Shown here: piece by piece, positions 1 through 64,000 of the stretch | Position numbering within the stretch: the first letter of the stretch is position 1 | How the letters are laid out: the number at the start of each line of letters is the position of its first letter | Source: Candidatus Saganbacteria bacterium | GTDB lineage: Bacteria > Margulisbacteria > WOR-1 > O2-12-FULL-45-9 | DNA: 64,000 nt | Direction of reading: 5' to 3' | Assembly (NCBI GenBank): GCA_016932255.1 | Contig: JAFGDE010000019.1 | Coordinates: 8,614-72,613 of the forward strand | Program-made: the position numbers and the translations under genes | The notes under the pieces: generated by a model | What the model saw: the letters and a program-made list of their open reading frames with translations, nothing else | What the model was told of the DNA's origin: nothing | The model's database searches: none

Positions 1-287
<287 letters not shown>

Positions 288-321
288 ATAGCAGAGAGTA
301 GCAAGCAGAGATCAAAGACAG

Positions 322-351
322 GAGAAGCCCCCGGGAAACCGGGGGCTTCTC
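322..351. terminator. Bidirectional stem-loop between convergent gdhA and response-regulator genes
   Basis: Perfect 13-bp stem GAGAAGCCCCCGG/CCGGGGGCTTCTC with a GAAA loop, in the 68-bp gap between two convergent stops. Flanking T-tracts are weak. Confidence 0.5.
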
Positions 352-355
352 TTAT

Positions 356-733
356 CTAAATATACTTCTTGATGATCTTAATCAATTCCGCAGGGTCGAA
401 CGGCTTTACCACATGTTCGACCGCGCCGGCTTCCTGGCCCGCTATTTTCATGTCATTAGAGCCGCGCACGGAAACAATGATGACCGGTATATGTTTTGTC
501 CGCGGCGAGCTCTTAAGCGCCTTACAGACCTCAATACCGTTCATCTGCGGCATCATGATATCAAGCAATATCAGGTCTGGCTGAACGGTCACTGCCAGTT
601 CCAGTCCCCGGGGTCCGTCCGGCGCCAGGGAAAAATCCAGGTCGATCATGTCGAGCAACTGGCCGATCATGTCCGCGGTCGGCGCGTGGTCCTCGATCAC
701 AAGTACTTTTTTTCTTTCTCCCCGACTGAGCAT
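356..733 (-). CDS. Single-domain response regulator (CheY-like receiver)
   Basis: 125 aa with the receiver pattern VLVIEDH...DLILLDIMMPQMNG...PVIIVS...KPF and no output domain. Confidence 0.9.
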   Translation of the reverse strand: MLSRGERKKVLVIEDHAPTADMIGQLLDMIDLDFSLAPDGPRGLELAVTVQPDLILLDIMMPQMNGIEVCKALKSSPRTKHIPVIIVSVRGSNDMKIAGQEAGAVEHVVKPFDPAELIKIIKKYI

Positions 734-737
734 GACA

Positions 738-2630
738 CTATCCTCCTATAGGCAATGTGAACGCAATCGCAGCACCTTTGCCTAAACCATCTGAAATGGC
801 CCTGATCTTGCCGCCGTGTGTTTCGACTATCTCCTTGCAGATGGCCAGGCCCAGGCCGACCCCGCCAACCGCTCTGGTATAGGAACTGTCAACCTGATAG
901 AATTTATCAAAGACCTTCTCCAGGTTGTCCCTGGCCAACCCGATACCGTCATCGACTACCCGGATCTCCACTTCATCCTGGCCGCTGGCGCCGGTGATAG
1001 TGACATGACCGCCCTTAGGCGTGAATTTGAGCGAATTCCCCAACAGGTTGGTCAGCAGCCGCCTGATCTTGGTCGGATCGGCTATGATTGTGGGAAAATC
1101 AGGCGGCAATTCGACCTCGATACTGATATTGCGCATGCCAGCCTCCGGAGCCATGACCTCTTTAAGCTCCTGGGCCAGCGTGCGGATAAGGACGGGTTCC
1201 TTGGCCAGTTTCAGCGGCCGGCCATAGGACATACGGGAAACGTCCAGGACCGAATCGATCAAGCCGAGCAGATGGTCGCCCTCTTTCTGGATCACCTGGA
1301 CGGCTCTTTTCTGCTCCTCAGATAATTTACCAATGGAGTCAGACAGCAGCATCGAGGTGTAGCCTTTGATCGGCGTGATCGGCGTGCGCAGCTCATGGGA
1401 TACGACTGAAAGGAACTCGGTCTTCATCTTGTCGACAGCTTTCAGGTCTTCATAAGCCCTGGCCAGTTTTTTTGTCGCTTCATCCGCCCTGTCCCTGGTC
1501 TCGGTCGTGTCCTCAAGGATGCTTAACATGCGCTCTTTTGTCCTGGTCAGCTCATCGATCGCCTCTTTCTGCTGGGCCAGCAATTTTTCTATATCCGAAA
1601 CATCGCGAAAGATCAGCACGCAGCCCAATTGATTGCCGAAGCGATCAAGGGCACGCGACGCATCCATGCTGACAGGGATATCCAAGCCGGCCCTGGTCTT
1701 CAATTGCAGCCGGCGTTCTTTGACAAAGCCCTTTCGGCTTAGTTCTTGACTGATAAGTCCGCATAATAGTGATGAATTTTCACCGGCGATTAAACTCTTC
1801 ATCGGCAAGCCGATAATTTCTTTTTCTTGATATCCAAGCACTTTGAGACAGAATTCGTTGACCATGGAAATATTATGATCCAGGTCAGTGACCACCAGCA
1901 GGTTCGGCATAGTATTAAGAACACTATTTGCTACCGTGCTCGGACTGATGCTCAGCAGACCATAGCGGAACATTGCCAGACCGAAAAAGGCGATATAAAC
2001 GATAGTAGCGATGGGCACAAGAGTGACATTCCAGAGCCCCAGCAGCGGTAAGATAACATCGCCGATCAAACCGATGCACATGCCAACTAACACGCCGACC
2101 AGCAGAACATTGGCCTGATGGACAAGCCTTATATCATCTACATTCTGCCTGGTCAGCCAGAAATTCCAGGCGGTTAAAAGCACCAGTAAGACGGAATACG
2201 CGGCAAAAACGCCGAAATAAAGGCCTGGCTCAGCTGAATAACCCCACTCGGTCAATACCGGGGTTAAATAGATCCAGGTAGTCCGCAGTGTGATCCAGTT
2301 GAAAATAATTGTCGTGGTAAAAAAGACCGCGATCAAAGTTGTCCACATTTTCTTTGAATATTTATTAGCCAAAACTACAGAAAAATGCAGCACAAAGAAA
2401 AGAAACCATAGCCAAAAAATGACCGAAAGGTCGTTATAGAACCTGGACCGCGCAATATAAGGCGTGATCTTCGATAAAAAATCGCACAGATTAAAGAGAG
2501 CCACCATGCTGGCATAAAGGAAAAAGAGCCAATTAAGCAGGTTACGATAGTTCCTGACCAAGACTAGCATAGCCGCCACACCGGACAGCAGGAATCCAAA
2601 AAGAGAGATAATTGCAAAGGTATAGTTCAT
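738..2630 (-). CDS. Membrane sensor histidine kinase (multi-TM N-terminus, PAS, HisKA, HATPase)
   Basis: 630 aa. About 7 N-terminal hydrophobic helices, H-box VSHELRTPITPI, and ATPase boxes LLGNSLKFTP, DDGIGL, GGVGLGLAICK. Confidence 0.9.
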   Translation of the reverse strand: MNYTFAIISLFGFLLSGVAAMLVLVRNYRNLLNWLFFLYASMVALFNLCDFLSKITPYIARSRFYNDLSVIFWLWFLFFVLHFSVVLANKYSKKMWTTLIAVFFTTTIIFNWITLRTTWIYLTPVLTEWGYSAEPGLYFGVFAAYSVLLVLLTAWNFWLTRQNVDDIRLVHQANVLLVGVLVGMCIGLIGDVILPLLGLWNVTLVPIATIVYIAFFGLAMFRYGLLSISPSTVANSVLNTMPNLLVVTDLDHNISMVNEFCLKVLGYQEKEIIGLPMKSLIAGENSSLLCGLISQELSRKGFVKERRLQLKTRAGLDIPVSMDASRALDRFGNQLGCVLIFRDVSDIEKLLAQQKEAIDELTRTKERMLSILEDTTETRDRADEATKKLARAYEDLKAVDKMKTEFLSVVSHELRTPITPIKGYTSMLLSDSIGKLSEEQKRAVQVIQKEGDHLLGLIDSVLDVSRMSYGRPLKLAKEPVLIRTLAQELKEVMAPEAGMRNISIEVELPPDFPTIIADPTKIRRLLTNLLGNSLKFTPKGGHVTITGASGQDEVEIRVVDDGIGLARDNLEKVFDKFYQVDSSYTRAVGGVGLGLAICKEIVETHGGKIRAISDGLGKGAAIAFTLPIGG

Positions 2631-3142
2631 TTATCTTTTGATCGGTTTTCAAGCTCTTTGATACGCTTCTTAAGCTCCAAGATGCGGTCCTCTCGCCCGA
2701 TCATGATCTTGGTCATCCGTTCCAGTTCATCGACCTTCTTTTTCAGTTCAGCCTCGAATTGCCTTGAGCCGCTAATGTCCTGACTGACCCCGCAGATCCC
2801 TTTAACCACGCCCTGCTTGTCCTTGATCAGCCAGGTCCGGGAGTCAAGCACTACTTGACTGCCATCCTTGGCAAGATTGATCACGCGGCCATGCCAGCTG
2901 CCGCCCTTTAATGTCGCCTCAATTATCTTCTTTTGCTCAGCACCCTGAGCCGGGTCCTGGCCAAGGATATCAATCGCGGCACCAATAAGTTCCGTGCGGT
3001 CCCTTTTAAGGGCCCGGCAAACAGCTTGATTAACATAGATGATCCGGCCCGCGAGATCCGTTGCCACGATCAGATCGCCTATCTGGTCAAGCACGATCGC
3101 TTGAAGCTCCTGCTCATTCAGGCCTAGATGGTTACTGCCCAT
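2627..3142 (-). CDS. PAS-domain protein with coiled-coil tail
   Basis: 171 aa with a PAS-like core (IIYVNQA...DGS...ICGVSQDISG) followed by a heptad-like C-terminus. Its stop overlaps the downstream kinase start (ATGA at 2627-2630). Confidence 0.7.
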   Translation of the reverse strand: MGSNHLGLNEQELQAIVLDQIGDLIVATDLAGRIIYVNQAVCRALKRDRTELIGAAIDILGQDPAQGAEQKKIIEATLKGGSWHGRVINLAKDGSQVVLDSRTWLIKDKQGVVKGICGVSQDISGSRQFEAELKKKVDELERMTKIMIGREDRILELKKRIKELENRSKDK

Positions 3143-3168
3143 ACCTCACCTCCTGAAACGACCAGTGG

Positions 3169-3543
3169 TCATTTGCCTAGATGTTTTTCCAATAAGCGCA
3201 GGACCTGTTCCTTGCGCACAGGTTTTTGTATGATACTGCAATGATCGATGTCCTTCAGTTTGCTTAGCGTATCCGGGCTTAAGACCGAAATTATCACCAC
3301 CGGGATATCGCTTGTCTTTGGGTTGTCACGCAGGCGGACAAAAAATGAATCGCCGGGCAACGGCTCCATAATGATGTCCAGGATGATCAGGTCAAACGTT
3401 TCTTTCTGCGCCAGGACCAGAGCTTCCTTGGCATTGCTTACTTGTTTGATCAGATATTGTTTTTTTTCTGCCTCGAACATATCAGCATAGATCTCCCTCA
3501 TACCTTCGTCATCTTCAACTATCAATATTCTTTTCACAGCCAT
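3169..3543 (-). CDS. Single-domain response regulator
   Basis: 124 aa with the receiver pattern ILIVEDDEG...DLIILDIIMEP...PVVIIS...KP. Confidence 0.9.
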   Translation of the reverse strand: MAVKRILIVEDDEGMREIYADMFEAEKKQYLIKQVSNAKEALVLAQKETFDLIILDIIMEPLPGDSFFVRLRDNPKTSDIPVVIISVLSPDTLSKLKDIDHCSIIQKPVRKEQVLRLLEKHLGK

Positions 3544-3555
3544 CTTAGGTCCCTC

Positions 3556-6105
3556 CTATTGCTTCGGCAGCTCCACCGTCACTGCCGTGCCTTTATCTCT
3601 GCCTGCTGATCTTATCATTATATTACAATTATATCTTGTCAGGATCTGTTTTGAGATCGGCAATCCCAATCCCACGCCCGGAAGCGCCGGCGAGCCTTTA
3701 AAAAATGTCTCGAACGCCCTGGCAATCTCATGTTTAGTCATGCCCCGACCGCGGTCTTTCACCGTGACCAAGACGCGATCACCTTTAACCGCGGTGTTGA
3801 TCTCAAGCGTGCCTGCTGCGGAAAACTTGATCGCATTATCGATCAGATTGCCCAGGACCAGATCAAGGTCCCTCTCGTTCATCAGCACCCGAACGACGTA
3901 ACGCCCCATAACGACCCGTGTTTTAAGCCCTTTGGCCTCCAGATCTATCTTCCGCTCACGGAGAATTGCCGCTATCCTAGGCCCAAGTGAAAGTCTGCGC
4001 AGCCTGGCCAAGCGCAGATCTATAGAAAACGCATCAACAATATTGTTGACGTCACGGCTCAGACGTTCGATATTCTGCTGGGCGATACCGCAGGCATCCG
4101 AAACTTTCGTTAAATTACCCGCAGCCAGCGACCGTTTGCCCAGATCGATAGCCATCTGGGTCAAGGCCACCGGACTTTTCAATTCATGCGAAACCGCGGC
4201 GATCAACTGCTCTTTCCTTTTTTCTATTTGGCGAATTTCGGTCACATCCAGCAGCAGGGCGGTCAAGCCTACTTGCCGGCCGCCGCTAATCATTGGCGAA
4301 TATTCGACCCTGAGAGTGATCTCCTTGCCCGCCAAATTAATAAATGTCCAATCGCGCTTGACCGACCCCCGGCCAATGATTATATCTTTGAAAGCCGCTG
4401 CCAGAGAGGCCGCATCCATCTTGATGCGGGGCAGAACAGAAATAAAGTTCCTGCCCATCAATTGCTCCCGCTTGAATCCTGACATTTCCAACGCCCGTTG
4501 ATTGATCTGGATAATCTTTCCGGTTATATCCAGAGAAACAACGCCTTCGGCCATGCTGTTGACCACTGTCCTGTATCTCTCTTCCGATTCTTTGAGCGCC
4601 TGCTCTGCTTGTTTTCTGGCTGTCACATCATTATAGATCGCAACGATCTCTCCTGAAGGCAGTCTATAGACATAATTATCGCGCCAGCCGACAATACGCT
4701 CATCCTTGTATTGGCTGACAGGAAAATGCTCCGGCCTGCCAGTGCGCCAGACTCGCTGAAAGACCTTTAACAAGCCGAATCTCTTGACTCCGGGAAAGGC
4801 CTGTGTCACTTTCTGGCCGATGATATCTTTCCGTTTGATCTTTTCTATCCGCTCTCCGGCACGGTTAAATTCCTTGAATATAAAATCTCTGCCGCCTGCT
4901 ACCGACTGATAGACCGCGACCGCGCTTCTCATATTCTCGAACAACTGCTTCAGCCTGAACTCACCCTGCCTGAGCATTTCTTCCGCCCGTTTGCGCTCGG
5001 TAATATCCCGCACGATCGCCTGGATGAATCTGCCGCCCCGCAGCTCAACACAATTAAGAGCGACCTCTACGTCAAAGACCTCCCCGCCAAGCCGCCGGTG
5101 CTGCCATTCAAAGAACTGCGGCCGGCCAGCCAACGCAGCCAGTATCTTCTTGCGGGCTTTTTTCTTTGAATCCTGACCATCAGACTGATTGGGCGGGGAA
5201 AAGAAATAAGGTGTTTGGCCGATGATCTGCTCCCTTGCGCAGCCGAACATCTTTAAGGTTTTTTTATTACAATCAACGAATTTGTCATCTTTCATAAGGA
5301 AGATCGCATCGTTGGCCGAATTGAAAAGCAAGCGGTATTTCGCTTCACTTTCAATTAGCTGCTCCCGCGACAGCTTACTCTCAGTAATATCGCTGGAAAT
5401 GATCTGGACAGCGTAAATTCGATCACTTTCATCCCTCAAGGGAAGATAAGAGGAATGATACCAGCGGGCACCTATTGGCAGGTAAACCAAATCTTTATAT
5501 TCGGCCCTGCGGCCCGAGCGAAAGATCCGGCGGATCCTCTCCAGGTAATCAGGCGCTCCTTCCGGCAAGAATTCCTTTATCGACAGGCCAATAAAATCCT
5601 CCGGCCGGCCATGCAGCTGTTCTGCCGCCGATTGGTTCATCATCAGCAGAACGCCTGTGCGGTCATAGACCCCCATTGGTGCACCCGAGGTCCTGATGAA
5701 TATCTCTAGTTTCCTGTTCACTGCCTGCAACTCGCGCCTGATCAGCCTGGCCTTGGAAACATCCCTGGCCACGCATAAAATGAGCTTTTTTCCGTCGAGA
5801 TCTATCTTTGAAATATTTACGGAAAGATAGACCATACGGCCGGAACAATGTTTTATCTCGACTTCATCCTGGAGCGAATTCAATCGCCGGAGCTTTGCCA
5901 GCATGGCCTTGAGTTTTTTCTTTTGTTGGAAAGGAAAGGCCGGCAGGTTCCGCAGTGTTTTACCCTGAAAAGATTCCCGCTCAAAGCCAATTTTGTCCTT
6001 GACATTCTCGCTGATGTAAAGCAGCTTGCCTTTCAGATCCACAAAACAGATCATGTCAGGGATCGCCTCGACCAGTGGTAAATATTTTTCTAGGTCAAGT
6101 TTCAA
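3556..6105 (-). CDS. Cytoplasmic multi-PAS sensor histidine kinase
   Basis: 849 aa. Several PAS/PAC-like repeats, H-box VSHELKSPV, and ATPase boxes DNAIKFS, DRGRGM, GVGLGL. Confidence 0.9.
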
Positions 6106-6288
6106 TTCGATGCCCCTTCGATAAGCAATTAGGCTGGAAGAATAAAAATATTAATCGGGTAACAGCAGGAACAATGATGTGCTCGCTGATAACCGGGCAA
6201 ATAACTCGTAAAAAGGCTCTGCCGCCTATTACATGCATTTCAGAGCCTATTCTAGTCCCTTAATATAAGGTGTCAACAGGAAATATGT

Positions 6289-7632
6289 TTATAACGCTTC
6301 CAGATATCTTTCCAGTTCCCAGGGGGTGATCCTCATACGATAATCATCAAACTCTTTGGCTTTGGCTTCATAAAAATTACGGAAAGTGTGTTCACCCAGC
6401 GCTTCCTTAACGACCTTGTCATCGGCCAGTTCTTCTATGGCCCGCTTGATCGAGAACGGCAGCATATGGATATTCTTCTCTTTAAGCTTGGCCGCGTCGA
6501 ACTTATAGACATCCTCCTCTACCGGCAGGGGCGCTTTCAGCTTTTTCTTGATGCCGTCAAGTCCGGCCAGCAGCATGGCAGCGAACGCCAGGTAAGGGTT
6601 GCAGGACGGGTCGGGACAGCGCAGTTCCATGCGGGTGGATTGCTCTCTGCCCGGGGAATAGCGCGGTATCCTGATCAAAGCCGACCTGTTGACCTGGCCC
6701 CAGCAAATATAAACAGGAGCTTCATACCCGGAAACAAGGCGCTTATAGGAATTGACCGTGGGCGCCACGATCGCGGTCAGGGCCCGGGCATGGGCCAGCT
6801 GGCCGGCCAGATAACTGTAAGCCACTTTTGACAGCTTGTATTTATCCCTGGCATCGAAAAAGGCGTTCTTGCCCTTTTTGTCGAACAGGGACTGGTGCAC
6901 GTGCATGCCTGAACCTGCCTGGCCGTAGAGAGGCTTGGGCATGAAGGACGCGTACAATCCGTGCTGAGCAGCGATCGATTTGATCACGTATTTCAGGGTG
7001 ATCGTATTATCAGCCGAAGAAAGTGCATCGGAATACTTGACATCGATCTCATGCTGGCCCGGCCCGACCTCGTGGTGCGACATTTCTGAGGTCATGCCCA
7101 TGGCTTCCAGCGCGAAGATAATATCCTCGCGCACTTCCGAAGCGTAATCCCTGGCAGGGTAATCGAAATAGCCGCCGATATCATGCGGCACCGTGGTGAT
7201 ATGGCCATCCTCTTTTTTCAACAGGTAGAATTCGACCTCCGGCCCGGTATTGAACGTATACCCCAGTCTTTTGGCCGTGTTCAAGGCTTTTTTCAGGATC
7301 GAACGCGGATCCCCCTCGAACGGCTTGCCTGATGGCGTGTGCACATCGCAGATCAGGCGCGCTGATTTCCTGCCGTCGATCTTCCAGGGGATGACCTGAT
7401 AAGTTGCCGGATCAGGCCTGAGGATCATATCTGATTCCGCGATACGGACAAAACCCTCAATAGATGAACCATCGAACCAGATGCCTTTGTCCAAGACATC
7501 CTGCAGCCTGGCCAGGGGAATGGTGACACACTTCATCATACCGAGAATATCCGTGAACTGGAGCAGTATGAATTTTATCTCGTCGGCGCGCGCCCTTTCA
7601 AGGACCTCTTTCCCAGCTGAATTTAATGACAC
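6289..7632 (-). CDS. glnA: Glutamine synthetase type I
   Basis: 447 aa with a GTG start preceded by AGGAGGGA. Motifs FDGSSIEGF, PKPLYGQAGSGMHVHQSL and NSYKRLVSGYEAP are present. Confidence 0.95.
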   Translation of the reverse strand: MSLNSAGKEVLERARADEIKFILLQFTDILGMMKCVTIPLARLQDVLDKGIWFDGSSIEGFVRIAESDMILRPDPATYQVIPWKIDGRKSARLICDVHTPSGKPFEGDPRSILKKALNTAKRLGYTFNTGPEVEFYLLKKEDGHITTVPHDIGGYFDYPARDYASEVREDIIFALEAMGMTSEMSHHEVGPGQHEIDVKYSDALSSADNTITLKYVIKSIAAQHGLYASFMPKPLYGQAGSGMHVHQSLFDKKGKNAFFDARDKYKLSKVAYSYLAGQLAHARALTAIVAPTVNSYKRLVSGYEAPVYICWGQVNRSALIRIPRYSPGREQSTRMELRCPDPSCNPYLAFAAMLLAGLDGIKKKLKAPLPVEEDVYKFDAAKLKEKNIHMLPFSIKRAIEELADDKVVKEALGEHTFRNFYEAKAKEFDDYRMRITPWELERYLEAL

Positions 7633-7676
7633 CTTTGATCCCTCCTAATAATGGCAGCCTCAAGACCTTGTTACTA

Positions 7677-7704
7677 ATTCTAACAGAAACATCTTTACAG
7701 TCAA
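7677..7704 (-). promoter_or_regulatory. Sigma70-like promoter for glnA
   Basis: On the minus strand: TTGACT, 16-nt spacer, TAGAAT, about 45 nt upstream of the glnA start. Confidence 0.5.
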
Positions 7705-7708
7705 CGAG

Positions 7709-8842
7709 CTACTGGCTATACTGGATCTCCAGTACAGGATAATTGACGCCGTTCTCCAGGCTCAGGATAACGACCGTGCCGTCCTCCGTGCCTTCCTGAA
7801 GTATGGCCAGGCCGTAATTCGTGGCCGTGCCGGTAAGCCAATCAGCCACCAGATCATTGAGCTCATCCGAGCGCAGGTTGTTGTACTCGCCGCTGTCAAA
7901 GTCCTGGCCCGTAAGATATTCCCCGACGCTGGGCCTGGCTCCCCAGGTGGTCGTGCCGGTGAACGGACTGGTCAGCTTTTTGAGTTGCAATATCGAGCTG
8001 CCTGTGCTGCTGGGATAGATCATCAGCGTTGCTGATTCAACGCTCGCCCCGCTTGGGAGCGTGCTTATATCAAAATAAAGATAGGTCTCGAATTGATCGC
8101 CGCTGAGGCTGACATAGCCGGCCTTGAGCGAAGTGTCGCTGCCGTGATAACTGCCGGGATCGTTCATTTCCACGTAGGTATCGGTCTCGACCGTGATCTC
8201 CACAACGTAGCCTTCGATGGTCACGATCGCCTCACCGCTGACCTCACCGGAGGCACAGAAGATCGTCGCCGTGCCCTGGGCGCTGATCTCCAGCGTGGCG
8301 GTCGTGCCGCTGTAGCTTAAACTGCCGATACTGTCGCCGGACAGCGACCAAACAGGGCTGATGGCCATGGCCTCGCCGGAACCGCTGTAGCCGACCGAAT
8401 TAAAGACCTGGCTTTGATTGACGCGCAGGTTGACTGAATCAGGCATAATATAAATAGAGGCCAGGCTTTCGGCAGTGCTGCCGCGGACCGTAACTGCGGC
8501 CGCCCCGCTTAAGCCGCTGTAGGCCGCGTTCACTGTGCCGCTGCCCTCGGCCGAGGCAGTGAACAAGCCGGAATAACCGACCCTGAGGACCGTGCCGACC
8601 TCCCCGGAAACGCTCCAGGTCGCGACCACCGCGCCGGTCGACCCGTCGGAGTAATCAGCGTAGGCAGTAAAGGTCTGACTGCCGCCGACCTCAAGGGTAG
8701 CGGAACCTGGCTGGACATTGATGCCGGTCAAGGTCTTAGTGCTGTCTTCTGATGATTCACCGCAGCTGTAAAGTACAACTGAAAAAGTAACCAGGCAGGA
8801 CAGCAGGATATAGCTCAGGATAATCTTGCGCATGTCTGACAA
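7709..8842 (-). CDS. Secreted lipoprotein with tandem Ig-like (Big_2-type) repeats and a DNRLRE-like C-terminal domain
   Basis: 377 aa. Signal peptide with lipobox LYSCG. Three repeats of the type VQPGSATLEVGGSQTFTA...WSVSG. C-terminal segment DTYVE...ETYLYFDISTLPSGASVESATLMIYP. Confidence 0.7.
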   Translation of the reverse strand: MSDMRKIILSYILLSCLVTFSVVLYSCGESSEDSTKTLTGINVQPGSATLEVGGSQTFTAYADYSDGSTGAVVATWSVSGEVGTVLRVGYSGLFTASAEGSGTVNAAYSGLSGAAAVTVRGSTAESLASIYIMPDSVNLRVNQSQVFNSVGYSGSGEAMAISPVWSLSGDSIGSLSYSGTTATLEISAQGTATIFCASGEVSGEAIVTIEGYVVEITVETDTYVEMNDPGSYHGSDTSLKAGYVSLSGDQFETYLYFDISTLPSGASVESATLMIYPSSTGSSILQLKKLTSPFTGTTTWGARPSVGEYLTGQDFDSGEYNNLRSDELNDLVADWLTGTATNYGLAILQEGTEDGTVVILSLENGVNYPVLEIQYSQ

Positions 8843-8854
8843 ATCATAACACCC

Positions 8855-9403
8855 CTAGAAGTAATTGACAATCTCGGACAGAGGCTTGCGCCGCTTGGGC
8901 GCGGACAGCCTTGCTTCTGCTGAATAGCCAAGGGTCAGCATGGCCACGACCTCCTGGTCCTTTGGTATGTCCAATAGTTTCCTGACCTTTTTTTCTGAGA
9001 ACCAGCCGATCCAGCATGAGCCAAGGCCCAATTCCCAGGCGGTCAGGACCATGTGCTCAAGAGCAATGCCTATATCCATATAATACCAGCGCCTGTTCAC
9101 AATGAATGAAGCAGCCCGATGAAGCAGGCTGATCGGTCCGGCCGTGGCCACGATGACCACCGGCGCCCGGGCGATAAAAGAGTTCATGATGTTCCTGGTG
9201 CCGAGCGGCATCTCGCCGGCCAGGGCGCGGATCTTTTCCTTATCACGCACCACGTAAAAATGCCAGGGCTGGGAATTCGAGGCCGAGGGCGCCAGCCTGG
9301 CCGCTTCCAGGACCAGGTCAAGCTTTTCCTGCTCCACCGGCCTGTCCTGGTATTCGCGCACGCTGAAACGTTCTTTTATTATATCAAGCACTTTTGAGCT
9401 CAT
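8855..9403 (-). CDS. Nitroreductase-family oxidoreductase
   Basis: 182 aa. RFSVREYQDRPV...LEAARLAPSASNSQPWHF...GLGSCWIG is typical of the nitroreductase fold. Confidence 0.85.
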   Translation of the reverse strand: MSSKVLDIIKERFSVREYQDRPVEQEKLDLVLEAARLAPSASNSQPWHFYVVRDKEKIRALAGEMPLGTRNIMNSFIARAPVVIVATAGPISLLHRAASFIVNRRWYYMDIGIALEHMVLTAWELGLGSCWIGWFSEKKVRKLLDIPKDQEVVAMLTLGYSAEARLSAPKRRKPLSEIVNYF

Positions 9404-10065
9404 ACGATACCTATGTCCCTGACAACGATCCTGCCGCAGTATTTTGGACCATCAGACTTGAAAAAACCCTTTTTAGCCGCGACAAATGTCACCGTTCTTT
9501 TCGCTTTGACCGCGCGGCCAAGCCTCCTGCCGGTATCAGCATCCAGACCTGAAGGCACGTCAACTGACAGCACCGGGGCTTTGTGGTCATTGATCCGGTC
9601 GATGATCGAAGCATAAGGCTCGCGGATATCAGCGTTCAAGCCAAGGCCAAAGAGAGCGTCGATGATCAAAGACGCGCGTTGAGGGAGCCTGCGAGTGAAC
9701 CCTGCCTGCCGGCAGGCAGGGCCTGCGGCTCCAATCCTCTTGAGAATGGCATAATTGGTCTTTGGGTCCGGTTTTAGTTTGGAGAGCTTGCCGACGATCA
9801 TGACCTCGACCCTGAGACCGGCATTGAGCAGGTGCCTGGCCGCGACCAGGCCGTCGCCGCCGTTGTTGCCCGTGCCGCAAACGATAACGACTGGACCGCT
9901 GCCCTTGATCAGCCGCAAGGCCTCTTCCGCCACACCCCTGCCCGCGTTCTCCATCAATATAACAGAGGGGATCCCCAGCTTCTTCTGCGCGTCCTGGTCG
10001 AACTTTTGGGCCTGTTTGACCGAGATGGTCTTTGCCATGCTTAGATTATATAATGGACCGAACAA
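9400..10065 (-). CDS. nnrE: NAD(P)H-hydrate epimerase (YjeF N-terminal family)
   Basis: 221 aa with LMENAGRGVAEE, VIVCGTGNNGGDGLVAARHL and IIDALFGLGL. The start may instead be the internal MAKTISV (10038). The gene carries an in-frame repeat insertion. Confidence 0.85.
   Translation of the reverse strand: MFGPLYNLSMAKTISVKQAQKFDQDAQKKLGIPSVILMENAGRGVAEEALRLIKGSGPVVIVCGTGNNGGDGLVAARHLLNAGLRVEVMIVGKLSKLKPDPKTNYAILKRIGAAGPACRQAGFTRRLPQRASLIIDALFGLGLNADIREPYASIIDRINDHKAPVLSVDVPSGLDADTGRRLGRAVKAKRTVTFVAAKKGFFKSDGPKYCGRIVVRDIGIV
9687..9732. repeat. Composite palindromic element inside the nnrE coding sequence
   Basis: GCCTGCGAGTGAAC + CCTGCCTGCCGGCAGGCAGG (exact 20-bp palindrome, 9701-9720) + GCCTGCGGCTCC. 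It reads in-frame as ...GPACRQAGFTRRL.... Confidence 0.85.
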
Positions 10066-10118
10066 AAAAGGAACCGGCCCTTGCGAGCCGGTTCCTACTC
10101 AAAGATAAAAAACGAGCT

Positions 10119-11222
10119 CTATTTCTCGATCACCAGGAAGTTCATCGGGTTGTCATTGCCCGCTGCTTTAGCAATAGCAAAAAGAAGTATCTTGCCTGAG
10201 ACCCGGGCAATGACCGCGTGCAACGTATAATTGTACGATCCGGTATCCATTGTCCCGTGGTAGACCCCATTGCTGTCCTGGCTGGTCAGGACCAGTTCAG
10301 CGTCAACGCCCGCTTCTCGCGTGCCTGTTTCCAAACTGGCGTAGGCAAAGCCCTTGATCGCGTTGGCAGTGGTCGGATGCGGTTCCCCTCCGACCGGGGT
10401 CGAAGTGCCAGCACCGGTGGTCGTGTCATATTCAAACATAAAGCCGTTATACTCCCGCGTAACGATGTCGGTAATGCTGAGGGTCTCTTTCTGGGCGCCG
10501 GCAAAACCGCCCTGGCCAGGGCCGCTGTCACCCATAAAAGCGCCTGAAGGCGTCAGGAAGACCTGCAGGTCGCTGCCGGTCTTGCTTAATTTGCCGTCGC
10601 TTAAAACATAATCGACCTCCTGGGAGGAATAGCACTGGGCCTTGGATATGTTATACGCCCGGTTGGAAAAATCATAGAGCCCGCCCGCGTCACGCACGAC
10701 CTCGGTCGTGCCGTAAGCCGCGTAAGTCGACTCATCCCAGCCCTGATAAGGCAGATTGATGTAATTGAAGTAACCGCTTGACGGCGTGGTGGTCGCTTTA
10801 GCCGCGCAGACGATCACATTATCATCGGAGCCGGCCGGCTTGACCAGCATAGCAACGTTGGGATACTCCAGCACATATGCGTCATGCGGCAGGAAACCGC
10901 TCAGGCTTGGGTCATCGGAAGCGGTGATCGTGGCTTTTTTAAAGCCCGTGGGCAGATCGGTAAAGGTCCCGCTGTAATAATAGCCGCTGGTCTCATTGGT
11001 GCCGACAAAGGTAGAATTCCCCAGTGTCCAGCTCCACCAGTCACCCGGGCTCTGTGAACCGTAATAGTTCGTTGTGCCATGGAGTGTAGTGGATGTCGCG
11101 GACGTTGTTGTTGCAGTGACTGTGGTCGTGGTCGTCTTGTTAGCCGTACCGCAACCAATAACAAAATAAAGCGGAACGATCAGGATCAGGGCCAGGGAGC
11201 AAAGCAACCATAATTTTTTCAT
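10119..11222 (-). CDS. Secreted lipoprotein, unknown function
   Basis: 367 aa with a signal peptide, lipobox VIGCG and a Thr-rich linker (NKTTTTTVTATTTSATSTT). I recognise no domain. Confidence 0.55.
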   Translation of the reverse strand: MKKLWLLCSLALILIVPLYFVIGCGTANKTTTTTVTATTTSATSTTLHGTTNYYGSQSPGDWWSWTLGNSTFVGTNETSGYYYSGTFTDLPTGFKKATITASDDPSLSGFLPHDAYVLEYPNVAMLVKPAGSDDNVIVCAAKATTTPSSGYFNYINLPYQGWDESTYAAYGTTEVVRDAGGLYDFSNRAYNISKAQCYSSQEVDYVLSDGKLSKTGSDLQVFLTPSGAFMGDSGPGQGGFAGAQKETLSITDIVTREYNGFMFEYDTTTGAGTSTPVGGEPHPTTANAIKGFAYASLETGTREAGVDAELVLTSQDSNGVYHGTMDTGSYNYTLHAVIARVSGKILLFAIAKAAGNDNPMNFLVIEK

Positions 11223-11288
11223 GGATCAAACACCTCCAACAGCAATTATTGCTCAGACAAGGCCTGTTTGTCAATCTATTTTGTGTTT

Positions 11289-12647
11289 TTAGAGGACCGT
11301 ACTGAGGCTGACGCCGATCATGTCAGAAACAGCGGGCACGGGATCGGAGAACTGAGCCATCCCGCTGGGCACCTGGTATAAGCGATAGAATACGTTGAGG
11401 TCAGTGCTCTTCACAAGCTGATAAGCCAGACTCATTTGCCAAATGAAATATGTGCCGGGATGGTCTTCGCCATACTTGAAGTCTCCGGTGGTCACATAGT
11501 CAGCCAGGGCTTCAAGTTCTAGATCATACGGCAGCCTCTGGCCGACTTTACAACCGATATCGACCGTGCCGTCCAGGATCAGCCGGTCGAAATTGTTCAG
11601 GCAGCAGAACTCATACTCATCAATGATGTCATGCCGGTACTGGCTGCCGACCTTGTCCAATCTCAGGACAACGGTCGTGCCGGTCTTCCAGGGATCGAAC
11701 ATTTTCTGTTCGATCTTGGCGTACATGCCGGAGTAGCCGGCCTTGAAATCCCCCACTCCCCAGAGCAGCTGGGTCAGCCAGCCGCTGTTCCAAAAATAGT
11801 TAAGGCCGACCTCGGCCAGGAAGTCATGATCACCGTCGATAAGAAAGAGATAACGCGGCTGAAAGGTTAAAGCCAATCGGCCGAACTTATATTTCATGAA
11901 GGTCGTCAGCTCGTGCACGCCGATCTTGCCGGATGTCGCCACCTGCCGGGTCACATAGCTGGTCGAAAGGGACAATCTGTCAATGCTGGCAGCGGCCGTG
12001 ACAGATGTTTTTGGCCGGATATAGATCATATTGTTCTCACTGGGGAAGAGGTCATCAAGATGCGGCACAACTCCCGGCCCGAGTTTAACGCTCCAGTCAA
12101 GGCCGGCCATTTTGAATTGGCTCTCGATATCGATCAGCTTTTCCGCCAGTGGCCGGCCATTATCCATATTAAAACCAGCATCAACAGTGTCCAGCCTGAC
12201 GCGCAAGGAAGAATCCTCAGAAAATCGCCGGGTCAGGGATAGCTTCAAACGGTAGTCCATATTACCGCCCCGCAAAGCGATCGTGGTCACCCGGGCGCGC
12301 GACATCAGGCTGCTGGAGAACGCCAGCTCCCTATCGCGCCTGTTCTGTTCGAATTTAAGTAGAGCGACCTCATTGCGCAGTTCAGCGACCAGCTTTTCGT
12401 CAACAACGCGGCGCGCGCTGAAATGACCGGAGAACTTGCTCAAGAAAACCGCCATCTCATAGCGAGAAATGTCCTGGTTGCCGCGAAAGGTGCCGTCAGG
12501 ATAGCCACGGGTCACCCCGAGTTTGACAAGTTCATAGACAGGGTCTTTGGCCCAGTGGGAATCCGGCATATCGTTAAACGTCTGTGCGCCAAGCGGAAAG
12601 TGAAAGCAGAGCAGAAATAATAGACTATATAAAACTGAAGATCTCAC
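11289..12647 (-). CDS. SLH-domain outer-membrane porin (OmpM / SLH-OprB-like architecture)
   Basis: 452 aa. Signal peptide, SLH motif FNDMPDSHWAKDPVYELVKLGVTRGYPDGTFRGNQDISRYEMAVFL, a coiled-coil linker, then a long alternating beta-strand region. Confidence 0.75.
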   Translation of the reverse strand: MRSSVLYSLLFLLCFHFPLGAQTFNDMPDSHWAKDPVYELVKLGVTRGYPDGTFRGNQDISRYEMAVFLSKFSGHFSARRVVDEKLVAELRNEVALLKFEQNRRDRELAFSSSLMSRARVTTIALRGGNMDYRLKLSLTRRFSEDSSLRVRLDTVDAGFNMDNGRPLAEKLIDIESQFKMAGLDWSVKLGPGVVPHLDDLFPSENNMIYIRPKTSVTAAASIDRLSLSTSYVTRQVATSGKIGVHELTTFMKYKFGRLALTFQPRYLFLIDGDHDFLAEVGLNYFWNSGWLTQLLWGVGDFKAGYSGMYAKIEQKMFDPWKTGTTVVLRLDKVGSQYRHDIIDEYEFCCLNNFDRLILDGTVDIGCKVGQRLPYDLELEALADYVTTGDFKYGEDHPGTYFIWQMSLAYQLVKSTDLNVFYRLYQVPSGMAQFSDPVPAVSDMIGVSLSTVL

Positions 12648-13743
12648 GCGCTATCTCCATGGCAGCCTGCGGCCGGCTGACCCGGCGGATATTATCGAGC
12701 AGTTTATGGAACTCGGCCGGCTCCTGCATCTCTTTGACTATTTCGACCACCCGTTCGGGATCGCGGCTGACCCGGCCGACGTTCTCGCGGACAACGAACT
12801 CAACATTGCCCTCTTCCTGGCCGGGCAGCCAGGAAGTGATGATGATCGGCAGGCCCATGGCCATGGCTTCAGCGATCGTGCCCGGCCCTGCTTTAGTGAT
12901 GATCAGGTCTGATTCAGCCATCAATTCATGGACCTGGTCGGTAAAGCCAAAGACCCGCATGGGAAAACGGAACTTCTTGGCCGCTCCTTTAAGCCGGGTC
13001 TCGAGGCTTTTATTGCGGCCGGCAATGACGATCAGCTGGACCTTGAGCTTTTCCTTGTCCATCTGCTCGATGATCTCATACATCTTGCCGGCACCCTCCC
13101 CGCCGCCCATTAATAATATGGTAAAGAGCTTGGGCTTAAGATGGTCCTTTTTGCGGGCTTCCTGTTTCTCCTTATCCTTAAGGAAGAACTTGGGGTCGAT
13201 CGGCATGCCGATAACTTTAAGCTTTTCTTCAAGCATGCCGTATTTCAGGGCCGCTTCCCTGGCCTGGGGCGTGGCCACGATACAGAGGTCAACCTCCGGC
13301 GTGATCCAGGCCCGGTGCAGGGTGACCGGATCAGTGATCACGACAATGAAAGGTATTTTCTTGCCGCTTTTCTCAATAGCTGTCGCGGTCAGGTGGTTGA
13401 CCATGGGATGGACCGAGACGATGATATCGGGTTCGCGCTCCTTGATCAGCCTGGTCAGCTCTTCCAAAATAAAAGGCCGGGACATCTGCTCCAGGGTCTC
13501 CAGTTTTTTCTCGTCATCCAGCCAGTAGTACAGCTGGCCCCACATCTGCGGATAATATTTGATGACCGGCGCGTAGAGCTTGGCAAAGACATTGAGAAAA
13601 CCGGAGCACTCGGCAAAAACGTCGACCATTGACTGCTCGTAGCCTGCCTTATGCAGGTGATCGACCGCGTTGATGATAGCATTGGCCGCGGAACGATGCC
13701 CGCCGCCGGTATCCGAGAAAAGATAGAGTATCTTCTTTTTCAT
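12625..13743 (-). CDS. MGDG-synthase-family (GT28-like) diacylglycerol glycosyltransferase
   Basis: 372 aa. N-terminus KILYLFSDTGGGHRSAANAI and C-terminal TKAGPGTIAEAMAMGLP are typical of the monoglycosyl-DAG synthase family. Confidence 0.8.
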   Translation of the reverse strand: MKKKILYLFSDTGGGHRSAANAIINAVDHLHKAGYEQSMVDVFAECSGFLNVFAKLYAPVIKYYPQMWGQLYYWLDDEKKLETLEQMSRPFILEELTRLIKEREPDIIVSVHPMVNHLTATAIEKSGKKIPFIVVITDPVTLHRAWITPEVDLCIVATPQAREAALKYGMLEEKLKVIGMPIDPKFFLKDKEKQEARKKDHLKPKLFTILLMGGGEGAGKMYEIIEQMDKEKLKVQLIVIAGRNKSLETRLKGAAKKFRFPMRVFGFTDQVHELMAESDLIITKAGPGTIAEAMAMGLPIIITSWLPGQEEGNVEFVVRENVGRVSRDPERVVEIVKEMQEPAEFHKLLDNIRRVSRPQAAMEIAREIFSFI

Positions 13744-13754
13744 ATTATTTTCCC

Positions 13755-13821
13755 ATTAGGAGCCTGAGACTAAACGTCTCGGCTCCTAATGGAACCGCGA
13801 AGTTCATTCGCAGGTTCCATT
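13755..13821. repeat. Two adjacent hairpins between the epimerase stop and the GT28 start; the second is an 'empty' type-B hairpin
   Basis: First hairpin: ATTAGGAGCC...GGCTCCTAAT (13755-13790). Second: AATGGAACCGCGAA-GTTCA-TTCGCAGGTTCCATT (13788-21). The same GGAACCGCGAAGTTCATTCGCAGG unit recurs at 37972-38003 and 56269-56287. It probably also acts as a terminator. Confidence 0.7.
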
Positions 13822-14746
13822 AGGCCGTTTCTTTTGTCCATTCGACCGTTCTTTCCAGTCCCTGCTTGATGTCGACCTCAGGCCGCCAGCCAAGCTCTTT
13901 CTTTACCCGGCCGGCATCGAGTACGCTGCGGAAGAGCTCCCCTGTCCTGGCCGGAGCGTAAACCGCTTCTTGCGGATATTTAAAGATCGCTTTAAGGTGC
14001 TTGAACAGCTCGTTGACCGAAACACCTTTGCCCGTGCCGATGTTATAGATCCTGCCCGCGCCCTGCTCCAGGGCCAGCAAGTTGGCCCGGGCCACGTCGG
14101 CCACATAAACATAGTCGCGCAGCTGTTTGCCGTCGCCGTAGATGGTCGGCTGCTCACCTTTGAGCAGTTTGCCGCAAAAAATGGCGATAACCCCGGCCTC
14201 ACCCAGCGGGTCCTGCCGCGGGCCGTAAACATTGCCATAGCGCAGGACCGTGTATTCCAGTCCCCGGGTAATCTTGTAGGCATGCAGGTACATCTCGACC
14301 GAGCGCTTGGTAATGGCATAGGGCGAGATCGGCTCCTGGGGATGGTCCTCGGCCGCGCCGTTCTTTTGTTCCACCTCGCCGTAGATCGCGCCGCCGGTCG
14401 AGGCAAAGACGATCTTCTTGACGCCGTTCTTGACCGCGGCATTGAGCAGATTGAGCGTGCCGAGCTCATTGACCTCGGCATTGAAGACCGGGTCCTCAAC
14501 CGATTTGCGCACGTCGATCTGCGCAGCGTGGTGATCGATGATCTCGGGGGAAAAAGCAGCGACCGCCTTGTCAACATCCTGGTCGCGCCTCAGATCGACC
14601 TCAAAGAAACGGGCCTTGGGGTTGAGGTTGGCCTTTTTCCCGGTGGAGAGGTTGTCGAGCACAGCAATTTCATGACCGGCCGCGATGAACGCGTCGACCA
14701 CGTTGGAGCCGATAAAACCAGCGCCGCCGGTAACCAGTATCTTCAT
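13820..14746 (-). CDS. NAD-dependent sugar epimerase (UDP-glucose 4-epimerase family)
   Basis: 308 aa with KILVTGGAGFIGSN and the SDR catalytic YxxxK (PYAITK). Confidence 0.85.
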   Translation of the reverse strand: MKILVTGGAGFIGSNVVDAFIAAGHEIAVLDNLSTGKKANLNPKARFFEVDLRRDQDVDKAVAAFSPEIIDHHAAQIDVRKSVEDPVFNAEVNELGTLNLLNAAVKNGVKKIVFASTGGAIYGEVEQKNGAAEDHPQEPISPYAITKRSVEMYLHAYKITRGLEYTVLRYGNVYGPRQDPLGEAGVIAIFCGKLLKGEQPTIYGDGKQLRDYVYVADVARANLLALEQGAGRIYNIGTGKGVSVNELFKHLKAIFKYPQEAVYAPARTGELFRSVLDAGRVKKELGWRPEVDIKQGLERTVEWTKETA

Positions 14747-15915
14747 CAGGCCGCTTTCTTCTTGGCTAGGCCCTCGTCATAGAGAGCCAGGACCTGCTTG
14801 ACGATAGTGCCCCAGTTGTACTTGGTCTCGACCAGCTTCCTGCCAGCCTTGCCCATTTCAACGGCCTTTTGCGGGTTGCCCAGCAGTTCGATGCATTTTT
14901 CTGCTATCGCGTGCGGGTCCTGCTTGGGCACCAGATAACCGGTCGTGCCGACGTCCATGACGGCGTTGGGCCCCGGGATGTCGGAAGAGATAACCGGGGT
15001 GTAATTGGCGAATGATTCCAGCTGAACAATGCCGAAGGCCTCCAGCCGGTTGATCGACGGGAAAACATAGACCAATGAGCTGTAAAACAGCCTGACCAGC
15101 TGGTCAAAAGTGACCATGCCGTACATTTCGATCGATTTGCGGATGCCCAGCTTGTCGATCAGGCCGTTGATATGGGCTTTTTCCTCGCCGTCGCCGCAGA
15201 TGACCAGTATGGTGTCCGGGAATTTGGCCAGGATCTCAGGCATGGCCTTGACCATGTAGTCGCAGCCCTTGTTGCCGGCCATGCGGCCCAGCCAGAGCAG
15301 CTGCTTTGGGTTCTTGTCTTTTTCCGTCAGGCCCAGTTTCCTCTGCATCTCATCGATATGGTCGTGGAAGATGCCAATCGGGATATGCCTGACATTGGGG
15401 ATATGCTTGAGCACCGGCGAAGTATCGGCATAGGTCTTGGTCGTGTTGTAAACAACATCGGCCCGCTTGAGCAGCATCCTGCCCATGACATTGGCGGGTT
15501 TTTCCACCGAGCGCACGAACCAACCCGGCACCGGGATGCCGTAATACTTTTCTGAGACCGTGATGTCGCAGTGGTATGTTACGATGACCGGCTGTTTGAC
15601 CTTCTGCACCACCGCGCGCAGGAAACCGAATGACGGTACATGGCAATGGATGATATCAAAATCCTTGAGCATATTGAGGTCGAGCGGCTTATTGGTCACG
15701 GGCAGGTAGCTGAACATGTTCTTGGCCGGCAAGCGGATCAGTTTGAAGCCGTTCATCATCTCTTCGGCCGGGGCTTTCTTTTCTTCCGGCAGGTTGGTCG
15801 AGATGACCGTAACCTGATGGCCAGCCTGGGTCAGGGCAATGGACAGGTCTTTGACATATTTTTCCGTGCCGCCTGTGTGGGGATAGAAATACGGGACCAG
15901 CATGCAGATCTTCAT
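14746..15915 (-). CDS. Glycosyltransferase family 4
   Basis: 389 aa with N-terminal GGTEKYV and the C-terminal GT4 signature FPSINRLEAFGIVQLESFA. Confidence 0.85.
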   Translation of the reverse strand: MKICMLVPYFYPHTGGTEKYVKDLSIALTQAGHQVTVISTNLPEEKKAPAEEMMNGFKLIRLPAKNMFSYLPVTNKPLDLNMLKDFDIIHCHVPSFGFLRAVVQKVKQPVIVTYHCDITVSEKYYGIPVPGWFVRSVEKPANVMGRMLLKRADVVYNTTKTYADTSPVLKHIPNVRHIPIGIFHDHIDEMQRKLGLTEKDKNPKQLLWLGRMAGNKGCDYMVKAMPEILAKFPDTILVICGDGEEKAHINGLIDKLGIRKSIEMYGMVTFDQLVRLFYSSLVYVFPSINRLEAFGIVQLESFANYTPVISSDIPGPNAVMDVGTTGYLVPKQDPHAIAEKCIELLGNPQKAVEMGKAGRKLVETKYNWGTIVKQVLALYDEGLAKKKAA

Positions 15916-15934
15916 TTTTGCCTCCTTGTATGGA

Positions 15935-16822
15935 TCACACTTTGCTGAGCGAGAACCTTGACTGCTTCCTTTGGTTGACCCGCTCGGAATACCAGTTCAA
16001 CCAGAAGTATTTGTCCAGTCCTTTGGAAAAAGATGGTAGCATATAGGGCCAGCGCATGCAAGACGAACAAATGTCCTCCCTGCCCTGGCGGCCGTTCTGA
16101 TTGAAGAAACAGGGGCTGACCTGCCGGCCGTCCGGCAGGATAGTCACGGTCGCTTCCCCGGCCCGGCAGCGCGGCGTGATGACCCGGTTGCCTCCCTGCC
16201 TGACCCATTCCAGGGCCGCCAGATCAAGTAAGACGCTCCGGCGGCGGAAAAAATATTTAATATGATTGATCGTGGCCGGTTCAAAACCCTGGGTGCCGTG
16301 AAAATCATAGACCGGTATGAAATAGACGGGGACGTGCAGTTTTTCCGCCAGGTCGACCATTTCAGGCATGTAAAGCACGCTGTCGCGGGTCAGGATGAAC
16401 TTGATGACCGCGTTTTGCCCCAGCTGCTGGGCCAGCTTGAGGCTCTTGACCGCGCTGTGGAAGCATTCCGTACCGCGGCTGCGGTCATGCATTTCCTCAA
16501 AGGGATAGTCAAGCGAGATGAACAACCGGTCAACATGGCTGCTGAGCAGTCTGGCTTTATCCGGGTAAAGGATGCCATTGGTCGTCAGCTCAACATGGAG
16601 ACCGGCGGCTTTAGCTTGCTGAACGATCTCTGGCAGGTCCGGCCGCAGCAGCGGTTCGCCACCCAGGATATTGAGGCGGTCAACGCCCAGATCCCTCAGA
16701 CGGCTGACAGCATAAGGCTTTTCTTCGATCTGCTGGTGCTCCTTAGTGTCCCAGATAGTGCAGAATTCACATGAGTCGTTGCAGCGAAGCGTTACATAAT
16801 AATTGGCCGTTCTGGTGCTCAT
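15935..16822 (-). CDS. Radical SAM enzyme
   Basis: 295 aa with the CxxxCxxC cluster motif (LRCNDSCEFC), GGEPLL, and extra C-terminal cysteines. Confidence 0.8.
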   Translation of the reverse strand: MSTRTANYYVTLRCNDSCEFCTIWDTKEHQQIEEKPYAVSRLRDLGVDRLNILGGEPLLRPDLPEIVQQAKAAGLHVELTTNGILYPDKARLLSSHVDRLFISLDYPFEEMHDRSRGTECFHSAVKSLKLAQQLGQNAVIKFILTRDSVLYMPEMVDLAEKLHVPVYFIPVYDFHGTQGFEPATINHIKYFFRRRSVLLDLAALEWVRQGGNRVITPRCRAGEATVTILPDGRQVSPCFFNQNGRQGREDICSSCMRWPYMLPSFSKGLDKYFWLNWYSERVNQRKQSRFSLSKV

Positions 16823-18078
16823 GCGTCGCGGAACCTGGGCAGGAATATACCCGCTACCCCTGTAAAGGCCACAATGTAGCCAAGGGCTGTCAAGGCCATT
16901 CTGACGCCGTAAATGTCAGCCATGAAGCCGGCTAGAATGACCGGAAAGACAAAAGCCGAGTTGATCAGCATGTTCTGCACGCCAAATACCCGTCCGCGGA
17001 CATGGCGCGGGATACGGTGCTGCAGGATCGTCTGGATCGATGAAGTGATAAAAATGTTGCCCAGGCCCAGCAAGCCGATCAGCAGTAAAGCGATCTTCAG
17101 TTCGGAAACACTGCCGATAAAGACCAGGGCAATGCCCGAAATGATAAAGCTGAGAATCACGATCGTTCCTTTGGTCATAAACCGGCGCAGTTGGTCAAGC
17201 AGCGCCAGGCCGACGATCATGCCGCCGCCGACCGCGATGATCAGGTAGCCGAAGTTCTTCTCGCCGATGCCCAGGACCTCCTTGGCATATGAGATGGCCA
17301 GCAAAGAGATGATGGCTATGGCAGAAGTGGCAACGAACAGCTTCAGCAATGAGAACATGACCACGCGGTTGCGCCAGATAAAAGTGATGCCGAACAACAA
17401 GTCCTCGCGGATCGATCTGCCCTGATGTTCGGAAGCCTTGACCAATGGTTTCAGCGGGACCAGGGCGACCGCGCCGGCGCCGATGAAATAAAGCACCGCA
17501 GCAACGACAAAAGTGCCTTCATTGCCAAAGATATTGACCAGCGGCGCGCCCAGGCCAAAGCCGATGACCGAAGCGCCCATCCAGGTGATCATGAACAATG
17601 AATTGGCCACAATCAGGTCGTGTTTCTTGACCAGCTCGGGTATCGAGGCTGTTTCCGCCGGTGCGAAGAACTGGGTCGCAGTATAGATCAGGAAGCTGAC
17701 CGCAAATATCAGGGAGAGCGACTTGTCGATCAACGGCACGATCAGCAGGATCAAGACACCCCGGATGATCGAGGTAATGACCAGGATGCCTTTTCTGTCC
17801 CACTTATCGACGAACACGCCGGCCAGCGGGCCAAAAAATAGTGAAGGCAGGCCGAAAGCCAGCAATGGGATGGACACGCCCAGGTTGGTCCCGGTCAGGT
17901 TATAAGCGATGATCATCAGGACGTAAACATAGACACGGTCAGCCAGCTGTGAATTGAGCTGGCCGAACCAGAGCGCCAGAAAACCGAAATTTGACAATAC
18001 TTTAGCGAAGCTTGCTCCCGGTTGCGGCGGCAGCTCAGCCGTGTTCTGGATATCGCTTTGATCGCTGATCTCTACCAT
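16819..18078 (-). CDS. MFS transporter
   Basis: 419 aa with about 12 hydrophobic helices and the MFS loop motif GVFVDKWDRKG. Confidence 0.85.
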   Translation of the reverse strand: MVEISDQSDIQNTAELPPQPGASFAKVLSNFGFLALWFGQLNSQLADRVYVYVLMIIAYNLTGTNLGVSIPLLAFGLPSLFFGPLAGVFVDKWDRKGILVITSIIRGVLILLIVPLIDKSLSLIFAVSFLIYTATQFFAPAETASIPELVKKHDLIVANSLFMITWMGASVIGFGLGAPLVNIFGNEGTFVVAAVLYFIGAGAVALVPLKPLVKASEHQGRSIREDLLFGITFIWRNRVVMFSLLKLFVATSAIAIISLLAISYAKEVLGIGEKNFGYLIIAVGGGMIVGLALLDQLRRFMTKGTIVILSFIISGIALVFIGSVSELKIALLLIGLLGLGNIFITSSIQTILQHRIPRHVRGRVFGVQNMLINSAFVFPVILAGFMADIYGVRMALTALGYIVAFTGVAGIFLPRFRDA

Positions 18079-18578
18079 TGTCTCAGATCCCTGCCCACAT
18101 GATCGCTGAGCGAATACTGCGGGTCTACGCCTTCCTGATAGATGCCTTCAATCACCACGAACTCCCGTTCAAAACTTTTGGCCAGTCTGCGCGACGGTCC
18201 GCCGGCCTTCAATTTCAGCAAGTGGTCCAGCAAAAGATCGAACAGCTCGGGATGGTGCTGGCCTTCGACCGTGCCCGCGTCAACTAATTTTAGCATATAA
18301 AGGCCGGAAGGCAGGCCTTCAGGGTCCTCTCTTAACGATTGGAATGTTTCCCTGACCTGGCACTGGGACACGATATCAAGGTTGCGGCCTTTGGCCAGCA
18401 AGTAATCAGCGTAGGTGAACGGCTCGACCCGGCCGCCGAAACGGGACGGCACGCGCCGCGCACCCTTGGCGATCGCCCGGACCTTGCCGTGCTCCCTGGT
18501 GAACAGGGTGACCAGCTTGTCCGCCTCCATGAACGGCGCTGTCTTGAGGCTTATTCCCCGCGCTTTGTAGGCAGCCAT
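18072..18578 (-). CDS. recO: DNA repair protein RecO (unusually short)
   Basis: 168 aa. The N-terminal OB-fold pattern YKARGISLKTAPFMEADKLVTLFTREHGKVRAIAKGARR is present. The zinc-finger/C-terminal domain seen in longer RecO proteins is absent. Confidence 0.75.
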   Translation of the reverse strand: MAAYKARGISLKTAPFMEADKLVTLFTREHGKVRAIAKGARRVPSRFGGRVEPFTYADYLLAKGRNLDIVSQCQVRETFQSLREDPEGLPSGLYMLKLVDAGTVEGQHHPELFDLLLDHLLKLKAGGPSRRLAKSFEREFVVIEGIYQEGVDPQYSLSDHVGRDLRQW

Positions 18579-20185
18579 ATTATAAAAGTCGCGCCCTTCC
18601 CCGGCCGGCTCTCCACCCTGATATCGCCGCCGTGTTCCTTGACACTGCGATACGCCACTGCCAACCCCATGCCGGTGCCATCTGCCTTGCTCGTATAAAA
18701 AGGATCGAAGATGCTCTCTATTGTATCAGGTTCAATACCCGTTCCGCCATCGCTGACGCGGATCTCAAGCCCGTCAGCGTCGGCCCTGGTAGCGATGTTC
18801 AAGCCGCCGCCGCAGGGCATGGCCTCGATAGCGTTAAGCACCAGATTAACGATGACCTGGGTCAGCTGGTCGGGATCAACTAAAATAACGATCCTGCCCG
18901 GCAGGTCCAGGCTCAGCGTGACGCCCTTCTTTTCCATTTGACTGCTGAACAGTGCTAGGGTTTCCCGGATCAGGCCGTTGACCTCGACCTGGCTGAGGCT
19001 CAGCCGGCCCGGCCGGCCGAATTTGAGCAGTTTCTCCACGATGCCGTTGATCCGGTCGATCTGGCGTTCCATCATCGCCTGGTACTTGACGATGAATTCC
19101 CTGTCCTCAAGGTTCTCGTCCAGCACCTGGGTCATGGCCTTGATCGAAGCCAGCGGGTTCTTGATCTCATGGGCCATGCCGGCCGAAAGAGTGCCTAAAG
19201 AGGCCAGTTTGTCCGCCCGAAGCAGGCTGCGCAGCAGCTGCTGGTTCTCAAGCGACAGGTCATTGATCGTTTTCTGATAGCGCGTCTCCCCCATGAAAAA
19301 GATCCGGTCCAGCAATCGCTGCAGCCGGTCCTTGACCGGCTGAAAGACCAGCACGGAGATAAAGACCACCAGGATCATGGTCAGCCAGGCGGGCACGCTG
19401 ACATAGCTGGACATGAACTGGTTGACCGCCAGCACAACCAGGACATAGAAGCCGGCGAACATCAGCGTCAGAAAGGAATAGAGCAGACCTTCCCTGATAA
19501 AAAGAGAGATGTCCAGCAAACGATGCTTGATAATGGCATAGACCGTGATCAGCAGATAGAGCGGCAGGGCGTAATTCGACAGCACGGGAAAATCAATGCC
19601 CCAGACCGGGAAAAAAGCCGTGACCCCGCCGCTAAAACCGACCAGACAGGCGACCAGCACGTAAAGCAGCTGGTTGCGGGTGCGGCCGACGGACCGGGCA
19701 TAGGCCTGGACCAGTCTGGCCAGCCCGTAAGTAAAACAGGCCACGATGAACAAAGCAAAGAACGAATAGACCGGCCCGGCCTGAGGGTAATAACGATAGC
19801 TCAAGACCGGCACGACGTCGGCCACGAACAAAGGGGTCAGGTCAAACGCAAGCAGGACCAGACCGAGCGCATAAACAAGATAAAGCAGGCCTTTCTCCCG
19901 GGCCAGGCGGCCGACCTGGGCCAGACTGAAGTGGAGAAAAAAGACCGGTAAAAAGACCGCGCCGACCAGGCCCAGCCTGGTCCAGAACAGCACCAGATCT
20001 TTGGCCTCGAACAGATCACCCATGAATTGGCCCAGACACCAGAGCGATAAACTGACCGAGAACAGGGCCAGGGCGATATTAGGCTGTTTCTCCCTGCCCT
20101 TGAGCAGAACGAACAGCCCCAACCCCAGCGAAGCTAAAGTAGTGACGACCAGTGCGGCCGAATTTAAGCTCATCACTTTTTCCAC
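18551..20185 (-). CDS. Membrane sensor histidine kinase (multi-TM N-terminus)
   Basis: 544 aa. Polytopic N-terminal half, H-box GMAHEIKNPL, and ATPase boxes NLVLNAIEAM, DGGTGI, GTGMGLAV. Confidence 0.85.
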   Translation of the reverse strand: MEKVMSLNSAALVVTTLASLGLGLFVLLKGREKQPNIALALFSVSLSLWCLGQFMGDLFEAKDLVLFWTRLGLVGAVFLPVFFLHFSLAQVGRLAREKGLLYLVYALGLVLLAFDLTPLFVADVVPVLSYRYYPQAGPVYSFFALFIVACFTYGLARLVQAYARSVGRTRNQLLYVLVACLVGFSGGVTAFFPVWGIDFPVLSNYALPLYLLITVYAIIKHRLLDISLFIREGLLYSFLTLMFAGFYVLVVLAVNQFMSSYVSVPAWLTMILVVFISVLVFQPVKDRLQRLLDRIFFMGETRYQKTINDLSLENQQLLRSLLRADKLASLGTLSAGMAHEIKNPLASIKAMTQVLDENLEDREFIVKYQAMMERQIDRINGIVEKLLKFGRPGRLSLSQVEVNGLIRETLALFSSQMEKKGVTLSLDLPGRIVILVDPDQLTQVIVNLVLNAIEAMPCGGGLNIATRADADGLEIRVSDGGTGIEPDTIESIFDPFYTSKADGTGMGLAVAYRSVKEHGGDIRVESRPGKGATFIIWLPTKRGE

Positions 20186-20832
20186 TCACGGATAGTGGGC
20201 TTATGGGAATAATTCGGCATCAGCTTGAGCGGGTCAGCGGCCCGGCCTGCGTTGATCAGTTCAAGGCCGAGCCGGGCGACATTGATGCCGTATGGGTGTG
20301 AATGGATCTCCTCGGTAAAATGATAGTTATCACTTTTTAGCTCAGCGCGGAACTCATCAGTTTTTCCCAGCAGATGGATCTCGCCTTTGATCCGGCCGAA
20401 CTGTTCAAGCATCGTTGAGCGCTTCAAGACCAGATCGTCGCTTAGCCGTTTTAAACGGCCCTGAGATGCACCAAAGAGAGCAAAATTATATTCATCCCGC
20501 TTGGCATCAAGGATAACCGCCATGGTCCCGTTTAGATCAACAAGATTAAAAGCTATCGCCTTAAGAGTGGAAAGACCAACAAGCGGCTTGTTAAGCACTT
20601 GCGCCATTGTCTTGGCCGCGGCCAGTCCGCCGCGCAGGCCGGAATATGAGCCCGGGCCCTGGGCCACGGCAATGCCTTCGATCTGTTCCGGTTTGATGCC
20701 AGCGGCCTCGATGTAGAACAGAAGTTTTTCCGAACGCAGGTCAGCCACGGTCGTTTCCGCCAGCACGCGGTCGTCATCGACCAGGCCGATGCTGATCACT
20801 TTAGTCGCGCTGCTAAGTCCGAGGATACGCAT
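20173..20832 (-). CDS. tsaB: tRNA t6A biosynthesis protein TsaB
   Basis: 219 aa with MRILGLSSAT...GIAVAQGPGSYSGLRGGLAAAKTMA. Confidence 0.85.
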   Translation of the reverse strand: MRILGLSSATKVISIGLVDDDRVLAETTVADLRSEKLLFYIEAAGIKPEQIEGIAVAQGPGSYSGLRGGLAAAKTMAQVLNKPLVGLSTLKAIAFNLVDLNGTMAVILDAKRDEYNFALFGASQGRLKRLSDDLVLKRSTMLEQFGRIKGEIHLLGKTDEFRAELKSDNYHFTEEIHSHPYGINVARLGLELINAGRAADPLKLMPNYSHKPTIREWKK

Positions 20833-21293
20833 ATTTTTCTCTCCGTGTCTGAAATAACCTCGAGTTCGATCTGGTGGGCTGTTCCCGGCATCAGACTGCC
20901 CAGTTTCTCAGCCCATTCGATCACGCAAACACCGCCGCGGTCAAAATATTCCTCGATCCCCAAGTCCTCGACCTCTGCTTCGCTCTCTAAACGGTACAAG
21001 TCAACATGAAAGAACGGCAGCCGGCCCGGGTACTCGTTTACAATAATGAAAGTCGGTGAAGTGACATAATCGCTGACCCCGGCTCCCTTGCCAATCCCCT
21101 GGATCAGGGTGGTCTTGCCTGCCCCCAGCTGTCCGGTCAAAGCAACAACATCGTTGGGCAATAAAAAAGCGCCGATCCTTTTGCCCAGCTCAACGGTCTC
21201 TTCGGCGCTTTTTGTAACGAACTCTTTACCAGCGTTCGTAATCGTCGTAGCCCCCGCCCTTGATCTCCTTGAACCCGGGCAGCTCGTCATCAT
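20796..21293 (-). CDS. tsaE: tRNA t6A biosynthesis ATPase TsaE (start uncertain)
   Basis: Motifs EETVELGKRIG...VALTGQLGAGKTTLIQGI...SPTF and HVDLYRL are present. The track ORF extends to 21338 and overlaps folK. No clean start lies near the conserved core, so the 5' end is approximate. Confidence 0.75.
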   Translation of the reverse strand: MMTSCPGSRRSRAGATTITNAGKEFVTKSAEETVELGKRIGAFLLPNDVVALTGQLGAGKTTLIQGIGKGAGVSDYVTSPTFIIVNEYPGRLPFFHVDLYRLESEAEVEDLGIEEYFDRGGVCVIEWAEKLGSLMPGTAHQIELEVISDTERKICVSSDLAARLK

Positions 21294-21882
21294 ATTTCTC
21301 GCCTGACTCAGCCTTACGCTCCTCATACAAAGCTTCAACGGTCTTTTCCAGTATGGGATGCATGGCCTGCGGCGCGATCTCGCGCATGGGCTTGAGCACG
21401 AACATACGCTCGTGCATCAGCGGATGCGGGATCTGCAGCTTGTCGTCAGAAACGATCTCATCACCGTAGAACAGGATATCGATATCAATAGTACGCGGCC
21501 CCCACTCGATCTCGCGCTCGCGGCCAAGGGTCGCTTCGATCTCATGGCAGAGGTCCAGCAGCTTTTCCGGCGGCAGTTTAGTGCGCACGGCCACTGCCGC
21601 GTTGATGAACGGCGGCTGGCCGCCGCTGCCTTCAGCCTCGGTCTCAAAATTGCTCGAGTGTTTCAGCAGCTCGACGTTCGGGTTCTTCTCCAGCAGAAAA
21701 AGCGCCTGCTCGACATATTCCTCGCGGTCGCCCACATTGCTGCCGATACCAAGATAAGCGATGACCTTGCCGCGCTTGCCTTTCTTGCCTGCTTTGGACT
21801 TTTTGGCCTTTTTAGGCGCGCTCTTTTTCTTGGCCTTGGCCGGCCGGGCCTTTTTGCTGGCGGTCTTTTGCTTCTTTGCCAT
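21226..21882 (-). CDS. folK: HPPK (FolK) with a Lys/Ala-rich N-terminal tail
   Basis: 218 aa. The core AYLGIGSNVGDRE...GPRTIDIDIL...LQIPHP is preceded by about 39 residues, MAKKQKTASKKARPAKAKKKSAPKKAKKSKAGKKGKRGK. Confidence 0.85.
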   Translation of the reverse strand: MAKKQKTASKKARPAKAKKKSAPKKAKKSKAGKKGKRGKVIAYLGIGSNVGDREEYVEQALFLLEKNPNVELLKHSSNFETEAEGSGGQPPFINAAVAVRTKLPPEKLLDLCHEIEATLGREREIEWGPRTIDIDILFYGDEIVSDDKLQIPHPLMHERMFVLKPMREIAPQAMHPILEKTVEALYEERKAESGEKYDDELPGFKEIKGGGYDDYERW

Positions 21883-21884
21883 TA

Positions 21885-23105
21885 TTATATCCTCCTGAGT
21901 TGATCTTCTTGTTGTCTGACTATCGCGTCGCTCATCCTGGCGACCCGGGCCATTTCTTTCACGTCGTGCACCCTGATGATATCCGCCCCGTTGTTCACGG
22001 CCAGCGCTACTGTCGCGGCAGTCCCTTCAAGCCTGTCCTTCACCGGCAGGTCAAGGACCGCTCCGATCAGCGATTTTCTTGAAGTGCCGATCAGGATAGG
22101 TCGGCCCAGAACTTTCAGTTCTCTCAAACGGCGTAATATCTCAAGGTTATGAGCAACGGTCTTGCCGAAACCGATACCCGGATCGATCAATATTTTCTCA
22201 TGTAGTATACCAGCCTTTTTCCCAATTGCAAGTCCTTCGCTCAGGTATTCGATGATCTCCGAGATCAGGTCGGTATAACGCGGGTCTTGCTGCATGTCGC
22301 CCGGCCGGCCTTTGATGTGCATCAGGCAGAGCGCTGTGCCGGATTTGGCCGCCACGGCAGCCAGCCGGCTGTCAAAATGCAGGCCTGAGATATCGTTGAT
22401 CATGACCGCGCCGGCCGCAACAGCGGCTTCGGCCACCTCGGCTTTGGTCGTATCGATCGAGACCGGCACGGCTGTTTCCTGGCCCAGCTGTTCGATCACC
22501 GGGACAACGCGGTCGATCTCCTGCTTGACCGGCAGGGGCTTGGCGCCGGGCCTGGTCGATTCTCCGCCGACATCTATTATATCAGCGCCGTCAGCGATCA
22601 GCTGTTTAGCCCTGGCTACAGCGGCTTCCCGGTCAAGGCACTGCCCGCCGTCGGAAAAAGAATCAGGCGTGACATTGACCACGCCCATGATATAAGTGCG
22701 TTGGCCAAACGTCCATTGTCCCTCCCCCAGTCTGAGCGGCGCCGGCGCGCCGAAATAATTTTGCAGCGCGGTCTCCAGTTCAAGAGCCAGCTGCGGCAGG
22801 CCGAACTGGTGGGCCTTAAGCTTAGCGATCAGCTGGCGCAGCTGCCTGTGAGTGCCAAACAACAAGAGATCAGTGGTCTTGACCGAATGATCGATCGAGC
22901 CGTAGGCAGTGGCCGCCTCCGCGCCAAAGGAAAGCATTTCCTGTTTGATGATATTGGCAGCCGTCGGCTTGAGGCCCTTGACCTTAAAAACCAGGCTGAC
23001 CGCTTTAGGCGCCATTATCTCGATGCCGGTGGGATCGGAACCGATAGCCGCCAGTTCGGCTTTTGCCGCGGCGATATCGGGGATGAGGATGAGGCGCGCT
23101 GTCAT
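21885..23105 (-). CDS. folP: Dihydropteroate synthase with an N-terminal extension of about 130 aa
   Basis: 406 aa with the pterin-binding core IMGVVNVTPDSFSDGG, DIIDVGGESTRPG and FGKT. The extra N-terminal domain is unassigned. Confidence 0.9.
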   Translation of the reverse strand: MTARLILIPDIAAAKAELAAIGSDPTGIEIMAPKAVSLVFKVKGLKPTAANIIKQEMLSFGAEAATAYGSIDHSVKTTDLLLFGTHRQLRQLIAKLKAHQFGLPQLALELETALQNYFGAPAPLRLGEGQWTFGQRTYIMGVVNVTPDSFSDGGQCLDREAAVARAKQLIADGADIIDVGGESTRPGAKPLPVKQEIDRVVPVIEQLGQETAVPVSIDTTKAEVAEAAVAAGAVMINDISGLHFDSRLAAVAAKSGTALCLMHIKGRPGDMQQDPRYTDLISEIIEYLSEGLAIGKKAGILHEKILIDPGIGFGKTVAHNLEILRRLRELKVLGRPILIGTSRKSLIGAVLDLPVKDRLEGTAATVALAVNNGADIIRVHDVKEMARVARMSDAIVRQQEDQLRRI

Positions 23106-24475
23106 AACAGCTCCAGCTTGACCGCTTTTTTCGTTCGCTTGGTGATCTTGGCGCGTTCGTCCAGGCGGAGTCCCCCGACCCAGATGATCTTGCCCGCGCT
23201 CTCGAATATCGGCACGCTGTCGCGCGCTTCTTGAGGCACTTTCTCGTCAACAAAGAAATCCTGGAGCTTCTTGCTGCTGCGCATGCCCAAGGGAAAGAAC
23301 TTGTCCCCGTCAGTACGATTGCGCACGATCAAGTTGCGGCCGAGTGCTGCGCTGTCCACCAGGGCCACGGCATTGTCATTGACCGGGGCGAACTCTTCCA
23401 CCTCACTAGCGCGGATAGTGCGGCCGATCTCCTTGATTTCCAGCTCTCCCGGCACTGACAGAGCGTAAAAGAAGCTCAGGCTCTCGCTGGCCTTCGGCTT
23501 TTCCCTGCTGACTATCAGCTGCAATCCGTTGCCCCTGACATAGATGCCACCGGGCAGATGGGTCTCCCAGCGCTCGGTGTTCTCCAGCTTGTCCAGGATC
23601 TCCTGGATGTGTTTGTAGGTCAGGTCGAAAAGATCACCCTTGACCCGCTCGATCGCCTTGCGCAGCAGATGGCCCTGCAGGGCGTAGTCCCACTCCAGGA
23701 TGCCCTCGATATCCAGCCGCAGTTCATTGTCGCCGACCGAGACATAGACATCGGCCAGCGCCTCTTCGGCCATGCCGTCGACGAACTCACGGTCCTCGGT
23801 CAAAAGCAGGATCGTCTGCAGGATGATCTCTTTGATGTTGATGTTGTAGATCTTAAGCTGGGGGATCAGCTTGAGCCGCACACGGTTGCGCATGTACTTT
23901 GATTCGTAATTAGTGTAATCGCGCCTGGGCACCAGTTTGAGCGCGCCGACGTAGTCCTCGATCTGGCGGCGCCAGATGCTGATCATGGGCCGCACTATCC
24001 TGCCGCGTACCGGCGGTATGCCGCAAAGCCCTTTCAGGCCCGAGCCGCGCAGCAGCCGCATCAGGAACGTTTCGACGTTATCATCGGCCGAATGGGCCAC
24101 CGCGATCTTGCTCGCCTTGACCTGATTGGCCACACGCTCAAAGAAGCCATAGCGCACCCGGCGGGCCGCGTCTTCCAGACCGATATTCTCTTCTTTGGCG
24201 TAGGACTGGACGTCGAATGACTCAACTGACAGCGGCAGGCCGAGCTTCTGGGCCAGGCCCTGAACGAAGCGCACGTCCAGCTCCGCGTCGTTCTTGCGGA
24301 TCATGTGGTTCAGATGGGCGATGTGCAGGTCCAGGCCTAGCTGCTGCTTGTATTCGGCTAAAAGATAGAGCAGCGCGGTCGAATCTGCGCCGCCGGACAC
24401 GGCCACAACGACCCTCTCTCCCGGCTCGAACATATGGTATTCAGAGATCGTTTCGAGGAATTTTTTCTTGATCAT
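23102..24475 (-). CDS. tilS: tRNA(Ile)-lysidine synthase
   Basis: PP-loop VAVSGGADSTALL. I moved the start to the internal ATG (MIKKKFLET) because the track extension to 24631 overlaps the upstream membrane-protein gene. The stop overlaps the folP start (ATGA). Confidence 0.85.
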   Translation of the reverse strand: MIKKKFLETISEYHMFEPGERVVVAVSGGADSTALLYLLAEYKQQLGLDLHIAHLNHMIRKNDAELDVRFVQGLAQKLGLPLSVESFDVQSYAKEENIGLEDAARRVRYGFFERVANQVKASKIAVAHSADDNVETFLMRLLRGSGLKGLCGIPPVRGRIVRPMISIWRRQIEDYVGALKLVPRRDYTNYESKYMRNRVRLKLIPQLKIYNINIKEIILQTILLLTEDREFVDGMAEEALADVYVSVGDNELRLDIEGILEWDYALQGHLLRKAIERVKGDLFDLTYKHIQEILDKLENTERWETHLPGGIYVRGNGLQLIVSREKPKASESLSFFYALSVPGELEIKEIGRTIRASEVEEFAPVNDNAVALVDSAALGRNLIVRNRTDGDKFFPLGMRSSKKLQDFFVDEKVPQEARDSVPIFESAGKIIWVGGLRLDERAKITKRTKKAVKLELL

Positions 24476-24477
24476 GT

Positions 24478-24762
24478 TTATTTCGGTATCCGAAAGACCA
24501 CGCCAATAAAACTGCGGTACGCACAGAACACCGCGTAAGCTCCCAGCACGATCAGGACCGTTTGCTCGATCCACTCCTGGCCCGGATCGGCCAGCGCGCG
24601 CTGGCCGAAGAAAATGATGAAGAAGCAGCACCAGAGCAGCAGGGCCTGGCCGCCATGGAAGCCGATATATTCCTTTTTACGCAGGTCAGTCAGGACAATA
24701 TAAAGCGCCGGTATGCCGAAAAGATAAGCTGAGGCCACCAAAATACTGTCCTTGATCTTCAT
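24478..24762 (-). CDS. Small integral membrane protein
   Basis: 94 aa with three hydrophobic helices. It lies immediately upstream of tilS. No function is assigned. Confidence 0.5.
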   Translation of the reverse strand: MKIKDSILVASAYLFGIPALYIVLTDLRKKEYIGFHGGQALLLWCCFFIIFFGQRALADPGQEWIEQTVLIVLGAYAVFCAYRSFIGVVFRIPK

Positions 24763-24878
24763 TGCTTACACCCTATTAAGACAGTTGAAAAGTTGAAAGC
24801 AGTGAGGTGTAAGTTGCTAATGAATATAATGATCATATCCACATCTACTTTCTACTCACCACTAACTAATTACAAGAT

Positions 24879-24952
24879 TGGCTGGGAGTGGATTCGAACC
24901 ACCGACACAGCGGGTATGAGCCGCTTGCTCTAACCAACTGAGCTACCCAGCC
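24879..24952 (-). tRNA. tRNA with CAU anticodon (elongator Met or lysidine-dependent Ile2; not initiator)
   Basis: The reverse complement folds as a cloverleaf: acceptor GGCTGGG/CCCAGCC, D-arm GCTC/GAGC, anticodon arm AGCGG-CTCATAC-CCGCT (CAT at 24916-24918), T-arm GGTGG-TTCGAAT-CCACT. G1-C72 is paired and CCA is not encoded. Confidence 0.85.
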
Positions 24953-25050
24953 ATAATGCTCACAACTGAGTCCCGATGTCCGCCAGAGGCGGGATCGGGA
25001 TCCCGACTTTCTATATTATAATACAACAATGTCGTCGGGACTACCCAGCC
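24953..25050. repeat. 88-bp hairpin-rich module flanked by a 10-bp direct repeat of the tRNA 5' end
   Basis: CTACCCAGCC occurs at 24943-24952 (the first 10 nt of the tRNA on the minus strand) and again at 25041-25050. The intervening DNA holds the TCCGCCAGAGGCGG and TCCCGAC...GTCGGGA hairpins and a TATTATAAT core, all shared with other repeat modules. Confidence 0.7.
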
Positions 25051-25095
25051 ACGCGGGAAACACCGAGATTTCAGGATATCATAAGTAAAAAATAT

Positions 25096-25124
25096 TTGCA
25101 ATAATCAAAGGCAGGTGTTACAAT
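25096..25124 (+). promoter_or_regulatory. Sigma70-like promoter for the 25150 response regulator
   Basis: TTGCAA, 17-nt spacer, TACAAT, followed by a GGAGG SD and a GTG start. Confidence 0.55.
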
Positions 25125-25149
25125 ATTTGCCAAACGGAGGTACAAGCAC

Positions 25150-25572
25150 GTGACAGAAAGCGTTAGGATCGCGGTTATCGACGATGAAGAAGGTGTCAGG
25201 GAATCGTTCAAGATGATCCTGAAGATCAAAGATTATGACGTCGATGTCTTTGAGGACGGCGAGAAAGCCATCGCCAACATCAAGAAGGACAAGTATGACC
25301 TCGCTTTTATTGACTATAAACTTCCCGGCATGGACGGTATCGAGGTCTTAAGGAAGCTCAAGGAGATCGATCCGACCGTTGAGGTCATTATCGTCACAGC
25401 CTACGCCTCGGAATCGTCTCAGGCCAACGCCATCACCCTGGGCGCTTTGGAATACCTGCGCAAACCCTTCCTGATGGAAGAGATCTACGAACTGGTCGAG
25501 CGCGGCCTCCGTAAAAGAAGGACCAGGGGTACGGGCAAGAAGGACTCAGGACCGGTCGGTCCGATCCACTAG
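25150..25572 (+). CDS. Single-domain response regulator
   Basis: 140 aa with IAVIDDEEG...DLAFIDYKLPGMDG...VIIVTA...KPF. Confidence 0.85.
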   Translation: MTESVRIAVIDDEEGVRESFKMILKIKDYDVDVFEDGEKAIANIKKDKYDLAFIDYKLPGMDGIEVLRKLKEIDPTVEVIIVTAYASESSQANAITLGALEYLRKPFLMEEIYELVERGLRKRRTRGTGKKDSGPVGPIH

Positions 25573-26492
25573 TCGTTGCGGCCGACCGCCAGCATTCTCT
25601 CGATCGCCAGTTTGGCTTTAGCCGCTGTTTCAGGCGCCACTCTAACCTCTGTCTTTAATTCCTCCAGCGACCAGAGCACTTTCTCCAGCGTGGTCAGCTT
25701 CATATTGGGGCAAACAGCGCCGTCATCCAACGGGTAGAACTTCTTTCCAAAACTGTCCTGCTGCAGCCTGTAGACCATGCCGACCTCTGTACCTACGATA
25801 AATTCTTTAGCCGATGTTTCCCTGGCGTACTTGAGCATGCCGCCTGTTGAGGCGACTTCATCAGCCAGAGCGATCGTCTCCGGCCGGCACTCAGGATGGA
25901 CCATGACCTTGGCTTGAGGATGCTGTTTTTTAGCAGCCAGAACATGTTCCGGCAGTATCCGGGCGTGGGTCGGGCAATAGCCCTGTGCCAGAATGAACTT
26001 CTTGTCAGGGACCTTGGTCGAAGTGTAATGCCCAAGGAACTTATCCGGCACAAAGATGATCTCTTTGGCGTCTTTCAGCGAGGCGCAGACCTTGATCGAA
26101 TTGGCGGACGTACAGCAAATGTCTGATTCAGCCTTGACCTCAGCTGAAGAATTGACATAACAGACCACTTTAGCCTTGGGATATTTCTTTTTCAGCTTCC
26201 TCACCCCGGCTGCGTCGATCATGTCGGCCATGGGACAGCCGGCATTAGCATCCGGCATGATGACTTTTTTGTCCGGCGAGATGATGGCCGCGGTCTCGGC
26301 CATGAAGTGGACCCCGCAAAAAACGATGGCCTGCGCTTTGGTCCGGGAGGCTTCCAGCGACAGGCCCAGGGAGTCGCCGCGAAAGTCCGCGATATCCTGA
26401 ACTTCGTCCGGCTGGTAATTATGCACCAGAATGACCGCGTCACGTTCTTGTTTCAGTTTATTTATCTTTTGAACTAATGAGTCCGCCGCCAA
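25569..26492 (-). CDS. nadA: Quinolinate synthase
   Basis: 307 aa with ILVHNYQ...FCGVHFMAETA...YVNSSAEVKA...HPEC. Confidence 0.9.
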   Translation of the reverse strand: MAADSLVQKINKLKQERDAVILVHNYQPDEVQDIADFRGDSLGLSLEASRTKAQAIVFCGVHFMAETAAIISPDKKVIMPDANAGCPMADMIDAAGVRKLKKKYPKAKVVCYVNSSAEVKAESDICCTSANSIKVCASLKDAKEIIFVPDKFLGHYTSTKVPDKKFILAQGYCPTHARILPEHVLAAKKQHPQAKVMVHPECRPETIALADEVASTGGMLKYARETSAKEFIVGTEVGMVYRLQQDSFGKKFYPLDDGAVCPNMKLTTLEKVLWSLEELKTEVRVAPETAAKAKLAIERMLAVGRND

Positions 26493-27603
26493 TGACCTCG
26501 TCTCCTTTATAAAATACCATAGACTGACCAGGAGTTATTGCTAACTGAGATTCTTTAAAAATTAACCGGGCTCTGGGCCTGCCTGCCGGACAGGCAGGTT
26601 CTAGGTGCTGGGTGCTGGGTGCTGGGACCAGCATCGCAGCAGCCTCCGGCGAATTATAGCGTATCTTGGCCATGACCGCCAAATCCCCCTCAGGTATACT
26701 GCCGGAAATATAATTGATCTCTTCAGCCGCAAGCTCCGTGCCCATGACATCCGCCTGGTCGCCGATAACGACCTGGTTCTTCTGCGGGTCGAGCCTGACA
26801 ACGTATTTGGGCCGTCCCTGGTAATGGCCAATGCCTTTGCGCTGGCCCAGCGTATAGAAACAAATGCCTTCGTGCTGGCCGACGACTTTGCCCTGCTGGT
26901 CAACAATATCGCCCGAGCGGACAGCCTCGGGACACTGCAAACGCAAAAAAGCCCCGTAATCATCATGATCGATAAAACAGATCTCCTGGCTCTCAGCTTT
27001 ATCATGCACTGATAGACCGAGCTCTTTGGCTTTCTTCCTAATCTCCTCCTTGGTCAGCTCACCCAGCGGGAATAAGGTCCGGCTCAGCCTGGCCTGATCA
27101 AGAACATAAAGAAAATACGACTGGTCTTTTTTCGGATCCTTGCCCTTTAACAATTTATAAATAACATGACCTTCATTCTTCATTCCGCACCTGCCTGCCG
27201 GCAGGCAGGATTCTTCATTCTGCATTATCCTCGCATAATGCCCCGTAGCTAACTTCTCCGCTCCCAGCTCTTTAGCTTCCTGCCAGAGCAGATCGAACTT
27301 GATCTCGCGGTTGCAGCGGATACAGGGATTGGGCGTTCTGCCCTGTTTATATTCATTGATAAAAACATCCACGACCTTCTGCCTGAACTCATCGCTCAGG
27401 TCAAAGACATGATGCTCGATGCCCAGCTTGTCTGCGACCTTTTTGGCTTCACGCGCTGCCTGGTCTTTGCCCGGCCAAACGATCATGGTCACCCCGATGA
27501 CCTCATGGCCCTGCTCTTTGAGCAAAGCAGCGGCCGTGGACGAATCAACCCCGCCGGACATGGCTAGAGCGACTTTTTGCCTGTTTTTAATGAAATTGCT
27601 CAT
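26458..27603 (-). CDS. mnmA: tRNA 2-thiouridine(34) synthase MnmA carrying two in-frame repeat-derived insertions
   Basis: 381 aa with PP-loop VALAMSGGVDSS, NPCIRCN, ATGHYAR, KDQSYFLY and ITPGQSMVFY. Two extra segments are encoded by repeat DNA (26578-26627 and 27170-27230). Confidence 0.9.
   Translation of the reverse strand: MSNFIKNRQKVALAMSGGVDSSTAAALLKEQGHEVIGVTMIVWPGKDQAAREAKKVADKLGIEHHVFDLSDEFRQKVVDVFINEYKQGRTPNPCIRCNREIKFDLLWQEAKELGAEKLATGHYARIMQNEESCLPAGRCGMKNEGHVIYKLLKGKDPKKDQSYFLYVLDQARLSRTLFPLGELTKEEIRKKAKELGLSVHDKAESQEICFIDHDDYGAFLRLQCPEAVRSGDIVDQQGKVVGQHEGICFYTLGQRKGIGHYQGRPKYVVRLDPQKNQVVIGDQADVMGTELAAEEINYISGSIPEGDLAVMAKIRYNSPEAAAMLVPAPSTQHLEPACPAGRPRARLIFKESQLAITPGQSMVFYKGDEVIGGGLISSKDK
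26578..26627. repeat. Palindrome variant plus 8-bp satellite inside mnmA
   Basis: CCTGCCTGCCGGACAGGCAGG (a 21-bp variant with a central A) followed by TTCTAGGTGCTGGGTGCTGGGTGCTGGGA. It reads in-frame as ...PAPSTQHLEPACPAGRPRA.... Confidence 0.85.
27170..27230. repeat. Type-C arm split by the 20-bp palindrome, inside mnmA
   Basis: CCTTCATTCTTCATTCCGCA + CCTGCCTGCCGGCAGGCAGG (27190-27209) + ATTCTTCATTCTGCATTATCC. It reads in-frame as ...MQNEESCLPAGRCGMKNEGH.... Confidence 0.85.
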
Positions 27604-27666
27604 TATTTTTCTTATATTATAACATTATTTTATAGCATTTATTAACCCCTACTATTCCGCAAGTTT

Positions 27667-27694
27667 TTGACGTTTTTCTACGATATATTAGTAT
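27667..27694 (+). promoter_or_regulatory. Possible promoter for the 27712 gene
   Basis: TTGACG, 16-nt spacer, TAGTAT, then a GGGAGA SD about 9 nt before the ATG at 27712. Confidence 0.45.
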
Positions 27695-27711
27695 TAGGGA
27701 GAACATCAAGA

Positions 27712-29007
27712 ATGTCGATCTCAATGATAGATATACGGTCACTTGGACCGGTAACTCGATTAGCGGCGGCCGGTCACAATCTCCGCCTGGAGCGGCTGCA
27801 AAGAAAGTTGATCGATACCGCTGCCAGATATGCGGCAAAACAGAATAAATCGTCCCTCAGAAGTCGAACTATTGAGTTTCAACTTCACCAGCTGGAACAA
27901 GGGGAATTTTTTGACCACTTCAGCGTTGATCAACGCTTAGTCAACGACGTAATGGACAATGCCCTCCGCCTTTCCGGCAATACCGAGCCGATCATTATCG
28001 ATATAGGTGGCGGAACGTCTTCGACCCATGTGCGCTTTGCGGAAGCGGGCGCGGTCTCGGTCTGCATCGATCCCGCCGTTCCAATCTTGGCAAAGCTCGC
28101 TCAAGTAAGGAACATGGTAAAGATCGCCGAAGGGATCTGGAAAGACCGCACCCTGGAACACTATTTAGTGGCCGCTGACGCAGAAACAGCGGCAGAGGTC
28201 TTGGGCATTGATGAAGGCCATCCCCTGCTCAGGCCCCTGACCGCCAGGAAAAGGGCTTTGCTGCAGGAGTTAACCGGTATCGCCAGGGACTTCCAGCCTG
28301 ACCGGATCGCCGATTCTGAATTCCCGCAAGCCCTCCAGAATATTGCCAACAAAAGAACGGCGGTCGAGAACTTCGAGAACGGTTCGGCCGAATACAGGCA
28401 AGCGGTGATGCGGGAACAAGAAAGAGAAGCCAACCGTTTTAGTTTCGATGACTACAAGAGTTTTTCGGAGACCGAGGTACTCAGGCATCTCCAAGACAGC
28501 CTGCGCTGGGCGCGGGAACGTTTGGCTGGTCTTAAATTAAGCGATCATTTAGAAGAAAACCGGGAACGGATCGAAGACCTGATCGAGAGACTGGTCGAAA
28601 CAGACAATTTGATCGAAGAAAAAAGACTGGAAGCGCTCCGGACCGCGGAAGAACCGCCGGTCGATCTCGTTTTCTGCGGCTACATGCCTCCTAATGTTGA
28701 TTTCACTCCCGCGATAAAAACCCTTCTGGCGAAAGGCATTTTTTATGTGGTAGAGGCCAATGACGGAGCGACCGGGATCCCCTCTTATGAGAACCTGACC
28801 AAAAGCTATTACATATGGAACGGTTTTTATAACTACAGTTTCCTGCCCGGGACGGGTTATGAGGAGATCAGCCGCCAGGATATTTACGGTGAGCCTCGCG
28901 AGAACGCGATCGGCCATACAGTAAGGACTTTTGATCAGTGGATCGTTCAGGCCCGAAGGGACGTGGCTCCCCCTAACACATCAAGCCCAGCTAACAGTTG
29001 GTATTAA
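27712..29007 (+). CDS. Hypothetical protein with split Rossmann/SAM-methyltransferase-like motifs
   Basis: 431 aa from the internal ATG that has an SD. IIIDIGGGTSS and VSVCIDP resemble MTase motifs I/II. A charged helical insert of about 200 aa follows, then DLVFCGYMPP. I recognise no family. Confidence 0.5.
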   Translation: MSISMIDIRSLGPVTRLAAAGHNLRLERLQRKLIDTAARYAAKQNKSSLRSRTIEFQLHQLEQGEFFDHFSVDQRLVNDVMDNALRLSGNTEPIIIDIGGGTSSTHVRFAEAGAVSVCIDPAVPILAKLAQVRNMVKIAEGIWKDRTLEHYLVAADAETAAEVLGIDEGHPLLRPLTARKRALLQELTGIARDFQPDRIADSEFPQALQNIANKRTAVENFENGSAEYRQAVMREQEREANRFSFDDYKSFSETEVLRHLQDSLRWARERLAGLKLSDHLEENRERIEDLIERLVETDNLIEEKRLEALRTAEEPPVDLVFCGYMPPNVDFTPAIKTLLAKGIFYVVEANDGATGIPSYENLTKSYYIWNGFYNYSFLPGTGYEEISRQDIYGEPRENAIGHTVRTFDQWIVQARRDVAPPNTSSPANSWY

Positions 29008-29429
29008 TGCCCAGGTCCCGCCTCATTATTTTTTAGTTTCAAGCCCTCCAGACCTTTACCGGTCGTTTTTTTCAGATAGTCGTCGATCGCGCTCTTTAAG
29101 GCGTCTTCGCCCAGCACCGAACAGTGGACCTTGACCGGCGGCAGGCCGTCCAGGGCCTCAACCACCATCTGGTTGGTCAGCTTAAGCGCCGCGGGAATGG
29201 ACTTGCCTTTGACCATCTCGGTGATCATCGAGCTGGTGGCAATGGCCGCGGCGCAGCCAAAGGTCTTGAACTTGGCGTCAGTGATAACATTATCCTTGAC
29301 CTTGATGTACATCTCCATGATATCGCCGCAGGAAGCATTGCCGATGCGGCCGATGCCGTCAGGGCTATCCATCTCCCCAACATTGCGAGGATTTTTGAAA
29401 TGTTCCATGACCTTATCGCTATAATTCAT
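29004..29429 (-). CDS. iscU: Fe-S cluster scaffold, IscU/NifU N-terminal type
   Basis: 141 aa with NPRNVG...GNASCGD...FKTFGCAAAIA...PVKVHCSVL. Confidence 0.9.
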   Translation of the reverse strand: MNYSDKVMEHFKNPRNVGEMDSPDGIGRIGNASCGDIMEMYIKVKDNVITDAKFKTFGCAAAIATSSMITEMVKGKSIPAALKLTNQMVVEALDGLPPVKVHCSVLGEDALKSAIDDYLKKTTGKGLEGLKLKNNEAGPGH

Positions 29430-29443
29430 AATAATCTACTCCT

Positions 29444-30604
29444 TCATTTCTTATAGAGCGGCGACATTTGCCGCAATTTTTTCACAATCTTGGGAAAGAC
29501 TTCCAGAACGTGATCGATATCCTTGTCCGTATTGGTCCGGCCTAAGGAAAAGCGGATCGAGCCGTGGGCCAGCTCGTGCGTCAGGCCGATCGCCAGCAGG
29601 ACGTGGGACGGATCGAGCGTGCCTGAACTGCAGGCCGAGCCGGTCGAAGCCGCAATGCCTTCCAGATCAAGCTTGAGCAGCATGGCTTCACCCTCAATAT
29701 ATTTGACCGAAACATTGACGTTCTTGGGCAGCCGCTGAACCGGGTGGCCGTTCAGGATAACTTCAGGGATATTGTCCAATATCCCTTTAATCAACCGGTC
29801 GCGCAGCGGCAGCAGATGGGCCACGCGTTCATTGATCTCAGCCTTGGCGATCTCAGCCGCTTTGCCCAGTCCAATGATGCCCGGCACGTTCTCAGTTGAT
29901 GCCCGGCGCCGCTTTTCCTGGCCCCCGCCGCGGATATACGGCTCAAGCCTGGTGCCTTTGCGCACGTAGAGCGCGCCAACGCCTTTGGGCCCGTAGAACT
30001 TATGGGCTGAGAGTGACAGCAGGTCCACGCCCAGTTTATCAACGTCAACTTCGATCTGGCCAACGGTCTGCACCGCGTCAGTATGTAGCAGCACGCCAGC
30101 CTCCTTGGTGATGGTTGAGATCTGCTCAATGGGCTGAATGGTGCCGATCTCATTATTCGCGTGCATGATCGAGACCAGCACGGTCTTATCCGTGATCGCG
30201 GCTTTGACCGCGGCCGGATCGACCAGGCCATACTTGTCCACATCAAGATAAGTGACCTTAAAGCCCTGTTTCTCCAGCCACTGGCATGGTTCCAGCACCG
30301 CGTGATGCTCGATCTTTGACGTGATGATATGATCGCCTTTGCTCTTATTGGCGTAAAGCACGCCGAACAGAGCGGCATTATCGGATTCCGTGCCGCCGGA
30401 AGTGAAAATGATCTCTGCGGGCTGGCAATTGATCAGGCCGGCCAGCCTGGCCCTGGCCGCTTCGACCGCAGCTCTTGCTTCCTGGCCGAACGAATGCAGG
30501 CTCGATGGGTTGCCGTACCTCTCGGAAAAATAAGGCAGCATCTCCTTGAGCACGGAAGGTAAGGTCGGCGTGGTGGCCGCGTTATCCAAATATATGCGCT
30601 TCAT
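29444..30604 (-). CDS. iscS: Cysteine desulfurase (NifS/IscS type)
   Basis: Motifs IYLDNAATTP, SAHKFYGPKG (the PLP lysine) and GSACSSG are present. The start is placed at MKRIYLD, where the ATG overlaps the Rrf2 stop (ATGA at 30601-30604). Confidence 0.9.
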   Translation of the reverse strand: MKRIYLDNAATTPTLPSVLKEMLPYFSERYGNPSSLHSFGQEARAAVEAARARLAGLINCQPAEIIFTSGGTESDNAALFGVLYANKSKGDHIITSKIEHHAVLEPCQWLEKQGFKVTYLDVDKYGLVDPAAVKAAITDKTVLVSIMHANNEIGTIQPIEQISTITKEAGVLLHTDAVQTVGQIEVDVDKLGVDLLSLSAHKFYGPKGVGALYVRKGTRLEPYIRGGGQEKRRRASTENVPGIIGLGKAAEIAKAEINERVAHLLPLRDRLIKGILDNIPEVILNGHPVQRLPKNVNVSVKYIEGEAMLLKLDLEGIAASTGSACSSGTLDPSHVLLAIGLTHELAHGSIRFSLGRTNTDKDIDHVLEVFPKIVKKLRQMSPLYKK

Positions 30605-31011
30605 TTGCCCGCCTCCCGACATAGGTCTTTCAAGGTCGTTGAATCAAAGACCCGGCTGACCTTGGCGCTGAGCTTTTTCCACAGCATCATGGTCGAGCAG
30701 CAGCCGCTGCGTTGGCATTTACCCTCGGCTGAGACGCAGTCAGCCAGCGCCACCGGACCGTCAGCCGCGCGGATGATCATCCCGATACTGATCTTTTCCG
30801 GCTTATCCTTGAGCACATAGCCGCCGGACGGGCCTCTGACCGTTCTCAGCAGGCCTGCCCGCCTCAGTTTGGCCAGCAGCTGCTCCAGATAAGCCAGGGG
30901 CATGTGCTGGGCCGCGGCAATATCAGCCGCTGACACCGGCTGGCCCTGGCTATGGGCCGCCAGGTGGAACATGGCTGAAACAGCGTACCTGCCTTTGGTT
31001 GAAAGCTTCAT
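30601..31011 (-). CDS. Rrf2-family regulator (IscR-like, Cys-rich C-terminal region)
   Basis: MKLSTKGRYAVSAM..., a winged helix (LAYLEQLLAKLRRAGLL...GPSGGY) and the Cys cluster CVSAEGKCQRSGCCS. The start is placed at the ATG rather than the upstream TTG. Confidence 0.85.
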   Translation of the reverse strand: MKLSTKGRYAVSAMFHLAAHSQGQPVSAADIAAAQHMPLAYLEQLLAKLRRAGLLRTVRGPSGGYVLKDKPEKISIGMIIRAADGPVALADCVSAEGKCQRSGCCSTMMLWKKLSAKVSRVFDSTTLKDLCREAGK

Positions 31012-31028
31012 AGAGCTCAATCATATAA

Positions 31029-31051
31029 TAGTTGACTAATTTTGTCAACTA
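31029..31051. promoter_or_regulatory. Palindromic operator overlapping the Rrf2 promoter
   Basis: TAGTTGAC-TAATTTT-GTCAACTA, with perfect 8-bp arms. On the minus strand it contains the TTGACA -35 of a TTGACA-17-TATGAT promoter that ends 8 nt before the Rrf2 ATG. Confidence 0.55.
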
Positions 31052-31067
31052 CTCCAGACTGGCTTGA

Positions 31068-31096
31068 TTGACAAGGCCCGAGGCCGGCTTTACAAT
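31068..31096 (+). promoter_or_regulatory. Consensus-like promoter positioned for a leaderless transcript of the plus-strand paralog operon
   Basis: TTGACA (31068-73), exactly 17 nt, TACAAT (31091-96), then 7 nt to the ATG at 31104. There is no SD. Confidence 0.65.
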
Positions 31097-31103
31097 CAAG
31101 CTA

Positions 31104-31682
31104 ATGAAAAAGCTCTGCCTGACGCTCTGCCTGCTCTGCCTGGCCGTGCCTGCCCTGGCCCGGCCGTTCGATTACAACGTGGCCTACGGCCCGGAATATT
31201 TCTCTTTTTCCAGCTCGAACTCTACAGCCAAAGCCGACCTGGTCACCTGCGGCGTTACCTGCGCGGGCGAGCTGGCTGGTTTTCAGGCCGGCTTTCGCGG
31301 CGGCTTTGGCGAGATCTCGACCACTATGATCAGCTACAACGAGACTTTCCTGCTCTACATGTTCGACAAGAGCCCTGAGTCGTTTTTGGGCCTGGGGCCG
31401 GCTTATTTTAACTACGAGAATACCCTGGACAAGGCCGCTGACGTCAAGTTCAGGAACGCGGAGCTCAACGCCAAACTGAAATGGGCCAGGATCATGGCGC
31501 CGATCTGGGGCTTTTACGCTGAACTGACCGGGCCGCAAACAGTCAGCTGGGAACTGGGCGCTCTGGCTTATTTTGATGAACGTTTGGGAGATTTTAATGT
31601 CCGGCTGGGCTATCGCGAGCTCAGGTTCAGCAATGACGCCACAATGCGCGGCCCGTATATCGCTTCCAGCGTGTATTTTTAA
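31104..31682 (+). CDS. Small outer-membrane beta-barrel-like protein (first gene of the plus operon)
   Basis: 192 aa. Signal peptide MKKLCLTLCLLCLAVPALA, alternating aromatic/Gly-rich strands, and a C-terminal SSVYF. The start was moved off the track's upstream ATG because that codon lies inside the promoter. Confidence 0.55.
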   Translation: MKKLCLTLCLLCLAVPALARPFDYNVAYGPEYFSFSSSNSTAKADLVTCGVTCAGELAGFQAGFRGGFGEISTTMISYNETFLLYMFDKSPESFLGLGPAYFNYENTLDKAADVKFRNAELNAKLKWARIMAPIWGFYAELTGPQTVSWELGALAYFDERLGDFNVRLGYRELRFSNDATMRGPYIASSVYF

Positions 31683-31994
31683 ATGAAAAGAACTATCGCC
31701 TTACTATTGATATTGAACTTTGGTCTGCTCCCGGCCCTAGCCGAGACCCTGATCTCGCAGGAAAGCTGGAGCAGGAACACGGAATATCAGGGCAGCGCTG
31801 ACGCGCCGATGGTCTTTTCCCCACCTGCCAGGCTGACCCTGTCTGACAGGACAGAAAAACTGGTCGTTCTGCCGCAGGACCTGGAGATCAAGGACGAGAT
31901 CCAGGAGTTCCGGCTCTTTCGCAACCGTTACGTGATCTTTGGCACATATTTGTCCCTGGCGCTGTATTACAACTGGCTGACGAGGCACAGATGA
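31683..31994 (+). CDS. Paralog array member P1 (signal peptide, short ectodomain, conserved C-terminal motif, TM anchor)
   Basis: 103 aa. Signal MKRTIALLLILNFGLLPALA. C-terminus LEIKDEIQEFRLFRNRYVIFGTYLSLALYY. The start abuts the upstream stop (TAAATG). Confidence 0.7.
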   Translation: MKRTIALLLILNFGLLPALAETLISQESWSRNTEYQGSADAPMVFSPPARLTLSDRTEKLVVLPQDLEIKDEIQEFRLFRNRYVIFGTYLSLALYYNWLTRHR

Positions 31995-32395
31995 TAAGAA
32001 TTATTGCGCTATTATTGATCATGATACTTGGCTCGCAGGCCGGCGCTATCGAGCTGGCCCGCGACACGCTCTGGTTTGGCCGGGTCAATCTGACCCAGGA
32101 AGTGGTCGTGCCTGAGAACGTGACCTTGACCATCGCGCCAGGCACAAAGATAACGACCAACGGTAATAAAATAATCGCTTACGGCAAAGTCGCCATTCAG
32201 GCGGACGAAACCCAGCCGGTGGACCTGAAATACTTCCCGCAAACAGAGACTTCGACCGTTGAGGTCGTCAGGCTCAAGCCCTATGACGTGGACACGGACA
32301 TCCTCAAAGAGGAGTTCAATGTCTTCAAAGTGCAGTATGCTATACTATGGTCACTGTTATTCGCGAGCACTTTTGTCATGCTGGAGGCCAGATGA
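31991..32395 (+). CDS. Paralog array member P2
   Basis: 134 aa with a signal peptide, the beta-helix-cap-like segment WFGRVNLTQEVVVPENVTLTIAPGTKI, and C-terminus LKPYDVDTDILKEEFNVFKVQYAILWSLLFASTFV. Overlaps P1 by ATGA. Confidence 0.7.
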   Translation: MIRIIALLLIMILGSQAGAIELARDTLWFGRVNLTQEVVVPENVTLTIAPGTKITTNGNKIIAYGKVAIQADETQPVDLKYFPQTETSTVEVVRLKPYDVDTDILKEEFNVFKVQYAILWSLLFASTFVMLEAR

Positions 32396-32877
32396 TCAGG
32401 AACATCGCCATAGCTCTGATATTCGCCCTGCTGATCGAGATCCCGGCTGCGGCCGCGCCTGAAGCCAGGATACTTAACGACCTGGTGACCATCTGGTCCG
32501 GCCGGGTCGAGCTAAGCAACGATGTGATCGTGCCTGATGGCCATATCCTGATCATTGAGCCGGGCACACAGATCAACTGCGTTTATTCCGACAGCAACAG
32601 CCAGATCTCGCCCAAAGAGTGGCGCATCATTGTCAAAGGCGACTTGATATGCGGCGGACAACCTGAGCGGGCCGTGGTCATCGATACCATGCCCTACGGC
32701 CTGCACACTGTCAGACTGCCGGTATCCGACAGCGTGGAAAAGATCACTATCGCGCCCATGAAGGTCGATACAGAGAAGATCCGCAGCGAGTTCGGGGTGT
32801 TCCGGCTCCAGTACCTGGCGCTCTGGCTGACCCTGTTCGGCGGCGTGTTCTATGCCATTAGATCGAGGAAAGACTGA
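32392..32877 (+). CDS. Paralog array member P3
   Basis: 161 aa from the ATG with a GGAGG SD (ATGA overlap with P2). Contains WSGRVELSNDVIVPDGHILIIEPGTQI and C-terminus APMKVDTEKIRSEFGVFRLQYLALWLTLFGGVFY. Confidence 0.7.
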   Translation: MIRNIAIALIFALLIEIPAAAAPEARILNDLVTIWSGRVELSNDVIVPDGHILIIEPGTQINCVYSDSNSQISPKEWRIIVKGDLICGGQPERAVVIDTMPYGLHTVRLPVSDSVEKITIAPMKVDTEKIRSEFGVFRLQYLALWLTLFGGVFYAIRSRKD

Positions 32878-33342
32878 ATGAGAAAAGCCCTGATCTACAG
32901 CTTGATGACCTGTTTCCTGACCGTGACCTGCCTGGGGCCGGCCGCGGCAGAGGATAAATGGTATAAAGGCAGCGTGGTCAAGGAAGACCTGACCATCGAA
33001 AGCTCGGACTTCAAACATCTGCTGCCCGGAGCGACCTTAAGGCTTGAGCCGGGCAGCAAACTCAGCATCAAAGGCCAGCTGGTCGCGGTCGGCAGCGAAC
33101 AGGACCCGGTCGTTATCTCGATCAGCAACCCGGTCAGCAAAGACAGGATAACCACGCTGAACGGCACTACCGTCGTTACCACCAACACGGGTTTAAAAGA
33201 GATCGAGATCAAACCTTACAGCGTTGAAACAGAGGAGATTATCTCAGAGCTCGAAGCTTTCCGCAAACAGTACGCTTTTGTCTGGGTGGTGCTGATGGGC
33301 CTGCAGATCTACCTGGTCTTTAACCGCGCGACCTACTGGTGA
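32878..33342 (+). CDS. Paralog array member P4
   Basis: 154 aa with a signal peptide and C-terminus IKPYSVETEEIISELEAFRKQYAFVWVVLMGLQIYLVF. Confidence 0.7.
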   Translation: MRKALIYSLMTCFLTVTCLGPAAAEDKWYKGSVVKEDLTIESSDFKHLLPGATLRLEPGSKLSIKGQLVAVGSEQDPVVISISNPVSKDRITTLNGTTVVTTNTGLKEIEIKPYSVETEEIISELEAFRKQYAFVWVVLMGLQIYLVFNRATYW

Positions 33343-33831
33343 TCAGTAATACAGTTCGACCGCGGTCCTGAAGAACGCCCCGCCGCCTGAGACCGTGTTC
33401 GGTGCAGAGGTCAATAATTTCTGAGGCATTACCCCGGCCAGCATGATCAGGTCGACCCAGTTAAGCCAGCACATCTTATAGCCCAGATGATAACTGAGCT
33501 CCTTGACCCCGCCCCCGCTGGTACCCTTGATATAGGAACGGTTGTAGCCCAGCCCGGCGATCGCGCAGTCGCGGCCCAGAGGATAATTATATTCCAGACC
33601 GAGGTAGTTGATCGCTACGTCAACATTGCCGCTGTCGTTCAAGAGAAAGGTCGCGCCCATCTGCATAAAGACATCCTGCCAGACAATGAAGTCCATGTTC
33701 GCGCCGAACTCAGTGTTGCTGGTATCGGCCACCGAATCCGTGCCCAGGTTCAGCCGCAGGCCGAACTCATGGTCAGCCAGGGCCAGCGCCGGCAGCAGCA
33801 ACATCATGATAATTAATGTTAACTTTTTCAT
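33343..33831 (-). CDS. Small outer-membrane beta-barrel-like protein (last gene of the minus operon)
   Basis: 162 aa. Signal MKKLTLIIMMLLLPALALA, Gly/aromatic-rich alternating strands, and an aromatic C-terminus VELYY. Its stop abuts the P4 stop (TGATCA). Confidence 0.5.
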   Translation of the reverse strand: MKKLTLIIMMLLLPALALADHEFGLRLNLGTDSVADTSNTEFGANMDFIVWQDVFMQMGATFLLNDSGNVDVAINYLGLEYNYPLGRDCAIAGLGYNRSYIKGTSGGGVKELSYHLGYKMCWLNWVDLIMLAGVMPQKLLTSAPNTVSGGGAFFRTAVELYY

Positions 33832-34175
33832 TTGCTTGAGGCGTAGGCTATCCCGGCCAGCACGAACAGCGCGGGATAGAAGAACGCTCCTTTAAAGATA
33901 TAATCATTGATCTCATCCTCAAAACCCTTTTCCATATAAGTTCTCGGCTCATACTCAACAACCTCAACGCCTTCGGGCAGCAGGACATCGGTCTCCTGCG
34001 TGACCTCAATGACCTTAAGCCCGACCTTTGTCAGGTCGACCGGCGCCTCATCAAGCGTTAGCACAGCCGGATGGTCTACTGAACCGGACAATTCCAGCTT
34101 GTCCGTGATCAACTGCTCGGCCAGCAGCGGCTGGGCCAGTAAAAGCAGAGCGATCAGACTTGCCGCGAATCTCAT
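33828..34175 (-). CDS. Paralog array member P6
   Basis: 115 aa from MRFAASLIALLLLAQPLLA (ATGA overlaps at both ends). The C-terminal motif is degenerate: EYEPRTYMEKGFEDEINDYIFKGAFFYPALFVLAGIAY. Confidence 0.65.
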   Translation of the reverse strand: MRFAASLIALLLLAQPLLAEQLITDKLELSGSVDHPAVLTLDEAPVDLTKVGLKVIEVTQETDVLLPEGVEVVEYEPRTYMEKGFEDEINDYIFKGAFFYPALFVLAGIAYASSK

Positions 34176-34684
34176 CAGATATTCCTCGCAAAGACCCACA
34201 TGCCGTAAATGACCGCCCAAACAATGAAATAATTATATTTGAAGCTGCGGAACTCCTGTTTCATTGACTCAGTGTCGATCTGATATGGCGAGAAGCGGAT
34301 CACCCTGACCTCATCGCCCAGCTCGACCAGTTTTTTCGCTTTCAACCCGGAGACCGAGACCAGCCTGATCGGCTTGTCCGCACTGGCTCGCGTTTCGATC
34401 GTGCCAAAGGCGATCAGCTCGCACTGGTCCTTTCTTTTGCCGCTTTCCAGCAGGTCGCGCTCGTCAAAGATCAGCTCAGTGCCAGGCTCGATGATCAGTT
34501 TTCTGCCCAGAGGCACGGTCACGTCGCCGATGAGAAAGACCCGGCCCTGCCAAACCTCGTCCTCGGTCAGCTCGCCGACCTTGATCGCGGTATTTTCATC
34601 GATCAGGTCGGTCATGGCGAGAGCCAGGACCAGCTGCTGGCAGAGGAACAATGATATTAAAATAGCGGCAACGGTCTTTTTCAT
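34175..34684 (-). CDS. Paralog array member P7
   Basis: 169 aa from MKKTVAAILISLFL. Contains WQGRVFLIGDVTVPLGRKLIIEPGTELIF and C-terminus FSPYQIDTESMKQEFRSFKYNYFIVWAVIYGMWVF. Confidence 0.7.
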   Translation of the reverse strand: MKKTVAAILISLFLCQQLVLALAMTDLIDENTAIKVGELTEDEVWQGRVFLIGDVTVPLGRKLIIEPGTELIFDERDLLESGKRKDQCELIAFGTIETRASADKPIRLVSVSGLKAKKLVELGDEVRVIRFSPYQIDTESMKQEFRSFKYNYFIVWAVIYGMWVFARNI

Positions 34685-34893
34685 TTCAATAGCACCACGG
34701 CGAACGACAGCGCGTAAAGCATAGCATAGGTCAGCCGGTAATCCTTCCATTCCTGCGCAAAATCCTTGGTCGAGACCGGTTTCGCTCTAATGGTCAGGAC
34801 CTCGCCGCTAACCTCTTCGGTCAGGACCACGGTCGAGATCTGGAGCAGCAGGACCAGGCTCAGGCACAGGCTCAGGACCTTCTTACCAAACAT
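34681..34893 (-). CDS. Paralog array member P8 (minimal form)
   Basis: 70 aa with a signal peptide and AKPVSTKDFAQEWKDYRLTYAMLYALSFAVVLL. Confidence 0.6.
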   Translation of the reverse strand: MFGKKVLSLCLSLVLLLQISTVVLTEEVSGEVLTIRAKPVSTKDFAQEWKDYRLTYAMLYALSFAVVLLK

Positions 34894-35116
34894 ACGGCAT
34901 GATAAAGGCCGTCAAGTAAAAGAAGATCCAGAACGTGGCGTAGCGCGCCCTGAACTCCGTGAACTCGGCCCTTTCCTCTTCAAATTCATATTCCGCGGGC
35001 ACCACAACAACTGTCTTGACCCCGGGATCAAGCTTGAGCGTGACCGCCTCAAGCGTGGCCCAGGAAGTATTGACCAGCAGCGTCAGCAGGACAAAGATGA
35101 CCGTGATCTGCTTCAT
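34883..35116 (-). CDS. Paralog array member P9 (minimal form)
   Basis: 77 aa from MKQITVIFVLLTLLV, with VPAEYEFEEERAEFTEFRARYATFWIFFYLTAFIM. ATGA overlap with P10. Confidence 0.6.
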   Translation of the reverse strand: MKQITVIFVLLTLLVNTSWATLEAVTLKLDPGVKTVVVVPAEYEFEEERAEFTEFRARYATFWIFFYLTAFIMPYVW

Positions 35117-35361
35117 TTGAATCCCAGATAAGCGCCGTGCAGCCAGGCGCCGTAGCAATACAGCCGTTTGTACTCTTTGAGCGCGGACATGATATTGGAA
35201 GTATCGACCGCGTACGGCTCGATCTCCGTGACATTATCGCGGCTGATCGAGATATAGCGCGCAGCCTCAGGACTGCCGGACAGCACCAGGTTGGTAGCCA
35301 GCTCGGCTGAGATCAGGGAGATCGCCATGATGATCTGCAGCGCTTTAGCTAAGGACTTCAT
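35113..35361 (-). CDS. Paralog array member P10 (minimal form)
   Basis: 82 aa with IEPYAVDTSNIMSALKEYKRLYCYGAWLHGAYLGF. Its start overlaps the larE 3' end by 17 nt. Confidence 0.6.
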   Translation of the reverse strand: MKSLAKALQIIMAISLISAELATNLVLSGSPEAARYISISRDNVTEIEPYAVDTSNIMSALKEYKRLYCYGAWLHGAYLGFK

Positions 35362-36139
35362 TCAAGCTCCCTGTGCGGTAGCCTTTGAGATCGAGCGTGA
35401 CATAAGTATAGCCGAGGCGCTCGAACTTTTCCGCTATCTCGTCCATCCGCTCCATGACCTGGGGCACAGCCGCTTTATTGACCTCGATCCTGGCAATGGC
35501 ACCGTGATGCCTGACGCGCAGCTGGCCAAAGCCCAGCGATTTCAGAAAATCTTCGCCCGCGCCGACCAGCTTCAGCACCTCTCTGGTCAAGGGAGTGCTG
35601 TAAGGCACGCGCGAGGCCAGACAGGCTGCCGCGGGCTTGTCCCAGGTGGGCAGGCCGAGTTCTTTTGACGCGTCCCTGATATCAGGCTTGCGCCAGGCCA
35701 GTTCCTGCAGGGGGCTGATGATCCCGAGCTCGTTCTTGGCCCGGTTGCCCGGCCGGAAATCAGAGCGGTCATCAAAGTTGGAGCCGTCAAGCACCTGGGC
35801 AAAGCCATGGAGAGCCGCGATCTTCTTAAGTTGTGAGAAATTAGCTTTTTTGCAAACGTAGCAGCGCTCCGGCGTATTAGCCAGAAAATCAGCATCGGAC
35901 ATCAGCTGGCTGTTGACAGCGATACGCCTGATCCCCTGTGAAGCGCAGAAGTCGATCGTGAACTGTTCTTCGCTCTGCGCGAAAAAAGGAGCTTCAATGT
36001 TCGCGGCAACAGCCTTATCTCCCAATTCTTCATGAGCGACCTTGAGCAAAAAGGTGCTGTCAACGCCGCCGGAAAAGGCGATCAAGGCCGAACCGAGCTC
36101 GCGCAGTCTGTGACGCAACTTGTCCAGTTTATCAGCCAT
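35345..36139 (-). CDS. larE: PP-loop ATP-dependent sulfur transferase, LarE family
   Basis: 264 aa with PP-loop AFSGGVDSTFL, CYVCK and the conserved AAACLASRVPY cysteine segment. Confidence 0.8.
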   Translation of the reverse strand: MADKLDKLRHRLRELGSALIAFSGGVDSTFLLKVAHEELGDKAVAANIEAPFFAQSEEQFTIDFCASQGIRRIAVNSQLMSDADFLANTPERCYVCKKANFSQLKKIAALHGFAQVLDGSNFDDRSDFRPGNRAKNELGIISPLQELAWRKPDIRDASKELGLPTWDKPAAACLASRVPYSTPLTREVLKLVGAGEDFLKSLGFGQLRVRHHGAIARIEVNKAAVPQVMERMDEIAEKFERLGYTYVTLDLKGYRTGSLNEVLS

Positions 36140-36204
36140 AGGATAATGATACTAAATGGGTGAAGTTGTAGCAATAGATTGAGGGATTGAGGAATGGATC
36201 GAGA

Positions 36205-36252
36205 GGAACCGCGGCGTTCAGCCTGCCTGCCGGCAGGCAGGCCGCAGGTTCC
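36205..36252. repeat. 48-bp composite palindromic element, copy 1
   Basis: GGAACCGCGGCGTTCAG-CCTGCCTGCCGGCAGGCAGG-CCGCAGGTTCC. Identical to the copy at 36815-36862. Confidence 0.9.
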
Positions 36253-36262
36253 GAATCCCGGC

Positions 36263-36724
36263 TTAGACTGATTCCAACACGTGATACTTGATCTGGCGGC
36301 GGCCGAAATCAAGCGCGTCGCTGTATCTAAGCATCCAGATATCGATGCGGTCGGTATAGCGCCGGTTCATCCGGTCCTCGACCGTGAAGACCTGGTCGCC
36401 AAAGCCTTCAATGACGATCTTAGTGCCGATGGGCAGATGGTTGGCCGCGACCACGCCAGGCCGGCAGCGGGTTCCGGAAGCCGTGATCCAGGGGGTTGAG
36501 TCGCACTGGCCAACCATAGAGTTATAAGCCGTGGCAGTGGAAACATCAGAATAAGCAATACGGTAATGGCCGGCAATAAGCAGCTGTCTGGCTGAGGACG
36601 GAATAACCACCAGGCCGATCAAGAGCAAGCCCAGGCAGAAAGTCCTAGCCCAGAAAGGCAGTTTTTCAGCCAGTTTACTCCAAAATATGCAGAATTTAAG
36701 TTTATAATAGAGTCTGCCGCGCAT
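36263..36724 (-). CDS. 3D-domain (MltA/RlpA-like) cell-wall-binding protein
   Basis: 153 aa with an N-terminal TM/signal anchor. TATAYNSMVGQCDSTPWITASGT...GTKIVIEGFGDQVFTVEDRM...IDIWM matches the 3D-domain pattern. Confidence 0.75.
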   Translation of the reverse strand: MRGRLYYKLKFCIFWSKLAEKLPFWARTFCLGLLLIGLVVIPSSARQLLIAGHYRIAYSDVSTATAYNSMVGQCDSTPWITASGTRCRPGVVAANHLPIGTKIVIEGFGDQVFTVEDRMNRRYTDRIDIWMLRYSDALDFGRRQIKYHVLESV

Positions 36725-36775
36725 AGGCGATCCCCTCTACTATATTTATCGTATTGGGAAAGGAAAAAGTTGCAT

Positions 36776-36862
36776 GGGTTCGGGTTCTAGGTTCTGGGTT
36801 CTAGGATAAAAAATGGAACCGCGGCGTTCAGCCTGCCTGCCGGCAGGCAGGCCGCAGGTTCC
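36776..36862. repeat. GGGTTCT-type satellite plus 48-bp composite element, copy 2
   Basis: GGGTTCGGGTTCTAGGTTCTGGGTTCTAGG (36776-36805), then an exact second copy of the 48-bp element (36815-36862). Confidence 0.9.
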
Positions 36863-36868
36863 CTCGCG

Positions 36869-37477
36869 TTAAATATTCGGGAAGACCTGTCTGGCTGGTT
36901 TTTGTACGGCCTGGTAAACAGCCGCCGCGGCCAGTAGTTTGATGATATCTCCCGGGATGAACGGCAGCACGCCGAGCAGGAAAGCGCTCTTAAGCGACAT
37001 GCCGGAGATCAAAGCCAGGTGAACAGCGCCGCAAGCCAGCAGAGCCGCGCCGCCGATGAACATGGCGCCAACGATCTTGATATAAGGCGCTTCGCTGTCA
37101 TTGCCCAGCAGCCAGCCGATCAGAAAAGCAGCCAGCATAAAGCCGATGAGATAGCCGCCGGTGGGCCCCATCAGCCTGGCAAAACCGTACAGTCCACCAG
37201 TAAAGACCGGCAGGCCAAATATACCGACCAGCAGATAACCCGACTGTGACAGCAGGCCCAGCCTTCTGCCCAGTAAAGCGCCGGCCAGCAGGACAAAAAA
37301 GGTCTGCAGGGTCAAAGGCACGGGCGTAAAAGGCAGGGGGACGCGGATATAGGCGCCGGCCACGGTCAAAGCGATAAAACTGACCACGCCGATAACCCCG
37401 GCCACCGTCTTATTGACAACATATTCTTTCTTCAGGGCTTTTACTACTACTTGCGGCATTAAGCTCACCTCAAACAA
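36869..37477 (-). CDS. bioY: Biotin transporter BioY
   Basis: 202 aa with RVPLPFTPVPLTLQTFFVLLAGALLG...GPTGGYLIGF. Confidence 0.85.
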   Translation of the reverse strand: MFEVSLMPQVVVKALKKEYVVNKTVAGVIGVVSFIALTVAGAYIRVPLPFTPVPLTLQTFFVLLAGALLGRRLGLLSQSGYLLVGIFGLPVFTGGLYGFARLMGPTGGYLIGFMLAAFLIGWLLGNDSEAPYIKIVGAMFIGGAALLACGAVHLALISGMSLKSAFLLGVLPFIPGDIIKLLAAAAVYQAVQKPARQVFPNI

Positions 37478-37483
37478 ATTATA

Positions 37484-37894
37484 TCAGAAATGGACCTCGA
37501 TTGCACGCGGCGGGCACGGCCTGATGCAGAGCTCGCAGGCAATGCACTTCTCCGGGTCAAAGGCCACTTCCATAGTCTGCCTGTCCTTGATATAGAGCGC
37601 TTCGGTCGGACAGATCGAAACACAGGCGCCGCACTGGGTGCATTTATCCCAGTTGACCTTGATCTCCTTGCTCAGGAACTCGACATTAACGCCTTCGTCC
37701 TTTAAATGCTTGATCGCCTTGTCGATCTCGGCCTTGTCGCCGTCCAGTTCCAGCACCATATGGCCTTCCTGGTCAGGCGTGATGCTGGCCTTGAGGATAT
37801 TAAAGCTCAGATCGAACTCCTTGATCAGCTTGTACACGATCGGTTTATCTATCTTATCTTTAGGAAAGGTCAGGACGATCTTTTTGGCTGACAT
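37484..37894 (-). CDS. NIL-domain / 2x[4Fe-4S] ferredoxin protein (homocysteine biosynthesis partner)
   Basis: 136 aa from MSAKKIV (GGAGGG SD). NIL-like N-terminal half, then CTQCGACVSICP and CIACELCIRPCP. The track's longer N-terminus reads through repeat DNA. Confidence 0.8.
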   Translation of the reverse strand: MSAKKIVLTFPKDKIDKPIVYKLIKEFDLSFNILKASITPDQEGHMVLELDGDKAEIDKAIKHLKDEGVNVEFLSKEIKVNWDKCTQCGACVSICPTEALYIKDRQTMEVAFDPEKCIACELCIRPCPPRAIEVHF

Positions 37895-37920
37895 GTTATT
37901 TGCCCTCCTTTTATTTAGTA

Positions 37921-38003
37921 GCCTGCGGCCTGCCTGCCGGCAGGCAGGCTGAACGCCGCGGCTCCTTTTTTGGGAAACCGCGAAGTTCATTCGCAGGTTT
38001 CCC
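37921..38003. repeat. Filled composite element followed by an empty type-B hairpin
   Basis: GCCTGCGG-CCTGCCTGCCGGCAGGCAGG-CTGAACGCCGCGGCTCC (37921-65), then GGGAAACCGCGAAGTTCATTCGCAGGTTTCCC (37972-38003). Confidence 0.9.
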
Positions 38004-38010
38004 ATAAATA

Positions 38011-39240
38011 TTATTTGCCCTCCTTCACAGGTCTTTCCTTGAGCGGCTTGAACCTGGGCGCGCTCTCCCCGGCCGGCAGGTCGGCGACCTTTTCGGTCAG
38101 CAGGAACTCGCCCTGCTTGATCTGTGTTTTAAGGTCCTCGGCAATTTGCAGCGCTTTCTTATAGCTGGACAGGCCTGAGGTCGGCACCTGTTTGCCCTTT
38201 AATTCGATACTGCCGGACTTGAGCTGGGCATAGTTGACCTCAGCCAGCACGTCAGCTTTGGCATTGGGATAAGCGTCGCTGTAATCGACGACAGCGGCAA
38301 CGATATCCTCGTCCTTGACCGCGGTGTACTTGACGATCTCTTCGTTAAGGATCGGGATCGGGATGCCAATGCCGACAGCCATTGACGGGCCGTAGCCGAT
38401 CAGGCTGACGCCTTTAAGCCAATCCGGGCCCATCTGCTTCAGGTCGCCGATCAGGGCCAGCGTGCCCGCGCCCCTCTTGGGCACGCCGCTCTTGCCGCGC
38501 GGCGCGTGCGGGTTATGCTGGGTGCCCTGCCAGACGATATAGCCGATGCCGCCGCCCAGCCAGATGCGCGTGCCAATGCCCAGGGTCTTATAATACGGGT
38601 CATTGAGCAGCGGCGACAATTGGCCGGCAGAGCAGTAATTGGCATTGCCCAGCTTGGGCTTGAGCGTGCCCAGATAAGTGTAGATCGTCTTATCCGACAG
38701 GTTGACCGCCACATTATAGTTCTGGTAAGCGTTGCGCGAGTTGAACAGCACGGCTTCGTTCAAGTCCTTGATGTTGATCCAGGTGTCCAGGTGCTTGCGC
38801 GGATAGCAGTCGGTGCCGTAGGCCTCGACCTGCAATCTAACATCCTTGCCCGCGACCAGATCATTGATCACGTGGCCGCCGCCATAGGCGAACTCGCCCG
38901 GATGGATCTTATTGCGCGGGTCGTCATCAGGCATGGCCGTAGCACCCAGGTAAAGATCGACCGCTGCCCAGCCGGTATAAGCCGGCACGTTATTGAGCGT
39001 CGCGGTGCCACCGCCGGCCTTGAGCTTGGGCCTGGTATGGCCGAAATTAAGATAAGCGCCGGAGGAGCACATCGGCCCGAAAGTGCCGGTGGTCACGACG
39101 TCGACCTCTTTAGCCGCCTGGGCCGCGCCTTTCTGTTCAACGATCCCGATGATCTCTTCCGCGGTCACTACGACCGCCTTGCCTTTTTTGATCTTTTCGT
39201 TTATCTCTTGTATCGTCTTTGCCATTTTGTTGTCCTCCAT
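38011..39240 (-). CDS. COG1900/DUF39-family homocysteine biosynthesis protein
   Basis: 409 aa. Its N-terminus (KTIQEINEKIKKGKAVVVTAEE) and overall pattern match the family that pairs with NIL-ferredoxin in methanogens and anaerobic bacteria. Confidence 0.75.
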   Translation of the reverse strand: MEDNKMAKTIQEINEKIKKGKAVVVTAEEIIGIVEQKGAAQAAKEVDVVTTGTFGPMCSSGAYLNFGHTRPKLKAGGGTATLNNVPAYTGWAAVDLYLGATAMPDDDPRNKIHPGEFAYGGGHVINDLVAGKDVRLQVEAYGTDCYPRKHLDTWINIKDLNEAVLFNSRNAYQNYNVAVNLSDKTIYTYLGTLKPKLGNANYCSAGQLSPLLNDPYYKTLGIGTRIWLGGGIGYIVWQGTQHNPHAPRGKSGVPKRGAGTLALIGDLKQMGPDWLKGVSLIGYGPSMAVGIGIPIPILNEEIVKYTAVKDEDIVAAVVDYSDAYPNAKADVLAEVNYAQLKSGSIELKGKQVPTSGLSSYKKALQIAEDLKTQIKQGEFLLTEKVADLPAGESAPRFKPLKERPVKEGK

Positions 39241-40175
39241 TATTCCTTAAATAAAGCTGTGCTGAGATAGCGCTCGCCTGTGTCAGGCAAAAGCACCACG
39301 ATCATCTTGCCTTTGCTCTTGTTCTGAGCGGCCAGCTTAACTGCCGCGGCCACTGCCGCGCCCGAGGAGATGCCCGCGAGGATACCCTCGTCCCTGGCCA
39401 GTCTCCTGGCCAAGACAAAAGCGTCCTCATCACTGACCTGGACGATCTCGTCAATGATCTTGCGGTTCAAAACGTCCGGCACAAAGCCAGCGCCAATGCC
39501 CTGGATCAGGTGCGGCCCGGCCGGATCTCCCGAGAGCACCGCGGAAGCTGACGGCTCGACTGCCACGATCTTGATGCTTTTCTTTTTCTTCTTCAGGGCT
39601 TCGCCAACACCGGTAAGCGTGCCACCGGTGCCGACCCCGGCCACGAAGATATCGACTTTACCTTCCGTATCCTGCCAGATCTCTTCAGCCGTGGTCTGGC
39701 GATGGGCTTCAGGATTGGCCGGGTTCTTGAACTGCTGGGGCATGAAAGAATTTCTGGTCGTTTTGAGCAGTTCTTCCGCCTTATCGATGGCGCCCTGCAT
39801 GCCTTTAGCGCCTTCGGTCAGCACGATCTCAGCGCCAAAAGCTTTTAACAGGTTGCGCCGCTCAAGGCTCATGGTCTCGGGCATTGTCAGAATTAATTTA
39901 TAGCCGCGCGCCGCACAGACAAAGGCCAGCCCGATGCCGGTATTGCCCGAGGTCGGTTCGATTATAGTCGCGCCTTCACAGATCCTGCCCTCAGCCTCAG
40001 CCGCGTCGATCATGGCCAGGCCGATCCGGTCTTTGACACTGCCGCAGGGATTGAACGACTCCAGCTTGGCAATGACCAAAGCGCCGGCGCCGTCGGTCAC
40101 CTTACTCAGCCTGACCAAGGGCGTCTTGCCGACCAGTTGAGTGATATCTTTGGCTATGCCTGTCATTTGCCTCAC
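39240..40175 (-). CDS. cysK: Cysteine synthase A (O-acetylserine sulfhydrylase)
   Basis: 311 aa with [13 protein letters not shown] (PLP lysine), [10 protein letters not shown] and [10 protein letters not shown]. Confidence 0.9.
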
Positions 40176-40176
40176 C

Positions 40177-40587
40177 TCATATATTATACGTGAACGTCTT
40201 CTGGGTGCTCTTGAACAGCAGGTCTTCCATGGTCGTCTGCTTCAATCTCTGCCTGAGCGACTCCTGGAGGCCGGTAAAAAGATCGAACAATACCGGCACT
40301 TTCTGCATTTTTTTGCCGGCCAGGTCGATCTGACCGTCCAGGACCTCGATCACTTCCAGCACTGAGACATCCGACGGGTGCTTGGCCAAACTGTAGCCGC
40401 CTTCTTTGCCGCGCCAGCTGGTCAAAAGGTGCCGCCGCTTTAGCAGCAGCAGCAATTGTTCGAGATATCGCACCGGCACTTTCTGCGCTTTGGCAATATC
40501 CCTGATCTGCACCGGCCCGCTGTTGTACAACCTCGCGAGTTCGATCATTGCCTGGAGACCGTATTGTACTTTAATTGAAAAGTTCAT
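40177..40587 (-). CDS. Rrf2-family regulator (no Cys cluster; CymR-like position upstream of cysK)
   Basis: 136 aa with [12 protein letters not shown]...[17 protein letters not shown]...GKEGGY. Confidence 0.8.
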
Positions 40588-40602
40588 TGTACATCTTTGC
40601 TC

Positions 40603-40651
40603 GGAACCTGCGGCCTGCCTGCCGGCAGGCAGGGTTCACTCGCAGGTTTCC
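40603..40651. repeat. Filled type-B hairpin in the 5' region of the Rrf2-cysK operon
   Basis: GGAACCTGCGG-CCTGCCTGCCGGCAGGCAGG-GTTCACTCGCAGGTTTCC. Confidence 0.9.
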
Positions 40652-40705
40652 TGGTAACCTATTATCGTTATTTCCTGTCCAAATGTCCAGCTTATTATAC
40701 ACTAT

Positions 40706-40724
40706 CTTGATTGAGTTAGTCAAG
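40706..40724. promoter_or_regulatory. Imperfect palindrome, candidate Rrf2 operator
   Basis: CTTGATTGAGTTAGTCAAG. It shares the half-site TTGACTAA (reverse strand) with the operator at 31029-31051. Confidence 0.35.
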
Positions 40725-40733
40725 TATTAGCTT

Positions 40734-40767
40734 AAAATAAAGGGCCCGGACTTGGCCCAGGCCCTTT
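40734..40767 (-). terminator. Rho-independent-like terminator after the ferredoxin gene
   Basis: On the minus strand: a GC stem AGGGCC...GGCCCT followed by TTTATTTT, just downstream of the stop at 40777. Confidence 0.5.
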
Positions 40768-40776
40768 AGCTAATGT

Positions 40777-40968
40777 TTAAGAAACCTTGATGGATGAGGT
40801 CGGGCAGCTGTCGGCCGCTTCCCGGACCGCATCCTCGTTCGCGTTCAAGTCAGCGCCGGCCTTGACCTGGGCCTTGCTGTCCCCCATCTCAAAGACGTCC
40901 GGGGCAGTGGTCTCGCACAGGCCGCAGACCGTGCAGTTATCATCGATAGTCACTTTTGTGATCGCCAT
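40777..40968 (-). CDS. Small single-cluster ferredoxin
   Basis: 63 aa. MAITKVTIDDNCTVCGLCETTAPDVFEM...ADSCPTSSI is the typical Cys pattern of 7-kDa ferredoxins. Confidence 0.8.
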   Translation of the reverse strand: MAITKVTIDDNCTVCGLCETTAPDVFEMGDSKAQVKAGADLNANEDAVREAADSCPTSSIKVS

Positions 40969-41080
40969 TCAGTTCACCTCCTGGGTTTTTGTATTTATTC
41001 TCAATTGCCGCTTTAAGTCTAACACAGGCACCCTGAGCCTAGTCAAGCCCCCAAAAAAGAAACTCCGAGACCCCGACCAT

Positions 41081-41145
41081 GGGGAAAAATGCAGAATGCC
41101 TAATGAAGAATGCAGAACTGTGGGGTGCCTACGGCACATTATTTA
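41081..41145. repeat. Type-C element left arm with a UNCG-loop hairpin
   Basis: GGGGAAAAATGCAGAATGCCTAATGAAGAATGCAGAACTGTGGG-GTGCCTACGGCAC-ATTATTTA. Confidence 0.8.
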
Positions 41146-41502
41146 ATGGATATTCTTTGCTTTGAAGAGGATGCTGCCTATTATTCTGATAAGTTCTTCA
41201 CTTTCAGCTAGTATTTGGGCAAATCCTTTCACATTATCGCCTATCATGCCAGCACCACGAATGACCTTTAGCCAATAGTTCGTTTCCATAATCTCTTTTT
41301 TAGCTATATTTACCTTGTTAATAAAATCCTTTTTTGACGAAGCTGCGTCAGCCTCACTCATGTTCGCGCCAACTGAAGACGCTGACCTTAACTATTGCAC
41401 TGCGATCACGCGGTCTTTAGTGCTCTTGCTCAACAATCTGCACAGCTTCACTATTCTAATACTTAAAACCAATAAGCGATCATGAATATCAATACTTTTC
41501 AT
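41143..41502 (-). pseudogene. Four-helix-bundle protein (23S rRNA IVS protein / Avd family) interrupted by an in-frame TAG
   Basis: The frame from the ATG at 41502 reads MKSIDIHDRLLVLSIRIVKLCRLLSKSTKDRVIAVQ-stop(41392-41394)-LRSASSVGANMSEADAASSKKDFINKVNIAKKEIMETNYWLKVI.... The QLLRSxTSVGAN and E..YWL motifs of the family span the stop. TAG terminates other genes here. Confidence 0.75.
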
Positions 41503-41530
41503 AAATAATTCCCATTTTCAAATAATATGG

Positions 41531-41566
41531 CATTAATTCGTCATTCTTCATTCTGCATTATAATAA
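41531..41566. repeat. Type-C element right arm
   Basis: CATTAATTCGTCATTCTTCATTCTGCATTATAATAA, inverted relative to the left arm at 41081. Confidence 0.75.
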
Positions 41567-41629
41567 GCAGCAATCTTATTGCCAGCAAATCTCCTCAAAG
41601 AAGAGGCTAAATCGACAGGATCACGACAG

Positions 41630-41658
41630 TTGACATTAAAACCCGCCAGTGCCACAAT
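41630..41658 (+). promoter_or_regulatory. Promoter positioned for a leaderless CPBP transcript
   Basis: TTGACA (41630-35), 17 nt, CACAAT (41653-58), then 7 nt to the ATG at 41666. Confidence 0.55.
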
Positions 41659-41665
41659 ACCTGCC

Positions 41666-42487
41666 ATGAAATACAGACCTTGGGTTTTTATAGTCGCGGT
41701 TCTCCTGTTCAGCTGGCTGGTCCAGATCGTATTATTCACTGGAATGCTGCCGGCCAACCTGCTTATTCTCTACATGTTCGCTCCGGCGCTGACCGCTTTT
41801 ATTTTCTTTGTCCTGTTCAAGACTCCCTGGCGCGAGCAATTGGACCTATTCATCAGGCGGATCGATCTCTGGTCGATCGTTTTTGCCTTTTTCTACCCGT
41901 TCTTCTGGCTGAGCCTTGTGCTGCTGGTCGCGGTCTTGACCGGTCTGGGCCAGTTCAACGCCTCTTTTCTCTCAAAAGCCCTGGCCTGGCCATTCATCTC
42001 GTCATTCCTGATGCTGGTTGTCTTTGCTTTCCCCACGATGTGGGGGGAGGAATACGGCTGGCGCGGGTATTTACTGCCCGGGCTGGTGGAGCGCTACGGC
42101 AAACTTAACGCCACGCTTATATTAGGTCTGGTCTGGGGCTGCTGGCACATCCCGTCCTATTATATCCTTTACAGCCAGGCGGGGCTGGGCCAGCCGGTAT
42201 TATTAACTATAACGGGGATCCTGACGGTCGCGGTCGGCGCGTTCCCTTACACGTATCTATTCTACCGGACCCGCAATATCATTCCCTGCGTCCTGCTGCA
42301 CGCGGCCTACGACCTCGCCTCCGGGCACATATTCTTCGGCACGCCGGCTATTCCCGGGTTTACCGACGGCACTCCCGGCCTGGTAATGATGCCCTGGCCC
42401 ACAGCGATGATGCTATTGATCGTGACCGGCGCGGTATTAGCTGGAGGTTTTGTGTTCTTATTTGGCAAGGAGGCAAAGGGGACTTGA
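41666..42487 (+). CDS. CPBP (CAAX/Abi) family intramembrane glutamic endopeptidase, copy 1
   Basis: 273 aa, polytopic, with the catalytic motifs [12 protein letters not shown] and HAAYD. Confidence 0.8.
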   Translation: MKYRPWVFIVAVLLFSWLVQIVLFTGMLPANLLILYMFAPALTAFIFFVLFKTPWREQLDLFIRRIDLWSIVFAFFYPFFWLSLVLLVAVLTGLGQFNASFLSKALAWPFISSFLMLVVFAFPTMWGEEYGWRGYLLPGLVERYGKLNATLILGLVWGCWHIPSYYILYSQAGLGQPVLLTITGILTVAVGAFPYTYLFYRTRNIIPCVLLHAAYDLASGHIFFGTPAIPGFTDGTPGLVMMPWPTAMMLLIVTGAVLAGGFVFLFGKEAKGT

Positions 42488-42879
42488 CCCGCAAAACTTT
42501 CTTAACCGCCCTGCTCTTCTGGTTCATCCTGGCTGTGCTGGCCAATATTAACGGCCTGGTCCGCAACTTTGGTTACGGCCCGTATGTGGGCGAGCAGGCC
42601 GCGCATCAGTTAAGCACTGTAATATTCTGCATCCTGATCCTGCTGGCGACATACGTAATGGTCAAGTTGGCCAGGCCGGCGCGGGCTGAACTTATCTGGA
42701 TCGGGATCTTCTGGCTCGTGGCCACGATCGCTTTTGAATTCCTGTTCGGCCACTATGTGGTCGGCCATTCATGGGAGCACTTATTGGCTGATTATAATAT
42801 TCTCAAAGGCCGTGTGTGGGGAATTGTTCTGCTGGTGACCTTATTGGCGCCGTTAATAACAGGGGAGTTTGTGAAATGA
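42484..42879 (+). CDS. Integral membrane protein, unknown function
   Basis: 131 aa with a TTG start overlapping the upstream stop and four hydrophobic helices. Confidence 0.5.
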   Translation: MTRKTFLTALLFWFILAVLANINGLVRNFGYGPYVGEQAAHQLSTVIFCILILLATYVMVKLARPARAELIWIGIFWLVATIAFEFLFGHYVVGHSWEHLLADYNILKGRVWGIVLLVTLLAPLITGEFVK

Positions 42880-43154
42880 AGATAAAGTTACGTGCCGTTG
42901 TCGCGATATTGCTGATCGGTTTCTGGCTGGCGGCCTTTTTGACCGGCTATCTGGTCTGGCTCGCCCCTTCCGGCCCGCGCTCAGGCTGGAACATCCTGGC
43001 TTTTAGCCTGATGAAGAAAGAGTGGATCTCTATCCACTTCTGGGTCAGCATCATTGCCACTCTTCTCACTGTGGTGCACATGTTCCTCGATTGGGGAGCT
43101 CTCAAGTCCTGCGTAAAGTATTTGTGTAGTACAAAGAGGGAGACGTTGGGCTAG
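42876..43154 (+). CDS. Small membrane protein (DUF4405-like pattern)
   Basis: 92 aa from MKIKLRAVVAILL (ATGA overlap), with HFWVSIIATLLTVVHMFLDW. Confidence 0.5.
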   Translation: MKIKLRAVVAILLIGFWLAAFLTGYLVWLAPSGPRSGWNILAFSLMKKEWISIHFWVSIIATLLTVVHMFLDWGALKSCVKYLCSTKRETLG

Positions 43155-43193
43155 GTCTTTCCCCTACTGGCGCAGCCAGCGGGTGATAAAAAA

Positions 43194-49859: not shown

Positions 49860-50984
49860 CTACCAGTTGACCGCGCCGGGATACAGGATATCGATCACCT
49901 GCTTGGTCAAATGGATCGTGTGGCCGTACTGGTTGCTGGCATTGTTGCTCAGACAGACGATCGTTGCTTTTTGGGCGGGCAAATAATACATGTCCGTGTT
50001 ATAACCTTCGATCTCGCCGTTATGCCCGATCAAGCCCAGTAAATTAGCTATGCCCAGGCCGTACTCGAACTTGCCGCCTGAGCCTTGCAAAACATTCCAG
50101 GTCAGTCGCGCCGCCTGCGTCTCCGCGCTCAATAAAGTCCCAAAATAAAGCGCCTCCACCCAGGTCCTCAGATCAGAGATGGTCGAGATCATGCCGCCGC
50201 TGGTCCACGGGCCGGACGGGCTCTGGATCGAAACATCGGTCAGCTCGCCAACACCCAGCGTTGCCATATTATTGTAGCCGTGACAGTACGGGTCAGGCAT
50301 GCCCGTACCTGCGGGAAAAGAAGTGCCGGCCAGGCCCAGGCGGTCAATGATCCTGGTCTTGATCTCGTCCTCGGCCTTATTGCCGGTCAACCGCTCGATC
50401 ATCAGGCCCAGCAGATAATAGTTGCTATTGGAATATTTACAGGCTGTCCCAGGCTCAAAATCTGCCGGCTGGTCGTTGATCAGGGCCATGATCTCATCGT
50501 GCGTCCAGACCCGGGTGATATCAGCGTAATAAAGCCGGTTAAATTCAGCGGAATTGACCAGATCATAAATACCCGCGGTCATGGCCAGGACCTGGCGGAC
50601 CGTGATACGGTCAGCATTGGTGATCTCAGGGAAATAAGCGTCAATGGTCGCCTCAAAACTTATCCTGCCCTCTTCGATCAGCTGCAGCATCACCGTAGCG
50701 GTAAAGGTCTTGGTAATGCTGGCAATGCGGAAATGGTCGCCTGCCTCCACCGCGCGGCCGGTCTCCAGATCAGCCTTGCCCCGCACCAGGATAAATGGCT
50801 CCTTGCCCTCTTCCCAGACCCCCAGGATCACCGCTGGGACATTATAAGTGAGCATGAAGCCGCTGACCGCGTCATTGATCAGGGCCCGCTGTGAACCAGT
50901 GATATCATTGAGATTATTTTCAGCGCAAGAAACATTAAGGGCGATCAGCAGAGCGAACATTAAAATGAACAGCATGTTCTTCAT
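49860..50984 (-). CDS. Secreted serine hydrolase, beta-lactamase/DD-peptidase (class C-like) family
   Basis: 374 aa with a signal peptide, the SxxK motif (ASITKTFTA) and YSNSNY. Confidence 0.8.
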   Translation of the reverse strand: MKNMLFILMFALLIALNVSCAENNLNDITGSQRALINDAVSGFMLTYNVPAVILGVWEEGKEPFILVRGKADLETGRAVEAGDHFRIASITKTFTATVMLQLIEEGRISFEATIDAYFPEITNADRITVRQVLAMTAGIYDLVNSAEFNRLYYADITRVWTHDEIMALINDQPADFEPGTACKYSNSNYYLLGLMIERLTGNKAEDEIKTRIIDRLGLAGTSFPAGTGMPDPYCHGYNNMATLGVGELTDVSIQSPSGPWTSGGMISTISDLRTWVEALYFGTLLSAETQAARLTWNVLQGSGGKFEYGLGIANLLGLIGHNGEIEGYNTDMYYLPAQKATIVCLSNNASNQYGHTIHLTKQVIDILYPGAVNW

Positions 50985-51042
50985 AGTGCATCAATCATAA
51001 TAATATCCGCGCTGGAAAACAAGCTGTTTAGGCTGAAAAGCC

Positions 51043-51070
51043 TTGAAGCGGCTTTATAAAAGTGTACAAT
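51043..51070 (+). promoter_or_regulatory. Promoter for CPBP copy 2 (leadered)
   Basis: TTGAAG, 16 nt, TACAAT, then a 20-nt leader with AGGAGG before the ATG at 51091. Confidence 0.5.
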
Positions 51071-51090
51071 ACGCCCAGGAGGCGATCATC

Positions 51091-51888
51091 ATGCAAATAA
51101 AATGGAAAGAGATCTTCTGGTTCAGCTTCCTGGCTTACCTGTTCACCTGGATCTACTGGCTCAGCGCGCTCTGGACCAAAAGCCCCAACCACCCCTTTTA
51201 CTCCGTGCCGTTCATCGGCGAAGGCCTGGGCATGTTTGGCCCCATGTTGGCTGCCATGGCCATGCGCGCCTGGGTCAGTAAAGAAGGCTTTAAGGGCTCG
51301 CTCGGTCTAACACGCCCGATCAAGTTCTATCTGATCGCCTTCTTCGCCCCACTGCTCTTCGTCCTCTTCCTGATCATCTTTAACCAAATAACCGGCCTGG
51401 GCCGCTTTGACTGGGTCTTTAACGTGCCCCTGGCCAGAATGATCCCCATTGCCATCGGCCTGATCTTCCTGTTCATCCCCCTGGGCCTGGGCGAAGAATA
51501 CGGCTGGAGAGGCTACCTTTTGCCCAGAGTCCTGCCGCTGGGAGAAGTTAAAGGAACTATCCTGCTGGGAATAATTTGGGCGCTCTGGCATCTGCCGGTC
51601 CTGACCCTTAGGCCCGGAGCCCTCTGGCTCAGCATCCCGCTCTTTACCGCGGCCGTGATCTTATTGGCTTTTCCCTTTACCTGGCTGTTCCGCGCGGCCG
51701 GGGCCAGCGTGCTGGTCGTCTCGCTCTTCCACAGCGCCTTCGACGTCTGGGGTGATTTCTTCACTTCAGCCATCGCCTACCCGGGCCAGGACCAGTTGAT
51801 CGTGGGCGCCGGCGGCGTGGTCAGCATGGCCATGATGGCGGTGATCGTCGTCCTGGCTTACTCGGTGTTCAAAAGGCCTACCGGCTGA
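51091..51888 (+). CDS. CPBP (CAAX/Abi) family intramembrane glutamic endopeptidase, copy 2
   Basis: 265 aa with [12 protein letters not shown] and HSAFD, polytopic. Confidence 0.8.
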
Positions 51889-52037
51889 CCCCCTGCCACA
51901 AACCGAGATCGCCGGCTTGAGCGCGCAACAGTTAAGAAGCGATCGGCCGGGCAAAATGTGGGGGTGTTCCAATGACGGTCTGGGGTAAAATCTGCGGCCT
52001 GATCCTGCGCTCAGCAACAGCTGCTTCCCTGGTCAGA

Positions 52038-52691
52038 TCAACCTCTCGCCGCGTGCCTGACAAAACCCATCACGCGGATCTCGACCTGCAGAGGATCGAG
52101 CAGGATGTCGGATATCCCCCGGTGACTGCCGGATCCTGTCCAGTAGTCGTCCAGCATCTTCTGAAACTGGCCTCGGCCAGCACGCAGCAGCCACCTCTGG
52201 TTCTCAATAAGATAGTCAAAAGTATTGCGGTCCAGCCAGCGGACCGGCAAGCGGCCTGAGCTCAACGCCTGCGGCCGCAGCGCTACCTCGAGCTCAAAGA
52301 CCTCGCCGAACCTGGCCGCGTCCTCAGGCGAGGTCGTGGTATAAACAGAGGTCAAGCGGGACGGCGAATCAGGGCAGTTCTTCTGCCGGTATTTCTCAAG
52401 CTGCTCTTCCATCGGTAAGTATTTGAACATAGGAGCTTGCTGCTCAGCGGTCGCAGCGTAAGGCCTGGCATATTCCTGCCCCGGCTGGGGCAAATGGTTG
52501 GGGCTAAATCCTGAGTATAGCACAACCCTGCAGCCCTGGCGCAAACGATCCAGCAGCTCAGCTTCATTGCGCAGTGACGAAATGTGGACCCTGAGGCCGG
52601 AAATGAGCGGACGCCAGGCCGGGCGGACAGACCGTTGCGCAGGCAGCGGCGGCGGTTGGCACGGCACTCTCATTGGTGCTGAAGTTCTCAT
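52038..52691 (-). CDS. Duplicated hypothetical protein, short copy (no TM region)
   Basis: 217 aa. It shares MRTSAP.RVP, the upstream leader DNA and the C-terminal domain (CPDSPSRLTSVYTTTSPEDAARFGEVFELEVAL...PVRWLDRNT...GISDILLDP) with 43194-44072. Confidence 0.55.
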   Translation of the reverse strand: MRTSAPMRVPCQPPPLPAQRSVRPAWRPLISGLRVHISSLRNEAELLDRLRQGCRVVLYSGFSPNHLPQPGQEYARPYAATAEQQAPMFKYLPMEEQLEKYRQKNCPDSPSRLTSVYTTTSPEDAARFGEVFELEVALRPQALSSGRLPVRWLDRNTFDYLIENQRWLLRAGRGQFQKMLDDYWTGSGSHRGISDILLDPLQVEIRVMGFVRHAARG

Positions 52692-52821
52692 CAGATATAT
52701 ATCGATAAAAAAGCAGAAAAATTGCAGTTAGCCCCGAATATCTTACAGCTTATTATGCCACGAAGTGACACATTGTCCGTATCTCAGATACAAGATTGCG
52801 GATTTAACCCTCCCGCGCAGC

Positions 52822-54081
52822 TCAAATATTCTTATCCAGCCAGTTATATATCTTTTCCGAAGAGATCAGCAGCGCGCCCATCTGACAATGCTCCTCCGCC
52901 CCCTCTTCAGCCGTGAACAAAAGATATGTCTTGGGGCATTTCAGGGCATTGTACAGCTTGATCGCCTGCCCCGGCATGTCCTTGTCCTCCGCAGAATCGA
53001 CCACCAGCATTTTACATTTGATCTTCGCCGCCACGTCCTTCAGCGTATAAGGCCGGGTCATTTTGATCAGCTCGGTCGGGCTCTTGGCCCGGAAAGTGAA
53101 CATGCCGTTCTCAAAGACCCAGCGCAAACCCGGGTCCTGCTCCATCCTGGTATAAATATCCTGATCGATCGCTTTGGCCGCATTTGGATCGTCAAGCTCC
53201 TTTTCAAAACCAGCCGGCGCGTGCGCCACAAAATTAGCATGGAAATCATAGACCCCACCGTTGGCTATGCACGCCTTGAGCCTCGGCTCAAAAGCCGCTG
53301 CCCGGGGAGCCAAATAGCCGCCAAAACTTATCCCCATCAGCGCGATGCGTTGAGGGTCCACTTCCGGCCGGGTCAGCGCGAAATCGACCACCGGCGTTAC
53401 GACCTTTTCCCAGTCCGGCCGGAAAGGGAGCTGCTGCACCCGGATAACTTCCCCCTGCCCCGGCCCCTCGAACAACAAACAGTTATAGCCGCGCTGGAGC
53501 GCCGGCAAAGCCACCGTGTAATAAAGCTCTTCCTGAGTGCCGTCAAACCCGGTGTGGATGATGACCAGCGGGCGCTTTTTTCCGGAATTATCGGCCAGAC
53601 AGTAATAACCCGGCAGAGCGGTCTTCCCATACTGGATCTTGACCGGCAAAACGATCGGCCGGTCGATCAGGCTGACCGATCTTAGGAAAGTATCCCGGCT
53701 CTTGCGCCAGGTCTTGAGGATGCGGGGATCATTCGGATTGCCATGCAGGAAGAATTCAGCTGTGCGATAGTAATTGGAGGCCCGCAGCAACGCCTCCGAT
53801 GCGCTCAGCCTATGCCCCTGGGCCAGGAATTTATTCCCGGCCGTTTCCAGCTCATTGGCGGTCTTTGACCACTCCCGATACCACCCCTCCTCATCCCCTG
53901 CCTTGATCCGATAAGCGGTCTTGAAACACTCGCTAATGTCTGCGGCGCCGTAAACTGATTCTCCCAGCGTCCGCAGGAGCTGGAACGAATACTGCGGATC
54001 GTCATAATAGACCTTGAGGGCGAAGACCGGCAGGGCCAGGAGGACGAGCAGTAAAACAAGCGGGATAATATATCGTTTCAT
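52822..54081 (-). CDS. Secreted alpha/beta hydrolase
   Basis: 419 aa with a signal peptide and the nucleophile elbow GISFGGY. The helical N-terminal lid region is unassigned. Confidence 0.75.
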   Translation of the reverse strand: MKRYIIPLVLLLVLLALPVFALKVYYDDPQYSFQLLRTLGESVYGAADISECFKTAYRIKAGDEEGWYREWSKTANELETAGNKFLAQGHRLSASEALLRASNYYRTAEFFLHGNPNDPRILKTWRKSRDTFLRSVSLIDRPIVLPVKIQYGKTALPGYYCLADNSGKKRPLVIIHTGFDGTQEELYYTVALPALQRGYNCLLFEGPGQGEVIRVQQLPFRPDWEKVVTPVVDFALTRPEVDPQRIALMGISFGGYLAPRAAAFEPRLKACIANGGVYDFHANFVAHAPAGFEKELDDPNAAKAIDQDIYTRMEQDPGLRWVFENGMFTFRAKSPTELIKMTRPYTLKDVAAKIKCKMLVVDSAEDKDMPGQAIKLYNALKCPKTYLLFTAEEGAEEHCQMGALLISSEKIYNWLDKNI

Positions 54082-54099
54082 GAAGGTATTATAGCAAAT

Positions 54100-54212
54100 A
54101 AATGCCTAACTATTGTGTGCCTTCGGCACATTATTATAATGTCCGCCTTAGGCGGACACCACAATTCCTCATTCTTCATTCTGAATTCTGCATTCTGAAC
54201 CCCGCATTATCC
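54100..54212. repeat. Type-C element (truncated left arm, UUCG hairpin, full right arm)
   Basis: AATGCCTAACTATTGT-GTGCCTTCGGCAC-ATTATTATAATG-TCCGCCTTAGGCGGA-...CATTCTTCATTCTGAATTCTGCATTCTGAACCCCGCATTATCC. The right end supplies the arsC stop codon. Confidence 0.85.
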
Positions 54213-54605
54213 ATAAAGCCCTTTGAACAGCTCTTCTATCCTTGTTCTCAGGTCATCCCTGACCTTGCGAAAAACATCGATGGGCAGGCCGATGGGGTCT
54301 TTGATCTCCCAGTTGATCCTTTGCTTGGCCGGAATGGCCGGACAGGTCTCGCCGCAGCCCATGGTCACGAGTACGTCAACTTCCTTGACCGGCAGGTCCA
54401 TGAATCCCTTGGAATACTGGCCTGAAATATCGATGCCGACCTCAGCCATGGCCGCGATCGCCTCAGGATGGACAAACCCGGCGGGGTTTGAGCCCGCCGA
54501 GTAGATCTCGAACTTATCGCCGGCTAATGAGCGGCCAAAACCCTCAGACATCTGCGACCGGCAGCAATTCCCCACACAAGCGAAAAGGATCTTCTTTTTC
54601 GCCAT
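54207..54605 (-). CDS. arsC: Arsenate reductase, LMW-PTP (thioredoxin-coupled) type
   Basis: 132 aa with the P-loop ILFACVGNCCRSQMSEG. Confidence 0.85.
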   Translation of the reverse strand: MAKKKILFACVGNCCRSQMSEGFGRSLAGDKFEIYSAGSNPAGFVHPEAIAAMAEVGIDISGQYSKGFMDLPVKEVDVLVTMGCGETCPAIPAKQRINWEIKDPIGLPIDVFRKVRDDLRTRIEELFKGLYG

Positions 54606-54658
54606 TATAAATAATGGCTCCTCAATTCTTCATTCTGCATTCCGCATTCTGCATTAAC
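54606..54658. repeat. Type-C right arm between the rubrerythrin and arsC genes
   Basis: ATTATAAATAATG...CAATTCTTCATTCTGCATTCCGCATTCTGCATT. Confidence 0.8.
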
Positions 54659-55237
54659 TCAGTAGTTCTCCGCCAATAGCTCATAGTACGCCTGCGGATG
54701 CTTGCAGGCCGGGCAAATATCGGGCGCTTCATTCCCCTCATGCACGTAACCACAGTTGCGGCAGTGCCATTTGACCTTCTTGTCGCGCTTGAACGCGATG
54801 CCTTCCTTGATGTTCTTGAGCAAGGTCCGGTAGCGTTTCTCATGCTGCTCCTCGACCTCAGCGATCTCCTTGAACTGGACCGCGATCTCTTCAAAGCCCT
54901 CTTCGCGGGCGACCTTCTCAAAGTCTGAATAGAGCTTAGTCCATTCCTCTTTCTCGCCTTCAGCCGCGGCCTCCAGGTTCTGCTCGGTCGTGCCGATGAT
55001 CCCGGCCGGGTACATGGCGCTGATCTCGACCGCGCCGCCCTCTAAATACTTGAAGAAGCGCTTGGCATGCTCCTTTTCGTTGTCAGCGGTCTCAAGGAAT
55101 ATAGCCGCGATCTGTTCATAGCCCGCTTTCTTGGCCACACCCGCGAAATAGGTGTAGCGGTTGCGGGCCTGCGACTCCCCGGCGAACGCCTTTAATAGGT
55201 TCTGCTCCGTTTTGCTGCCTTTAACACTTTTAGCCAT
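54659..55237 (-). CDS. rbr: Rubrerythrin
   Basis: 192 aa. Ferritin-like diiron motifs (E..EH twice) plus a C-terminal rubredoxin-like CRNCG...CPACK. Confidence 0.9.
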   Translation of the reverse strand: MAKSVKGSKTEQNLLKAFAGESQARNRYTYFAGVAKKAGYEQIAAIFLETADNEKEHAKRFFKYLEGGAVEISAMYPAGIIGTTEQNLEAAAEGEKEEWTKLYSDFEKVAREEGFEEIAVQFKEIAEVEEQHEKRYRTLLKNIKEGIAFKRDKKVKWHCRNCGYVHEGNEAPDICPACKHPQAYYELLAENY

Positions 55238-55254
55238 GATCGATATCCCCTTTC

Positions 55255-55416
55255 TTAAGCTGTTTTCTCGAACTGGTCCTTGCTGGCCCCGCAGACCGGA
55301 CAGACCCAGTTGTCCGGCAGGTTCTCAAAAGCCGTGCCCGGCTTGATGCCTGAGTCAGGATCGCCCTTGGCCGGGTCATAGATATAGCCGCAGATCTTGC
55401 ATTCGTATTTATCCAT
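55255..55416 (-). CDS. Rubredoxin (not in the supplied ORF track)
   Basis: My reverse-strand translation is [53 protein letters not shown] (53 aa), with the canonical CxxCG...CPxCG. Confidence 0.9.
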
Positions 55417-55421
55417 GATAA

Positions 55422-55805
55422 CTACCCCTTCTTGTGCAGCCAGAGGCCGTGCACATTGCAGTATTCGCGCGCTGAAACGCTTGCGCCGGTCACTTCAAAG
55501 AAAGCCTCGGGCTTCTCTCCCGGTTCCAGGAACTGGCGATAGGCTTTGTTGTCGACCAGCAGTTCGATCCATTCGATATAATGTTTGGCTTCCATGGGAT
55601 GGGCAACTTCGCCGATTTTGACCAGATAACCGTTGCCCTGGTCCTCGATCACCGGCACGTGCTTTTCCTTGGCCGCGTCCACCGTATTCTCTTCAATTAA
55701 TTTCATCGGCTGGCCGCAGCAGACCAGATCACCCTTGCCGCTGTGGAGCACTTCCACAATATTGCCGCAGATCTCGCACTTATAGACGCCTAATTGCTTC
55801 GCCAT
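55422..55805 (-). CDS. dfx: Desulfoferrodoxin (2Fe superoxide reductase)
   Basis: 127 aa. N-terminal desulforedoxin CEICGN...CCG, then the SOR domain KHVPVIE...[11 protein letters not shown]...CNVHGLW. Confidence 0.9.
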
Positions 55806-55809
55806 AACC

Positions 55810-56214
55810 TTACCTCCTGTGGCATTTTTTGCACAAACCTATTAAGTAGACCCGGACCTCCTCGACCTTATTGCCCTGCACCTCCTTCTTCAGACAGGGA
55901 CATTCAATATCTTCCAGATCAATGACCTGGCCGCACTTGCGGCAGAGAAAATGCGAATGCGGCTCAGTGACAGGGTCATATCTTACACCCTGGCCCGAGA
56001 TAGTCAAATCAGCCACCAGGGCTTTTTCCACCATCAGTCTGAGGGTATTGTAGATGGTCGTTTTGGAAATGGTCGGCATCTCCCTGACCAGCGCGTCATA
56101 GATCATGTCGACTGAGGGGTGGTCGTGCCTGCCCTCAAGATATTTCATGATCCTGAGCCGCTGCTGCGACGGCCTGATGCCCTTGTCTTCAAACCTTTCC
56201 TGTAATGATTTCAT
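55810..56214 (-). CDS. perR: Fur-family peroxide regulator (PerR-like)
   Basis: 134 aa. Winged helix, HSHF, and two CxxC pairs (CRKCG, CKKCH). It heads an oxidative-stress operon. Confidence 0.8.
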
Positions 56215-56216
56215 AC

Positions 56217-56231
56217 TTGTAATTATTACAA
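56217..56231. promoter_or_regulatory. 7-1-7 Per/Fur-box-like palindrome
   Basis: TTGTAAT-T-ATTACAA, a perfect inverted repeat beginning 3 nt upstream of the perR ATG. Compare the Bacillus Per box TTATAATnATTATAA. Confidence 0.6.
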
Positions 56232-56268
56232 ATAGATGCTATAGTGTCAAGCGTTAACTCATTAAGAC

Positions 56269-56347
56269 CCGCGAATGAACTTCGCGGCTTAGTTTGTTAT
56301 ACTGAATTAATAAGTTAGCCGAGGCGCCTGCCTGCCGGACAGGCAGG
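56269..56347. repeat. Empty type-B hairpin (reverse orientation) and a 21-bp palindrome variant
   Basis: CCGCGAATGAACTTCGCGG (56269-87) and CCTGCCTGCCGGACAGGCAGG (56327-47). Confidence 0.85.
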
Positions 56348-56383
56348 TTCAGCCTCCGGCGCCAGCGGAAAAGGAGGACCACT

Positions 56384-56914
56384 ATGAACACATTGATCTC
56401 TGATACCAAACTGGCCATTGAACTGGAAAAGAAAGGCTATGATTTCTACATGACCACGGCCCAAAAGACCACCAATCCCCTGGCCAAGTCGACACTGGAG
56501 AGCCTGGCCGAGCGGGAACTGGTGCATGAGGCCAAGATCAAGGAGTTCTACCAGGACCTGACCAAGAAGCAGAAACTGCCCAGTGACTGGTTGAAGGGCG
56601 TGGAGGTACCGCCAAAAAGAGAGCAGCTGCTCCAACCGATCTTGAAAAGGCTCAAAGCTGCGCTGAACCAGGACTTTCAGACCGAACAGGCGCTTAACGA
56701 GGCTTACCAGATAGCTGAAGGTCTGGAAAAGGAAAGTTATAACCTTTATACCGACATCGCCAAGAAAAGCGACGATGAGATAACTAAGAAGTTCTACTCC
56801 GCCCTGGCCCAGGAAGAGCAGGAACACTACGCCATCCTGGACGAGACCATGCAGTACCTGAACAACCCCGGGGACTGGTTCAAAAAAGAGGAACGCTGGA
56901 TCGTCGAAGGCTGA
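56384..56914 (+). CDS. Ferritin-like (rubrerythrin-family, no rubredoxin domain) protein
   Basis: 176 aa with AGGAGGA SD, ELEKKGYDFY, ERELVHE and QEEQEHY. Confidence 0.7.
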   Translation: MNTLISDTKLAIELEKKGYDFYMTTAQKTTNPLAKSTLESLAERELVHEAKIKEFYQDLTKKQKLPSDWLKGVEVPPKREQLLQPILKRLKAALNQDFQTEQALNEAYQIAEGLEKESYNLYTDIAKKSDDEITKKFYSALAQEEQEHYAILDETMQYLNNPGDWFKKEERWIVEG

Positions 56915-56920
56915 AACAAC

Positions 56921-57793
56921 CTAAACGTCTATCCCCAGAAAGAGCCTGACCAGCAGGCCGATCAGGAAGCTTAAGCCCGCCACGCCCAGGCTGACGCCGA
57001 CCATTTCCAGGAACCTTTTCCTAAAGGAAACGCCGCGCACCACGGCAAAATAGAACGTAAAGACAAAGATGACCATTATCGCGCCGGCCAGGGCGATCGC
57101 CAGGGCCAAGAACGGGTTAGCCAGCAACAAAAACGGCAGGATCAGGACGACCACCGCCAGCACATAAGCCACGCCGGTATAAAAAGATGCGCGTAAAGGA
57201 TCTTTTTCCTGGCCTTCGGCCTTGGTCGAAAGATATTCTGACGCGGCCATGGACAGAGAAGCCGCGATCCCGGTGATCAGGCCGGCCACACCCACCAGCC
57301 GCGCGTTCTGCAAAGCAAAGGTCAGCCCGGCCAGAGTTCCGGTCAGCTCGACCAGCGCGTCGTTGAGTCCCAGCACAACGGAACCGATATATTTCAACCG
57401 CTCTTCATCGATCATGGCAATCAGCTCGTTCTCATGCTGGTTCTCATCAACCTTGATCGCCTCAGCCTCAGGGATGACGGCCGCGATCTCGCCGTAATTT
57501 TCCTGCGCGCCCTCCTCGCCCGATTCCATCAGCTTGACGGCAAAGGTCACGCCGAAAAAGCGCGCGATCAAAAGATAACGCCAGACCTTGAAGCGGTCCG
57601 GCTGGACCTCGGCGTTGGAAAAGCCCTTCCAGATGCCGTAGTGCCTGAGCTCGTCCTTGGCAATATCAGCCAGCACGCGGCGGTTGTTAGCGTCGCTTTC
57701 CAGCTCAGCCAGTTCATTATATATATGGTATTCGGTTATTTCGTTCTTCTGGAATTGCCTGATCCGGGCCAGTATTTTTTCGTCCAAAGCCAT
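56921..57793 (-). CDS. VIT1/CCC1-family iron transporter with an N-terminal ferritin-like domain
   Basis: 290 aa. EITEYHIY...DELRHY...ENQHE, then a TM domain with LGLNDALVELTG...SMAASEY. Confidence 0.8.
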   Translation of the reverse strand: MALDEKILARIRQFQKNEITEYHIYNELAELESDANNRRVLADIAKDELRHYGIWKGFSNAEVQPDRFKVWRYLLIARFFGVTFAVKLMESGEEGAQENYGEIAAVIPEAEAIKVDENQHENELIAMIDEERLKYIGSVVLGLNDALVELTGTLAGLTFALQNARLVGVAGLITGIAASLSMAASEYLSTKAEGQEKDPLRASFYTGVAYVLAVVVLILPFLLLANPFLALAIALAGAIMVIFVFTFYFAVVRGVSFRKRFLEMVGVSLGVAGLSFLIGLLVRLFLGIDV

Positions 57794-57802
57794 GTTCTCT
57801 CC

Positions 57803-58708
57803 TTATTTATGCGTTGAAAGGTACTTGAAAGCCGTGAGCAAAGCTTTAGCCCCGTCGCCCGCCGCGATGATGATCTGCTTTTCCGGGCCGTCGGTCACGT
57901 CGCCGGCCGCGAACAGGCCGGGCACTGAGGTCTCGGCCGCGCAGTTGACCTTGATCTCGCCCAGCTCGTTCTTCTCGACAAAGTCAACGCATTTGGAATT
58001 CGGCACCAGGCCAACCTCGATAAAGACGCCGCTGACCGGGATGTCCTTTTTTTCGCCGCTGAGCTCGACCTGCACTGCTTTGAGGAAGTTATCTCCGGTA
58101 AAACTGATGACCTTGGCCTGGTTGAGCACTTCGACCACAGGCGAGGCCTGGACCTTTTCGATCATCACCGGGTCGCCGTTCAAACGCTCCGTATTATTGA
58201 TCAGGTAGACCTTGGTGCAGTAGCGCATCAGCTGCATCGCCGCGTCCAGCGCCGAGTTGCCGCCGCCGACCACCGCCACGTCCTTGCCGGAGAAGAGCGG
58301 GCCTTCGCAGGTGGCGCAGTAGGTCAGCCCTTTATTGTTGAACTTGCCCTCGCCCGGCACATTGAGCAGCCGCGGCCGCTTGCCCGTGGCCAGGATGACC
58401 GTCCGGGCCTCGATCGTCTCGCCCTTGCCCGTGGTCACTTTAAAGTTCTGGCCAGCGCGTTCTACTTTGGCCGCTTCAGCGCCTTCGCGCAGGTCGAACT
58501 TGAACTGCGCCAGGTGCTCGCGGAACTTCTGCGCCAGGTCAGCGCCGGGCATCAGCTGGAAGCCAGGGTAATTGCCGACCTCGCCGGCCCAGATGGTCTG
58601 GCCGCCGATGTCGCGGGCTATGACGGTAAAATCCAGCTTTTTTCTCGCCGCGTAGATCGAAGCAGCGATAGCTGCTGGCCCGCCGCCGATAATTACCAGG
58701 TCTTTCAT
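57803..58708 (-). CDS. Thioredoxin-reductase-like FAD/NAD(P) oxidoreductase
   Basis: 301 aa with VIIGGGPAA, redox-active CATCEG, VVGGGNSA and FAAGDV. Confidence 0.85.
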   Translation of the reverse strand: MKDLVIIGGGPAAIAASIYAARKKLDFTVIARDIGGQTIWAGEVGNYPGFQLMPGADLAQKFREHLAQFKFDLREGAEAAKVERAGQNFKVTTGKGETIEARTVILATGKRPRLLNVPGEGKFNNKGLTYCATCEGPLFSGKDVAVVGGGNSALDAAMQLMRYCTKVYLINNTERLNGDPVMIEKVQASPVVEVLNQAKVISFTGDNFLKAVQVELSGEKKDIPVSGVFIEVGLVPNSKCVDFVEKNELGEIKVNCAAETSVPGLFAAGDVTDGPEKQIIIAAGDGAKALLTAFKYLSTHK

Positions 58709-58733
58709 AACTACCCCATCTAATTTGGTTTCT

Positions 58734-58856
58734 ACCTGCGGCTAAACGCCGCGGTTACGCTTTTTAGTTCAGGAAACCGCGAACCTGCCTGCCGGCAGGC
58801 AGGGTTTACTCGCCGGTTTCCTGGTTTTCTTTCCCAGAACCTAGCGCCTAGATCCC
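58734..58856. repeat. Empty host hairpin, filled type-B hairpin and satellite tail
   Basis: ACCTGCGGCTAAACGCCGCGGTTA (58734-57, no palindrome). GGAAACCGCGAA-CCTGCCTGCCGGCAGGCAGG-GTTTACTCGCCGGTTTCC (58772-821). CCCAGAACCTAGCGCCTAGATCCC (58833-56), which overlaps the suf gene stop. Confidence 0.85.

Positions 58857-64000: not shown

Follow-up and report, generated by a model that had tools for sequence, protein, structure and literature searches.

Short palindromes and heptamer arrays read in frame within mnmA of a Candidatus Saganbacteria bacterium resemble dispersed repeat modules

INTRODUCTION

The best-described repeats that enter protein genes are the Rickettsia palindromic elements (RPEs; Ogata et al., 2000), which the passages covered here describe as single units of about 100–150 bp found in Rickettsiales only (PMC1779305, PMC10969869). 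For selfish DNA that survives within essential protein genes, Rickettsia has provided the fullest record to date.

Several other systems bear on the case presented here. The GC clusters and ‘byps’ of yeast mitochondria are tiny mobile palindromes, rich in GC, that insert into coding sequences and into one another; byps break the reading frame and the ribosome hops over them, and with T4 gene 60 they are the precedents for translational bypass. Miniature elements of the MITE type are typically 50–500 bp long, with terminal inverted repeats and target-site duplications, and each REP family has its own cognate RAYT gene. Margulisbacteria, to which Candidatus Saganbacteria belongs, are a sister lineage of Cyanobacteria.

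[quoted passage not shown] By definition REPs lie outside genes, and their head is GTAG or CGTC (title of PMC3733652, in part); in the passages available they serve as targets of other elements. Here we analyse a 64,000-nucleotide stretch of Candidatus Saganbacteria DNA (the window), in which mnmA had been read, from the letters alone, as carrying two in-frame insertions of repeat DNA that behave like RPEs.

RESULTS

An intact mnmA hosts two composite inserts

The minus-strand ORF at 26458–27603 is mnmA, encoding tRNA 2-thiouridine(34) synthase, and is an intact 381-aa frame that hosts both inserts. The product matches all three MnmA domains (PF03054, 1.2e-70; PF20259, 9.4e-19; PF20258, 1.6e-13), carries the SGGxDS PP-loop motif as SGGVDS at residues 16–21, and keeps every residue that is invariant across 120 Margulisbacteria orthologues, including C94, C97 and C209. 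It is 100% identical to the MnmA of an NCBI metagenome-assembled genome of Candidatus Saganbacteria; the next-best database match reaches only 60% identity, and the empty state of this mnmA was therefore reconstructed from distant orthologues. An AlphaFold model (pLDDT 88.2, pTM 0.86) aligns in Foldseek with the crystal structures 2hma, 2der, 2det and 2deu at TM 0.78–0.88, and its low confidence is confined to the termini and the two insert loops, each lying between paired strands. We infer that the inserts are probably translated and that the enzyme is probably still active. A ‘GCCS’ motif present in 115 of the 120 orthologues is missing from the window protein, and full activity is therefore not guaranteed.

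Site 1 (27171–27226, minus strand; TRF period 7, repeat family D1) encodes ..MQNEESCLPAGRCGMKNEG.. and reads, on the coding strand, AATGCAG AATGAAG AAT–palindrome–TGCGG AATGAAG AATGAAG. The palindrome that had been noticed here is confirmed at 27190–27209 as an exact and perfect palindrome of 20 nt (CCTGCCTGCCGGCAGGCAGG, hereafter pal20), read as C-L-P-A-G-R, with a hairpin energy of –13.9 kcal/mol; it does split the site, and the flanks that it splits are heptamers as well (AATGMAG on the coding strand). Together with one adjoining T, pal20 makes 21 nt or seven codons, and removing the 20 nt alone from the sequence gives a frameshift and a stop codon. Site 2 (26566–26625, minus strand) encodes ..PAPSTQHLEPACPAGRPRA.. 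and consists, on the coding strand, of three CCAGCAC units, CTAGAAC, a 21-nt palindrome and CCAGAGC... This palindrome variant (pal21; 26578–26598, CCTGCCTGTCCGGCAGGCAGG on the coding strand) lies where it had been placed, has one extra central base, and possesses an identical intergenic twin within a host hairpin at 56327–56347, the identity extending over 25 nt (56326–56350, family D15). The tandem array beside it is real (26604–26626; TRF period 7, 100% matches); the 8-mer unit first proposed is not, and gives way to the heptamer GGTGCTG in 3.3 copies. Deleting 21 nt from either site restores five phased heptamers, and the encoded peptides agree with the sequence-only reading (MQNEESCLPAGRCGMKNEGH and PAPSTQHLEPACPAGRPRA).

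In the structural model, site-1 residues 132–142 (pLDDT <50) lie between strands 124–128 and 149–153, and site-2 residues 331–340 (mean pLDDT 52) between strands 321–328 and 344–354, so that both inserts are predicted to form the low-confidence tips of beta-hairpins, which agrees with the surface-loop position expected of RPE-like insertions. Both segments are missing from solved MnmA proteins. The extra length had been put at about 16–20 residues relative to characterized enzymes; extra residues are indeed present at both sites, but they number 15 (site 1) and 13 (site 2) against solved MnmA structures, and about 20 and 16 against the shortest orthologues of the same clade.

The same modules recur in the window

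Palindromes and heptamers identical in kind to those of mnmA occur at about 20 other places in the window, mostly intergenic, which upholds the claim that both inserts are made of repeat DNA. There are seven exact copies of pal20 (site 1 included) and one copy with a single mismatch, where shuffled sequences are expected to yield 0.00, and the chance expectation is likewise 0 for the exact copies of pal21; pal20 or pal21 is found twice in mnmA, once in nnrE and in seven copies outside confirmed genes, and one repeat family is thus both intergenic and in frame within genes, as in RPE-like elements. The second host gene, nnrE (9400–10038, minus strand; YjeF_N, NAD(P)H-hydrate epimerase; PF03853, 1.8e-50; 100% identical to the NCBI MAG protein P0121), carries a third in-frame insert at 9684–9731 (minus strand), a hairpin GGAGCCGCAGGC–pal20–GTTCACTCGCAGGCTCC that encodes GAAGPACRQAGFTRRLP and whose RNA folds at –35.3 kcal/mol (z –3.07). 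All in-gene inserts are in frame and without stop codons.

Outside genes, pal20 sits in a GTTCA-loop hairpin at 36205–36252, of which an identical 48-nt copy exists at 36815–36862 (family D3, 100% identity), in a hairpin at 40597–40651 (GGAACCTGCGG–pal20–GTTCACTCGCAGGTTTCC; family D2), and in an intergenic copy at 58772–58821 (GGAAACCGCGAA–pal20–GTTTACTCGCCGGTTTCC), where comparison with empty hairpins shows the pal20 at 58784 to be exactly 20 nt. A further copy (37929–37948) lies just upstream of the start of a NIL/Fer4 gene and adjoins an ‘empty’ hairpin (37972–38003); other GTTCA-loop hairpins without a palindrome are found at 13791–13820 (TGGAACCGCGAAGTTCATTCGCAGGTTCCA) and 56266–56285. 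Two copies at 48692–48742, one with a single mismatch and one degenerate, interrupt an intergenic array of AATCCGA heptamers. The site-1 heptamer family is represented by nine other AATKNNG arrays of 3–5 units each, at 41088–41117 (families D1 and D5) and starting at 41532, 44258, 44344, 44815, 44911, 48842, 54160 and 54621, none of the nine lying within an ORF with a Pfam match. The modules are thus small (palindrome 20–21 nt, hairpin about 30 nt, heptamer arrays 21–35 nt), and copies of pal20 lie inside heptamer arrays, GTTCA-loop hairpins and other copies of pal20. No transposase, reverse transcriptase or RAYT (Y1 HUH transposase) was detected among the 20 ORFs of the 64-kb window that were scanned, which cover its repeat-rich part and the neighbourhood of mnmA.

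The two loops turn over among orthologues

Both mnmA sites vary strongly in length across the 120 Margulisbacteria orthologues, and the same two positions are long in most of them: more than five extra residues are kept at site 1 by 105, and the remaining 15 have no insert, both segments being missing from them (e.g. ‘GHYARIVGTKLLKG’). Long orthologue segments unrelated to repeats had been named beforehand as an argument against a repeat origin. Orthologues are often long, but at site 1 not with unrelated DNA: the long segments are short-repeat DNA at every site-1 locus viewed as DNA and at three of seven site-2 loci, and since every such site-1 segment is a heptamer array or a hairpin repeat, long orthologues do not refute a repeat origin there.

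Pairwise comparison isolates the palindrome as a unit. The mnmA genes of loci L001 and L125 (80% nucleotide identity) align with a single 21-nt gap within a heptamer array; in L002 the five-heptamer layout of site 1 is present without a palindrome; and the nnrE of L127 has the hairpin GGAGCCGCGAAGTTCATTCGCAGGCTCC without a palindrome, the window copy being exactly 21 nt longer. The palindrome accounts for a gain of exactly 21 nt in each of the three orthologue pairs examined as DNA. The base that restores the frame is found at a different place each time: at site 1 it is a T following the palindrome, in L001 an A within the right arm, in nnrE a C preceding the palindrome, and at site 2 the central T. 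At the protein level, an apparent seven-residue palindrome block is seen in three orthologues beyond these pairs; P0029 reads ‘ALRIT[CLPAGTA]RY’ where P0025 reads ‘ALRVTRY’. On the 120-leaf tree the five palindrome-bearing orthologues need five independent gains.

Sister loci L001–L003 (21 kb each) hold no second copy of the mnmA heptamers or palindrome, and intact pal20 is absent from 342 kb of other Margulisbacteria DNA, as against eight copies in the 64-kb window; the inserts of those other genomes are perhaps not repeats of a ‘genome-wide’ kind. Part of the variability could stem from slippage in situ or from allele exchange.

Related genomes carry another element of this kind, a dispersed 60–65-nt hairpin encoding the peptide SPSPLLRGKG. 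Contigs hold several copies each; roughly one half of the copies are intergenic, and the others are in frame within genes, namely those for QueA, a MiaB-like (UPF0004/radical-SAM) enzyme, MetH, a Mur ligase and a TrpE/PabB-type chorismate-binding enzyme. It also occurs in another mnmA (L194), where a second reading frame is used. Between genomes the insert DNA is 85–89% identical and the mnmA genes are 63–69% identical, which suggests that the inserts are of more recent origin than their host gene, or under stronger constraint.

pal20 is found in many phyla

At least 120 stretches of species-representative genomes contain the exact pal20 sequence. They come from many phyla, including Patescibacteria, Omnitrophota, Planctomycetota and Bacteroidota (cultured isolates among the latter). 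A further 35 stretches with pal20 belong to contigs filed as viral (IMG/VR), a collection in which pal21 occurs in ten stretches. The hosts in other phyla include the genes for FtsK, GatB and ScpB, where pal20 is in frame, and an RfbB-like gene; the sequence can be read through in all three frames (PACRQA, LPAGRQ, CLPAGR). At least one tRNA gene has a copy in its variable loop, and D-arm-like tRNA sequence adjoins several others.

Over 170 sites, hairpin flanks surround pal20 in 10% of cases against 3.2% of controls (p = 7e-5) and period-7 flanks in 7.6% against 0.5%, or 3.5% against 0.1% at a stricter cutoff (Fisher p about 3e-7); about 85% of the sites, by the metrics used, lack both a clear host hairpin and period-7 surroundings. 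pal20 also nests at the centre of another pal20 copy. Direct repeats of 2–6 nt occur at the junctions of the 170 sites at chance frequency, giving no sign of target-site duplication, and the flanks of the 170 copies have no conserved head, just an A(–1)/T(+1) bias (A 41%).

DISCUSSION

The analyses presented here make it probable that the extra segments of this mnmA are copies of tiny dispersed repeat modules that entered the gene and have become part of its coding sequence. The repeats in the gene are identical to those outside it, they are nested, the frame is kept, the sites are loops, presence and absence alternate cleanly between orthologues, and other genes behave alike; the RPE-like character proposed from the sequence is thereby supported. 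We suggest that two layers were laid down at each site, a five-unit heptamer array at the tip of a beta-hairpin and, nested within it, pal20 or pal21, and that the array would have come first and the palindrome second. Purifying selection would then spare only those insertions that are free of stop codons, have a net length that is a multiple of three, and fall in surface loops tolerating extra residues. An existing ‘landing pad’ may draw further modules, heptamer arrays and hairpin loops being over-represented among pal20 sites; alternatively or in addition, the pad may swap its contents, and either route would lead to rapid turnover of the same two loops across Margulisbacteria. The modules may be mobilized in trans through a single-stranded hairpin intermediate, with no candidate enzyme among the ORFs scanned.

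It is unlikely that the two loops are native hypervariable microsatellites, in which slippage and local hairpins arise in place and the likeness to intergenic repeats reflects mutational bias. Such an origin would suit a window in which period-7 arrays are abundant throughout (at least 12 separate ones by TRF), sister loci that hold no second copy of the mnmA heptamers within 21 kb, and a short site 1 that is itself a heptamer array, as in L124 (four GCGTTAC units giving ALRVTRYA). However, slippage cannot make the same exact 20-mer at seven sites of the window and in many phyla, when three composition-matched control palindromes gave 0 matches in the viral collection; nor does it account for the SPSPLLRGKG hairpin, dispersed, present in unrelated genes and better conserved than its hosts, or for unrelated inserts in orthologues that are otherwise 85–92% identical (92% in the closest case).

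Quite unlikely, too, is an adaptive origin, whereby the loops have been recruited (extra cysteines near sulfur transfer, binding of tRNA or a partner) and their diversity reflects diversifying selection. Site 1 does gain two cysteines (SCLPAGRCG) and site 2 one, most orthologues (105 of 120) keep more than five extra residues at site 1, and the insert DNA is better conserved than the gene; yet intergenic DNA and unrelated enzymes carry the same sequences, the distribution of insert types over the tree is close to random (73 changes against a shuffled mean of 82), the low pLDDT of the inserts is consistent with disorder, and 15 orthologues do without any insert.

That the inserts remain untranslated, through ribosome hopping, RNA editing or splicing, is highly unlikely. 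The mRNA hairpins of pal20 and of the nnrE composite (–13.9 and –35.3 kcal/mol) are indeed stable, and pal20 does occur in a tRNA gene, where translation is impossible. Against this, the three DNA pairs gained 21 nt even though the intergenic element has 20, the seven-residue block reappears in three further orthologues, removal of 20 nt from site 1 causes a frameshift and a stop, and the inserts are free of stop codons, which bypass or splicing would make needless. Finally, an artefact of assembly or binning, or a decaying pseudogene, is very unlikely: the window does come from a metagenome-assembled genome and its MnmA lacks a motif found in 115 of 120 orthologues, but modules of 20–60 nt are shorter than a typical sequencing read, independent assemblies (ENA, JGI, NCBI, Logan) agree on the kind of insert and on its codons, frame, catalytic residues and predicted fold are intact, and the genomes of cultured isolates carry pal20.

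For pal20 itself we can offer a tentative reading, which we hold to be possible though somewhat short of an even chance: pal20 may be an autonomous-looking 20-nt mobile module, a master sequence conserved among bacterial phyla and contigs filed as viral that inserts without target duplication and preferentially into single-stranded loops (those of hairpins, its own centre, slipped heptamer arrays, the variable loop of a tRNA gene), multiplies in lineage-specific bursts, depends on a putative, horizontally shared machinery and, together with heptamer arrays, continually remodels the surface loops of core enzymes. If true, no smaller class of mobile DNA shared between phyla would be known. The occurrence of the exact 20-mer itself raises the question of what copies a 20-nt hairpin faithfully over such distances. 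No description of pal20 was found in the searchable literature.

The reading of the mnmA segments as dispersed modules has wider implications. The data suggest that selfish DNA in essential protein genes is widespread in an unrelated, free-living candidate phylum, in modules five to seven times smaller and stacked inside one another, and that the same surface loops are rebuilt repeatedly in MnmA, NnrE, QueA, a MiaB-like enzyme, MetH, a Mur ligase and a TrpE/PabB-type enzyme. This would amount to a natural, ongoing supply of new loop sequence in conserved proteins, and it carries a warning that length variation among these orthologues is repeat DNA and not lineage-specific functional domains.

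In comparison with the systems described so far, MITEs share with these modules the small size, the lack of autonomy and the capacity for in-frame fusion with host ORFs, but pal20 is a single perfect palindrome of 20 nt without target-site duplication at 170 sites. The yeast GC clusters and byps are likewise very small GC-rich palindromes that enter coding sequences and one another, but they are mitochondrial. Byps disrupt the frame; in the present genes a strict increment of 21 nt preserves it, which favours ordinary translation. A translational-bypass element is likewise a poor description of in-gene inserts that are in frame and stop-free. REPs and REPINs resemble these modules in being GC-rich palindromes of 20–40 nt with many copies, for which a single-strand hairpin intermediate is plausible; in contrast, pal20 starts with CCTG, has no GTAG or CGTC head and spans phyla. 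Nor is it extragenic, with three copies in confirmed genes of the window and others in FtsK, GatB, ScpB and the RfbB-like gene. The STRRs share 7-nt tandem arrays dispersed in the genome (at least 12 arrays here by TRF) but differ in unit sequence, and the SDRs of Nostocaceae, modules of 21–27 nt, share with pal20 the nesting in other short repeats. A close parallel is with RPEs, which are likewise dispersed palindromic repeats found both in intergenic DNA and in frame within unrelated housekeeping genes, at positions compatible with the fold and in lineage-specific bursts. The modules described here are set apart from RPEs proper by their size (20–65 nt) and their Saganbacteria host, and differ further in being nested, in striking the same loop repeatedly and in possessing a palindrome shared across phyla. 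We regard this case as a known phenomenon, selfish DNA in protein genes, in a new form, of which the 20-mer is potentially the more novel part.

Two nested in-frame inserts in mnmA

We show that the two inserts in the mnmA gene of the window are nested, frame-keeping, loop-located copies of dispersed DNA modules. The gene (26458..27603, minus strand) is an intact ORF of 381 aa with matches to three MnmA Pfam domains (PF03054, 1.2e-70; PF20259; PF20258), bearing out the sequence-only reading that both inserts are in frame. Its product matches at 100% identity a protein that NCBI lists as MnmA, encoded on a 76-kb contig of a Candidatus Saganbacteria MAG; no further homologue exceeds 60% identity. 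The window protein keeps all residues that are invariant in 120 orthologues, including C94, C97 and C209. In all seven retrieved orthologous loci nadA lies directly downstream of mnmA, followed in five of the seven by a response-regulator gene. Between the first strand-helix units, window MnmA is without about 9 residues (27450-27500, residues ~42-50), including a 'GCCS' motif that is carried by 115 of the 120 clade orthologues and is missing from only four others.

At site 1 (27171-27226) the coding strand reads ATA ATG CAG AAT GAA GAA T-CCTGCCTGCCGGCAGGCAGG-T GCG GAA TGA AGA ATG AAG G, that is, heptamers AATGCAG AATGAAG AAT, the exact 20-nt palindrome (pal20) noticed earlier, now confirmed at 27190-27209, and TGCGG AATGAAG AATGAAG. 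Site 2 (26566-26625) comprises, on the coding strand, CCAGCAC x3, CTAGAAC, the 21-nt palindrome variant CCTGCCTGTCCGGCAGGCAGG (26578-26598) and CCAGAGC. TRF gives both flanks a period of 7. The palindrome proposed for site 2 stands, but the tandem unit given as GGTGCTGG x3 is therefore really the heptamer GGTGCTG. Measured against solved structures (S. pneumoniae 2hma/9hln and E. coli 2der), the protein does have extra length: site 1 is longer by 15 residues and site 2 by 13, not by the 16-20 first estimated. An AlphaFold model built from the alignment of 120 MnmA homologues is confident (pLDDT 88.2, pTM 0.86) and matches MnmA crystal structures with TM 0.78-0.88. Its only internal low-confidence stretches, residues 132-142 and block 331-340, are flanked by paired β-strands (124-128/149-153 and 321-328/344-354, respectively), which would place both inserts at the tips of predicted β-hairpins. 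Such in-gene inserts are probably translated and tolerated.

Turnover of inserts among MnmA orthologues

Aligning orthologues had been proposed as the way to delimit the inserts, and among 120 homologues (source names, where given, being Margulisbacteria or Saganbacteria) 15 essentially lack the insert at site 1 (e.g. GHYARIVGTKLLKG); in window MnmA, sites 1 and 2 span 23 and 20 residues, respectively, against a minimum of 3 at each. Ortholog pairs with 85-92% identity outside both sites carry unrelated inserts, as in the 92%-identical pair P0017 (QPPTPFSPSPLLRGKGIGDRGGY) and P0038 (VPGF). These near-identical pairs, together with the 15 orthologues without inserts, rule out native lineage-specific MnmA sequence. 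On a neighbour-joining tree of 120 leaves, insert type changes 73 times (shuffled labels: mean 82, minimum 75), and each of the five palindrome-bearing orthologues requires a separate gain. Inserts are thus gained and lost among related genomes. As a hot spot, site 2 is weaker than site 1, with tandem 8-mers (GTGGTTAG x4 in the ortholog locus L002), heptamers or a small hairpin in some orthologues and native-looking sequence in others. Adaptive recruitment of individual inserts might be argued from the two cysteines added at site 1; the existence of intergenic copies and the almost random spread of inserts over the tree make it an unnecessary assumption.

Dispersal within the window

The window holds seven exact copies of pal20 plus one with a single mismatch, and two copies of the 21-mer palindrome whose identity extends over 25 nt, where dinucleotide shuffles of the window predict 0.00 matches for each; the inserts are indeed made of repeat DNA that occurs elsewhere, mostly between genes. 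Nine other arrays of 3-5 units in the window belong to the same heptamer family as site 1, AATKNNG, none of them inside an ORF with a Pfam match. By the gene map of the window, all palindrome copies other than those of mnmA lie outside confirmed genes, with the exception of one in nnrE (nnrE/YjeF_N, 9400-10038, minus strand; PF03853, 1.8e-50). This third in-frame window copy (9684-9731) is a composite, GGAGCCGCAGGC-pal20-GTTCACTCGCAGGCTCC, encoding GAAGPACRQAGFTRRLP, and consists of a GTTCA-loop hairpin holding pal20; a close nnrE orthologue (L126) has a hairpin with a different yet complementary stem, GGGCAAA...TTTGCCC. Most other nnrE homologues are longer at this position, which we take as native sequence there. 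A small GTTCA-loop hairpin is also the usual seat of intergenic palindrome copies, and 'empty' hairpins of this type, with no palindrome, lie at 13791-13820, 37972-38003 and 56266-56285. At 48680-48750 two palindrome copies 33 nt apart, of which one carries a single mismatch and the other is degenerate (TGCCTAACGGCAGGCAGG), both interrupt one AATCCGA heptamer array, which shows that an array outside genes was hit more than once.

A GGGAYGA x6 heptamer array (59955-59998) occupies the sufC-sufD junction, providing the last sufC codons and stop (..KGMRDEG*) and possibly the sufD start. Where the window is richest in repeats, a GmrSD_N/DUF262-domain gene sits beside a RiboL-PSP HEPN-domain gene (45788-47388, minus strand), likely as a small defence locus. 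Paralogous cassettes (41579-42487 / 51043-51888; 43194-44138 / 52038-52691; 44295-44426 / 44862-44993) include a pair of Rce1-like/CPBP protease genes and a pair of unknown ORFs with a common 50-nt 3' end, and there is also a 132-nt direct repeat (90% identity); around all of these lie AATKNNG heptamer arrays followed by a GTGCC-NNNN-GGCAC hairpin.

Distribution of pal20 across phyla

At least 120 stretches (loci L004-L123) in a species-representative genome collection contain exact pal20, against about 0.5 occurrences expected for one given 20-mer in 596 Gb (our own arithmetic). The hosts among the matches listed include many Patescibacteria, Omnitrophota, Bacteroidota, Planctomycetota, Verrucomicrobia, Elusimicrobia, Ignavibacteria and Bdellovibrionales, as well as Thermodesulfovibrionales, Chloroflexi and proteobacterial MAGs; cultured Bacteroidota with pal20 are Winogradskyella, Flagellimonas, Longitalea, Flavivirga, Aquiflexum, Agriterribacter and Aestuariivivens. 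A further 35 stretches (L128-L162) were found in IMG/VR contigs, where three composition-matched control palindromes gave 0, 0 and 0 matches. With the window shuffles also at 0, chance or a general GC-hairpin effect is ruled out, as is a known RNA family, since Rfam at the gathering threshold finds one tRNA only in the window. When one symmetric pair of positions was left free, departures from the master sequence were transitions only (14 single and 1 compensated vs 42 exact). The 21-nt variant is likewise widespread. In 342 kb of other Margulisbacteria DNA (L001-L003, L124-L127, L163-L196) there is no intact pal20, despite the site-1 palindrome in five mnmA orthologues; the 8 copies in the 64 kb of the window therefore look like a lineage-specific burst.

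The contexts of pal20 in other genomes are those of the window: tandem heptamer arrays, the middle of host hairpins and the middle of a second pal20 copy. Of 170 distinct sites, 10% have host-hairpin flanks (3.2% of control positions) and 7.6% have period-7 flanks (0.5% of controls); neither a target-site duplication nor a shared target motif was found, apart from an A/T bias at the junctions. Long ORFs contain 25 of the 145 copies whose distance from a contig end allowed the test; Pfam-confirmed host genes are FtsK, an RfbB-like dehydratase, GatB and ScpB.

Some copies lie in or beside tRNA-like sequence (L152, also L129, L159, L088, L018, L040 and L102), and several others within 150 nt of tRNA genes. 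ARAGORN yielded one clear case of an intact interrupted tRNA gene among these contexts, the tRNA-Met(CAT) at L152:2284, which is called whether pal20 is kept, forming a long variable arm, or deleted. At L033, where a tRNA is called only after deletion, the result is ambiguous; L018, L040, L088, L102 and L159, which are D-arm-like, are truncated or not callable, and at pal20 loci with abutting D-arm-like sequence other than L152 no ARAGORN tRNA spans the junction.

A second hairpin family in other genes

The SPSPLLRGKG element, another dispersed hairpin insert named after its encoded peptide, is about 65 nt long and built of AACCCCT-type heptamers. Its DNA is 85-89% identical across three genomes whose mnmA genes are only 63-69% identical, so that the insert is either younger than the gene around it or under tighter constraint as DNA. 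A metagenome scan with the hairpin core gave 32 stretches, several per contig, about half intergenic and half in frame within long ORFs, which rules out a conserved nucleic-acid structure specific to mnmA. Five hosts were identified by Pfam (QueA, a UPF0004 + radical-SAM (MiaB-like) enzyme, a chorismate-binding enzyme, MetH and a Mur ligase), and the mnmA of L194 reads the element in its second open frame. In one QueA (metagenome contig L169; Pfam match of 367 residues against a 322-position model), two further repeat-like peptides beside the element, ..IESRKSKIEHRNE.. and ..GRTQNAEHGARNAG.., resemble the insert types of the two mnmA sites, and this one gene may therefore hold three inserts. 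Slippage in situ could be held to have made the repeats, but it can account neither for the same 20-mer in different phyla nor for a dispersed 65-nt hairpin.

Palindrome gain and the 21-nt increment

In the orthologue L002, the same codons as site 1 consist of AATGCCG AATGCCG AATTCCG AATGACG AATGAAG without a palindrome, and window site 1 differs from it by exactly CCTGCCTGCCGGCAGGCAGG plus one T, i.e. 21 nt. Similarly, L001 and L125 (80% nucleotide identity) are separated at site 1 by a single clean 21-nt gap, CCTGCCTGCCGGCAGGCAAGG, within an AACMTCM heptamer array, and window nnrE is longer by exactly 21 nt than an orthologue (L127) with the empty hairpin GGAGCCGCGAAGTTCATTCGCAGGCTCC. At the protein level only, a palindrome gain is supported in P0029 (ALRIT[CLPAGTA]RY) vs P0025 (ALRVTRY, encoded by GCGTTAC x4), and P0079 and P0095 carry a CLPAG-type palindrome block inside site-1 repeat arrays. 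Intergenic pal20 is exactly 20 nt (e.g. at 58784, against empty hairpins), and its sequence contains no stop codon in any frame. The extra base is differently placed in each gene copy, as expected from selection for frame. Translational bypass of the inserts is contradicted by this strict 21-nt increment, and an assembly artefact by the presence of inserts in independent assemblies, of pal20 in isolates, and of intact frames and folds.

Mechanism and relation to known elements

We suggest that a heptamer array arises first and then becomes a target for the palindrome, and that MnmA loops may be landing pads that reinforce themselves. The hairpin is perfect, prefers loops and slipped repeats and leaves no target duplication, all of which would fit movement through a single-stranded intermediate that is acted on in trans, as with REP/RAYT or IS200/IS605, a route that we put forward only tentatively; a scan of 20 window ORFs turned up no transposase, RAYT or reverse transcriptase.

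The finding is real, and its interpretation as behaviour like that of Rickettsia palindromic elements (RPEs), made in the sequence-only reading, is supported by repeat families in frame in mnmA, nnrE, QueA, MetH and others. Our literature search returned no description of the 20-mer or the insert peptides, nor of repeats in Saganbacteria. REP elements have a GTAG/CGTC head and are extragenic, whereas pal20 has no such head and is not confined to extragenic DNA, and so does not belong among them. RPEs are described as elements of 100-150 bp that occupy intergenic and coding DNA, the latter in frame (PMC1779305, PMC10969869). The modules described here likewise occur in intergenic DNA and in frame in genes, but are far smaller and stacked. 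Selfish palindromic DNA in protein genes is thus of an already known kind; what is new is that the modules are so small and nest in one another, that hot spots recur, and that a 20-nt element is common to many phyla.

Follow-up and report, generated by a model that had tools for sequence, protein, structure and literature searches.

The 64,000-nucleotide stretch of Candidatus Saganbacteria DNA analysed here (the window) contains two convergent runs of small genes, for which an earlier note had proposed an unassigned envelope system of nine paralogous secreted proteins and two barrel-like proteins, raising the question of whether these genes are real and related, whether they form one system, and what such a system might do. 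All 11 proposed open reading frames are present (Table 1), and every gene junction listed for them is correct, whether abutting or overlapping as ATGA or TGATG; a further 11-nt overlap between P9 and P8, absent from that list, is kept in orthologous loci, as are the start/stop overlaps between cassette genes. All 11 genes are under purifying selection (pN/pS 0.28-0.56, with synonymous sites saturated). All 11 are real genes, conserved and closely chained, and the region consists of two diverged, tail-to-tail copies of one self-contained envelope gene cassette.

Table 1. Coordinates of cassette genes, flanking sites and the adjoining larE gene, counted from the first nucleotide of the window
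Feature	Position	Strand	Description	Basis
Palindrome TAGTTGACTAA/TTTGTCAACTA	31029-31051	none	inverted repeat in divergent promoter region, 91% complementarity	
Sigma-70-type promoter	31068-31096	+	TTGACA-17-TACAAT, 7 nt, then B1 ATG	
B1	31104-31682	+	first gene of plus cassette	
P1	31683-31994	+	short paralogue	
P2	31991-32395	+	long paralogue: beta-helix cap, two rungs and C-block	
P3	32392-32877	+	long paralogue	phmmer, hhalign
P4	32878-33342	+	long paralogue, cap degenerate	phmmer, hhalign
B2	33343-33831	-	small secreted protein, putative barrel	
P6	33828-34175	-	paralogue diverged furthest	
P7	34175-34684	-	long paralogue, family member spread most widely	
P8	34681-34893	-	70 aa, apparent remnant of second long paralogue P7b	
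P9	34883-35116	-	short paralogue	phmmer, hhalign
P10	35113-35361	-	short paralogue, tail segment weakly hydrophobic	
larE	35345-36139	-	neighbour upstream of P10, outside module	TIGR00268, 308 bits
Promoter-like site	36174-36146	-	6 nt ahead of larE ATG	

The nine P proteins constitute a single family by sequence and profile comparison. Among the 821 ORFs of the window, phmmer detected only cluster members, at about 1e-15 for P2, P3 and P7 (1e-16 for P2 to P3 and P7), about 1e-7 for P4 and 1e-3 to 1e-5 for P1, P9 and P10, and hhalign comparison of orthogroup profiles without signal peptides linked all nine groups (P2-P7 99.9%, P1-P9 98.3%, P8-P7b 97.6%, P10-P4 96.4%), the weakest link being that of P6 to P4 at 92.5% probability. 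P4 is the nearest relative of both P10 and P6 by hhalign and was the top match in the profile search. The claim of nine paralogues, and with it the significance of their shared motif, is borne out above chance, although of the four proteins said to carry degenerate versions of the conserved block (P1, P6, P8 and P9), P6 and P8 are recognisable at the profile level only. Orthologues of P7 were found, the place of P6 in the module is conserved, and P8 sits where P7b genes of 156-164 aa sit in loci L013, L014, L015, L022 and L023, suggesting that P8 is a remnant of P7b.

In other genomes, the order P10-P9-P7b/P8-P7-P6-B2 recurs in at least eight independent contexts, including gammaproteobacterial-type ones, and the order B1-P1-P2-P3-P4 in five. 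The minus cassette is derived from a canonical six-gene module (P10-P9-P7b-P7-P6-B2): in the Saganbacteria lineage P7b was cut down to P8, of 70 aa, while the cassette was retained. The two cassettes are collinear by hhalign, with P1 corresponding to P9, P2/P3 to P7b/P7 and P4 to P6/P10, such that P1-P2-P3-P4 aligns with P9-P8/P7b-P7-P6. Each cassette was nevertheless found alone in other genomes, so that the two operons are not halves of one system, as had been supposed, but independent, diverged copies of a mobile cassette. Every cassette found has exactly one barrel and four or five P paralogues, none with expanded or shuffled paralogues, and cassettes from different phyla agree strictly in gene number, gene order and overlaps.

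The promoter described for the plus operon was found, with 11/12 consensus matches, and its geometry is of the leaderless type; the arrangement TTGACA-17-TATAGA/TACAAT-7-ATG is kept in six loci, among them L015, where the first gene behind it is P10-like. This promoter is divergent from an IscR-like/nifS operon, and the palindrome between them is probably an operator for the Rrf2 (IscR-like) regulator; it overlaps the Rrf2 promoter at its -35 box and is nearly invariant in six loci that have saturated synonymous sites in their coding sequences. The minus operon overlaps the 3' end of larE, as claimed, with the P10 ATG 17 nt inside that gene, and larE and the minus cassette are probably co-transcribed. 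The link to larE is a matter of position, not of function; the cassette elsewhere adjoins uvrB, enolase, ffh and arsR-type genes, without larE; since the neighbours vary by lineage, they give no functional clue. A gene for an Rce1-like/CPBP intramembrane protease lies at 41666-42487, 6 kb from the cassettes. In none of the contexts found did the cassette have a conserved sortase-like neighbour.

Database searches likewise agreed with the absence of a described family or system, there being no convincing match in Pfam, NCBIfam, PADLOC, PHROG or PDB sequences. Neither a Pfam scan of 10 cassette proteins (P10 left out) nor the NCBIfam models, sorting-signal models included, gave a match; PHROG and phage searches returned none; the single PADLOC match (E 0.0012 on P6) was judged to be chance; and the sole plasmid match was a generic beta-helix protein. 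An anti-phage defence or phage module was ruled out by these PADLOC, PHROG, phage and plasmid searches, and the envelope cassette appears to be new.

Of the two barrel-like proteins proposed, B1 stands on an AF2 model together with Foldseek matches, whereas the barrel of B2 is a prediction and the protein is unrelated to B1. The B1 model has 10 antiparallel strands (pLDDT 85.9, pTM 0.77) and matched NspA, OpcA, OmpA, Pla/OmpT and autotransporter barrels in the PDB (E 1e-5 to 1e-3, probability 1.0). The sequence contains an ALA|RPF cleavage site and ends in SSVYF, and has an invariant N-terminal ARPFxYN motif; of the 11 homologues found, those labelled by organism are all Margulisiibacteriota/Saganbacteria MAGs. 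As modelled, B1 is a secreted, 10-stranded outer-membrane-type beta-barrel that resembles the small barrels NspA, OpcA, OmpA N-domain, OmpX/Ail and OmpT/Pla in its closed antiparallel barrel and C-terminal aromatic residue, but differs from them in having no sequence-level membership, with TM-scores of 0.4-0.6. B2, a separate family that closes every six-gene module found, has about eight segments of alternating hydrophobicity, 12.6% Gly and a YY/YF C-terminus, and is probably an 8-stranded barrel; one of its nine members has a weak OMP_b-brl match (E 0.044). No PDB sequence match was obtained for B2, and no relationship to B1 by sequence or profile comparison (hhalign).

The long P members contain the start of a right-handed beta-helix, namely its cap and first rungs, in agreement with the earlier reading of the W.GRV...IEPGT segment as a beta-helix cap. 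An exhaustive HMMER search with the long P profile matched 3869 proteins, and the large ones in the top 150 of these matched at profile positions 3-88 only; a Pfam scan of seven such large surface proteins placed Beta_helix above the cutoff in six and NosD also in three, with positions 5-80 corresponding to the segment that precedes or opens the Beta_helix/NosD domain. Full membership of Beta_helix (PF13229) or NosD (PF05048) was rejected, none of 23 P-family members passing the Pfam threshold, and in contrast to other right-handed beta-helix proteins the P proteins end after about two rungs (as in the AF2 model of P7, of moderate quality at pLDDT 73.6) and add a unique C-terminal block. Their N-terminal parts shrink stepwise, from cap and two rungs to one rung to none. 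The combination of signal peptide, right-handed beta-helix, alpha-helix and outer-membrane barrel is reminiscent of type Va autotransporters, and the EstA and NalP barrels are among the B1 Foldseek matches. However, the autotransporter barrel is 12-stranded and part of the same polypeptide, whereas the cassette barrel is the separate product of its own gene, the cassette helix is hydrophobic and aromatic, not pore-filling, the beta-helix has about two rungs, and each barrel is accompanied by four or five 'passengers'; with PF03797 also absent by Pfam, a type Va autotransporter was rejected.

The C-terminal block (C-block) combines a short beta-strand, a helix cap (P-Y-x-h-D-T-E), an amphipathic helix on which one aromatic face is conserved, a hydrophobic helix that is short and aromatic, and a basic tail. 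Conserved L/F/F/Y/W residues are spaced 4-3-4-4 in the alignment and therefore share one helical face, and in the moderate P7 model, which has eight short strands, a disordered linker and a long C-terminal helix (116-145), the cap, amphipathic and hydrophobic parts form a single continuous helix; a Foldseek search with this model gave no significant match. The tail block is 86-88% identical among P1 and P2 orthologues (86% for TM and tail of P1) against 47-48% in the ectodomain, and ectodomain identity across P orthologues is 23-48%, indicating fast divergence. Each paralogue preserves its own version of the tail, as would be expected for specific helix-helix packing and not for a generic anchor. 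The C-block is missing from large proteins among the best 150 of the 3869 HMMER matches and seems confined to small cassette proteins among the matches listed, which argues against a general sorting tag. A long, partly hydrophobic helix as the best-conserved part, in a set of four to five small paralogues that are graded in size and keep a fixed order, recalls type II pseudopilins and type IV minor pilins, but the P helix is C-terminal, a mirrored topology. A type IV pilin or pseudopilin was rejected, the P N-termini resembling by eye ordinary Sec signal peptides without a G|FxxxE motif, and no cassette or flank examined was found to encode an ATPase, a platform protein, a secretin or a prepilin peptidase.

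The common plan proposed for the P proteins survives in its signal-peptide-like N-termini, variable ectodomain and conserved C-terminal block, but its inner-membrane anchor is weakened, the tail TM helix being marginal in several members and not TM-like in P10. Most P groups have sites of AXA type, at which the signal peptides would be cleaved; P8 and some P10 orthologues have poor ones. In the tails, the hydrophobic cores are short (~14-16 residues) and aromatic-rich, with crude Hessa sums of 2.7-13 compared with 0-4 for BioY helices and Kyte-Doolittle peaks of 1.5-2.0 in 6/9 tails, and appear marginal as inner-membrane helices. For P10 the TM claim fails, its segment being too weakly hydrophobic (crude insertion score 10-13, not TM-like) and including a His conserved in most orthologues. 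In most paralogues the hydrophobic segment is followed by basic residues, and P4 and P9 end in YW/VW.

The reading favoured here, tentatively and at a little under an even chance, is a structural or tethering hetero-oligomeric envelope complex, joined by the tail helices and working with its own barrel. Selection, homology, fixed gene order, conserved start/stop overlaps, paralogue-specific tails, the shared helix face, the continuous helix of the P7 model, the beta-helix start, the B1 barrel, the diderm host and the lack of the C-block in the large proteins of the top 150 matches all count towards it; the weak tail insertion scores, the moderate P7 model with no significant Foldseek match, the poor P8 and P10 cleavage sites and the uninformative neighbouring genes count against it, as does the two-rung beta-helix, which is far too short to span the periplasm.

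The poor insertion scores of the short, aromatic cores and the YW/VW ends would also fit tails associated with the outer membrane, which escape Sec stop-transfer and dock on or in the barrel or outer membrane to give a bipartite unit, an arrangement we consider unlikely. One barrel is always co-encoded per cassette and autotransporter barrels are among the B1 matches, so that such a unit of helix-anchored protein and barrel might be likened to a split autotransporter or to the Thermotoga outer-membrane tether Omp-alpha/Omp-beta, a functional analogue of OmpM/SlpA; Engel et al. 1992 are reported to have described a C-terminal hydrophobic anchor in Omp-alpha. Thermotoga, like the cassette host, is a diderm member of the Terrabacteria, and its secreted Omp-alpha shares an operon with a barrel (PMC10160955). 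However, Omp-alpha is a single rod with an SLH domain and a ~50-nm coiled coil, whereas the cassette encodes five small paralogues without SLH domain or long coiled coil, and its barrels are much smaller than Omp-beta, with no sequence relationship found in Pfam or NCBIfam. A tether of the OmpM/SlpA or Omp-alpha type was itself rejected, there being no SLH (PF00395) in the 10 proteins scanned and the ectodomains being beta and 20-110 aa long. Five helices cannot fit a 10-stranded barrel, the Foldseek likeness of B1 is generic to small barrels, the basic residues behind most tails fit cytoplasmic retention, and we know of no general pathway that inserts alpha-helices into bacterial outer membranes.

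Fast ectodomain divergence, and the retention of the cassette after P7b became P8 in Saganbacteria, could instead reflect paralogues that act independently, as variable periplasmic binding modules or channel-forming peptides co-expressed with a porin-like barrel; this seems improbable given the strict conservation of the cassette across phyla, the paralogue-specific tails and the lack of expanded or shuffled cassettes among those found. Known C-terminal sorting signals combine a motif, a hydrophobic helix and a basic tail, a layout that the P proteins resemble behind their signal peptides, but that the C-block is a PEP-CTERM/LPXTG/GlyGly-CTERM-type sorting or processing signal, at which an unlinked enzyme (an Rce1-like/CPBP protease being encoded 6 kb away) cleaves and attaches or releases the ectodomains, is very improbable, the conserved motif lying ~17 residues ahead of the hydrophobic segment instead of bordering it, each paralogue conserving its own tail, and the restriction of the block to clustered small proteins among the best 150 matches listed, the NCBIfam models and the lack of a conserved sortase-like neighbour all telling against it.

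The host lineage is diderm, with OmpM homologues (bioRxiv 10.1101/2021.05.31.446380). Under the favoured hetero-oligomeric complex, translational coupling would supply one copy per paralogue at a fixed ratio, and the paralogues would join through their tail helices to form a heteromeric bundle embedded in a membrane. On the periplasmic side, the partial beta-helix heads may come together as one composite head that binds glycan or wall, and the cassette's own barrel would be the outer-membrane partner of the P bundle, giving the cassette a possible trans-envelope role in structure or tethering.

The eleven open reading frames of the two tail-to-tail cassettes, a plus-strand set of one barrel-like protein (B1) and four small secreted proteins (P1-P4) and a minus-strand set of five such proteins (P10-P6) and a second barrel-like protein (B2), were all present at the coordinates that an earlier note gave them, and the junctions it listed were all right, being abutting or of the ATGA or TGATG type. 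Its list lacked an 11-nt overlap between P9 and P8, which recurs in orthologous loci. The two sets abut stop-to-stop at 33342/33343 with zero intergenic bases, and no terminator-like site was found at this meeting point. The minus set overlaps the 3' end of larE as claimed, the P10 ATG lying 17 nt within that gene, which matches TIGR00268 at 308 bits (cutoff 150). Relative to the orthologous loci L010 and L007, synonymous sites are at or near saturation while the proteins are still 30-69% identical, pN/pS is 0.28-0.56 in all eleven genes, and orthologous loci keep the gene lengths, order and overlaps. The eleven frames are thus protein-coding genes under purifying selection.

Coordinates of cassette genes and of related features in the window and in comparison loci (L numbers) from other genomes and metagenomes
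Feature	Locus	Position	Strand	Remark
B1	window	31104-31682	+	
P1	window	31683-31994	+	
P2	window	31991-32395	+	
P3	window	32392-32877	+	
P4	window	32878-33342	+	
P10	window	35361-35113	-	with tail His
P9	window	35116-34883	-	
P8	window	34893-34681	-	
P7	window	34684-34175	-	
P6	window	34175-33828	-	
B2	window	33831-33343	-	
P10 orthologue	L002	3409-3660		with tail His
P10 orthologue	L005	9318-9572		with tail His
P10 orthologue	L007	2499-2750		with tail His
P10 orthologue	L013	8805-9149		with tail His
P10 orthologue	L022	402-680		with tail His
P10 orthologue	L023	5799-6122		with tail His
Canonical cassette	L015			Margulisiibacteriota-type synteny
Canonical cassette	L014			
Canonical cassette	L022			adjoins enolase, DivIC, PASTA kinase
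Canonical cassette	L023	5799-8360		after ffh, cytochrome-c-assembly-family gene, CNNM/CorC gene
Canonical cassette	L013	8805-11350		MAG labelled Ectothiorhodospiraceae, GC 36-41%
Canonical cassette	L021	6853-9374		212-kb metagenome contig
Conserved intergenic region	window	31005-31110		
Conserved intergenic region	L010	3190-3290		
Conserved intergenic region	L008	2095-2192		
Conserved intergenic region	L009	1120-1196		
Conserved intergenic region	L007	6905-7000		
Conserved intergenic region	L015	6780-6888		

The proposal that the nine P proteins are paralogues held throughout for profiles and in part for single sequences. When each cluster protein was searched by phmmer against all 821 six-frame ORFs of the window, the only matches were other cluster members, at about 1e-15 among P2, P3 and P7, about 1e-7 for P4 and between 1e-3 and 1e-5 for P1, P9 and P10, but P6 and P8 as single queries matched none of these ORFs. 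Alignment by hhalign of orthogroup profiles (several genomes each, signal peptides cut off) linked all nine groups, at 96-99.9% among the long members, 98.3% for P1-P9, 96.4% for P10-P4, 92.5% for P6-P4 and 97.6% between P8 and P7b, the second long paralogue of canonical modules elsewhere. The pairings of P1 with P9, P2/P3 with P7b/P7 and P4 with P6/P10 make B1-P1-P2-P3-P4 collinear with P9-P7b-P7-P6, the minus cassette departing from the plus one in its additional P10 and in its barrel, which is of another kind and lies at the other end. Because of this collinearity, what had been taken for one system in two operons is instead two ancient, diverged versions of one cassette design, each of which occurs alone elsewhere. 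An hhalign match between B1 and B2 (34%) aligned signal peptides only and fell to 0.3% once these were removed; B1 and B2 are related neither to one another nor to the P proteins.

A 'beta-helix-cap-like' segment previously noted in the longer P proteins could be placed by its occurrence in large proteins. Exhaustive HMMER searching of 1.84 billion cluster representatives gave 3869 matches, including about 22 small proteins of 126-197 aa matched end to end. The large proteins among the best 150 of the 3869 match profile positions of about 3-88 only, often several times per protein. Six of seven large matches scanned against Pfam carry Beta_helix above cutoff, three of them with NosD as well, and in the proteins checked for it these domains begin directly after the matched segment, so the cap reading was correct. 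A unit of ~75 aa, comprising the cap plus first rung, occurs in up to 15 copies per protein in giants of 2,000-7,600 aa among the matches listed, and may, besides capping beta-helix domains N-terminally, be an unrecognised repeat. Among the paralogues the beta-helix is truncated in steps, with the cap and two rungs in P7, P7b, P2 and P3 (and degenerately in P4), a 'G....P.h.h' rung alone in P1, P6 and P10, and none in P8 and P9. A model of mature P7 (12 sequences, pLDDT 73.6) has eight short strands, enough for about two rungs of a beta-helix, then a linker of low confidence (residues 90-111) and one long helix (116-145); Foldseek found no match to it at E<=0.001, probably owing to the long helix and small head.

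The conserved C-terminal block of the P proteins (C-block) comprises a strand, P-Y-x-h-[DE]-T-[ED] and then E-F-x-x-F-[KR]-x-x-Y-x-x-x-W. Its D-T-E, at the start of the predicted helix in the P7 model, reads as a helix capping box, and the conserved L, F, F, Y and W are spaced 4-3-4-4, which would set them on one helical face running into the hydrophobic segment. Within orthogroups the C-block is more conserved than the ectodomain and every paralogue retains its own tail, identity in P1 and P2 being 86-88% over the last 22 residues against 47-48% over the ectodomain. The N-termini have a basic n-region, a hydrophobic core of 12-20 residues and, in most cases, a site of AXA type; the cleavage sites of P8 and of several P10 orthologues are poor, and these proteins might keep the N-terminal segment.

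A C-terminal transmembrane helix had been assigned to all nine proteins, and this was upheld only in part. The C-terminal hydrophobic cores are about 14-16 residues long, with many Y, W and F residues. Only six of the nine proteins have a Kyte-Doolittle 17-mer of 1.5 or more. Crude Hessa-scale sums for the best 19-mer are 2.7-7 in most tails and 10-13 in P10, against 0-4 for genuine helices of BioY in the window. Since the cores are short, aromatic and marginal in score, inner-membrane anchoring is plausible, not secure; marginal helices are typical of segments needing partner helices. The tails end mostly in basic residues, and P4 and P9 in YW/VW. P10 orthologues, with the exception of L015, carry a His, usually followed by Gly, midway along their weakly hydrophobic C-terminal segment; a plain anchor would not usually have a polar or ligand-binding residue buried there.

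The barrel assignment was strengthened for B1, whose model (built with 11 homologues; pLDDT 85.9, pTM 0.77) has a signal helix followed by ten long antiparallel strands, and whose Foldseek matches in the PDB are outer-membrane barrels only (NspA, OpcA, OmpA, Pla/OmpT and autotransporter barrels; E 1e-5 to 1e-3, probability 1.0). Both ends of B1 are invariant, with ARPFxYN at the mature N-terminus and SSVYF at the C-terminus. The signal peptide, roughly eight alternating-hydrophobicity segments, 12.6% Gly and YY/YF end of B2, together with one weak OMP_b-brl match in its family, would fit a putative 8-stranded barrel. The Saganbacteria, like related lineages, are diderm and have tethers of the OmpM type (bioRxiv 10.1101/2021.05.31.446380).

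Scans with Pfam, NCBIfam, PADLOC and PHROGs, each covering ten of the eleven cassette proteins (all but P10 for Pfam and PADLOC, all but P9 for NCBIfam and PHROGs), yielded no match above noise level; scanning the P7 and B2 families against Pfam one member at a time likewise yielded nothing of use, and PDB sequence profiles gave no meaningful match to the P, B1 or B2 families. Matches of ExtJ to P8 (E 0.009, spanning the signal peptide only), PD-T4-6 to P6 and TrpF to P10 were judged to be chance. The cassette shows none of the defining features of autotransporters, pilins and pseudopilins, C-terminal sorting systems, SLH tethers, or defence or phage modules, in agreement with the earlier view that no described system matches. 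As its recognisable folds are generic only (that of an outer-membrane barrel and the first part of a beta-helix), it is rated as outside every described kind of system, the term 'system' being used on grounds of conservation and anatomy.

Among 5.8 billion proteins a profile search found no more than 25 matches; exact matches to the window proteins bear the locus tags JW782_06075-06115 of a Candidatus Saganbacteria MAG, and the remaining organism-named matches are from Margulisiibacteriota MAGs. Profile searches found 11 homologues of B1 and three of B2, all those with an organism label being from Saganbacteria, Margulisbacteria or Margulisiibacteriota MAGs. A genome-collection scan with a narrower alignment (A7) found two genome loci and four metagenome loci, the distribution counts being minimum estimates. 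The family is rare, since most clusters have 1-3 members. At three loci (the window, L007 and L010) both sets are flanked by the Rrf2 (IscR-like)/nifS operon and larE; B1-P1-P2-P3-P4 stands alone at this site in L008 and L009, and P10-P9-P8-P7-P6-B2 stands alone between uvrB and dapA in L002, L003 and L004. The canonical six-gene form is P10-P9-P7b-P7-P6-B2, with a P7b of 156-164 aa in place of the window's 70-aa P8. It was met in five settings, L013 and L021 being counted as one, and orthogroup HMMs place each gene of L022 and L023 in the expected group (E 1e-9 to 1e-78). The cassettes thus distributed appear to be independent and mobile. The ffh-ypjD-corB order of L023 is typical of Gammaproteobacteria, as in E. 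coli, and would support such a host. Occurrence in genomes of putative gammaproteobacterial type (L013 by its MAG label, L023 by its gene order, and L021) would imply that the six-gene cassette moved horizontally between phyla; a plasmid or phage origin was rejected.

The plus-cassette promoter was confirmed as TTGACA-17-TACAAT, its end 7 nt from the ATG. For the divergent Rrf2 gene the promoter reads TTGACA-17-TATGAT and stops 8 nt short of the likely start codon, and larE has a weaker promoter-like site (36146-36174, minus strand, 9/12 matches) ending 6 nt before the ATG at 36139. All three have leaderless-type geometry, which may be common in the source genome, and larE and the minus cassette probably form a single transcript. 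About half of the internal genes have a GGAG-like Shine-Dalgarno motif; the rest have an overlap, on which they would rely. The intergenic DNA that separates the cassette from the Rrf2 (IscR-like)/FAD-oxidoreductase operon is strongly conserved in six loci, far more so than the coding DNA on either side, and despite saturated coding synonymous sites. Its conserved elements are the palindrome TAGTTGACTAATTTTGTCAACTA, a cassette-side TTGACA-17-TATAGA-7-ATG and, counting both directions, a pair of TTGACA-17-TAnnAT promoters with 7-8 nt between promoter end and ATG, an arrangement that suggests leaderless transcripts and a shared putative operator. L015 keeps these elements though its first gene is P10-like, not B1; slot and promoter are fixed, and the cassette variant within the slot has been exchanged.

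A run of sulfur-trafficking and PP-loop genes occupies 23102-40166 of the window (TilS, NadA, MnmA, NifU, NifS, the IscR-like Rrf2 regulator, LarE, BioY, NIL-ferredoxin, HcyBio and a PALP enzyme) and is found again at several Margulisiibacteriota loci, the envelope cassette sitting mid-run. Since the Margulisiibacteriota neighbourhood consists wholly of sulfur and PP-loop genes, a functional tie to larE or to sulfur metabolism was considered; it was discarded on the ground that elsewhere the cassette has unrelated neighbours, such as uvrB/dapA, enolase or ffh. Coupling in regulation to the Rrf2 operon may still exist. Between nifU and mnmA lies a 431-aa ORF (27712-29007, plus strand) with no Pfam match, and unannotated genes stand at a similar place in L007 (12244-13191) and L015 (1848-2819). 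A 153-aa protein (36263-36724, minus strand) has an N-terminal hydrophobic segment and no match in Pfam or NCBIfam, and by eye resembles a 3D/RlpA-like wall-binding domain; a gene of comparable size (151-164 aa), likewise lacking a Pfam match, stands beside larE in L005, L007 and L015. GC dips to 0.346 at 46001-48000, against about 0.54 elsewhere in the window, across two minus-strand ORFs (46279-47388 and 47500-48567; 369 and 355 aa), and the region may be a foreign island or glycan-synthesis type insertion.

The best explanation, held tentatively and at somewhat less than an even chance, is that one copy of each paralogue would enter a hetero-oligomer joined via the tail helices, with the beta-helix fragments gathered on the periplasmic side and the co-encoded barrel acting as outer-membrane partner of the assembly. 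Five observations jointly suggest it: a gene set and order fixed across phyla, conserved translational coupling, tails conserved paralogue by paralogue, the single conserved aromatic face spanning the amphipathic-to-hydrophobic helix, and heads that, as partial beta-helices, would be unstable alone. The marginal hydrophobic helices would fit as well with the main rival, an association of the tails with the barrel or outer membrane on the pattern of Omp-alpha/Omp-beta or of a split autotransporter, although this is considered rather unlikely. Less likely still is that the paralogues act independently. That the C-block is a sorting signal is very improbable, as it occurs on no large protein among the matches listed, matches no NCBIfam sorting model and has no processing enzyme conserved near the cassette. 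An Rce1-like/CPBP intramembrane protease gene lies 6 kb away (41666-42487, plus strand), the sole nearby candidate processing enzyme and not conserved beside the cassette in other loci.

For the hetero-oligomeric assembly, a structural role contacting the wall or a glycan is the best guess, because beta-helix domains commonly bind polysaccharide, and this function is much less certain than the assembly itself. A broader reading, possible but doubtful, is of a new class of envelope machine in which five helix-tailed paralogues with complementary beta-helix fragments co-assemble into one composite structure coupled to a dedicated small outer-membrane barrel, its compact six-gene cassette moving horizontally between Margulisiibacteriota and Gammaproteobacteria and replacing its own variants at one fixed promoter slot by the IscR-like/nifS operon.

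Margulisiibacteriota and Saganbacteria are uncultured sister lineages of Cyanobacteria, and to our knowledge their envelopes are known from gene inventories only. The cassette, with one barrel and five helix-tailed paralogues, occurs in two phyla or more, and none of the described systems is detectably related to it; it would be a new entry among the few envelope-organising systems (Lpp, Pal, OmpA, OmpM) and a natural case of a beta-helix fold divided among paralogous subunits. If these are only lineage-specific minor membrane proteins, the value would be limited to annotating about a dozen new protein families. Its six genes come to less than 3 kb, short enough for the complete module to be made synthetically and expressed in E. 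coli, and it would offer a clean, compact and testable module from an uncultured sister lineage of Cyanobacteria, shared with Gammaproteobacteria.

Follow-up and report, generated by a model that had tools for sequence, protein, structure and literature searches.

A four-helix-bundle gene in a probable, recently inactivated cassette between opposed heptamer arrays of a Candidatus Saganbacteria genome

An interrupted gene of the four-helix-bundle family PF05635 in a Candidatus Saganbacteria genome is enclosed by opposed arrays of a 7-nt word, and the whole is one cassette rather than two chance repeats. Very probably, it is a recently inactivated, insertable cassette built like an rRNA intervening sequence (IVS), and nearby gene-less hairpins of type C represent this structure with a 378-nt gene module missing, the two identifications standing together. 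The full explanation given below, of which these identifications form the core, is regarded as reasonably probable. All positions refer to the window, i.e., the whole stretch of 64,000 nt that was analyzed.

To our knowledge, the role of the ORF inside 23S rRNA IVSs and the reason for the abundance of 7-base tandem repeats, frequently in opposed pairs, in bacterial genomes are puzzles that have stood for decades. The locus shows gene-bearing and gene-less forms of one hairpin family side by side, and, as comparison with intact relatives shows, repeat word and protein subfamily travel together. Both puzzles thus become testable, through the binding of the word by the protein and its effect on the gain, loss or processing of arrays. 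For the copy itself the yield is modest: a gene that apparently broke only recently, within a repeat-rich, accessory part of the genome of an uncultured member of the Saganbacteria.

Architecture of the gene-bearing element

The element is flanked by genes for a ferredoxin and a CPBP protease and comprises the following features, listed in the direction of the gene.

41569–41584, minus strand: sigma-54-type −24/−12 promoter motif TGGCAATAAGATTGCT, 9 nt upstream of the 5' arm (gene strand)
41532–41559, minus strand: 5' arm, an AATKNNN array reading AATGCAG AATGAAG AATGACG AATTAAT (the opposed array in plus-strand view)
41521–41530, minus strand: 5' half of the AT-rich apex core, CCATATTATT (plus-strand reading AATAATATGG), collinear with the gene-less cores
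41503–41520, minus strand: 18-nt leader TGAAAATGGGAATTATTT, part of the gene module and missing in gene-less copies
41143–41502, minus strand: four-helix-bundle (PF05635/TIGR02436) ORF of 119 codons plus TAA, interrupted by TAG, assigned from profiles and an AF2 model (41143–41520 together with the leader)
41392–41394, minus strand: in-frame TAG at the Leu37 position in the DQLxRS helix, placed by alignment with the family
41138–41142, minus strand: 3' half of the apex core, ATAAT (half-core ATTAT on the plus strand), which the G of the hairpin continues to ATAATG
41125–41137, minus strand: small GC hairpin GTGCC-nnn-GGCAC (GTGCCGAAGGCAC; plus-strand reading GTGCCTACGGCAC)
41088–41124, minus strand: 3' arm, the reverse complement of AATGCAG AATGCCT AATGAAG AATGCAG AA, plus connector (on the plus strand, array at 41088–41117 and 7-nt connector at 41118–41124)

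The opposed AATKNNN arrays around 41143–41502 bear out the original observation that inverted arms bracket the gene. As inverted repeats able to form a stem around the PF05635 ORF, the arms, 24 nt long with 83% complementarity and a spacing of 424 nt, pair in the MFE fold of the element as well as in its centroid fold. Where chance would give 0.00 occurrences of (AATKNNN)x3-AAT, the window contains 13. Inverted copies of this repeat, which is also scattered over the genome, flank the gene. The GC hairpin module at 41125–41137 is common to the gene-less copies E2 and E4, to C4:46387-46480 and to most intact relatives. The four-helix-bundle gene is the only ORF in the element, which encodes no transposase, and no Rfam match was found within 40000–56000.

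The sigma-54-type motif has two matches in the window (0.03 expected) and recurs in the same place at five related loci (L197, L021, L024, L054, and L080); rpoN was found in the genome. A sigma-70-like reading, CTGGCA-17-TATAAT, overlaps it.

The interrupted gene

The stop-masked ORF scores 66 bits against PF05635 (Pfam cut-off 33.8) and 83.9 bits against TIGR02436 (NCBIfam cut-off 24). PF05635 is its only Pfam match, while NCBIfam adds two weak 'hypothetical protein' subfamilies to TIGR02436. The AF2 model (pLDDT 93.9) contains four helices (residues 6–24, 28–52, 57–83, and 94–117) and in Foldseek resembles 2RLD (TM 0.83–0.91) and 2GSC (TM 0.80–0.85); the sequence match to 2RLD, an entry with five chains, has an E-value of 3.8e-27 at 39% identity. 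Membership in the four-helix-bundle family, as first proposed, is thereby confirmed. The double label of that proposal, Avd/23S-IVS family, holds for PF05635/TIGR02436, but its Avd half only for a distant fold relative, as the genome lacks a reverse transcriptase: the search for one elsewhere returned no PF00078 match in the whole assembly (~90% complete). Avd, the accessory protein of diversity-generating retroelements (DGR; PDB 4DWL, 8UB7; PF05635 occurs near DGR reverse transcriptases, PMC10053308), is likewise a basic, ring-forming four-helix bundle that binds nucleic acid and reverse transcriptase (TM 0.63–0.78, 14–16% identity). The ORF product has far more in common with 2RLD and 2GSC, which are non-DGR structures, and identity as a DGR Avd was rejected on the missing reverse transcriptase.

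The reading frame is interrupted by a single TAG. As described earlier, the codon at 41392–41394 is in frame; it replaces Leu37, a near-invariant residue (at least 90% of 30 family sequences). A contig of the independent Logan assembly of run SRR13394437, probably from the same sample, is 100% identical including the TAG. Recoding was rejected: none of the genome's 40 tRNAs has a CUA anticodon, i.e., no suppressor tRNA was found among them, and TAG terminates 219 of 1099 long ORFs genome-wide (20%), among other genes those at 43194, 47500, and 55422, which agrees with its description as a working stop here. Judged from the sequence, this gene copy is most likely a recent pseudogene, a reading already put forward and in line with the loss of the conserved leucine.

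Gene-less hairpins in the window

Five further structures, to which no strand is assigned, carry all or half of the design without the gene.

44258–44378: E1, type-C, no gene; array, core TCATATCATTATAATGAC, 30-nt GC hairpin, opposed array
44815–44945: E2, type-C, no gene; two inner GC hairpins around core ATTATTATAATG
48842–48903: E3, left half only; array, GTCGCTGCGCGAC hairpin, core
54100–54208: E4, no gene; one-unit left arm, two GC hairpins, core, full right arm
54603–54655: E5, right half only; core CATTATAAATAATG and array

The short copies E1, E2 and 54100–54212 are present as previously described; their arms are separated by 50, 66 and 53 nt, respectively, and their fold z-scores are −2.6, −5.6 and −3.7. 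They have arms, GC hairpins and the core palindrome in common with the gene element. In E3, other sequence stands in place of the expected right arm, and an unrelated array continues after the core. Joining the left arm of E3 to the right arm of E4 or E5 would give a composite element of 5.3–5.7 kb, a reading that was not adopted. When 41143–41520 (378 nt, leader and ORF) is deleted from the gene element, the remainder is collinear with E1 (29 of 32 nt across the apex), which places the gene at the apex of the hairpin.

The short copies had been viewed as MITE-style deletion derivatives of a gene-carrying element, or the gene as captured cargo. The shared parts and the collinearity with E1 sustain the kinship of the two forms; the short copies may have lost the gene, or one of them may have gained it. 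Non-autonomous elements mobilized by a transposase in trans, with the gene as captured cargo, would be consistent with the 132 nt shared by E1 and E2 at 90% identity, with the clustered as well as dispersed copies and with the two Y1 (RAYT-like) transposases encoded in the genome, one of which could act on them. However, the palindromes beside the Y1 genes are of quite another kind and heptamer arrays are absent there, no target-site duplication was seen at the compared outer boundaries of the gene-bearing element, E1, E2, E4, C4, and C12, and the arms differ in the number and sequence of their units, whereas transposase-defined ends have fixed terminal inverted repeats. As the armed design moreover recurs across phyla and genomes whatever their IS content, this origin is very improbable. 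The arms being arrays of a 7-nt word, with neither target duplication nor transposase, 'MITE' applies by analogy only.

Heptamer arrays and the protein family

All three family genes of this Saganbacteria genome are located between opposed heptamer arrays, each of another word (GAATGCA, GGGAYGA, and GATCAGA), and the closest intact relatives are likewise armed, as was to be checked for other family genes. Of 190 family loci in other genomes, 149 have opposed arrays of period 7 or 8, as does one of 1473 control ORFs. These figures derive from Smith-Waterman flank scores, because hairpins with imperfect arms are undercounted when TRF or strict seeds are used. With an inverted-flank score of at least 14 at period 7, a single one of the 1473 ORFs of this genome stands out, namely the gene between E1 and E2 (44424–44750), an ordinary gene that falls between two separate hairpins. 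This gene and the half-elements E3 and E5 show how two independent half-elements might flank an unrelated gene by coincidence. For the present locus the probability of that is negligible: the armed paralogs and the identical layout of intact relatives elsewhere contradict the division into two independent elements that had been named as a possible refutation.

Relatives at 53–78% identity (29 listed, from ~25 distinct loci with duplicate contigs counted once) occur in other genomes and other gene contexts. Wherever both flanks are intact on the contig, the arms are of the AATKNNN type and the inner layout is unchanged; L197, the closest of these relatives (78%), has near-identical units and the same promoter motif. 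As intact relatives at ~25 other loci carry similar arms, the protein family is tied to 7-base repeats. Arm words grow steadily more different as the proteins diverge (Spearman 0.45, Mantel p = 0.001), the correlation being weak within the subfamily (r = 0.20, p = 0.046), and the word class is retained at 36–45% protein identity across phyla. Within the taxonomic class, AATKNNN arrays are threefold more frequent in genomes with the subfamily (median 36 per genome) than in those without (11; p = 5e-5), a correlation confounded by shared descent and MAG incompleteness.

The arrays themselves consist of tandem 7-nt units, mainly intergenic and often in opposed pairs. Among hairpins with periodic arms, period 7 dominates (22, against at most six for any other period). 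Of the 136 period-7 arrays in the genome, ~60% have words (GGGTTCT, TCGAAAA, GTAGCC, and others) for which the assembly contains no family gene, and genomes without the subfamily hold up to 54 AATKNNN pattern hits; arrays thus seem to need no resident cognate gene. A strict model of one protein per word fails in this genome.

It is quite unlikely, all the same, that the gene is a mere passenger, i.e., a small mobile ORF spread by gene conversion among heptamer hairpins that the host makes and keeps (slippage-generated regulatory or structural repeats), with no action on them. Such a view would suit the large excess of gene-less over gene-bearing hairpins, the many words lacking a gene, the discrete 378-nt apex block, the missing transposase and target duplication, and the gene-free heptamer arrays of Xanthomonas and Nostoc, Beggiatoaceae, and Geobacter (PMC4692102, PMC4679880, PMC2700814). 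It is at odds with the exclusiveness of the cargo: the family is the only one found, with none of the 1473 other ORFs here inside a heptamer hairpin, and the same protein family is the cargo across many phyla. Neither the retention of the word class at low protein identity nor the greater abundance of arrays alongside the subfamily would be expected of a passenger.

Pairing of the arms

The arms could also act at the RNA level, as in an IVS: they would form a double-stranded stem that RNase III cuts, the four-helix-bundle mRNA being released or silenced and the flanking transcripts separated. Gene-less copies would then be processing or terminator hairpins, and the protein would be incidental or act on RNA. 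The design matches the 23S IVS of Coxiella, whose 28-bp stem contains tandem heptamers and is cut by RNase III at the first of them (PMC4990558). Furthermore, the promoter motif abuts the arm, so that the arms would be transcribed; they pair in the predicted folds; rnc is present in the genome; and the apex GC hairpin followed by the T-rich core resembles a terminator.

The arms bear no sign of selection for pairing beyond the shared word, however. Set against A:C mismatches, G:U mismatches are not in excess on either strand (94 vs 109), 68% of the arm mismatches are transversions, unit variants are not mirrored between the arms (0.789 vs 0.778), and the whole element folds no better than shuffles (z = −0.7). 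An RNA-level role would also leave unexplained why the word class follows the protein subfamily and why arrays occur in frame inside genes. While the RNA-level reading is accordingly unlikely, the lack of G:U excess and of mirrored unit order suggests that the arms are better read as opposed arrays of a recognition word than as a stem selected for pairing.

Proposed mechanism

Read along the gene strand, the cassette consists of putative promoter, AATKNNN array, short leader, gene, AT-rich half-core, small GC hairpin and opposed array. The subfamily proteins are basic (median pI 9.4), and the product is probably a ring-forming oligomer like 2RLD. It may recognize the 7-nt word of its own arms, in which case gene and arrays would constitute a two-part selfish or semi-selfish system, with a layout analogous to a RAYT gene between REPs. 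The protein might help to maintain, expand or spread arrays of its own word class. Dispersed gene-less hairpins, offering identical arms and apex, could serve recombination by which the gene module is copied into them or lost; this route would account for the absence of both target duplication and transposase. Transcription of the cassette would start from the promoter at the arm edge, so the arms would also be present in RNA and able to fold. This mechanism (word binding, recombination route and promoter use) is proposed tentatively, with slightly more doubt than confidence.

We know of no enzymatic activity in the PF05635 family. Its members might be sequence-specific readers, perhaps propagators, of heptamer arrays, each subfamily being tuned to a word class (here AATKNNN), and gene cassettes, gene-less hairpins and 23S IVSs might be parts of one system. 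In this general form the proposal is doubtful; if true, a word-reader system would account for both an orphan protein family and the excess of 7-nt repeats (e.g., in cyanobacteria, Xanthomonas, Geobacter, Bacteroidota, and CPR).

Relation to known systems

In the 23S rRNA IVSs of Leptospira and Coxiella, as in the element, the loop encodes a protein of this family, inverted repeats at the ends can pair into a stem, the ORF has decayed in some copies, and the size is ~430–490 nt. In Coxiella burnetii, the stem of the S23p IVS (28 bp) contains tandem heptamers, and the IVS carries a family ORF (Warrier et al. 2016, PMC4990558); the heptamer there is GACAGAT, and its number varies, as does that of the units here. 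The link between the family and a short-repeat family, first presented as new, was therefore already in print as far as tandem heptamers in the Coxiella stem are concerned. ORFs annotated 23S_rRNA_IVP also occur in CPR rRNA insertions (bioRxiv 10.1101/2024.02.27.582315). Unlike these, the Saganbacteria element is outside rRNA, bears a promoter motif of its own next to the arm, occurs alongside numerous hairpins that have the same word but no gene, and has arms that are only ~80% complementary. Identity as an ORF-bearing 23S rRNA IVS in the strict sense was rejected, since the flanking genes encode ferredoxin and CPBP protease, and 40000–56000 is devoid of Rfam matches.

Intergenic heptamer repeats share with the arms the 7-nt tandem units, the location mostly between genes, the frequent opposed pairs, the presence of several words per genome and the small palindromes nested in arrays. 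Cyanobacterial STRR reportedly contain nested small dispersed repeats as well (Elhai et al. 2008). Published cases of these repeats and their convergent pairs include GGGAATC in Xanthomonas and GGGGAYT in Nostoc (Rehm et al. 2015, PMC4692102), TAACTGA in Beggiatoaceae (MacGregor 2015, PMC4679880) and, from a report compared for its heptamer and hairpin content only, GGGACCG and MTYCTGA in Geobacter (PMC2700814). No mention of an S23/four-helix protein or an intervening sequence was found in PMC4692102 and PMC4679880. What distinguishes the present case from the published intergenic heptamers is that one word class encloses a PF05635 gene and follows its subfamily.

REP/REPIN-RAYT systems (Bertels and Rainey 2011, PMC3116915) likewise combine a single small gene, inverted repeat copies and many dispersed gene-less hairpins. 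Unlike RAYT, the protein here is a four-helix bundle with no nuclease motif: its profile matches and fold are not those of a Y1 HUH enzyme. Unlike REPs, which are fixed palindromes, the repeats consist of a short word in tandem, and the arrays persist in genomes lacking the gene.

Location and decay of cassettes

The cassette occupies different loci in related genera. At three loci (L053, L055, and L120) it is found downstream of glnA, and the same site is empty in this genome; the ferredoxin orthologs of G106 and G109 are on contigs other than those with their cassettes. The neighboring CPBP protease has no ortholog in the 15 other genomes of the family, and no pair of filled and empty sites was seen among close strains. 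In-frame stops interrupt the gene at this locus and at seven other family loci, and at L056 the last third of the gene is gone, the arm being joined directly; together with the gene-less hairpins, these copies form a decay series of nonsense, truncated and gene-less forms. A type-C array is located in frame inside mnmA, which argues for insertion at the DNA level.

The broken four-helix-bundle gene

The original prediction described a gene broken by one in-frame stop, and translation, profile scores and arm anatomy bear out both its coordinates and its description. The features of the gene-bearing element are as follows:

41569-41584, minus strand: sigma-54 -24/-12 motif TGGCAATAAGATTGCT with canonical GG-N10-GC spacing, 9 nt 5' of the arm on the gene strand
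41532-41559: 5' heptamer array
41502..41143, minus strand: four-helix-bundle ORF, MKSIDIHDRLL...AVQ*LRSASSVGANMSEADAASSKKDFINK...KAKNIH, with an in-frame TAG at 41392-41394
41088-41117: 3' heptamer array, opposed

With the stop masked, the ORF matches Pfam PF05635 (66 bits, cut-off 33.8) and NCBIfam TIGR02436 'four helix bundle protein' (83.9 bits, cut-off 24). For the read-through protein, AlphaFold predicts a four-helix model (pLDDT 93.9). Its nearest solved structure is 2RLD (Bacteroides BT_0352; TM 0.83-0.91, 39% identity), together with 2GSC (Xanthomonas Xcc0516; TM 0.80-0.85), in keeping with the predicted family membership. Avd chains of diversity-generating retroelements (DGRs) rank behind both (TM 0.63-0.78, 14-16% identity). 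The prediction had raised a DGR context; a search across the genome found no reverse transcriptase, and DGR membership was therefore rejected. Proteins of the subfamily have a median pI of 9.4.

The TAG stands in place of a leucine found in at least 90% of aligned relatives (DQ-L-IRS), and all 31 invariant residues of the alignment are kept in this copy; a recent single-base change therefore fits. TAG terminates 219 of the 1099 long ORFs in the genome, where no tRNA with a CUA anticodon was found. It is thus a working stop, and the copy is most likely a pseudogene, as proposed.

Opposed heptamer arrays as a family trait

Read on the gene strand, AATGCAG AATGAAG AATGACG AATTAAT lies 5' of the ORF; on its 3' side come a GC hairpin (GTGCCGTAGGCAC) and then AATGCAG AATGCCT AATGAAG AATGCAG in reverse complement. 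These 24-nt arms are 83% complementary and 424 nt apart. The pattern of their class (type C, AATKNNN), (AATKNNN)x3-AAT, occurs 13 times in the window, with none expected.

All three TIGR02436 genes of the assembly (1.67 Mb, ~90% complete) lie between opposed tandem heptamer arrays of three different words: GAATGCA/GAATGAA in the window element, GGGATGA/GGGACGA on contig C18 (C18:129219) and GATCAGA on contig C30 (C30:14349). Flanks were scored by the best local alignment of the upstream flank with the reverse complement of the downstream flank (threshold 14). Among 190 family loci drawn from the phylum, metagenomes and GTDB genomes, 149 score at least 14 with period 7 (138) or period 8 (11). 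As a control, 10 of 1473 ORFs of the genome reach that score, with period 7 in a single case, a gene between the separate hairpins E1 and E2. Since periodic opposed flanks occur at 149/190 family loci and 1/1473 control ORFs, the bracket is a trait of the gene family and not a coincidence; the prediction that one inverted-arm element carries the gene holds for this locus and for its paralogues.

Period-8 arms (GGnATCnA) mark a separate subgroup of family genes in the phylum (loci L007, L010, L011, L013, L020 and L022). In the C18 cassette (C18:129080-129660), the ORF continues through its right arm, which holds an inserted CAGCGAGCGAAGCGAGCGG, and in the C30 cassette (C30:14250-14760) the ORF has no in-frame start 3' of the left arm, so that its start would fall in the array; arms can thus serve as coding sequence that lengthens the protein at its N or C terminus.

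Intact relatives in other genomes

A protein search returned ~40 relatives with 57-77% identity, and flanking DNA was inspected for 29 relatives (53-78% identity; ~25 distinct loci, duplicate contigs counted once). Intact copies with the same arms, for which the prediction called, were found in other genomes: all inspected relatives with both flanks intact on the contig carry arms of the same class (AATGCCT, AATGCCG, AATTACG, AATGAAG, AATGACG). The common layout consists of an array, an AAyTnnGGT-type connector, sometimes a GC hairpin, an AT-rich leader, the gene, ATAATAAtG, a GTGCCGAAGGCAC hairpin and the opposed array. The closest relative, L197 (78%), has array units nearly identical to those of the window element; the annotated start of its database protein (P0001) falls within the arm (MQNEEL = ATG CAG AAT GAA GAA TTA).

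Cassettes lie downstream of glnA (L053, L055, L120), upstream of a tRNA gene (L066, L074, L123) or beside a metallophosphatase gene (L197). The glnA-downstream site contains no cassette in the Saganbacteria genome of the window, and in two genomes of the same family the ferredoxin orthologues and the cassettes are on separate contigs. Judging from these differing contexts, the cassette has changed location while these genera diverged. The three tRNA-associated cassettes, on separate contigs, are AATGACT-armed and immediately 5' of the tRNA gene.

Array words and protein divergence

The distance between arm-word profiles climbs steadily with protein distance, from 0.28 (<20% divergence) to 0.61 (>80%), across 127 non-redundant period-7 loci (Spearman 0.45, Mantel p = 0.001); among members of the subfamily the two are only weakly correlated (r = 0.20, p = 0.046). 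AAT[GT]NNN words belong to the subfamily at ≥50% identity, AATTAAT and AATTGAT to a sister cluster rich in Bacteroidota, and TAAGCTG, GTTGCCA, CAGGGGA or period-8 GGnATCnA to other Margulisiibacteriota subfamilies. In the class (65 genomes), carriers of a subfamily gene have a median of 36 (AATKNNN)x3-AAT matches vs 11 in non-carriers (p = 5e-5), and within the order 41 vs 16 (p = 0.003), both comparisons being confounded by shared descent and MAG incompleteness. The pattern is almost absent from other classes of the phylum.

A census with TRF (at least 2.9 units) yielded 136 period-7 arrays in the genome, from about a dozen word families: GGGTTCT (33), type C (23, plus 4 of AATGACA), TCGAAAA/TAGAAAA (21), GGGAYGA (12), GTAGCCW (8), AAGACCR (7) and several smaller ones. 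Of these words, just type C, GGGAYGA and GATCAGA are matched by a family gene in the assembly. A resident cognate gene is therefore not needed for arrays to persist, and perhaps not for them to arise, which sets limits to a strict one-protein-per-word model in this genome. That the gene is a passenger in hairpins made by the host, one of the two main rival readings, seems quite improbable to us.

Arm pairing and transcription

Pairing of the arms closes the predicted fold in both MFE and centroid structures, no Rfam family was matched within 40000-56000, and the genome encodes RNase III. An RNA-only processing module resembling an intervening sequence (IVS), the other main rival, is nevertheless unlikely. 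Upkeep of an RNA stem would favour G:U mismatches on the transcribed strand, but 136 arm alignments (4613 pairs, 629 mismatches) gave 94 G:U-type vs 109 A:C-type mismatches, and 68% were transversions. Nor was a mirrored unit order detected (best-register identity 0.789 vs 0.778 shuffled, p = 0.15), a comparison whose power is limited because each arm has 4-6 units. As shuffling the units of one arm barely lowers identity, the ~80% complementarity stems from one word pool in opposite orientations and not from unit-by-unit mirroring. The mnmA frame also holds an in-frame type-C array (CTTCATTCTTCATTCCGCA ... ATTCTTCATTCTGCATT, 27171-27226), split by a 20-nt palindrome, CCTGCCTGCCGGCAGGCAGG, with 23 genomic copies; an array in such a position points to events at the DNA level.

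The sigma-54 motif at the arm edge is identical and in the same position in L197, with close variants in L021, L024, L054, L080 and L018; with at most one mismatch, it occurs at the arm edge of 7/167 armed loci vs ~0.5% of control windows. RpoN is encoded in the genome (321 bits). Of ~20 genomic sigma-54-type motifs (TGG[CT]AAnnnnnTTGCT), six have a period-7 array no more than 40 nt away, with 0.14 expected. Sites include 41569-41584 (minus) and 44188-44203 (plus) in the window and C4:46364, C19:60025, C25:82203 and C25:147581 elsewhere. The -24 box has GGGTTCT-type hairpins directly on its 5' side, and the -12 box has type-C hairpins directly on its 3' side. A sigma-70-like alternative (CTGGCA-17-TATAAT) overlaps the motif; under either reading, transcription would start at the arm edge and place arm, gene and arm on one RNA.

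Relation to known systems

The closest described system is the ORF-bearing 23S rRNA IVS. In Coxiella, tandem heptamers lie in a 28-bp stem upstream of an ORF of the same family, and RNase III cuts at the first repeat (PMC4990558). The link to a repeat family, predicted to be new, is thus partly in print; a full-text literature search by family identifiers turned up no general description of such cassettes beyond rRNA. Published reports describe opposed heptamer arrays with no linked gene in Xanthomonas and Nostoc (PMC4692102), Beggiatoaceae (PMC4679880) and Geobacter (PMC2700814); the first two of these papers gave no match to S23, four helix or intervening sequence.

Two Y1 transposase (IS200/RAYT-like) genes are flanked by palindromes unrelated to the heptamer arrays:

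C16:21335-21679: REP-like hairpins GGAACCGCGAGGTTCACTCGCAGGTTCC and a copy of the 20-nt palindrome
C14:37897-38244: CCCCACACTGAAGTGTGGGG

They likely constitute a REP/RAYT system apart from the arrays.

Gene-less copies and decay

Gene-less type-C hairpins and half copies in the window include the following:

44258-44378: E1
44815-44945: E2
54100-54208: E4
48842-48903: E3, left half only
54603-54655: E5, right half only

E1, E2, the 54100 copy, C4:46387-46480 and C12:399-509 have common arrays, small GC hairpins and the apex palindrome CATTATTATAATG, and the folds of gene-less hairpins are much more stable than those of shuffled sequences (z = -5.6, -2.6, -3.7, -6.3). Removal in silico of 41143-41520 (18-nt leader and 360-nt ORF) leaves CATTATAATAATATGGCATTAATTCGTCATTC, which matches CATTATAATGATATGACATTAATTCGGCATTC of E1 at 29/32 positions; by this match, the gene module is a discrete block at the apex centre. 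The short copies correspond, as suspected, to this hairpin lacking the gene module. We hold with high confidence that the window element is a nonsense-inactivated, heptamer-armed four-helix-bundle cassette, with such hairpins as its neighbours. Gene-bearing and gene-less forms are clearly side by side at this locus, though its own gene copy is dead.

In-frame stops affect the window copy and seven other loci. L056 (1-400, same subfamily) lacks the final third of the gene as well as the inner hairpin, and its right arm is directly joined; it is an intermediate between gene-bearing and gene-less forms. A decay path is thus visible across loci, from in-frame stops to the truncated L056. The broken genes in L066, L069, L098/L101, L116, L160, L189 and L194 have single stops, broken copies making up ~4% of the sample.

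A joint mechanism is tentatively favoured, at slightly short of an even chance: the protein would recognize the heptamer word of its own arms, gene and arrays would form a REP/RAYT-like pair by layout, not chemistry, and the gene module might shift between like hairpins via recombination.

Of the 34 genomic pattern matches, 13 fall in 14 kb of the window, an accessory stretch in which CPBP protease modules are duplicated and a defence island is present. In E3 (48842-48960), the type-C left arm, hairpin and core are followed by TTCGGAT TTCTGAT CTAGGAT of another word family; E3 is either a hairpin chimera or the scar of a recombination event. E1 and E2 share 132 nt with 90% identity, extending past the right arm (44379-44426, 44946-44993) as far as the start codons (ATG) of two genes unrelated to each other. 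This common segment contains TTGACG-N17-GAAAAT/GAAGAT ~6 nt before the ATG and resembles an outward-facing promoter for leaderless mRNAs that comes with the hairpin.

Follow-up and report, generated by a model that had tools for sequence, protein, structure and literature searches.

The window, a 64-kb stretch of DNA comprising positions 8614-72613 of contig C29, belongs to a genome of 1.67 Mb in 31 contigs with 53.6% GC, a metagenome bin (MAG) that is 89.9% complete. Dispersed in the window is the 20-bp perfect palindrome CCTGCCTGCCGGCAGGCAGG, hereafter PAL, which has no orientation because it is fully palindromic. Exact copies start at 9701, 27190, 36222, 36832, 37929, 40614 and 58784 (n = 7). 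All seven starts, listed in the original prediction, were confirmed by reading the sequence, as were the 21-bp variants with a central A at 26578 and 56327 and the degenerate copies at 48692, 48724 and approximately 49388. With up to three mismatches allowed, 10 matches were found in the window against 0.02 expected, and none of 100 shuffled sequences reached 10. The genome contains 22 exact copies, seven of which fall within the 64-kb window, and approximately 43 loose copies, defined as having no more than one change per half and zero to three extra central bases. A look-up with an exact protein of the window retrieved a Logan contig from a public run that is identical to the window across the focal spacer; the look-up with a second window protein gave no Logan match.

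The focal copy lies in the right member of an inverted doublet of REP-like hairpins, and further copies lie in an operon, in a gene and in tandem arrays of 7-base units. The features of the window are as follows.

58734..58757, minus strand (C29 67346): empty REP-like hairpin of the GC..GC subtype, left member of the focal doublet
58772..58821, plus strand: PAL-filled REP-like hairpin of the AA..(C)T subtype, right member of the doublet
58784..58803, no strand: focal PAL copy, between the stem arm (..GCGAA) and the loop (GTTTA)
37920..38004, no strand: inverted doublet inside the HcyBio / NIL-Fer4 operon
36205..36252, plus strand: single REP-like hairpin with PAL at 36222-36241, junction GTTCAG^C
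36815..36862, plus strand: single REP-like hairpin with PAL at 36832-36851
40603..40651, no strand: hybrid hairpin with PAL at 40614-40633, composed of the left arm of a reverse hairpin, PAL and the right part of a forward hairpin
9684..9732, minus strand: rearranged REP-like hairpin holding PAL at 9701-9720
13753..13824, no strand: inverted doublet with both hairpins empty, the reference for the empty state
27190..27209, no strand: PAL outside hairpins, in phase in ATTCNNC heptamers, an in-frame insert in mnmA
26578..26598, no strand: 21-bp PAL variant (central A) within a GGTKCTG heptamer array
56327..56347, no strand: 21-bp PAL variant in the degenerate hairpin GCCGAGGCG^TTCAGCCTCCGGC, junction NNG^TTCA
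48692..48743, no strand: two degenerate PAL copies, 32 bp apart, in AAATCCG-type heptamers

The filled hairpins at 58772-58821, 40603-40651, 37921-37965, 36205 and 36815 and the empty hairpins at 58734-58757, 37972-38003, 13788-13821 and 56269-56287 were all found as predicted. At the focal host the filled form equals the empty form plus exactly 20 bases, inserted at GGAAACCGCGAA|GTTTACT.... The doublet at 37920..38004 is composed of a reverse hairpin with PAL at 37929-37948 (GTTCAG^C) and a forward empty hairpin at 37972-38003. The hairpin at 36815 matches those at 36205 and 37929 in junction and host subtype, and the outside flanks differ. The structure at 40603-40651 is a filled hairpin but not the plain second host that had been assigned, since the left arm of a reverse hairpin and the right arm of a forward hairpin are joined at PAL. 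A hybrid of this form is the product expected of deletion or recombination between the two PALs of a doubly filled doublet, and it probably arose in this way. The claim that PAL is always within a host hairpin could not be sustained: the copies at 27190, 26578 and 48692/48724 are in 7-base tandem arrays, and approximately 60% of the approximately 43 genome copies are outside hairpins.

The focal hairpin folded as single-stranded DNA has a free energy of −17.4 kcal/mol with PAL compared with −9.4 without it, and PAL alone gives −8.0. With RNA parameters the values are −14.3 without PAL and −27.9 with PAL. PAL nearly doubles the stability of the stem.

Host hairpins and an IS200-type transposase

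A pattern census of the genome revealed approximately 80 copies of a hairpin of about 30 nt with the consensus xxGGAACCGCG-NN-GTTYA-N'N'-CGC(A)GGTTCCxx; the reversed pattern, used as a control, gave 0 matches. Sixty-two hairpins are empty and 15 are filled with PAL as counted by regular expression, or approximately 16-19 when degenerate copies are included, while three further hairpins carry another 24-nt hairpin, CCTGCCCCGATTCCCAYATCGGGG, at the same spot as PAL. The two hosts originally distinguished, host A (GC..GC or AC..GT) and host B (AA..TT), proved to be subtypes of this one family. Five stem positions alternate between Watson-Crick pairs with pairing of at least 98%, that is, by compensating changes; the pair counts are AT 47 and GC 11 for 6-27, CG 42 and AT 17 for 10-22, AT 45 and GC 13 for 12-20, and CG 42, AT 12 and GC 5 for 13-19. 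The loop GTTYA (GTTCA or GTTTA) is conserved in 57, and a bulged A in 53, of the 60 distinct copies. The copies are mostly intergenic, with gene context taken from crude longest-ORF calls, and usually form inverted doublets, of which there are 22, the focal site among them, all in (-)(+) order and approximately 35-45 bp apart. Within the class the hairpin family is present in 47 of 65 genomes.

Duplication of the target was not evident at the doublets, where the best flanking direct repeat averaged 4.05 compared with 4.03 in controls, the sole exception being one 13-bp case (the 13-bp duplication ATTTGCCCTCCTT flanks the doublet at 37920..38004 on both sides). A DDE-type MITE was rejected as an identity for these elements since no duplication surrounds PAL in hairpins or heptamer arrays, nor the doublets. 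Neither a GTAG nor a CGTC tag was found at the feet of the hairpins (xxGGAACC.../...GGTTCCxx), where the outer pairs are variable. An intrinsic terminator at the focal site was also rejected: the two neighbouring genes are encoded on the minus strand, and one terminator-like match was found, on the plus strand (1 compared with 0.8 in shuffled sequences).

The near doubling of stem stability, together with the many copies between genes of one operon, could be read as selection of filled hairpins for function as a stronger terminator, an mRNA stabiliser or a protein-binding site. This reading is very improbable. The hairpins have no orientation bias relative to transcription of the flanking genes (19 sense, 15 antisense), no T-run is present on the transcribed strand, terminator-like matches are no commoner than in shuffled sequences, and an Rfam search returned no family for the repeat. 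In addition, copies occur inside genes, and relatives are without the elements at the same operon junctions.

The original prediction that no transposase is present in the window was correct. The search for a RAYT or IS200-type enzyme in the rest of the genome succeeded in part: an IS200-type Y1 gene bracketed by host hairpins was found on contig C16, although its product failed the RAYT model. The genome has two Pfam Y1_Tnp genes, each encoding 125 aa. The gene at C16:21335-21712 is flanked by a minus-strand hairpin at 21281-21324, which is PAL-filled, and by plus-strand hairpins at 21729 and 21776, a layout that matches the orientation of the doublets. The second gene (C14:37873-38250) is flanked by another kind of hairpin, CCCCACA-N6-TGTGGGG, present in six copies in the genome. 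Both proteins passed the curated IS200/IS605 model and failed the curated RAYT model; the C16 protein scored 67.3 against a cut-off of 55 with NF033573 (IS200), and 44.8 bits against a cut-off of 80 with NF047646 (REP_Tyr_transpos). The C16 protein contains the HUH motif and the catalytic Tyr, and the best relatives of solved structure (PDB) are Sulfolobus IS200 and ISDra2 TnpA. Copies of the hairpin that brackets the C16 gene also occur close to Y1 genes, at a distance of 30-130 bp, in at least six relatives. These results suggest that the C16 enzyme mobilises the host hairpins and doublets, with the link between C16 and the window resting on binning and shared repeats because the genome is a MAG.

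The association of the C16 transposase is with the host hairpins and not with PAL, based on PAL-rich genomes that have no Y1 gene at all (G023, G026, G057 and G015) and on a two-by-two comparison. In that comparison a Y1 gene was present in 17 of 24 genomes with at least four PAL copies and in 24 of the remaining 41, a difference that is not significant, in genomes that are related and counts that are not independent.

Occupancy, junctions and distribution of PAL

Exact PAL is present in 46 of the 65 genomes of the class and in 0 of 81 elsewhere in the phylum. Copy number ranges from 0 to 32, and even genomes of one genus can differ sharply, as in a genus with 32, 2 and 0 copies. Several genomes have PAL without or nearly without the hairpin family (G058, 32 PAL and 0 hairpins; G055, 15 and 0; G026, 20 and 1), and others have the hairpins without or nearly without PAL (G032, 39 hairpins and 0 PAL; G020, 24 and 0; G025, 36 and 1). 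PAL is independent of the hairpin family and of the transposase.

Orthologous sites in relatives of the same genus differ by exactly the inserted bases, as seen when G058 is compared with G045 and G035, at sites other than the focal site of the window. At one locus of G058 (L157) a 21-bp insert, PAL plus one base, interrupts conserved coding-like sequence and is absent in G045. At another, a 42-bp PAL-in-PAL occupies the loop of a hairpin not related to the host family, GGGYGGG..CSCCC, which carries no insert in either G035 or G045, and at another gene position of G058 a nested PAL-in-PAL is found where G035 and G045 have a heptamer array. The filled state is the empty state plus 20 or 21 nt with no target duplication, and PAL leaves the 7-base phase of heptamer arrays unbroken. 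Self-nested copies, found at C19 72686, C30 17458, two further loci (L158 and L159) and in other genomes, are split after base 9 or 11, within the CCGG loop of PAL itself. PAL is a discrete insertion module with precise junctions and with occupancy that differs between relatives, as had been predicted, and the hairpins exist without it, both as the 62 empty copies here and in relatives with hairpins and no PAL.

In the HcyBio operon, 80 syntenic metagenome loci (69-86% protein identity) are almost all without hairpin and PAL. Inspection of the 12 closest revealed overlap of the HcyBio stop, the Shine-Dalgarno sequence and the next ATG, in place of which the 85-bp PAL doublet is found here. Since the syntenic relatives lack them, the inserts in this operon are lineage-specific; the best of these relatives, at 86% amino-acid identity, is too distant for comparison of occupancy site by site.

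Direction cannot be polarised by parsimony at a single site, and perfect palindromes are prone to deletion, so that the filled state could in principle be ancestral and the empty hairpins the result of precise loss of an unstable palindrome. Loss of this kind is extremely improbable given that the hairpin family thrives in the PAL-free genomes G032, G020, G005 and G022, that empty hairpins outnumber filled ones approximately 4:1 and include every subtype, and that several different junctions exist.

Approximately 37% of the PAL copies of the genome are inside hairpins, which constitute approximately 0.14% of the DNA. The remaining sites in this genome are heptamer arrays (seven copies), partial copies of tRNA genes, ORFs and plain spacers. 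Insertion into intact tRNA genes was considered and rejected, nearly all such cases being partial tRNA duplicates beside an intact gene. Within the hairpins a single insertion point had been proposed; at least three junctions were found. These are NNG^TTCA (contigs C16, C22 at 45820, C18 at 12167 and C27, and 56327 in the window), GTTCAG^C/T (36222, 36832 and 37929 in the window, and contigs C15 and C6) and NN^GTTYA (58784 and 9701 in the window, contigs C14 and C30, and three AAG-CCGTGCC copies). Each shared junction goes with a shared PAL variant and host subtype, whereas the outside flanks differ. Thus, GCGTTCAG-PAL-C occurs three times within 1.7 kb with unrelated outside flanks, the AAG-CCGTGCC variant three times and the ACGTTCAG-CCTTGCC variant twice. 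Since identical junctions track PAL variants and host subtypes, common descent of REP and PAL together fits better than repeated targeting, and the 48-50-nt composites of hairpin and PAL appear to have been co-amplified. Analogous composites are amplified in G007 (at least six copies) and in a viral contig.

PAL is hardly ever found within this hairpin family outside the genome studied here, which has five exact pattern matches against one in 64 relatives; filled hairpins of the family are absent from G004, which has 59 hairpins and 28 PAL copies, and from G057, G046 and G143. The hairpin is therefore no general preferred target. At least three separate entries into 0.14% of the genome are far above chance and argue for some local target preference. 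A general rule that PAL sits in hairpin loops was rejected in a fold-based control (0.18-0.22 compared with 0.14-0.20, no general enrichment), and TTC was rejected as a target motif because it occurs only at the hosts of this genome and not across phyla. Enrichment was confined to two kinds of surroundings. A 7-base periodicity surrounds 8-21% of PAL copies and 1% of controls, a signal seen with lag 7 and absent with lags 6 and 8; the excess of long inverted flanks is smaller (3-6% compared with 1-2% of controls). No flanking sequence motif common across phyla was found.

If a REP/RAYT-type enzyme belonging to the hairpin, or some other targeted enzyme, always inserted PAL at a single position of the hairpin, this would account for the concentration of approximately 37% of copies in so small a fraction of the genome and for junctions at the border of stem and loop. 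An independent-looking case in another hairpin family of G023 has the same GTTTAG^T junction, and the hairpin adjoining the C16 transposase gene is itself filled. The multiple junctions, the co-inheritance of PAL variant and host subtype that points to descent, the lack of any filled hairpin in G004, G057, G143 and almost every other relative, the PAL-rich genomes that lack either a Y1 gene or the hairpin family, and the approximately 60% of copies located elsewhere together make this explanation unlikely. Of the targeted, RAYT-like spread first envisaged, the discrete module and an IS200-type gene accompanying the hosts have been borne out, but not the rest, given several junctions, co-amplified classes and a PAL that does not follow Y1.

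Beyond the phylum, exact PAL was found in more than 119 contigs from Patescibacteria, Bacteroidota, Omnitrophota, Planctomycetota, Proteobacteria, Nitrospirota-like organisms and Chloroflexi, compared with a chance expectation for the 20-mer, by our own arithmetic, of approximately 0.5 in 596 Gb. PAL is also carried by cultured isolates, among them Longitalea luteola SYSU D00799, in which it occurs 29 times, and strains of Flagellimonas or Winogradskyella; in IMG/VR contigs it was found in 35 stretches. Among 119 loci no protein family recurred within 2.5 kb of PAL, the largest cluster comprising 4 of 119. The string had no match in the literature searched.

It could be argued that PAL has no mobility of its own, its spread being due entirely to exchange between repeats whose flanks already match (recombination, gene conversion or template switching) and to amplification of larger repeats in which it is contained. 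The composite classes in G000, G007 and the viral contig, the hybrid at 40603 as a case of recombination between PALs, and searches that returned neither enzyme nor target motif are consistent with this. Such an origin is nevertheless rather improbable in view of the clean 21-bp insert in unique coding-like sequence at L157, the hundreds of unrelated PAL flanks across phyla, the nesting of PAL in its own loop and the copies in phase within heptamer arrays of unrelated sequence.

Proposed layers and comparison with known systems

The results are best explained, in our judgement with reasonable though not high confidence, by two stacked selfish layers: REP/REPIN-like host hairpins and an independent PAL micro-element of the small-dispersed-repeat (SDR) kind. 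In the first layer the hairpins would most likely be mobilised as single-stranded DNA, with no target duplication, by the single-copy IS200-type Y1 transposase encoded on C16. In the second layer PAL, of 20 or 21 nt, would be copied precisely and with no target duplication to new sites, which would include heptamer arrays, genes, tRNA-gene fragments, its own central loop and, a few times in this lineage, the stem-loop border of a REP. A PAL inside a REP would then hitch-hike when the 48-50-nt composite is copied, which would be the main route for REP-nested copies, and pairs of PALs may subsequently recombine as proposed for the hybrid at 40603.

Since PAL has no tie to Y1, no recurring neighbouring gene family, no shared flanking motif and no general loop preference, it is regarded here as non-autonomous and presumably copied in trans at the level of DNA. 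Our guess is that a trans-acting DNA-level activity encoded elsewhere than beside PAL, possibly on a phage or plasmid, is responsible. Movement through an RNA intermediate, by reverse splicing or reverse transcription, would also be consistent with precise duplication-free insertion, the hairpin shape and the presence of PAL in transcribed regions and tRNA-gene fragments, and Elhai in 2008 is said to have suggested an RNA intermediate for the cyanobacterial SDRs; this route is likewise rather improbable for PAL.

Beyond the two-layer explanation, it is proposed tentatively that PAL is among the smallest mobile DNAs, a gene-less element moving across phyla by a widespread activity borne by hosts or phages and colonising selfish elements that in turn amplify it. 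If so, the REP-nested copies would be a natural record of the target choice of the copying activity at stem-loop borders. The window offers a clean natural series of filled and empty sites with exact junctions for a 20-nt element, and suggests that a selfish repeat can live as a parasite within another, which then amplifies it. The identical 20-mer in Saganbacteria, Patescibacteria, Bacteroidota, Planctomycetota, Proteobacteria and viral contigs suggests that short hairpins are copied into DNA by a very general and so far unrecognised route, a question that the cultured carriers open to experiment. PAL inserts alter the stability of intergenic hairpins, add seven codons within genes and offer points for recombination. 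For annotation, PAL accounts for odd GC-rich palindromes in REP-like repeats and genes of uncultured bacteria.

The closest parallel to PAL is with the SDRs. SDR1-8 of Nostoc punctiforme and relatives, described by Elhai et al. in 2008, reportedly occur in tandem heptamers and miniature transposons and nest in themselves, their mobilising activity being given as unknown. PAL resembles these hairpin repeats of approximately 20-27 nt in precise insertion, embedding in heptamers, use of mobile elements as hosts and self-nesting, all of which were seen for PAL. SDR5 in particular is described as inserted precisely between the third and fourth base of HIP1 (PMC4390886). Unlike the SDRs, PAL is a perfect GC palindrome, identical to the letter in many phyla, with cultured Bacteroidota and contigs classed as viral among its carriers. 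The SDRs were reported only in Nostocaceae (PMC5861425), and the wider distribution of PAL makes it at most of the same kind as the SDRs and not of the same family.

The host hairpins, and not PAL, resemble the REP/REPIN-RAYT system (Bertels and Rainey 2011, PMC3116915; Di Nocera 2013, PMC3733652) in consisting of dozens of short imperfect palindromes arranged in inverted doublets, with a single-copy Y1 HUH gene that is bracketed by them. They differ from it in that the enzyme is an IS200-type TnpA and not a RAYT, in lacking the GTAG/CGTC tag that in that system marks the palindrome end (PMC3733652), and in belonging to a Margulisiibacteriota (Saganbacteria) lineage. With IS200/IS605 elements and their gene-less derivatives the hosts share the 125-aa Y1 transposase, hairpins at both ends and the absence of target duplication, and they differ in having one gene copy for approximately 80 hairpins; no conserved target tetranucleotide of the IS200/IS605 kind was identified for the host hairpins.

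The BIME mosaics of E. coli and the BOX elements of pneumococci are likewise intergenic and composed of small modules in variable order. In contrast to these, the PAL module is inserted physically inside the hairpin of another module and has its own distribution across phyla. What the window adds to the known systems is a series of filled and empty sites in a REP family, a separation of the two layers by their phylogenetic distribution, and evidence of both co-amplification and recombination between PALs.

The hairpin doublet between HcyBio and NIL-Fer4

At window 37900-38030 a hairpin doublet separates the stop codon of HcyBio from the start of NIL-Fer4 as an insertion, and the 13-bp sequence ATTTGCCCTCCTT is present in duplicate, once on either side of it. 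On the coding strand ATTTGCCCTCCTT comprises the stop codon and the Shine-Dalgarno site and, since it is duplicated, both HcyBio and NIL-Fer4 retain their signals. In the 12 closest syntenic relatives read, the stop and Shine-Dalgarno signals overlap at this junction and no insert is present. Also in the window, a 153-aa ORF on the minus strand (36263-36724) is flanked by two hairpins filled with PAL, the 20-bp palindrome; its product had no Pfam match and no exact copies on record.

A second mini-hairpin and a second transposase gene

A second mini-hairpin, CCTGCCCCGATTCCCA(C/T)ATCGGGG, occupies the identical loop position in three host hairpins of the Saganbacteria genome, and no copies were found elsewhere in that genome.

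Host hairpins containing the second mini-hairpin
C10:16489-16536, host hairpin
C18:95666-95713, host hairpin
C22:49752-49799, host hairpin

A second IS200-type transposase gene is located in the same genome (C14:37843-38285) between copies of its own hairpin, CCCCACA-N6-TGTGGGG, which is represented there by six copies. The loop of this hairpin holds PAL in a relative (L200), and in genome G046 a PAL (L178) lies 85 bp from a homologue of the transposase gene.

PAL in tRNA-gene fragments and nested repeats

Partial tRNA-gene duplicates are a repeated site of PAL, found outside the window at C24:107260-107310 and C24:110841 of the Saganbacteria genome and also at loci L154, L156, L160, L163, L167, L168, L187, L048 and L070. 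The palindrome is positioned in the D-loop (..GGYAGA, PAL, CRCAAGGG..) or the T-loop of fragments that adjoin an intact tRNA gene; this arrangement was seen in Patescibacteria as well as in several Saganbacteria. ARAGORN revealed an intact tRNA across the PAL site in one case only (L063). The fragments resemble either scars of att sites or a target that is used repeatedly.

In another genome a hairpin with nested PALs is located within a gene (L159, G058:C3:37458-38477), and two genomes of the same genus (loci L223 and L232) have a CTTRCTN heptamer array at that position of the orthologous gene. The position has the look of a hot spot at which very small repeats of different kinds settle. Several contigs of G007 contain a larger composite, AGAATGAAATTCCCTGCCTTGCCG-PAL-TCGGTTCCAAAATACAAATTGCTC, in at least six copies, wherein a degenerate PAL encloses PAL, all within another dispersed repeat.

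Viral-filed and cultured carriers

The contig IMGVR_UViG_3300037242_000417, filed as viral, contains six exact PAL copies (L333, L340, L341); in three of them PAL is placed identically within hairpins of a single host family, GACCCACCCTCG|PAL|CAAAAACCGCGAGGATGGGG. The cultured Bacteroidota strain Longitalea luteola SYSU D00799 (L098, genome G147) contains 29 exact copies, some in GTTCNNN heptamer arrays, and is a possible laboratory model.
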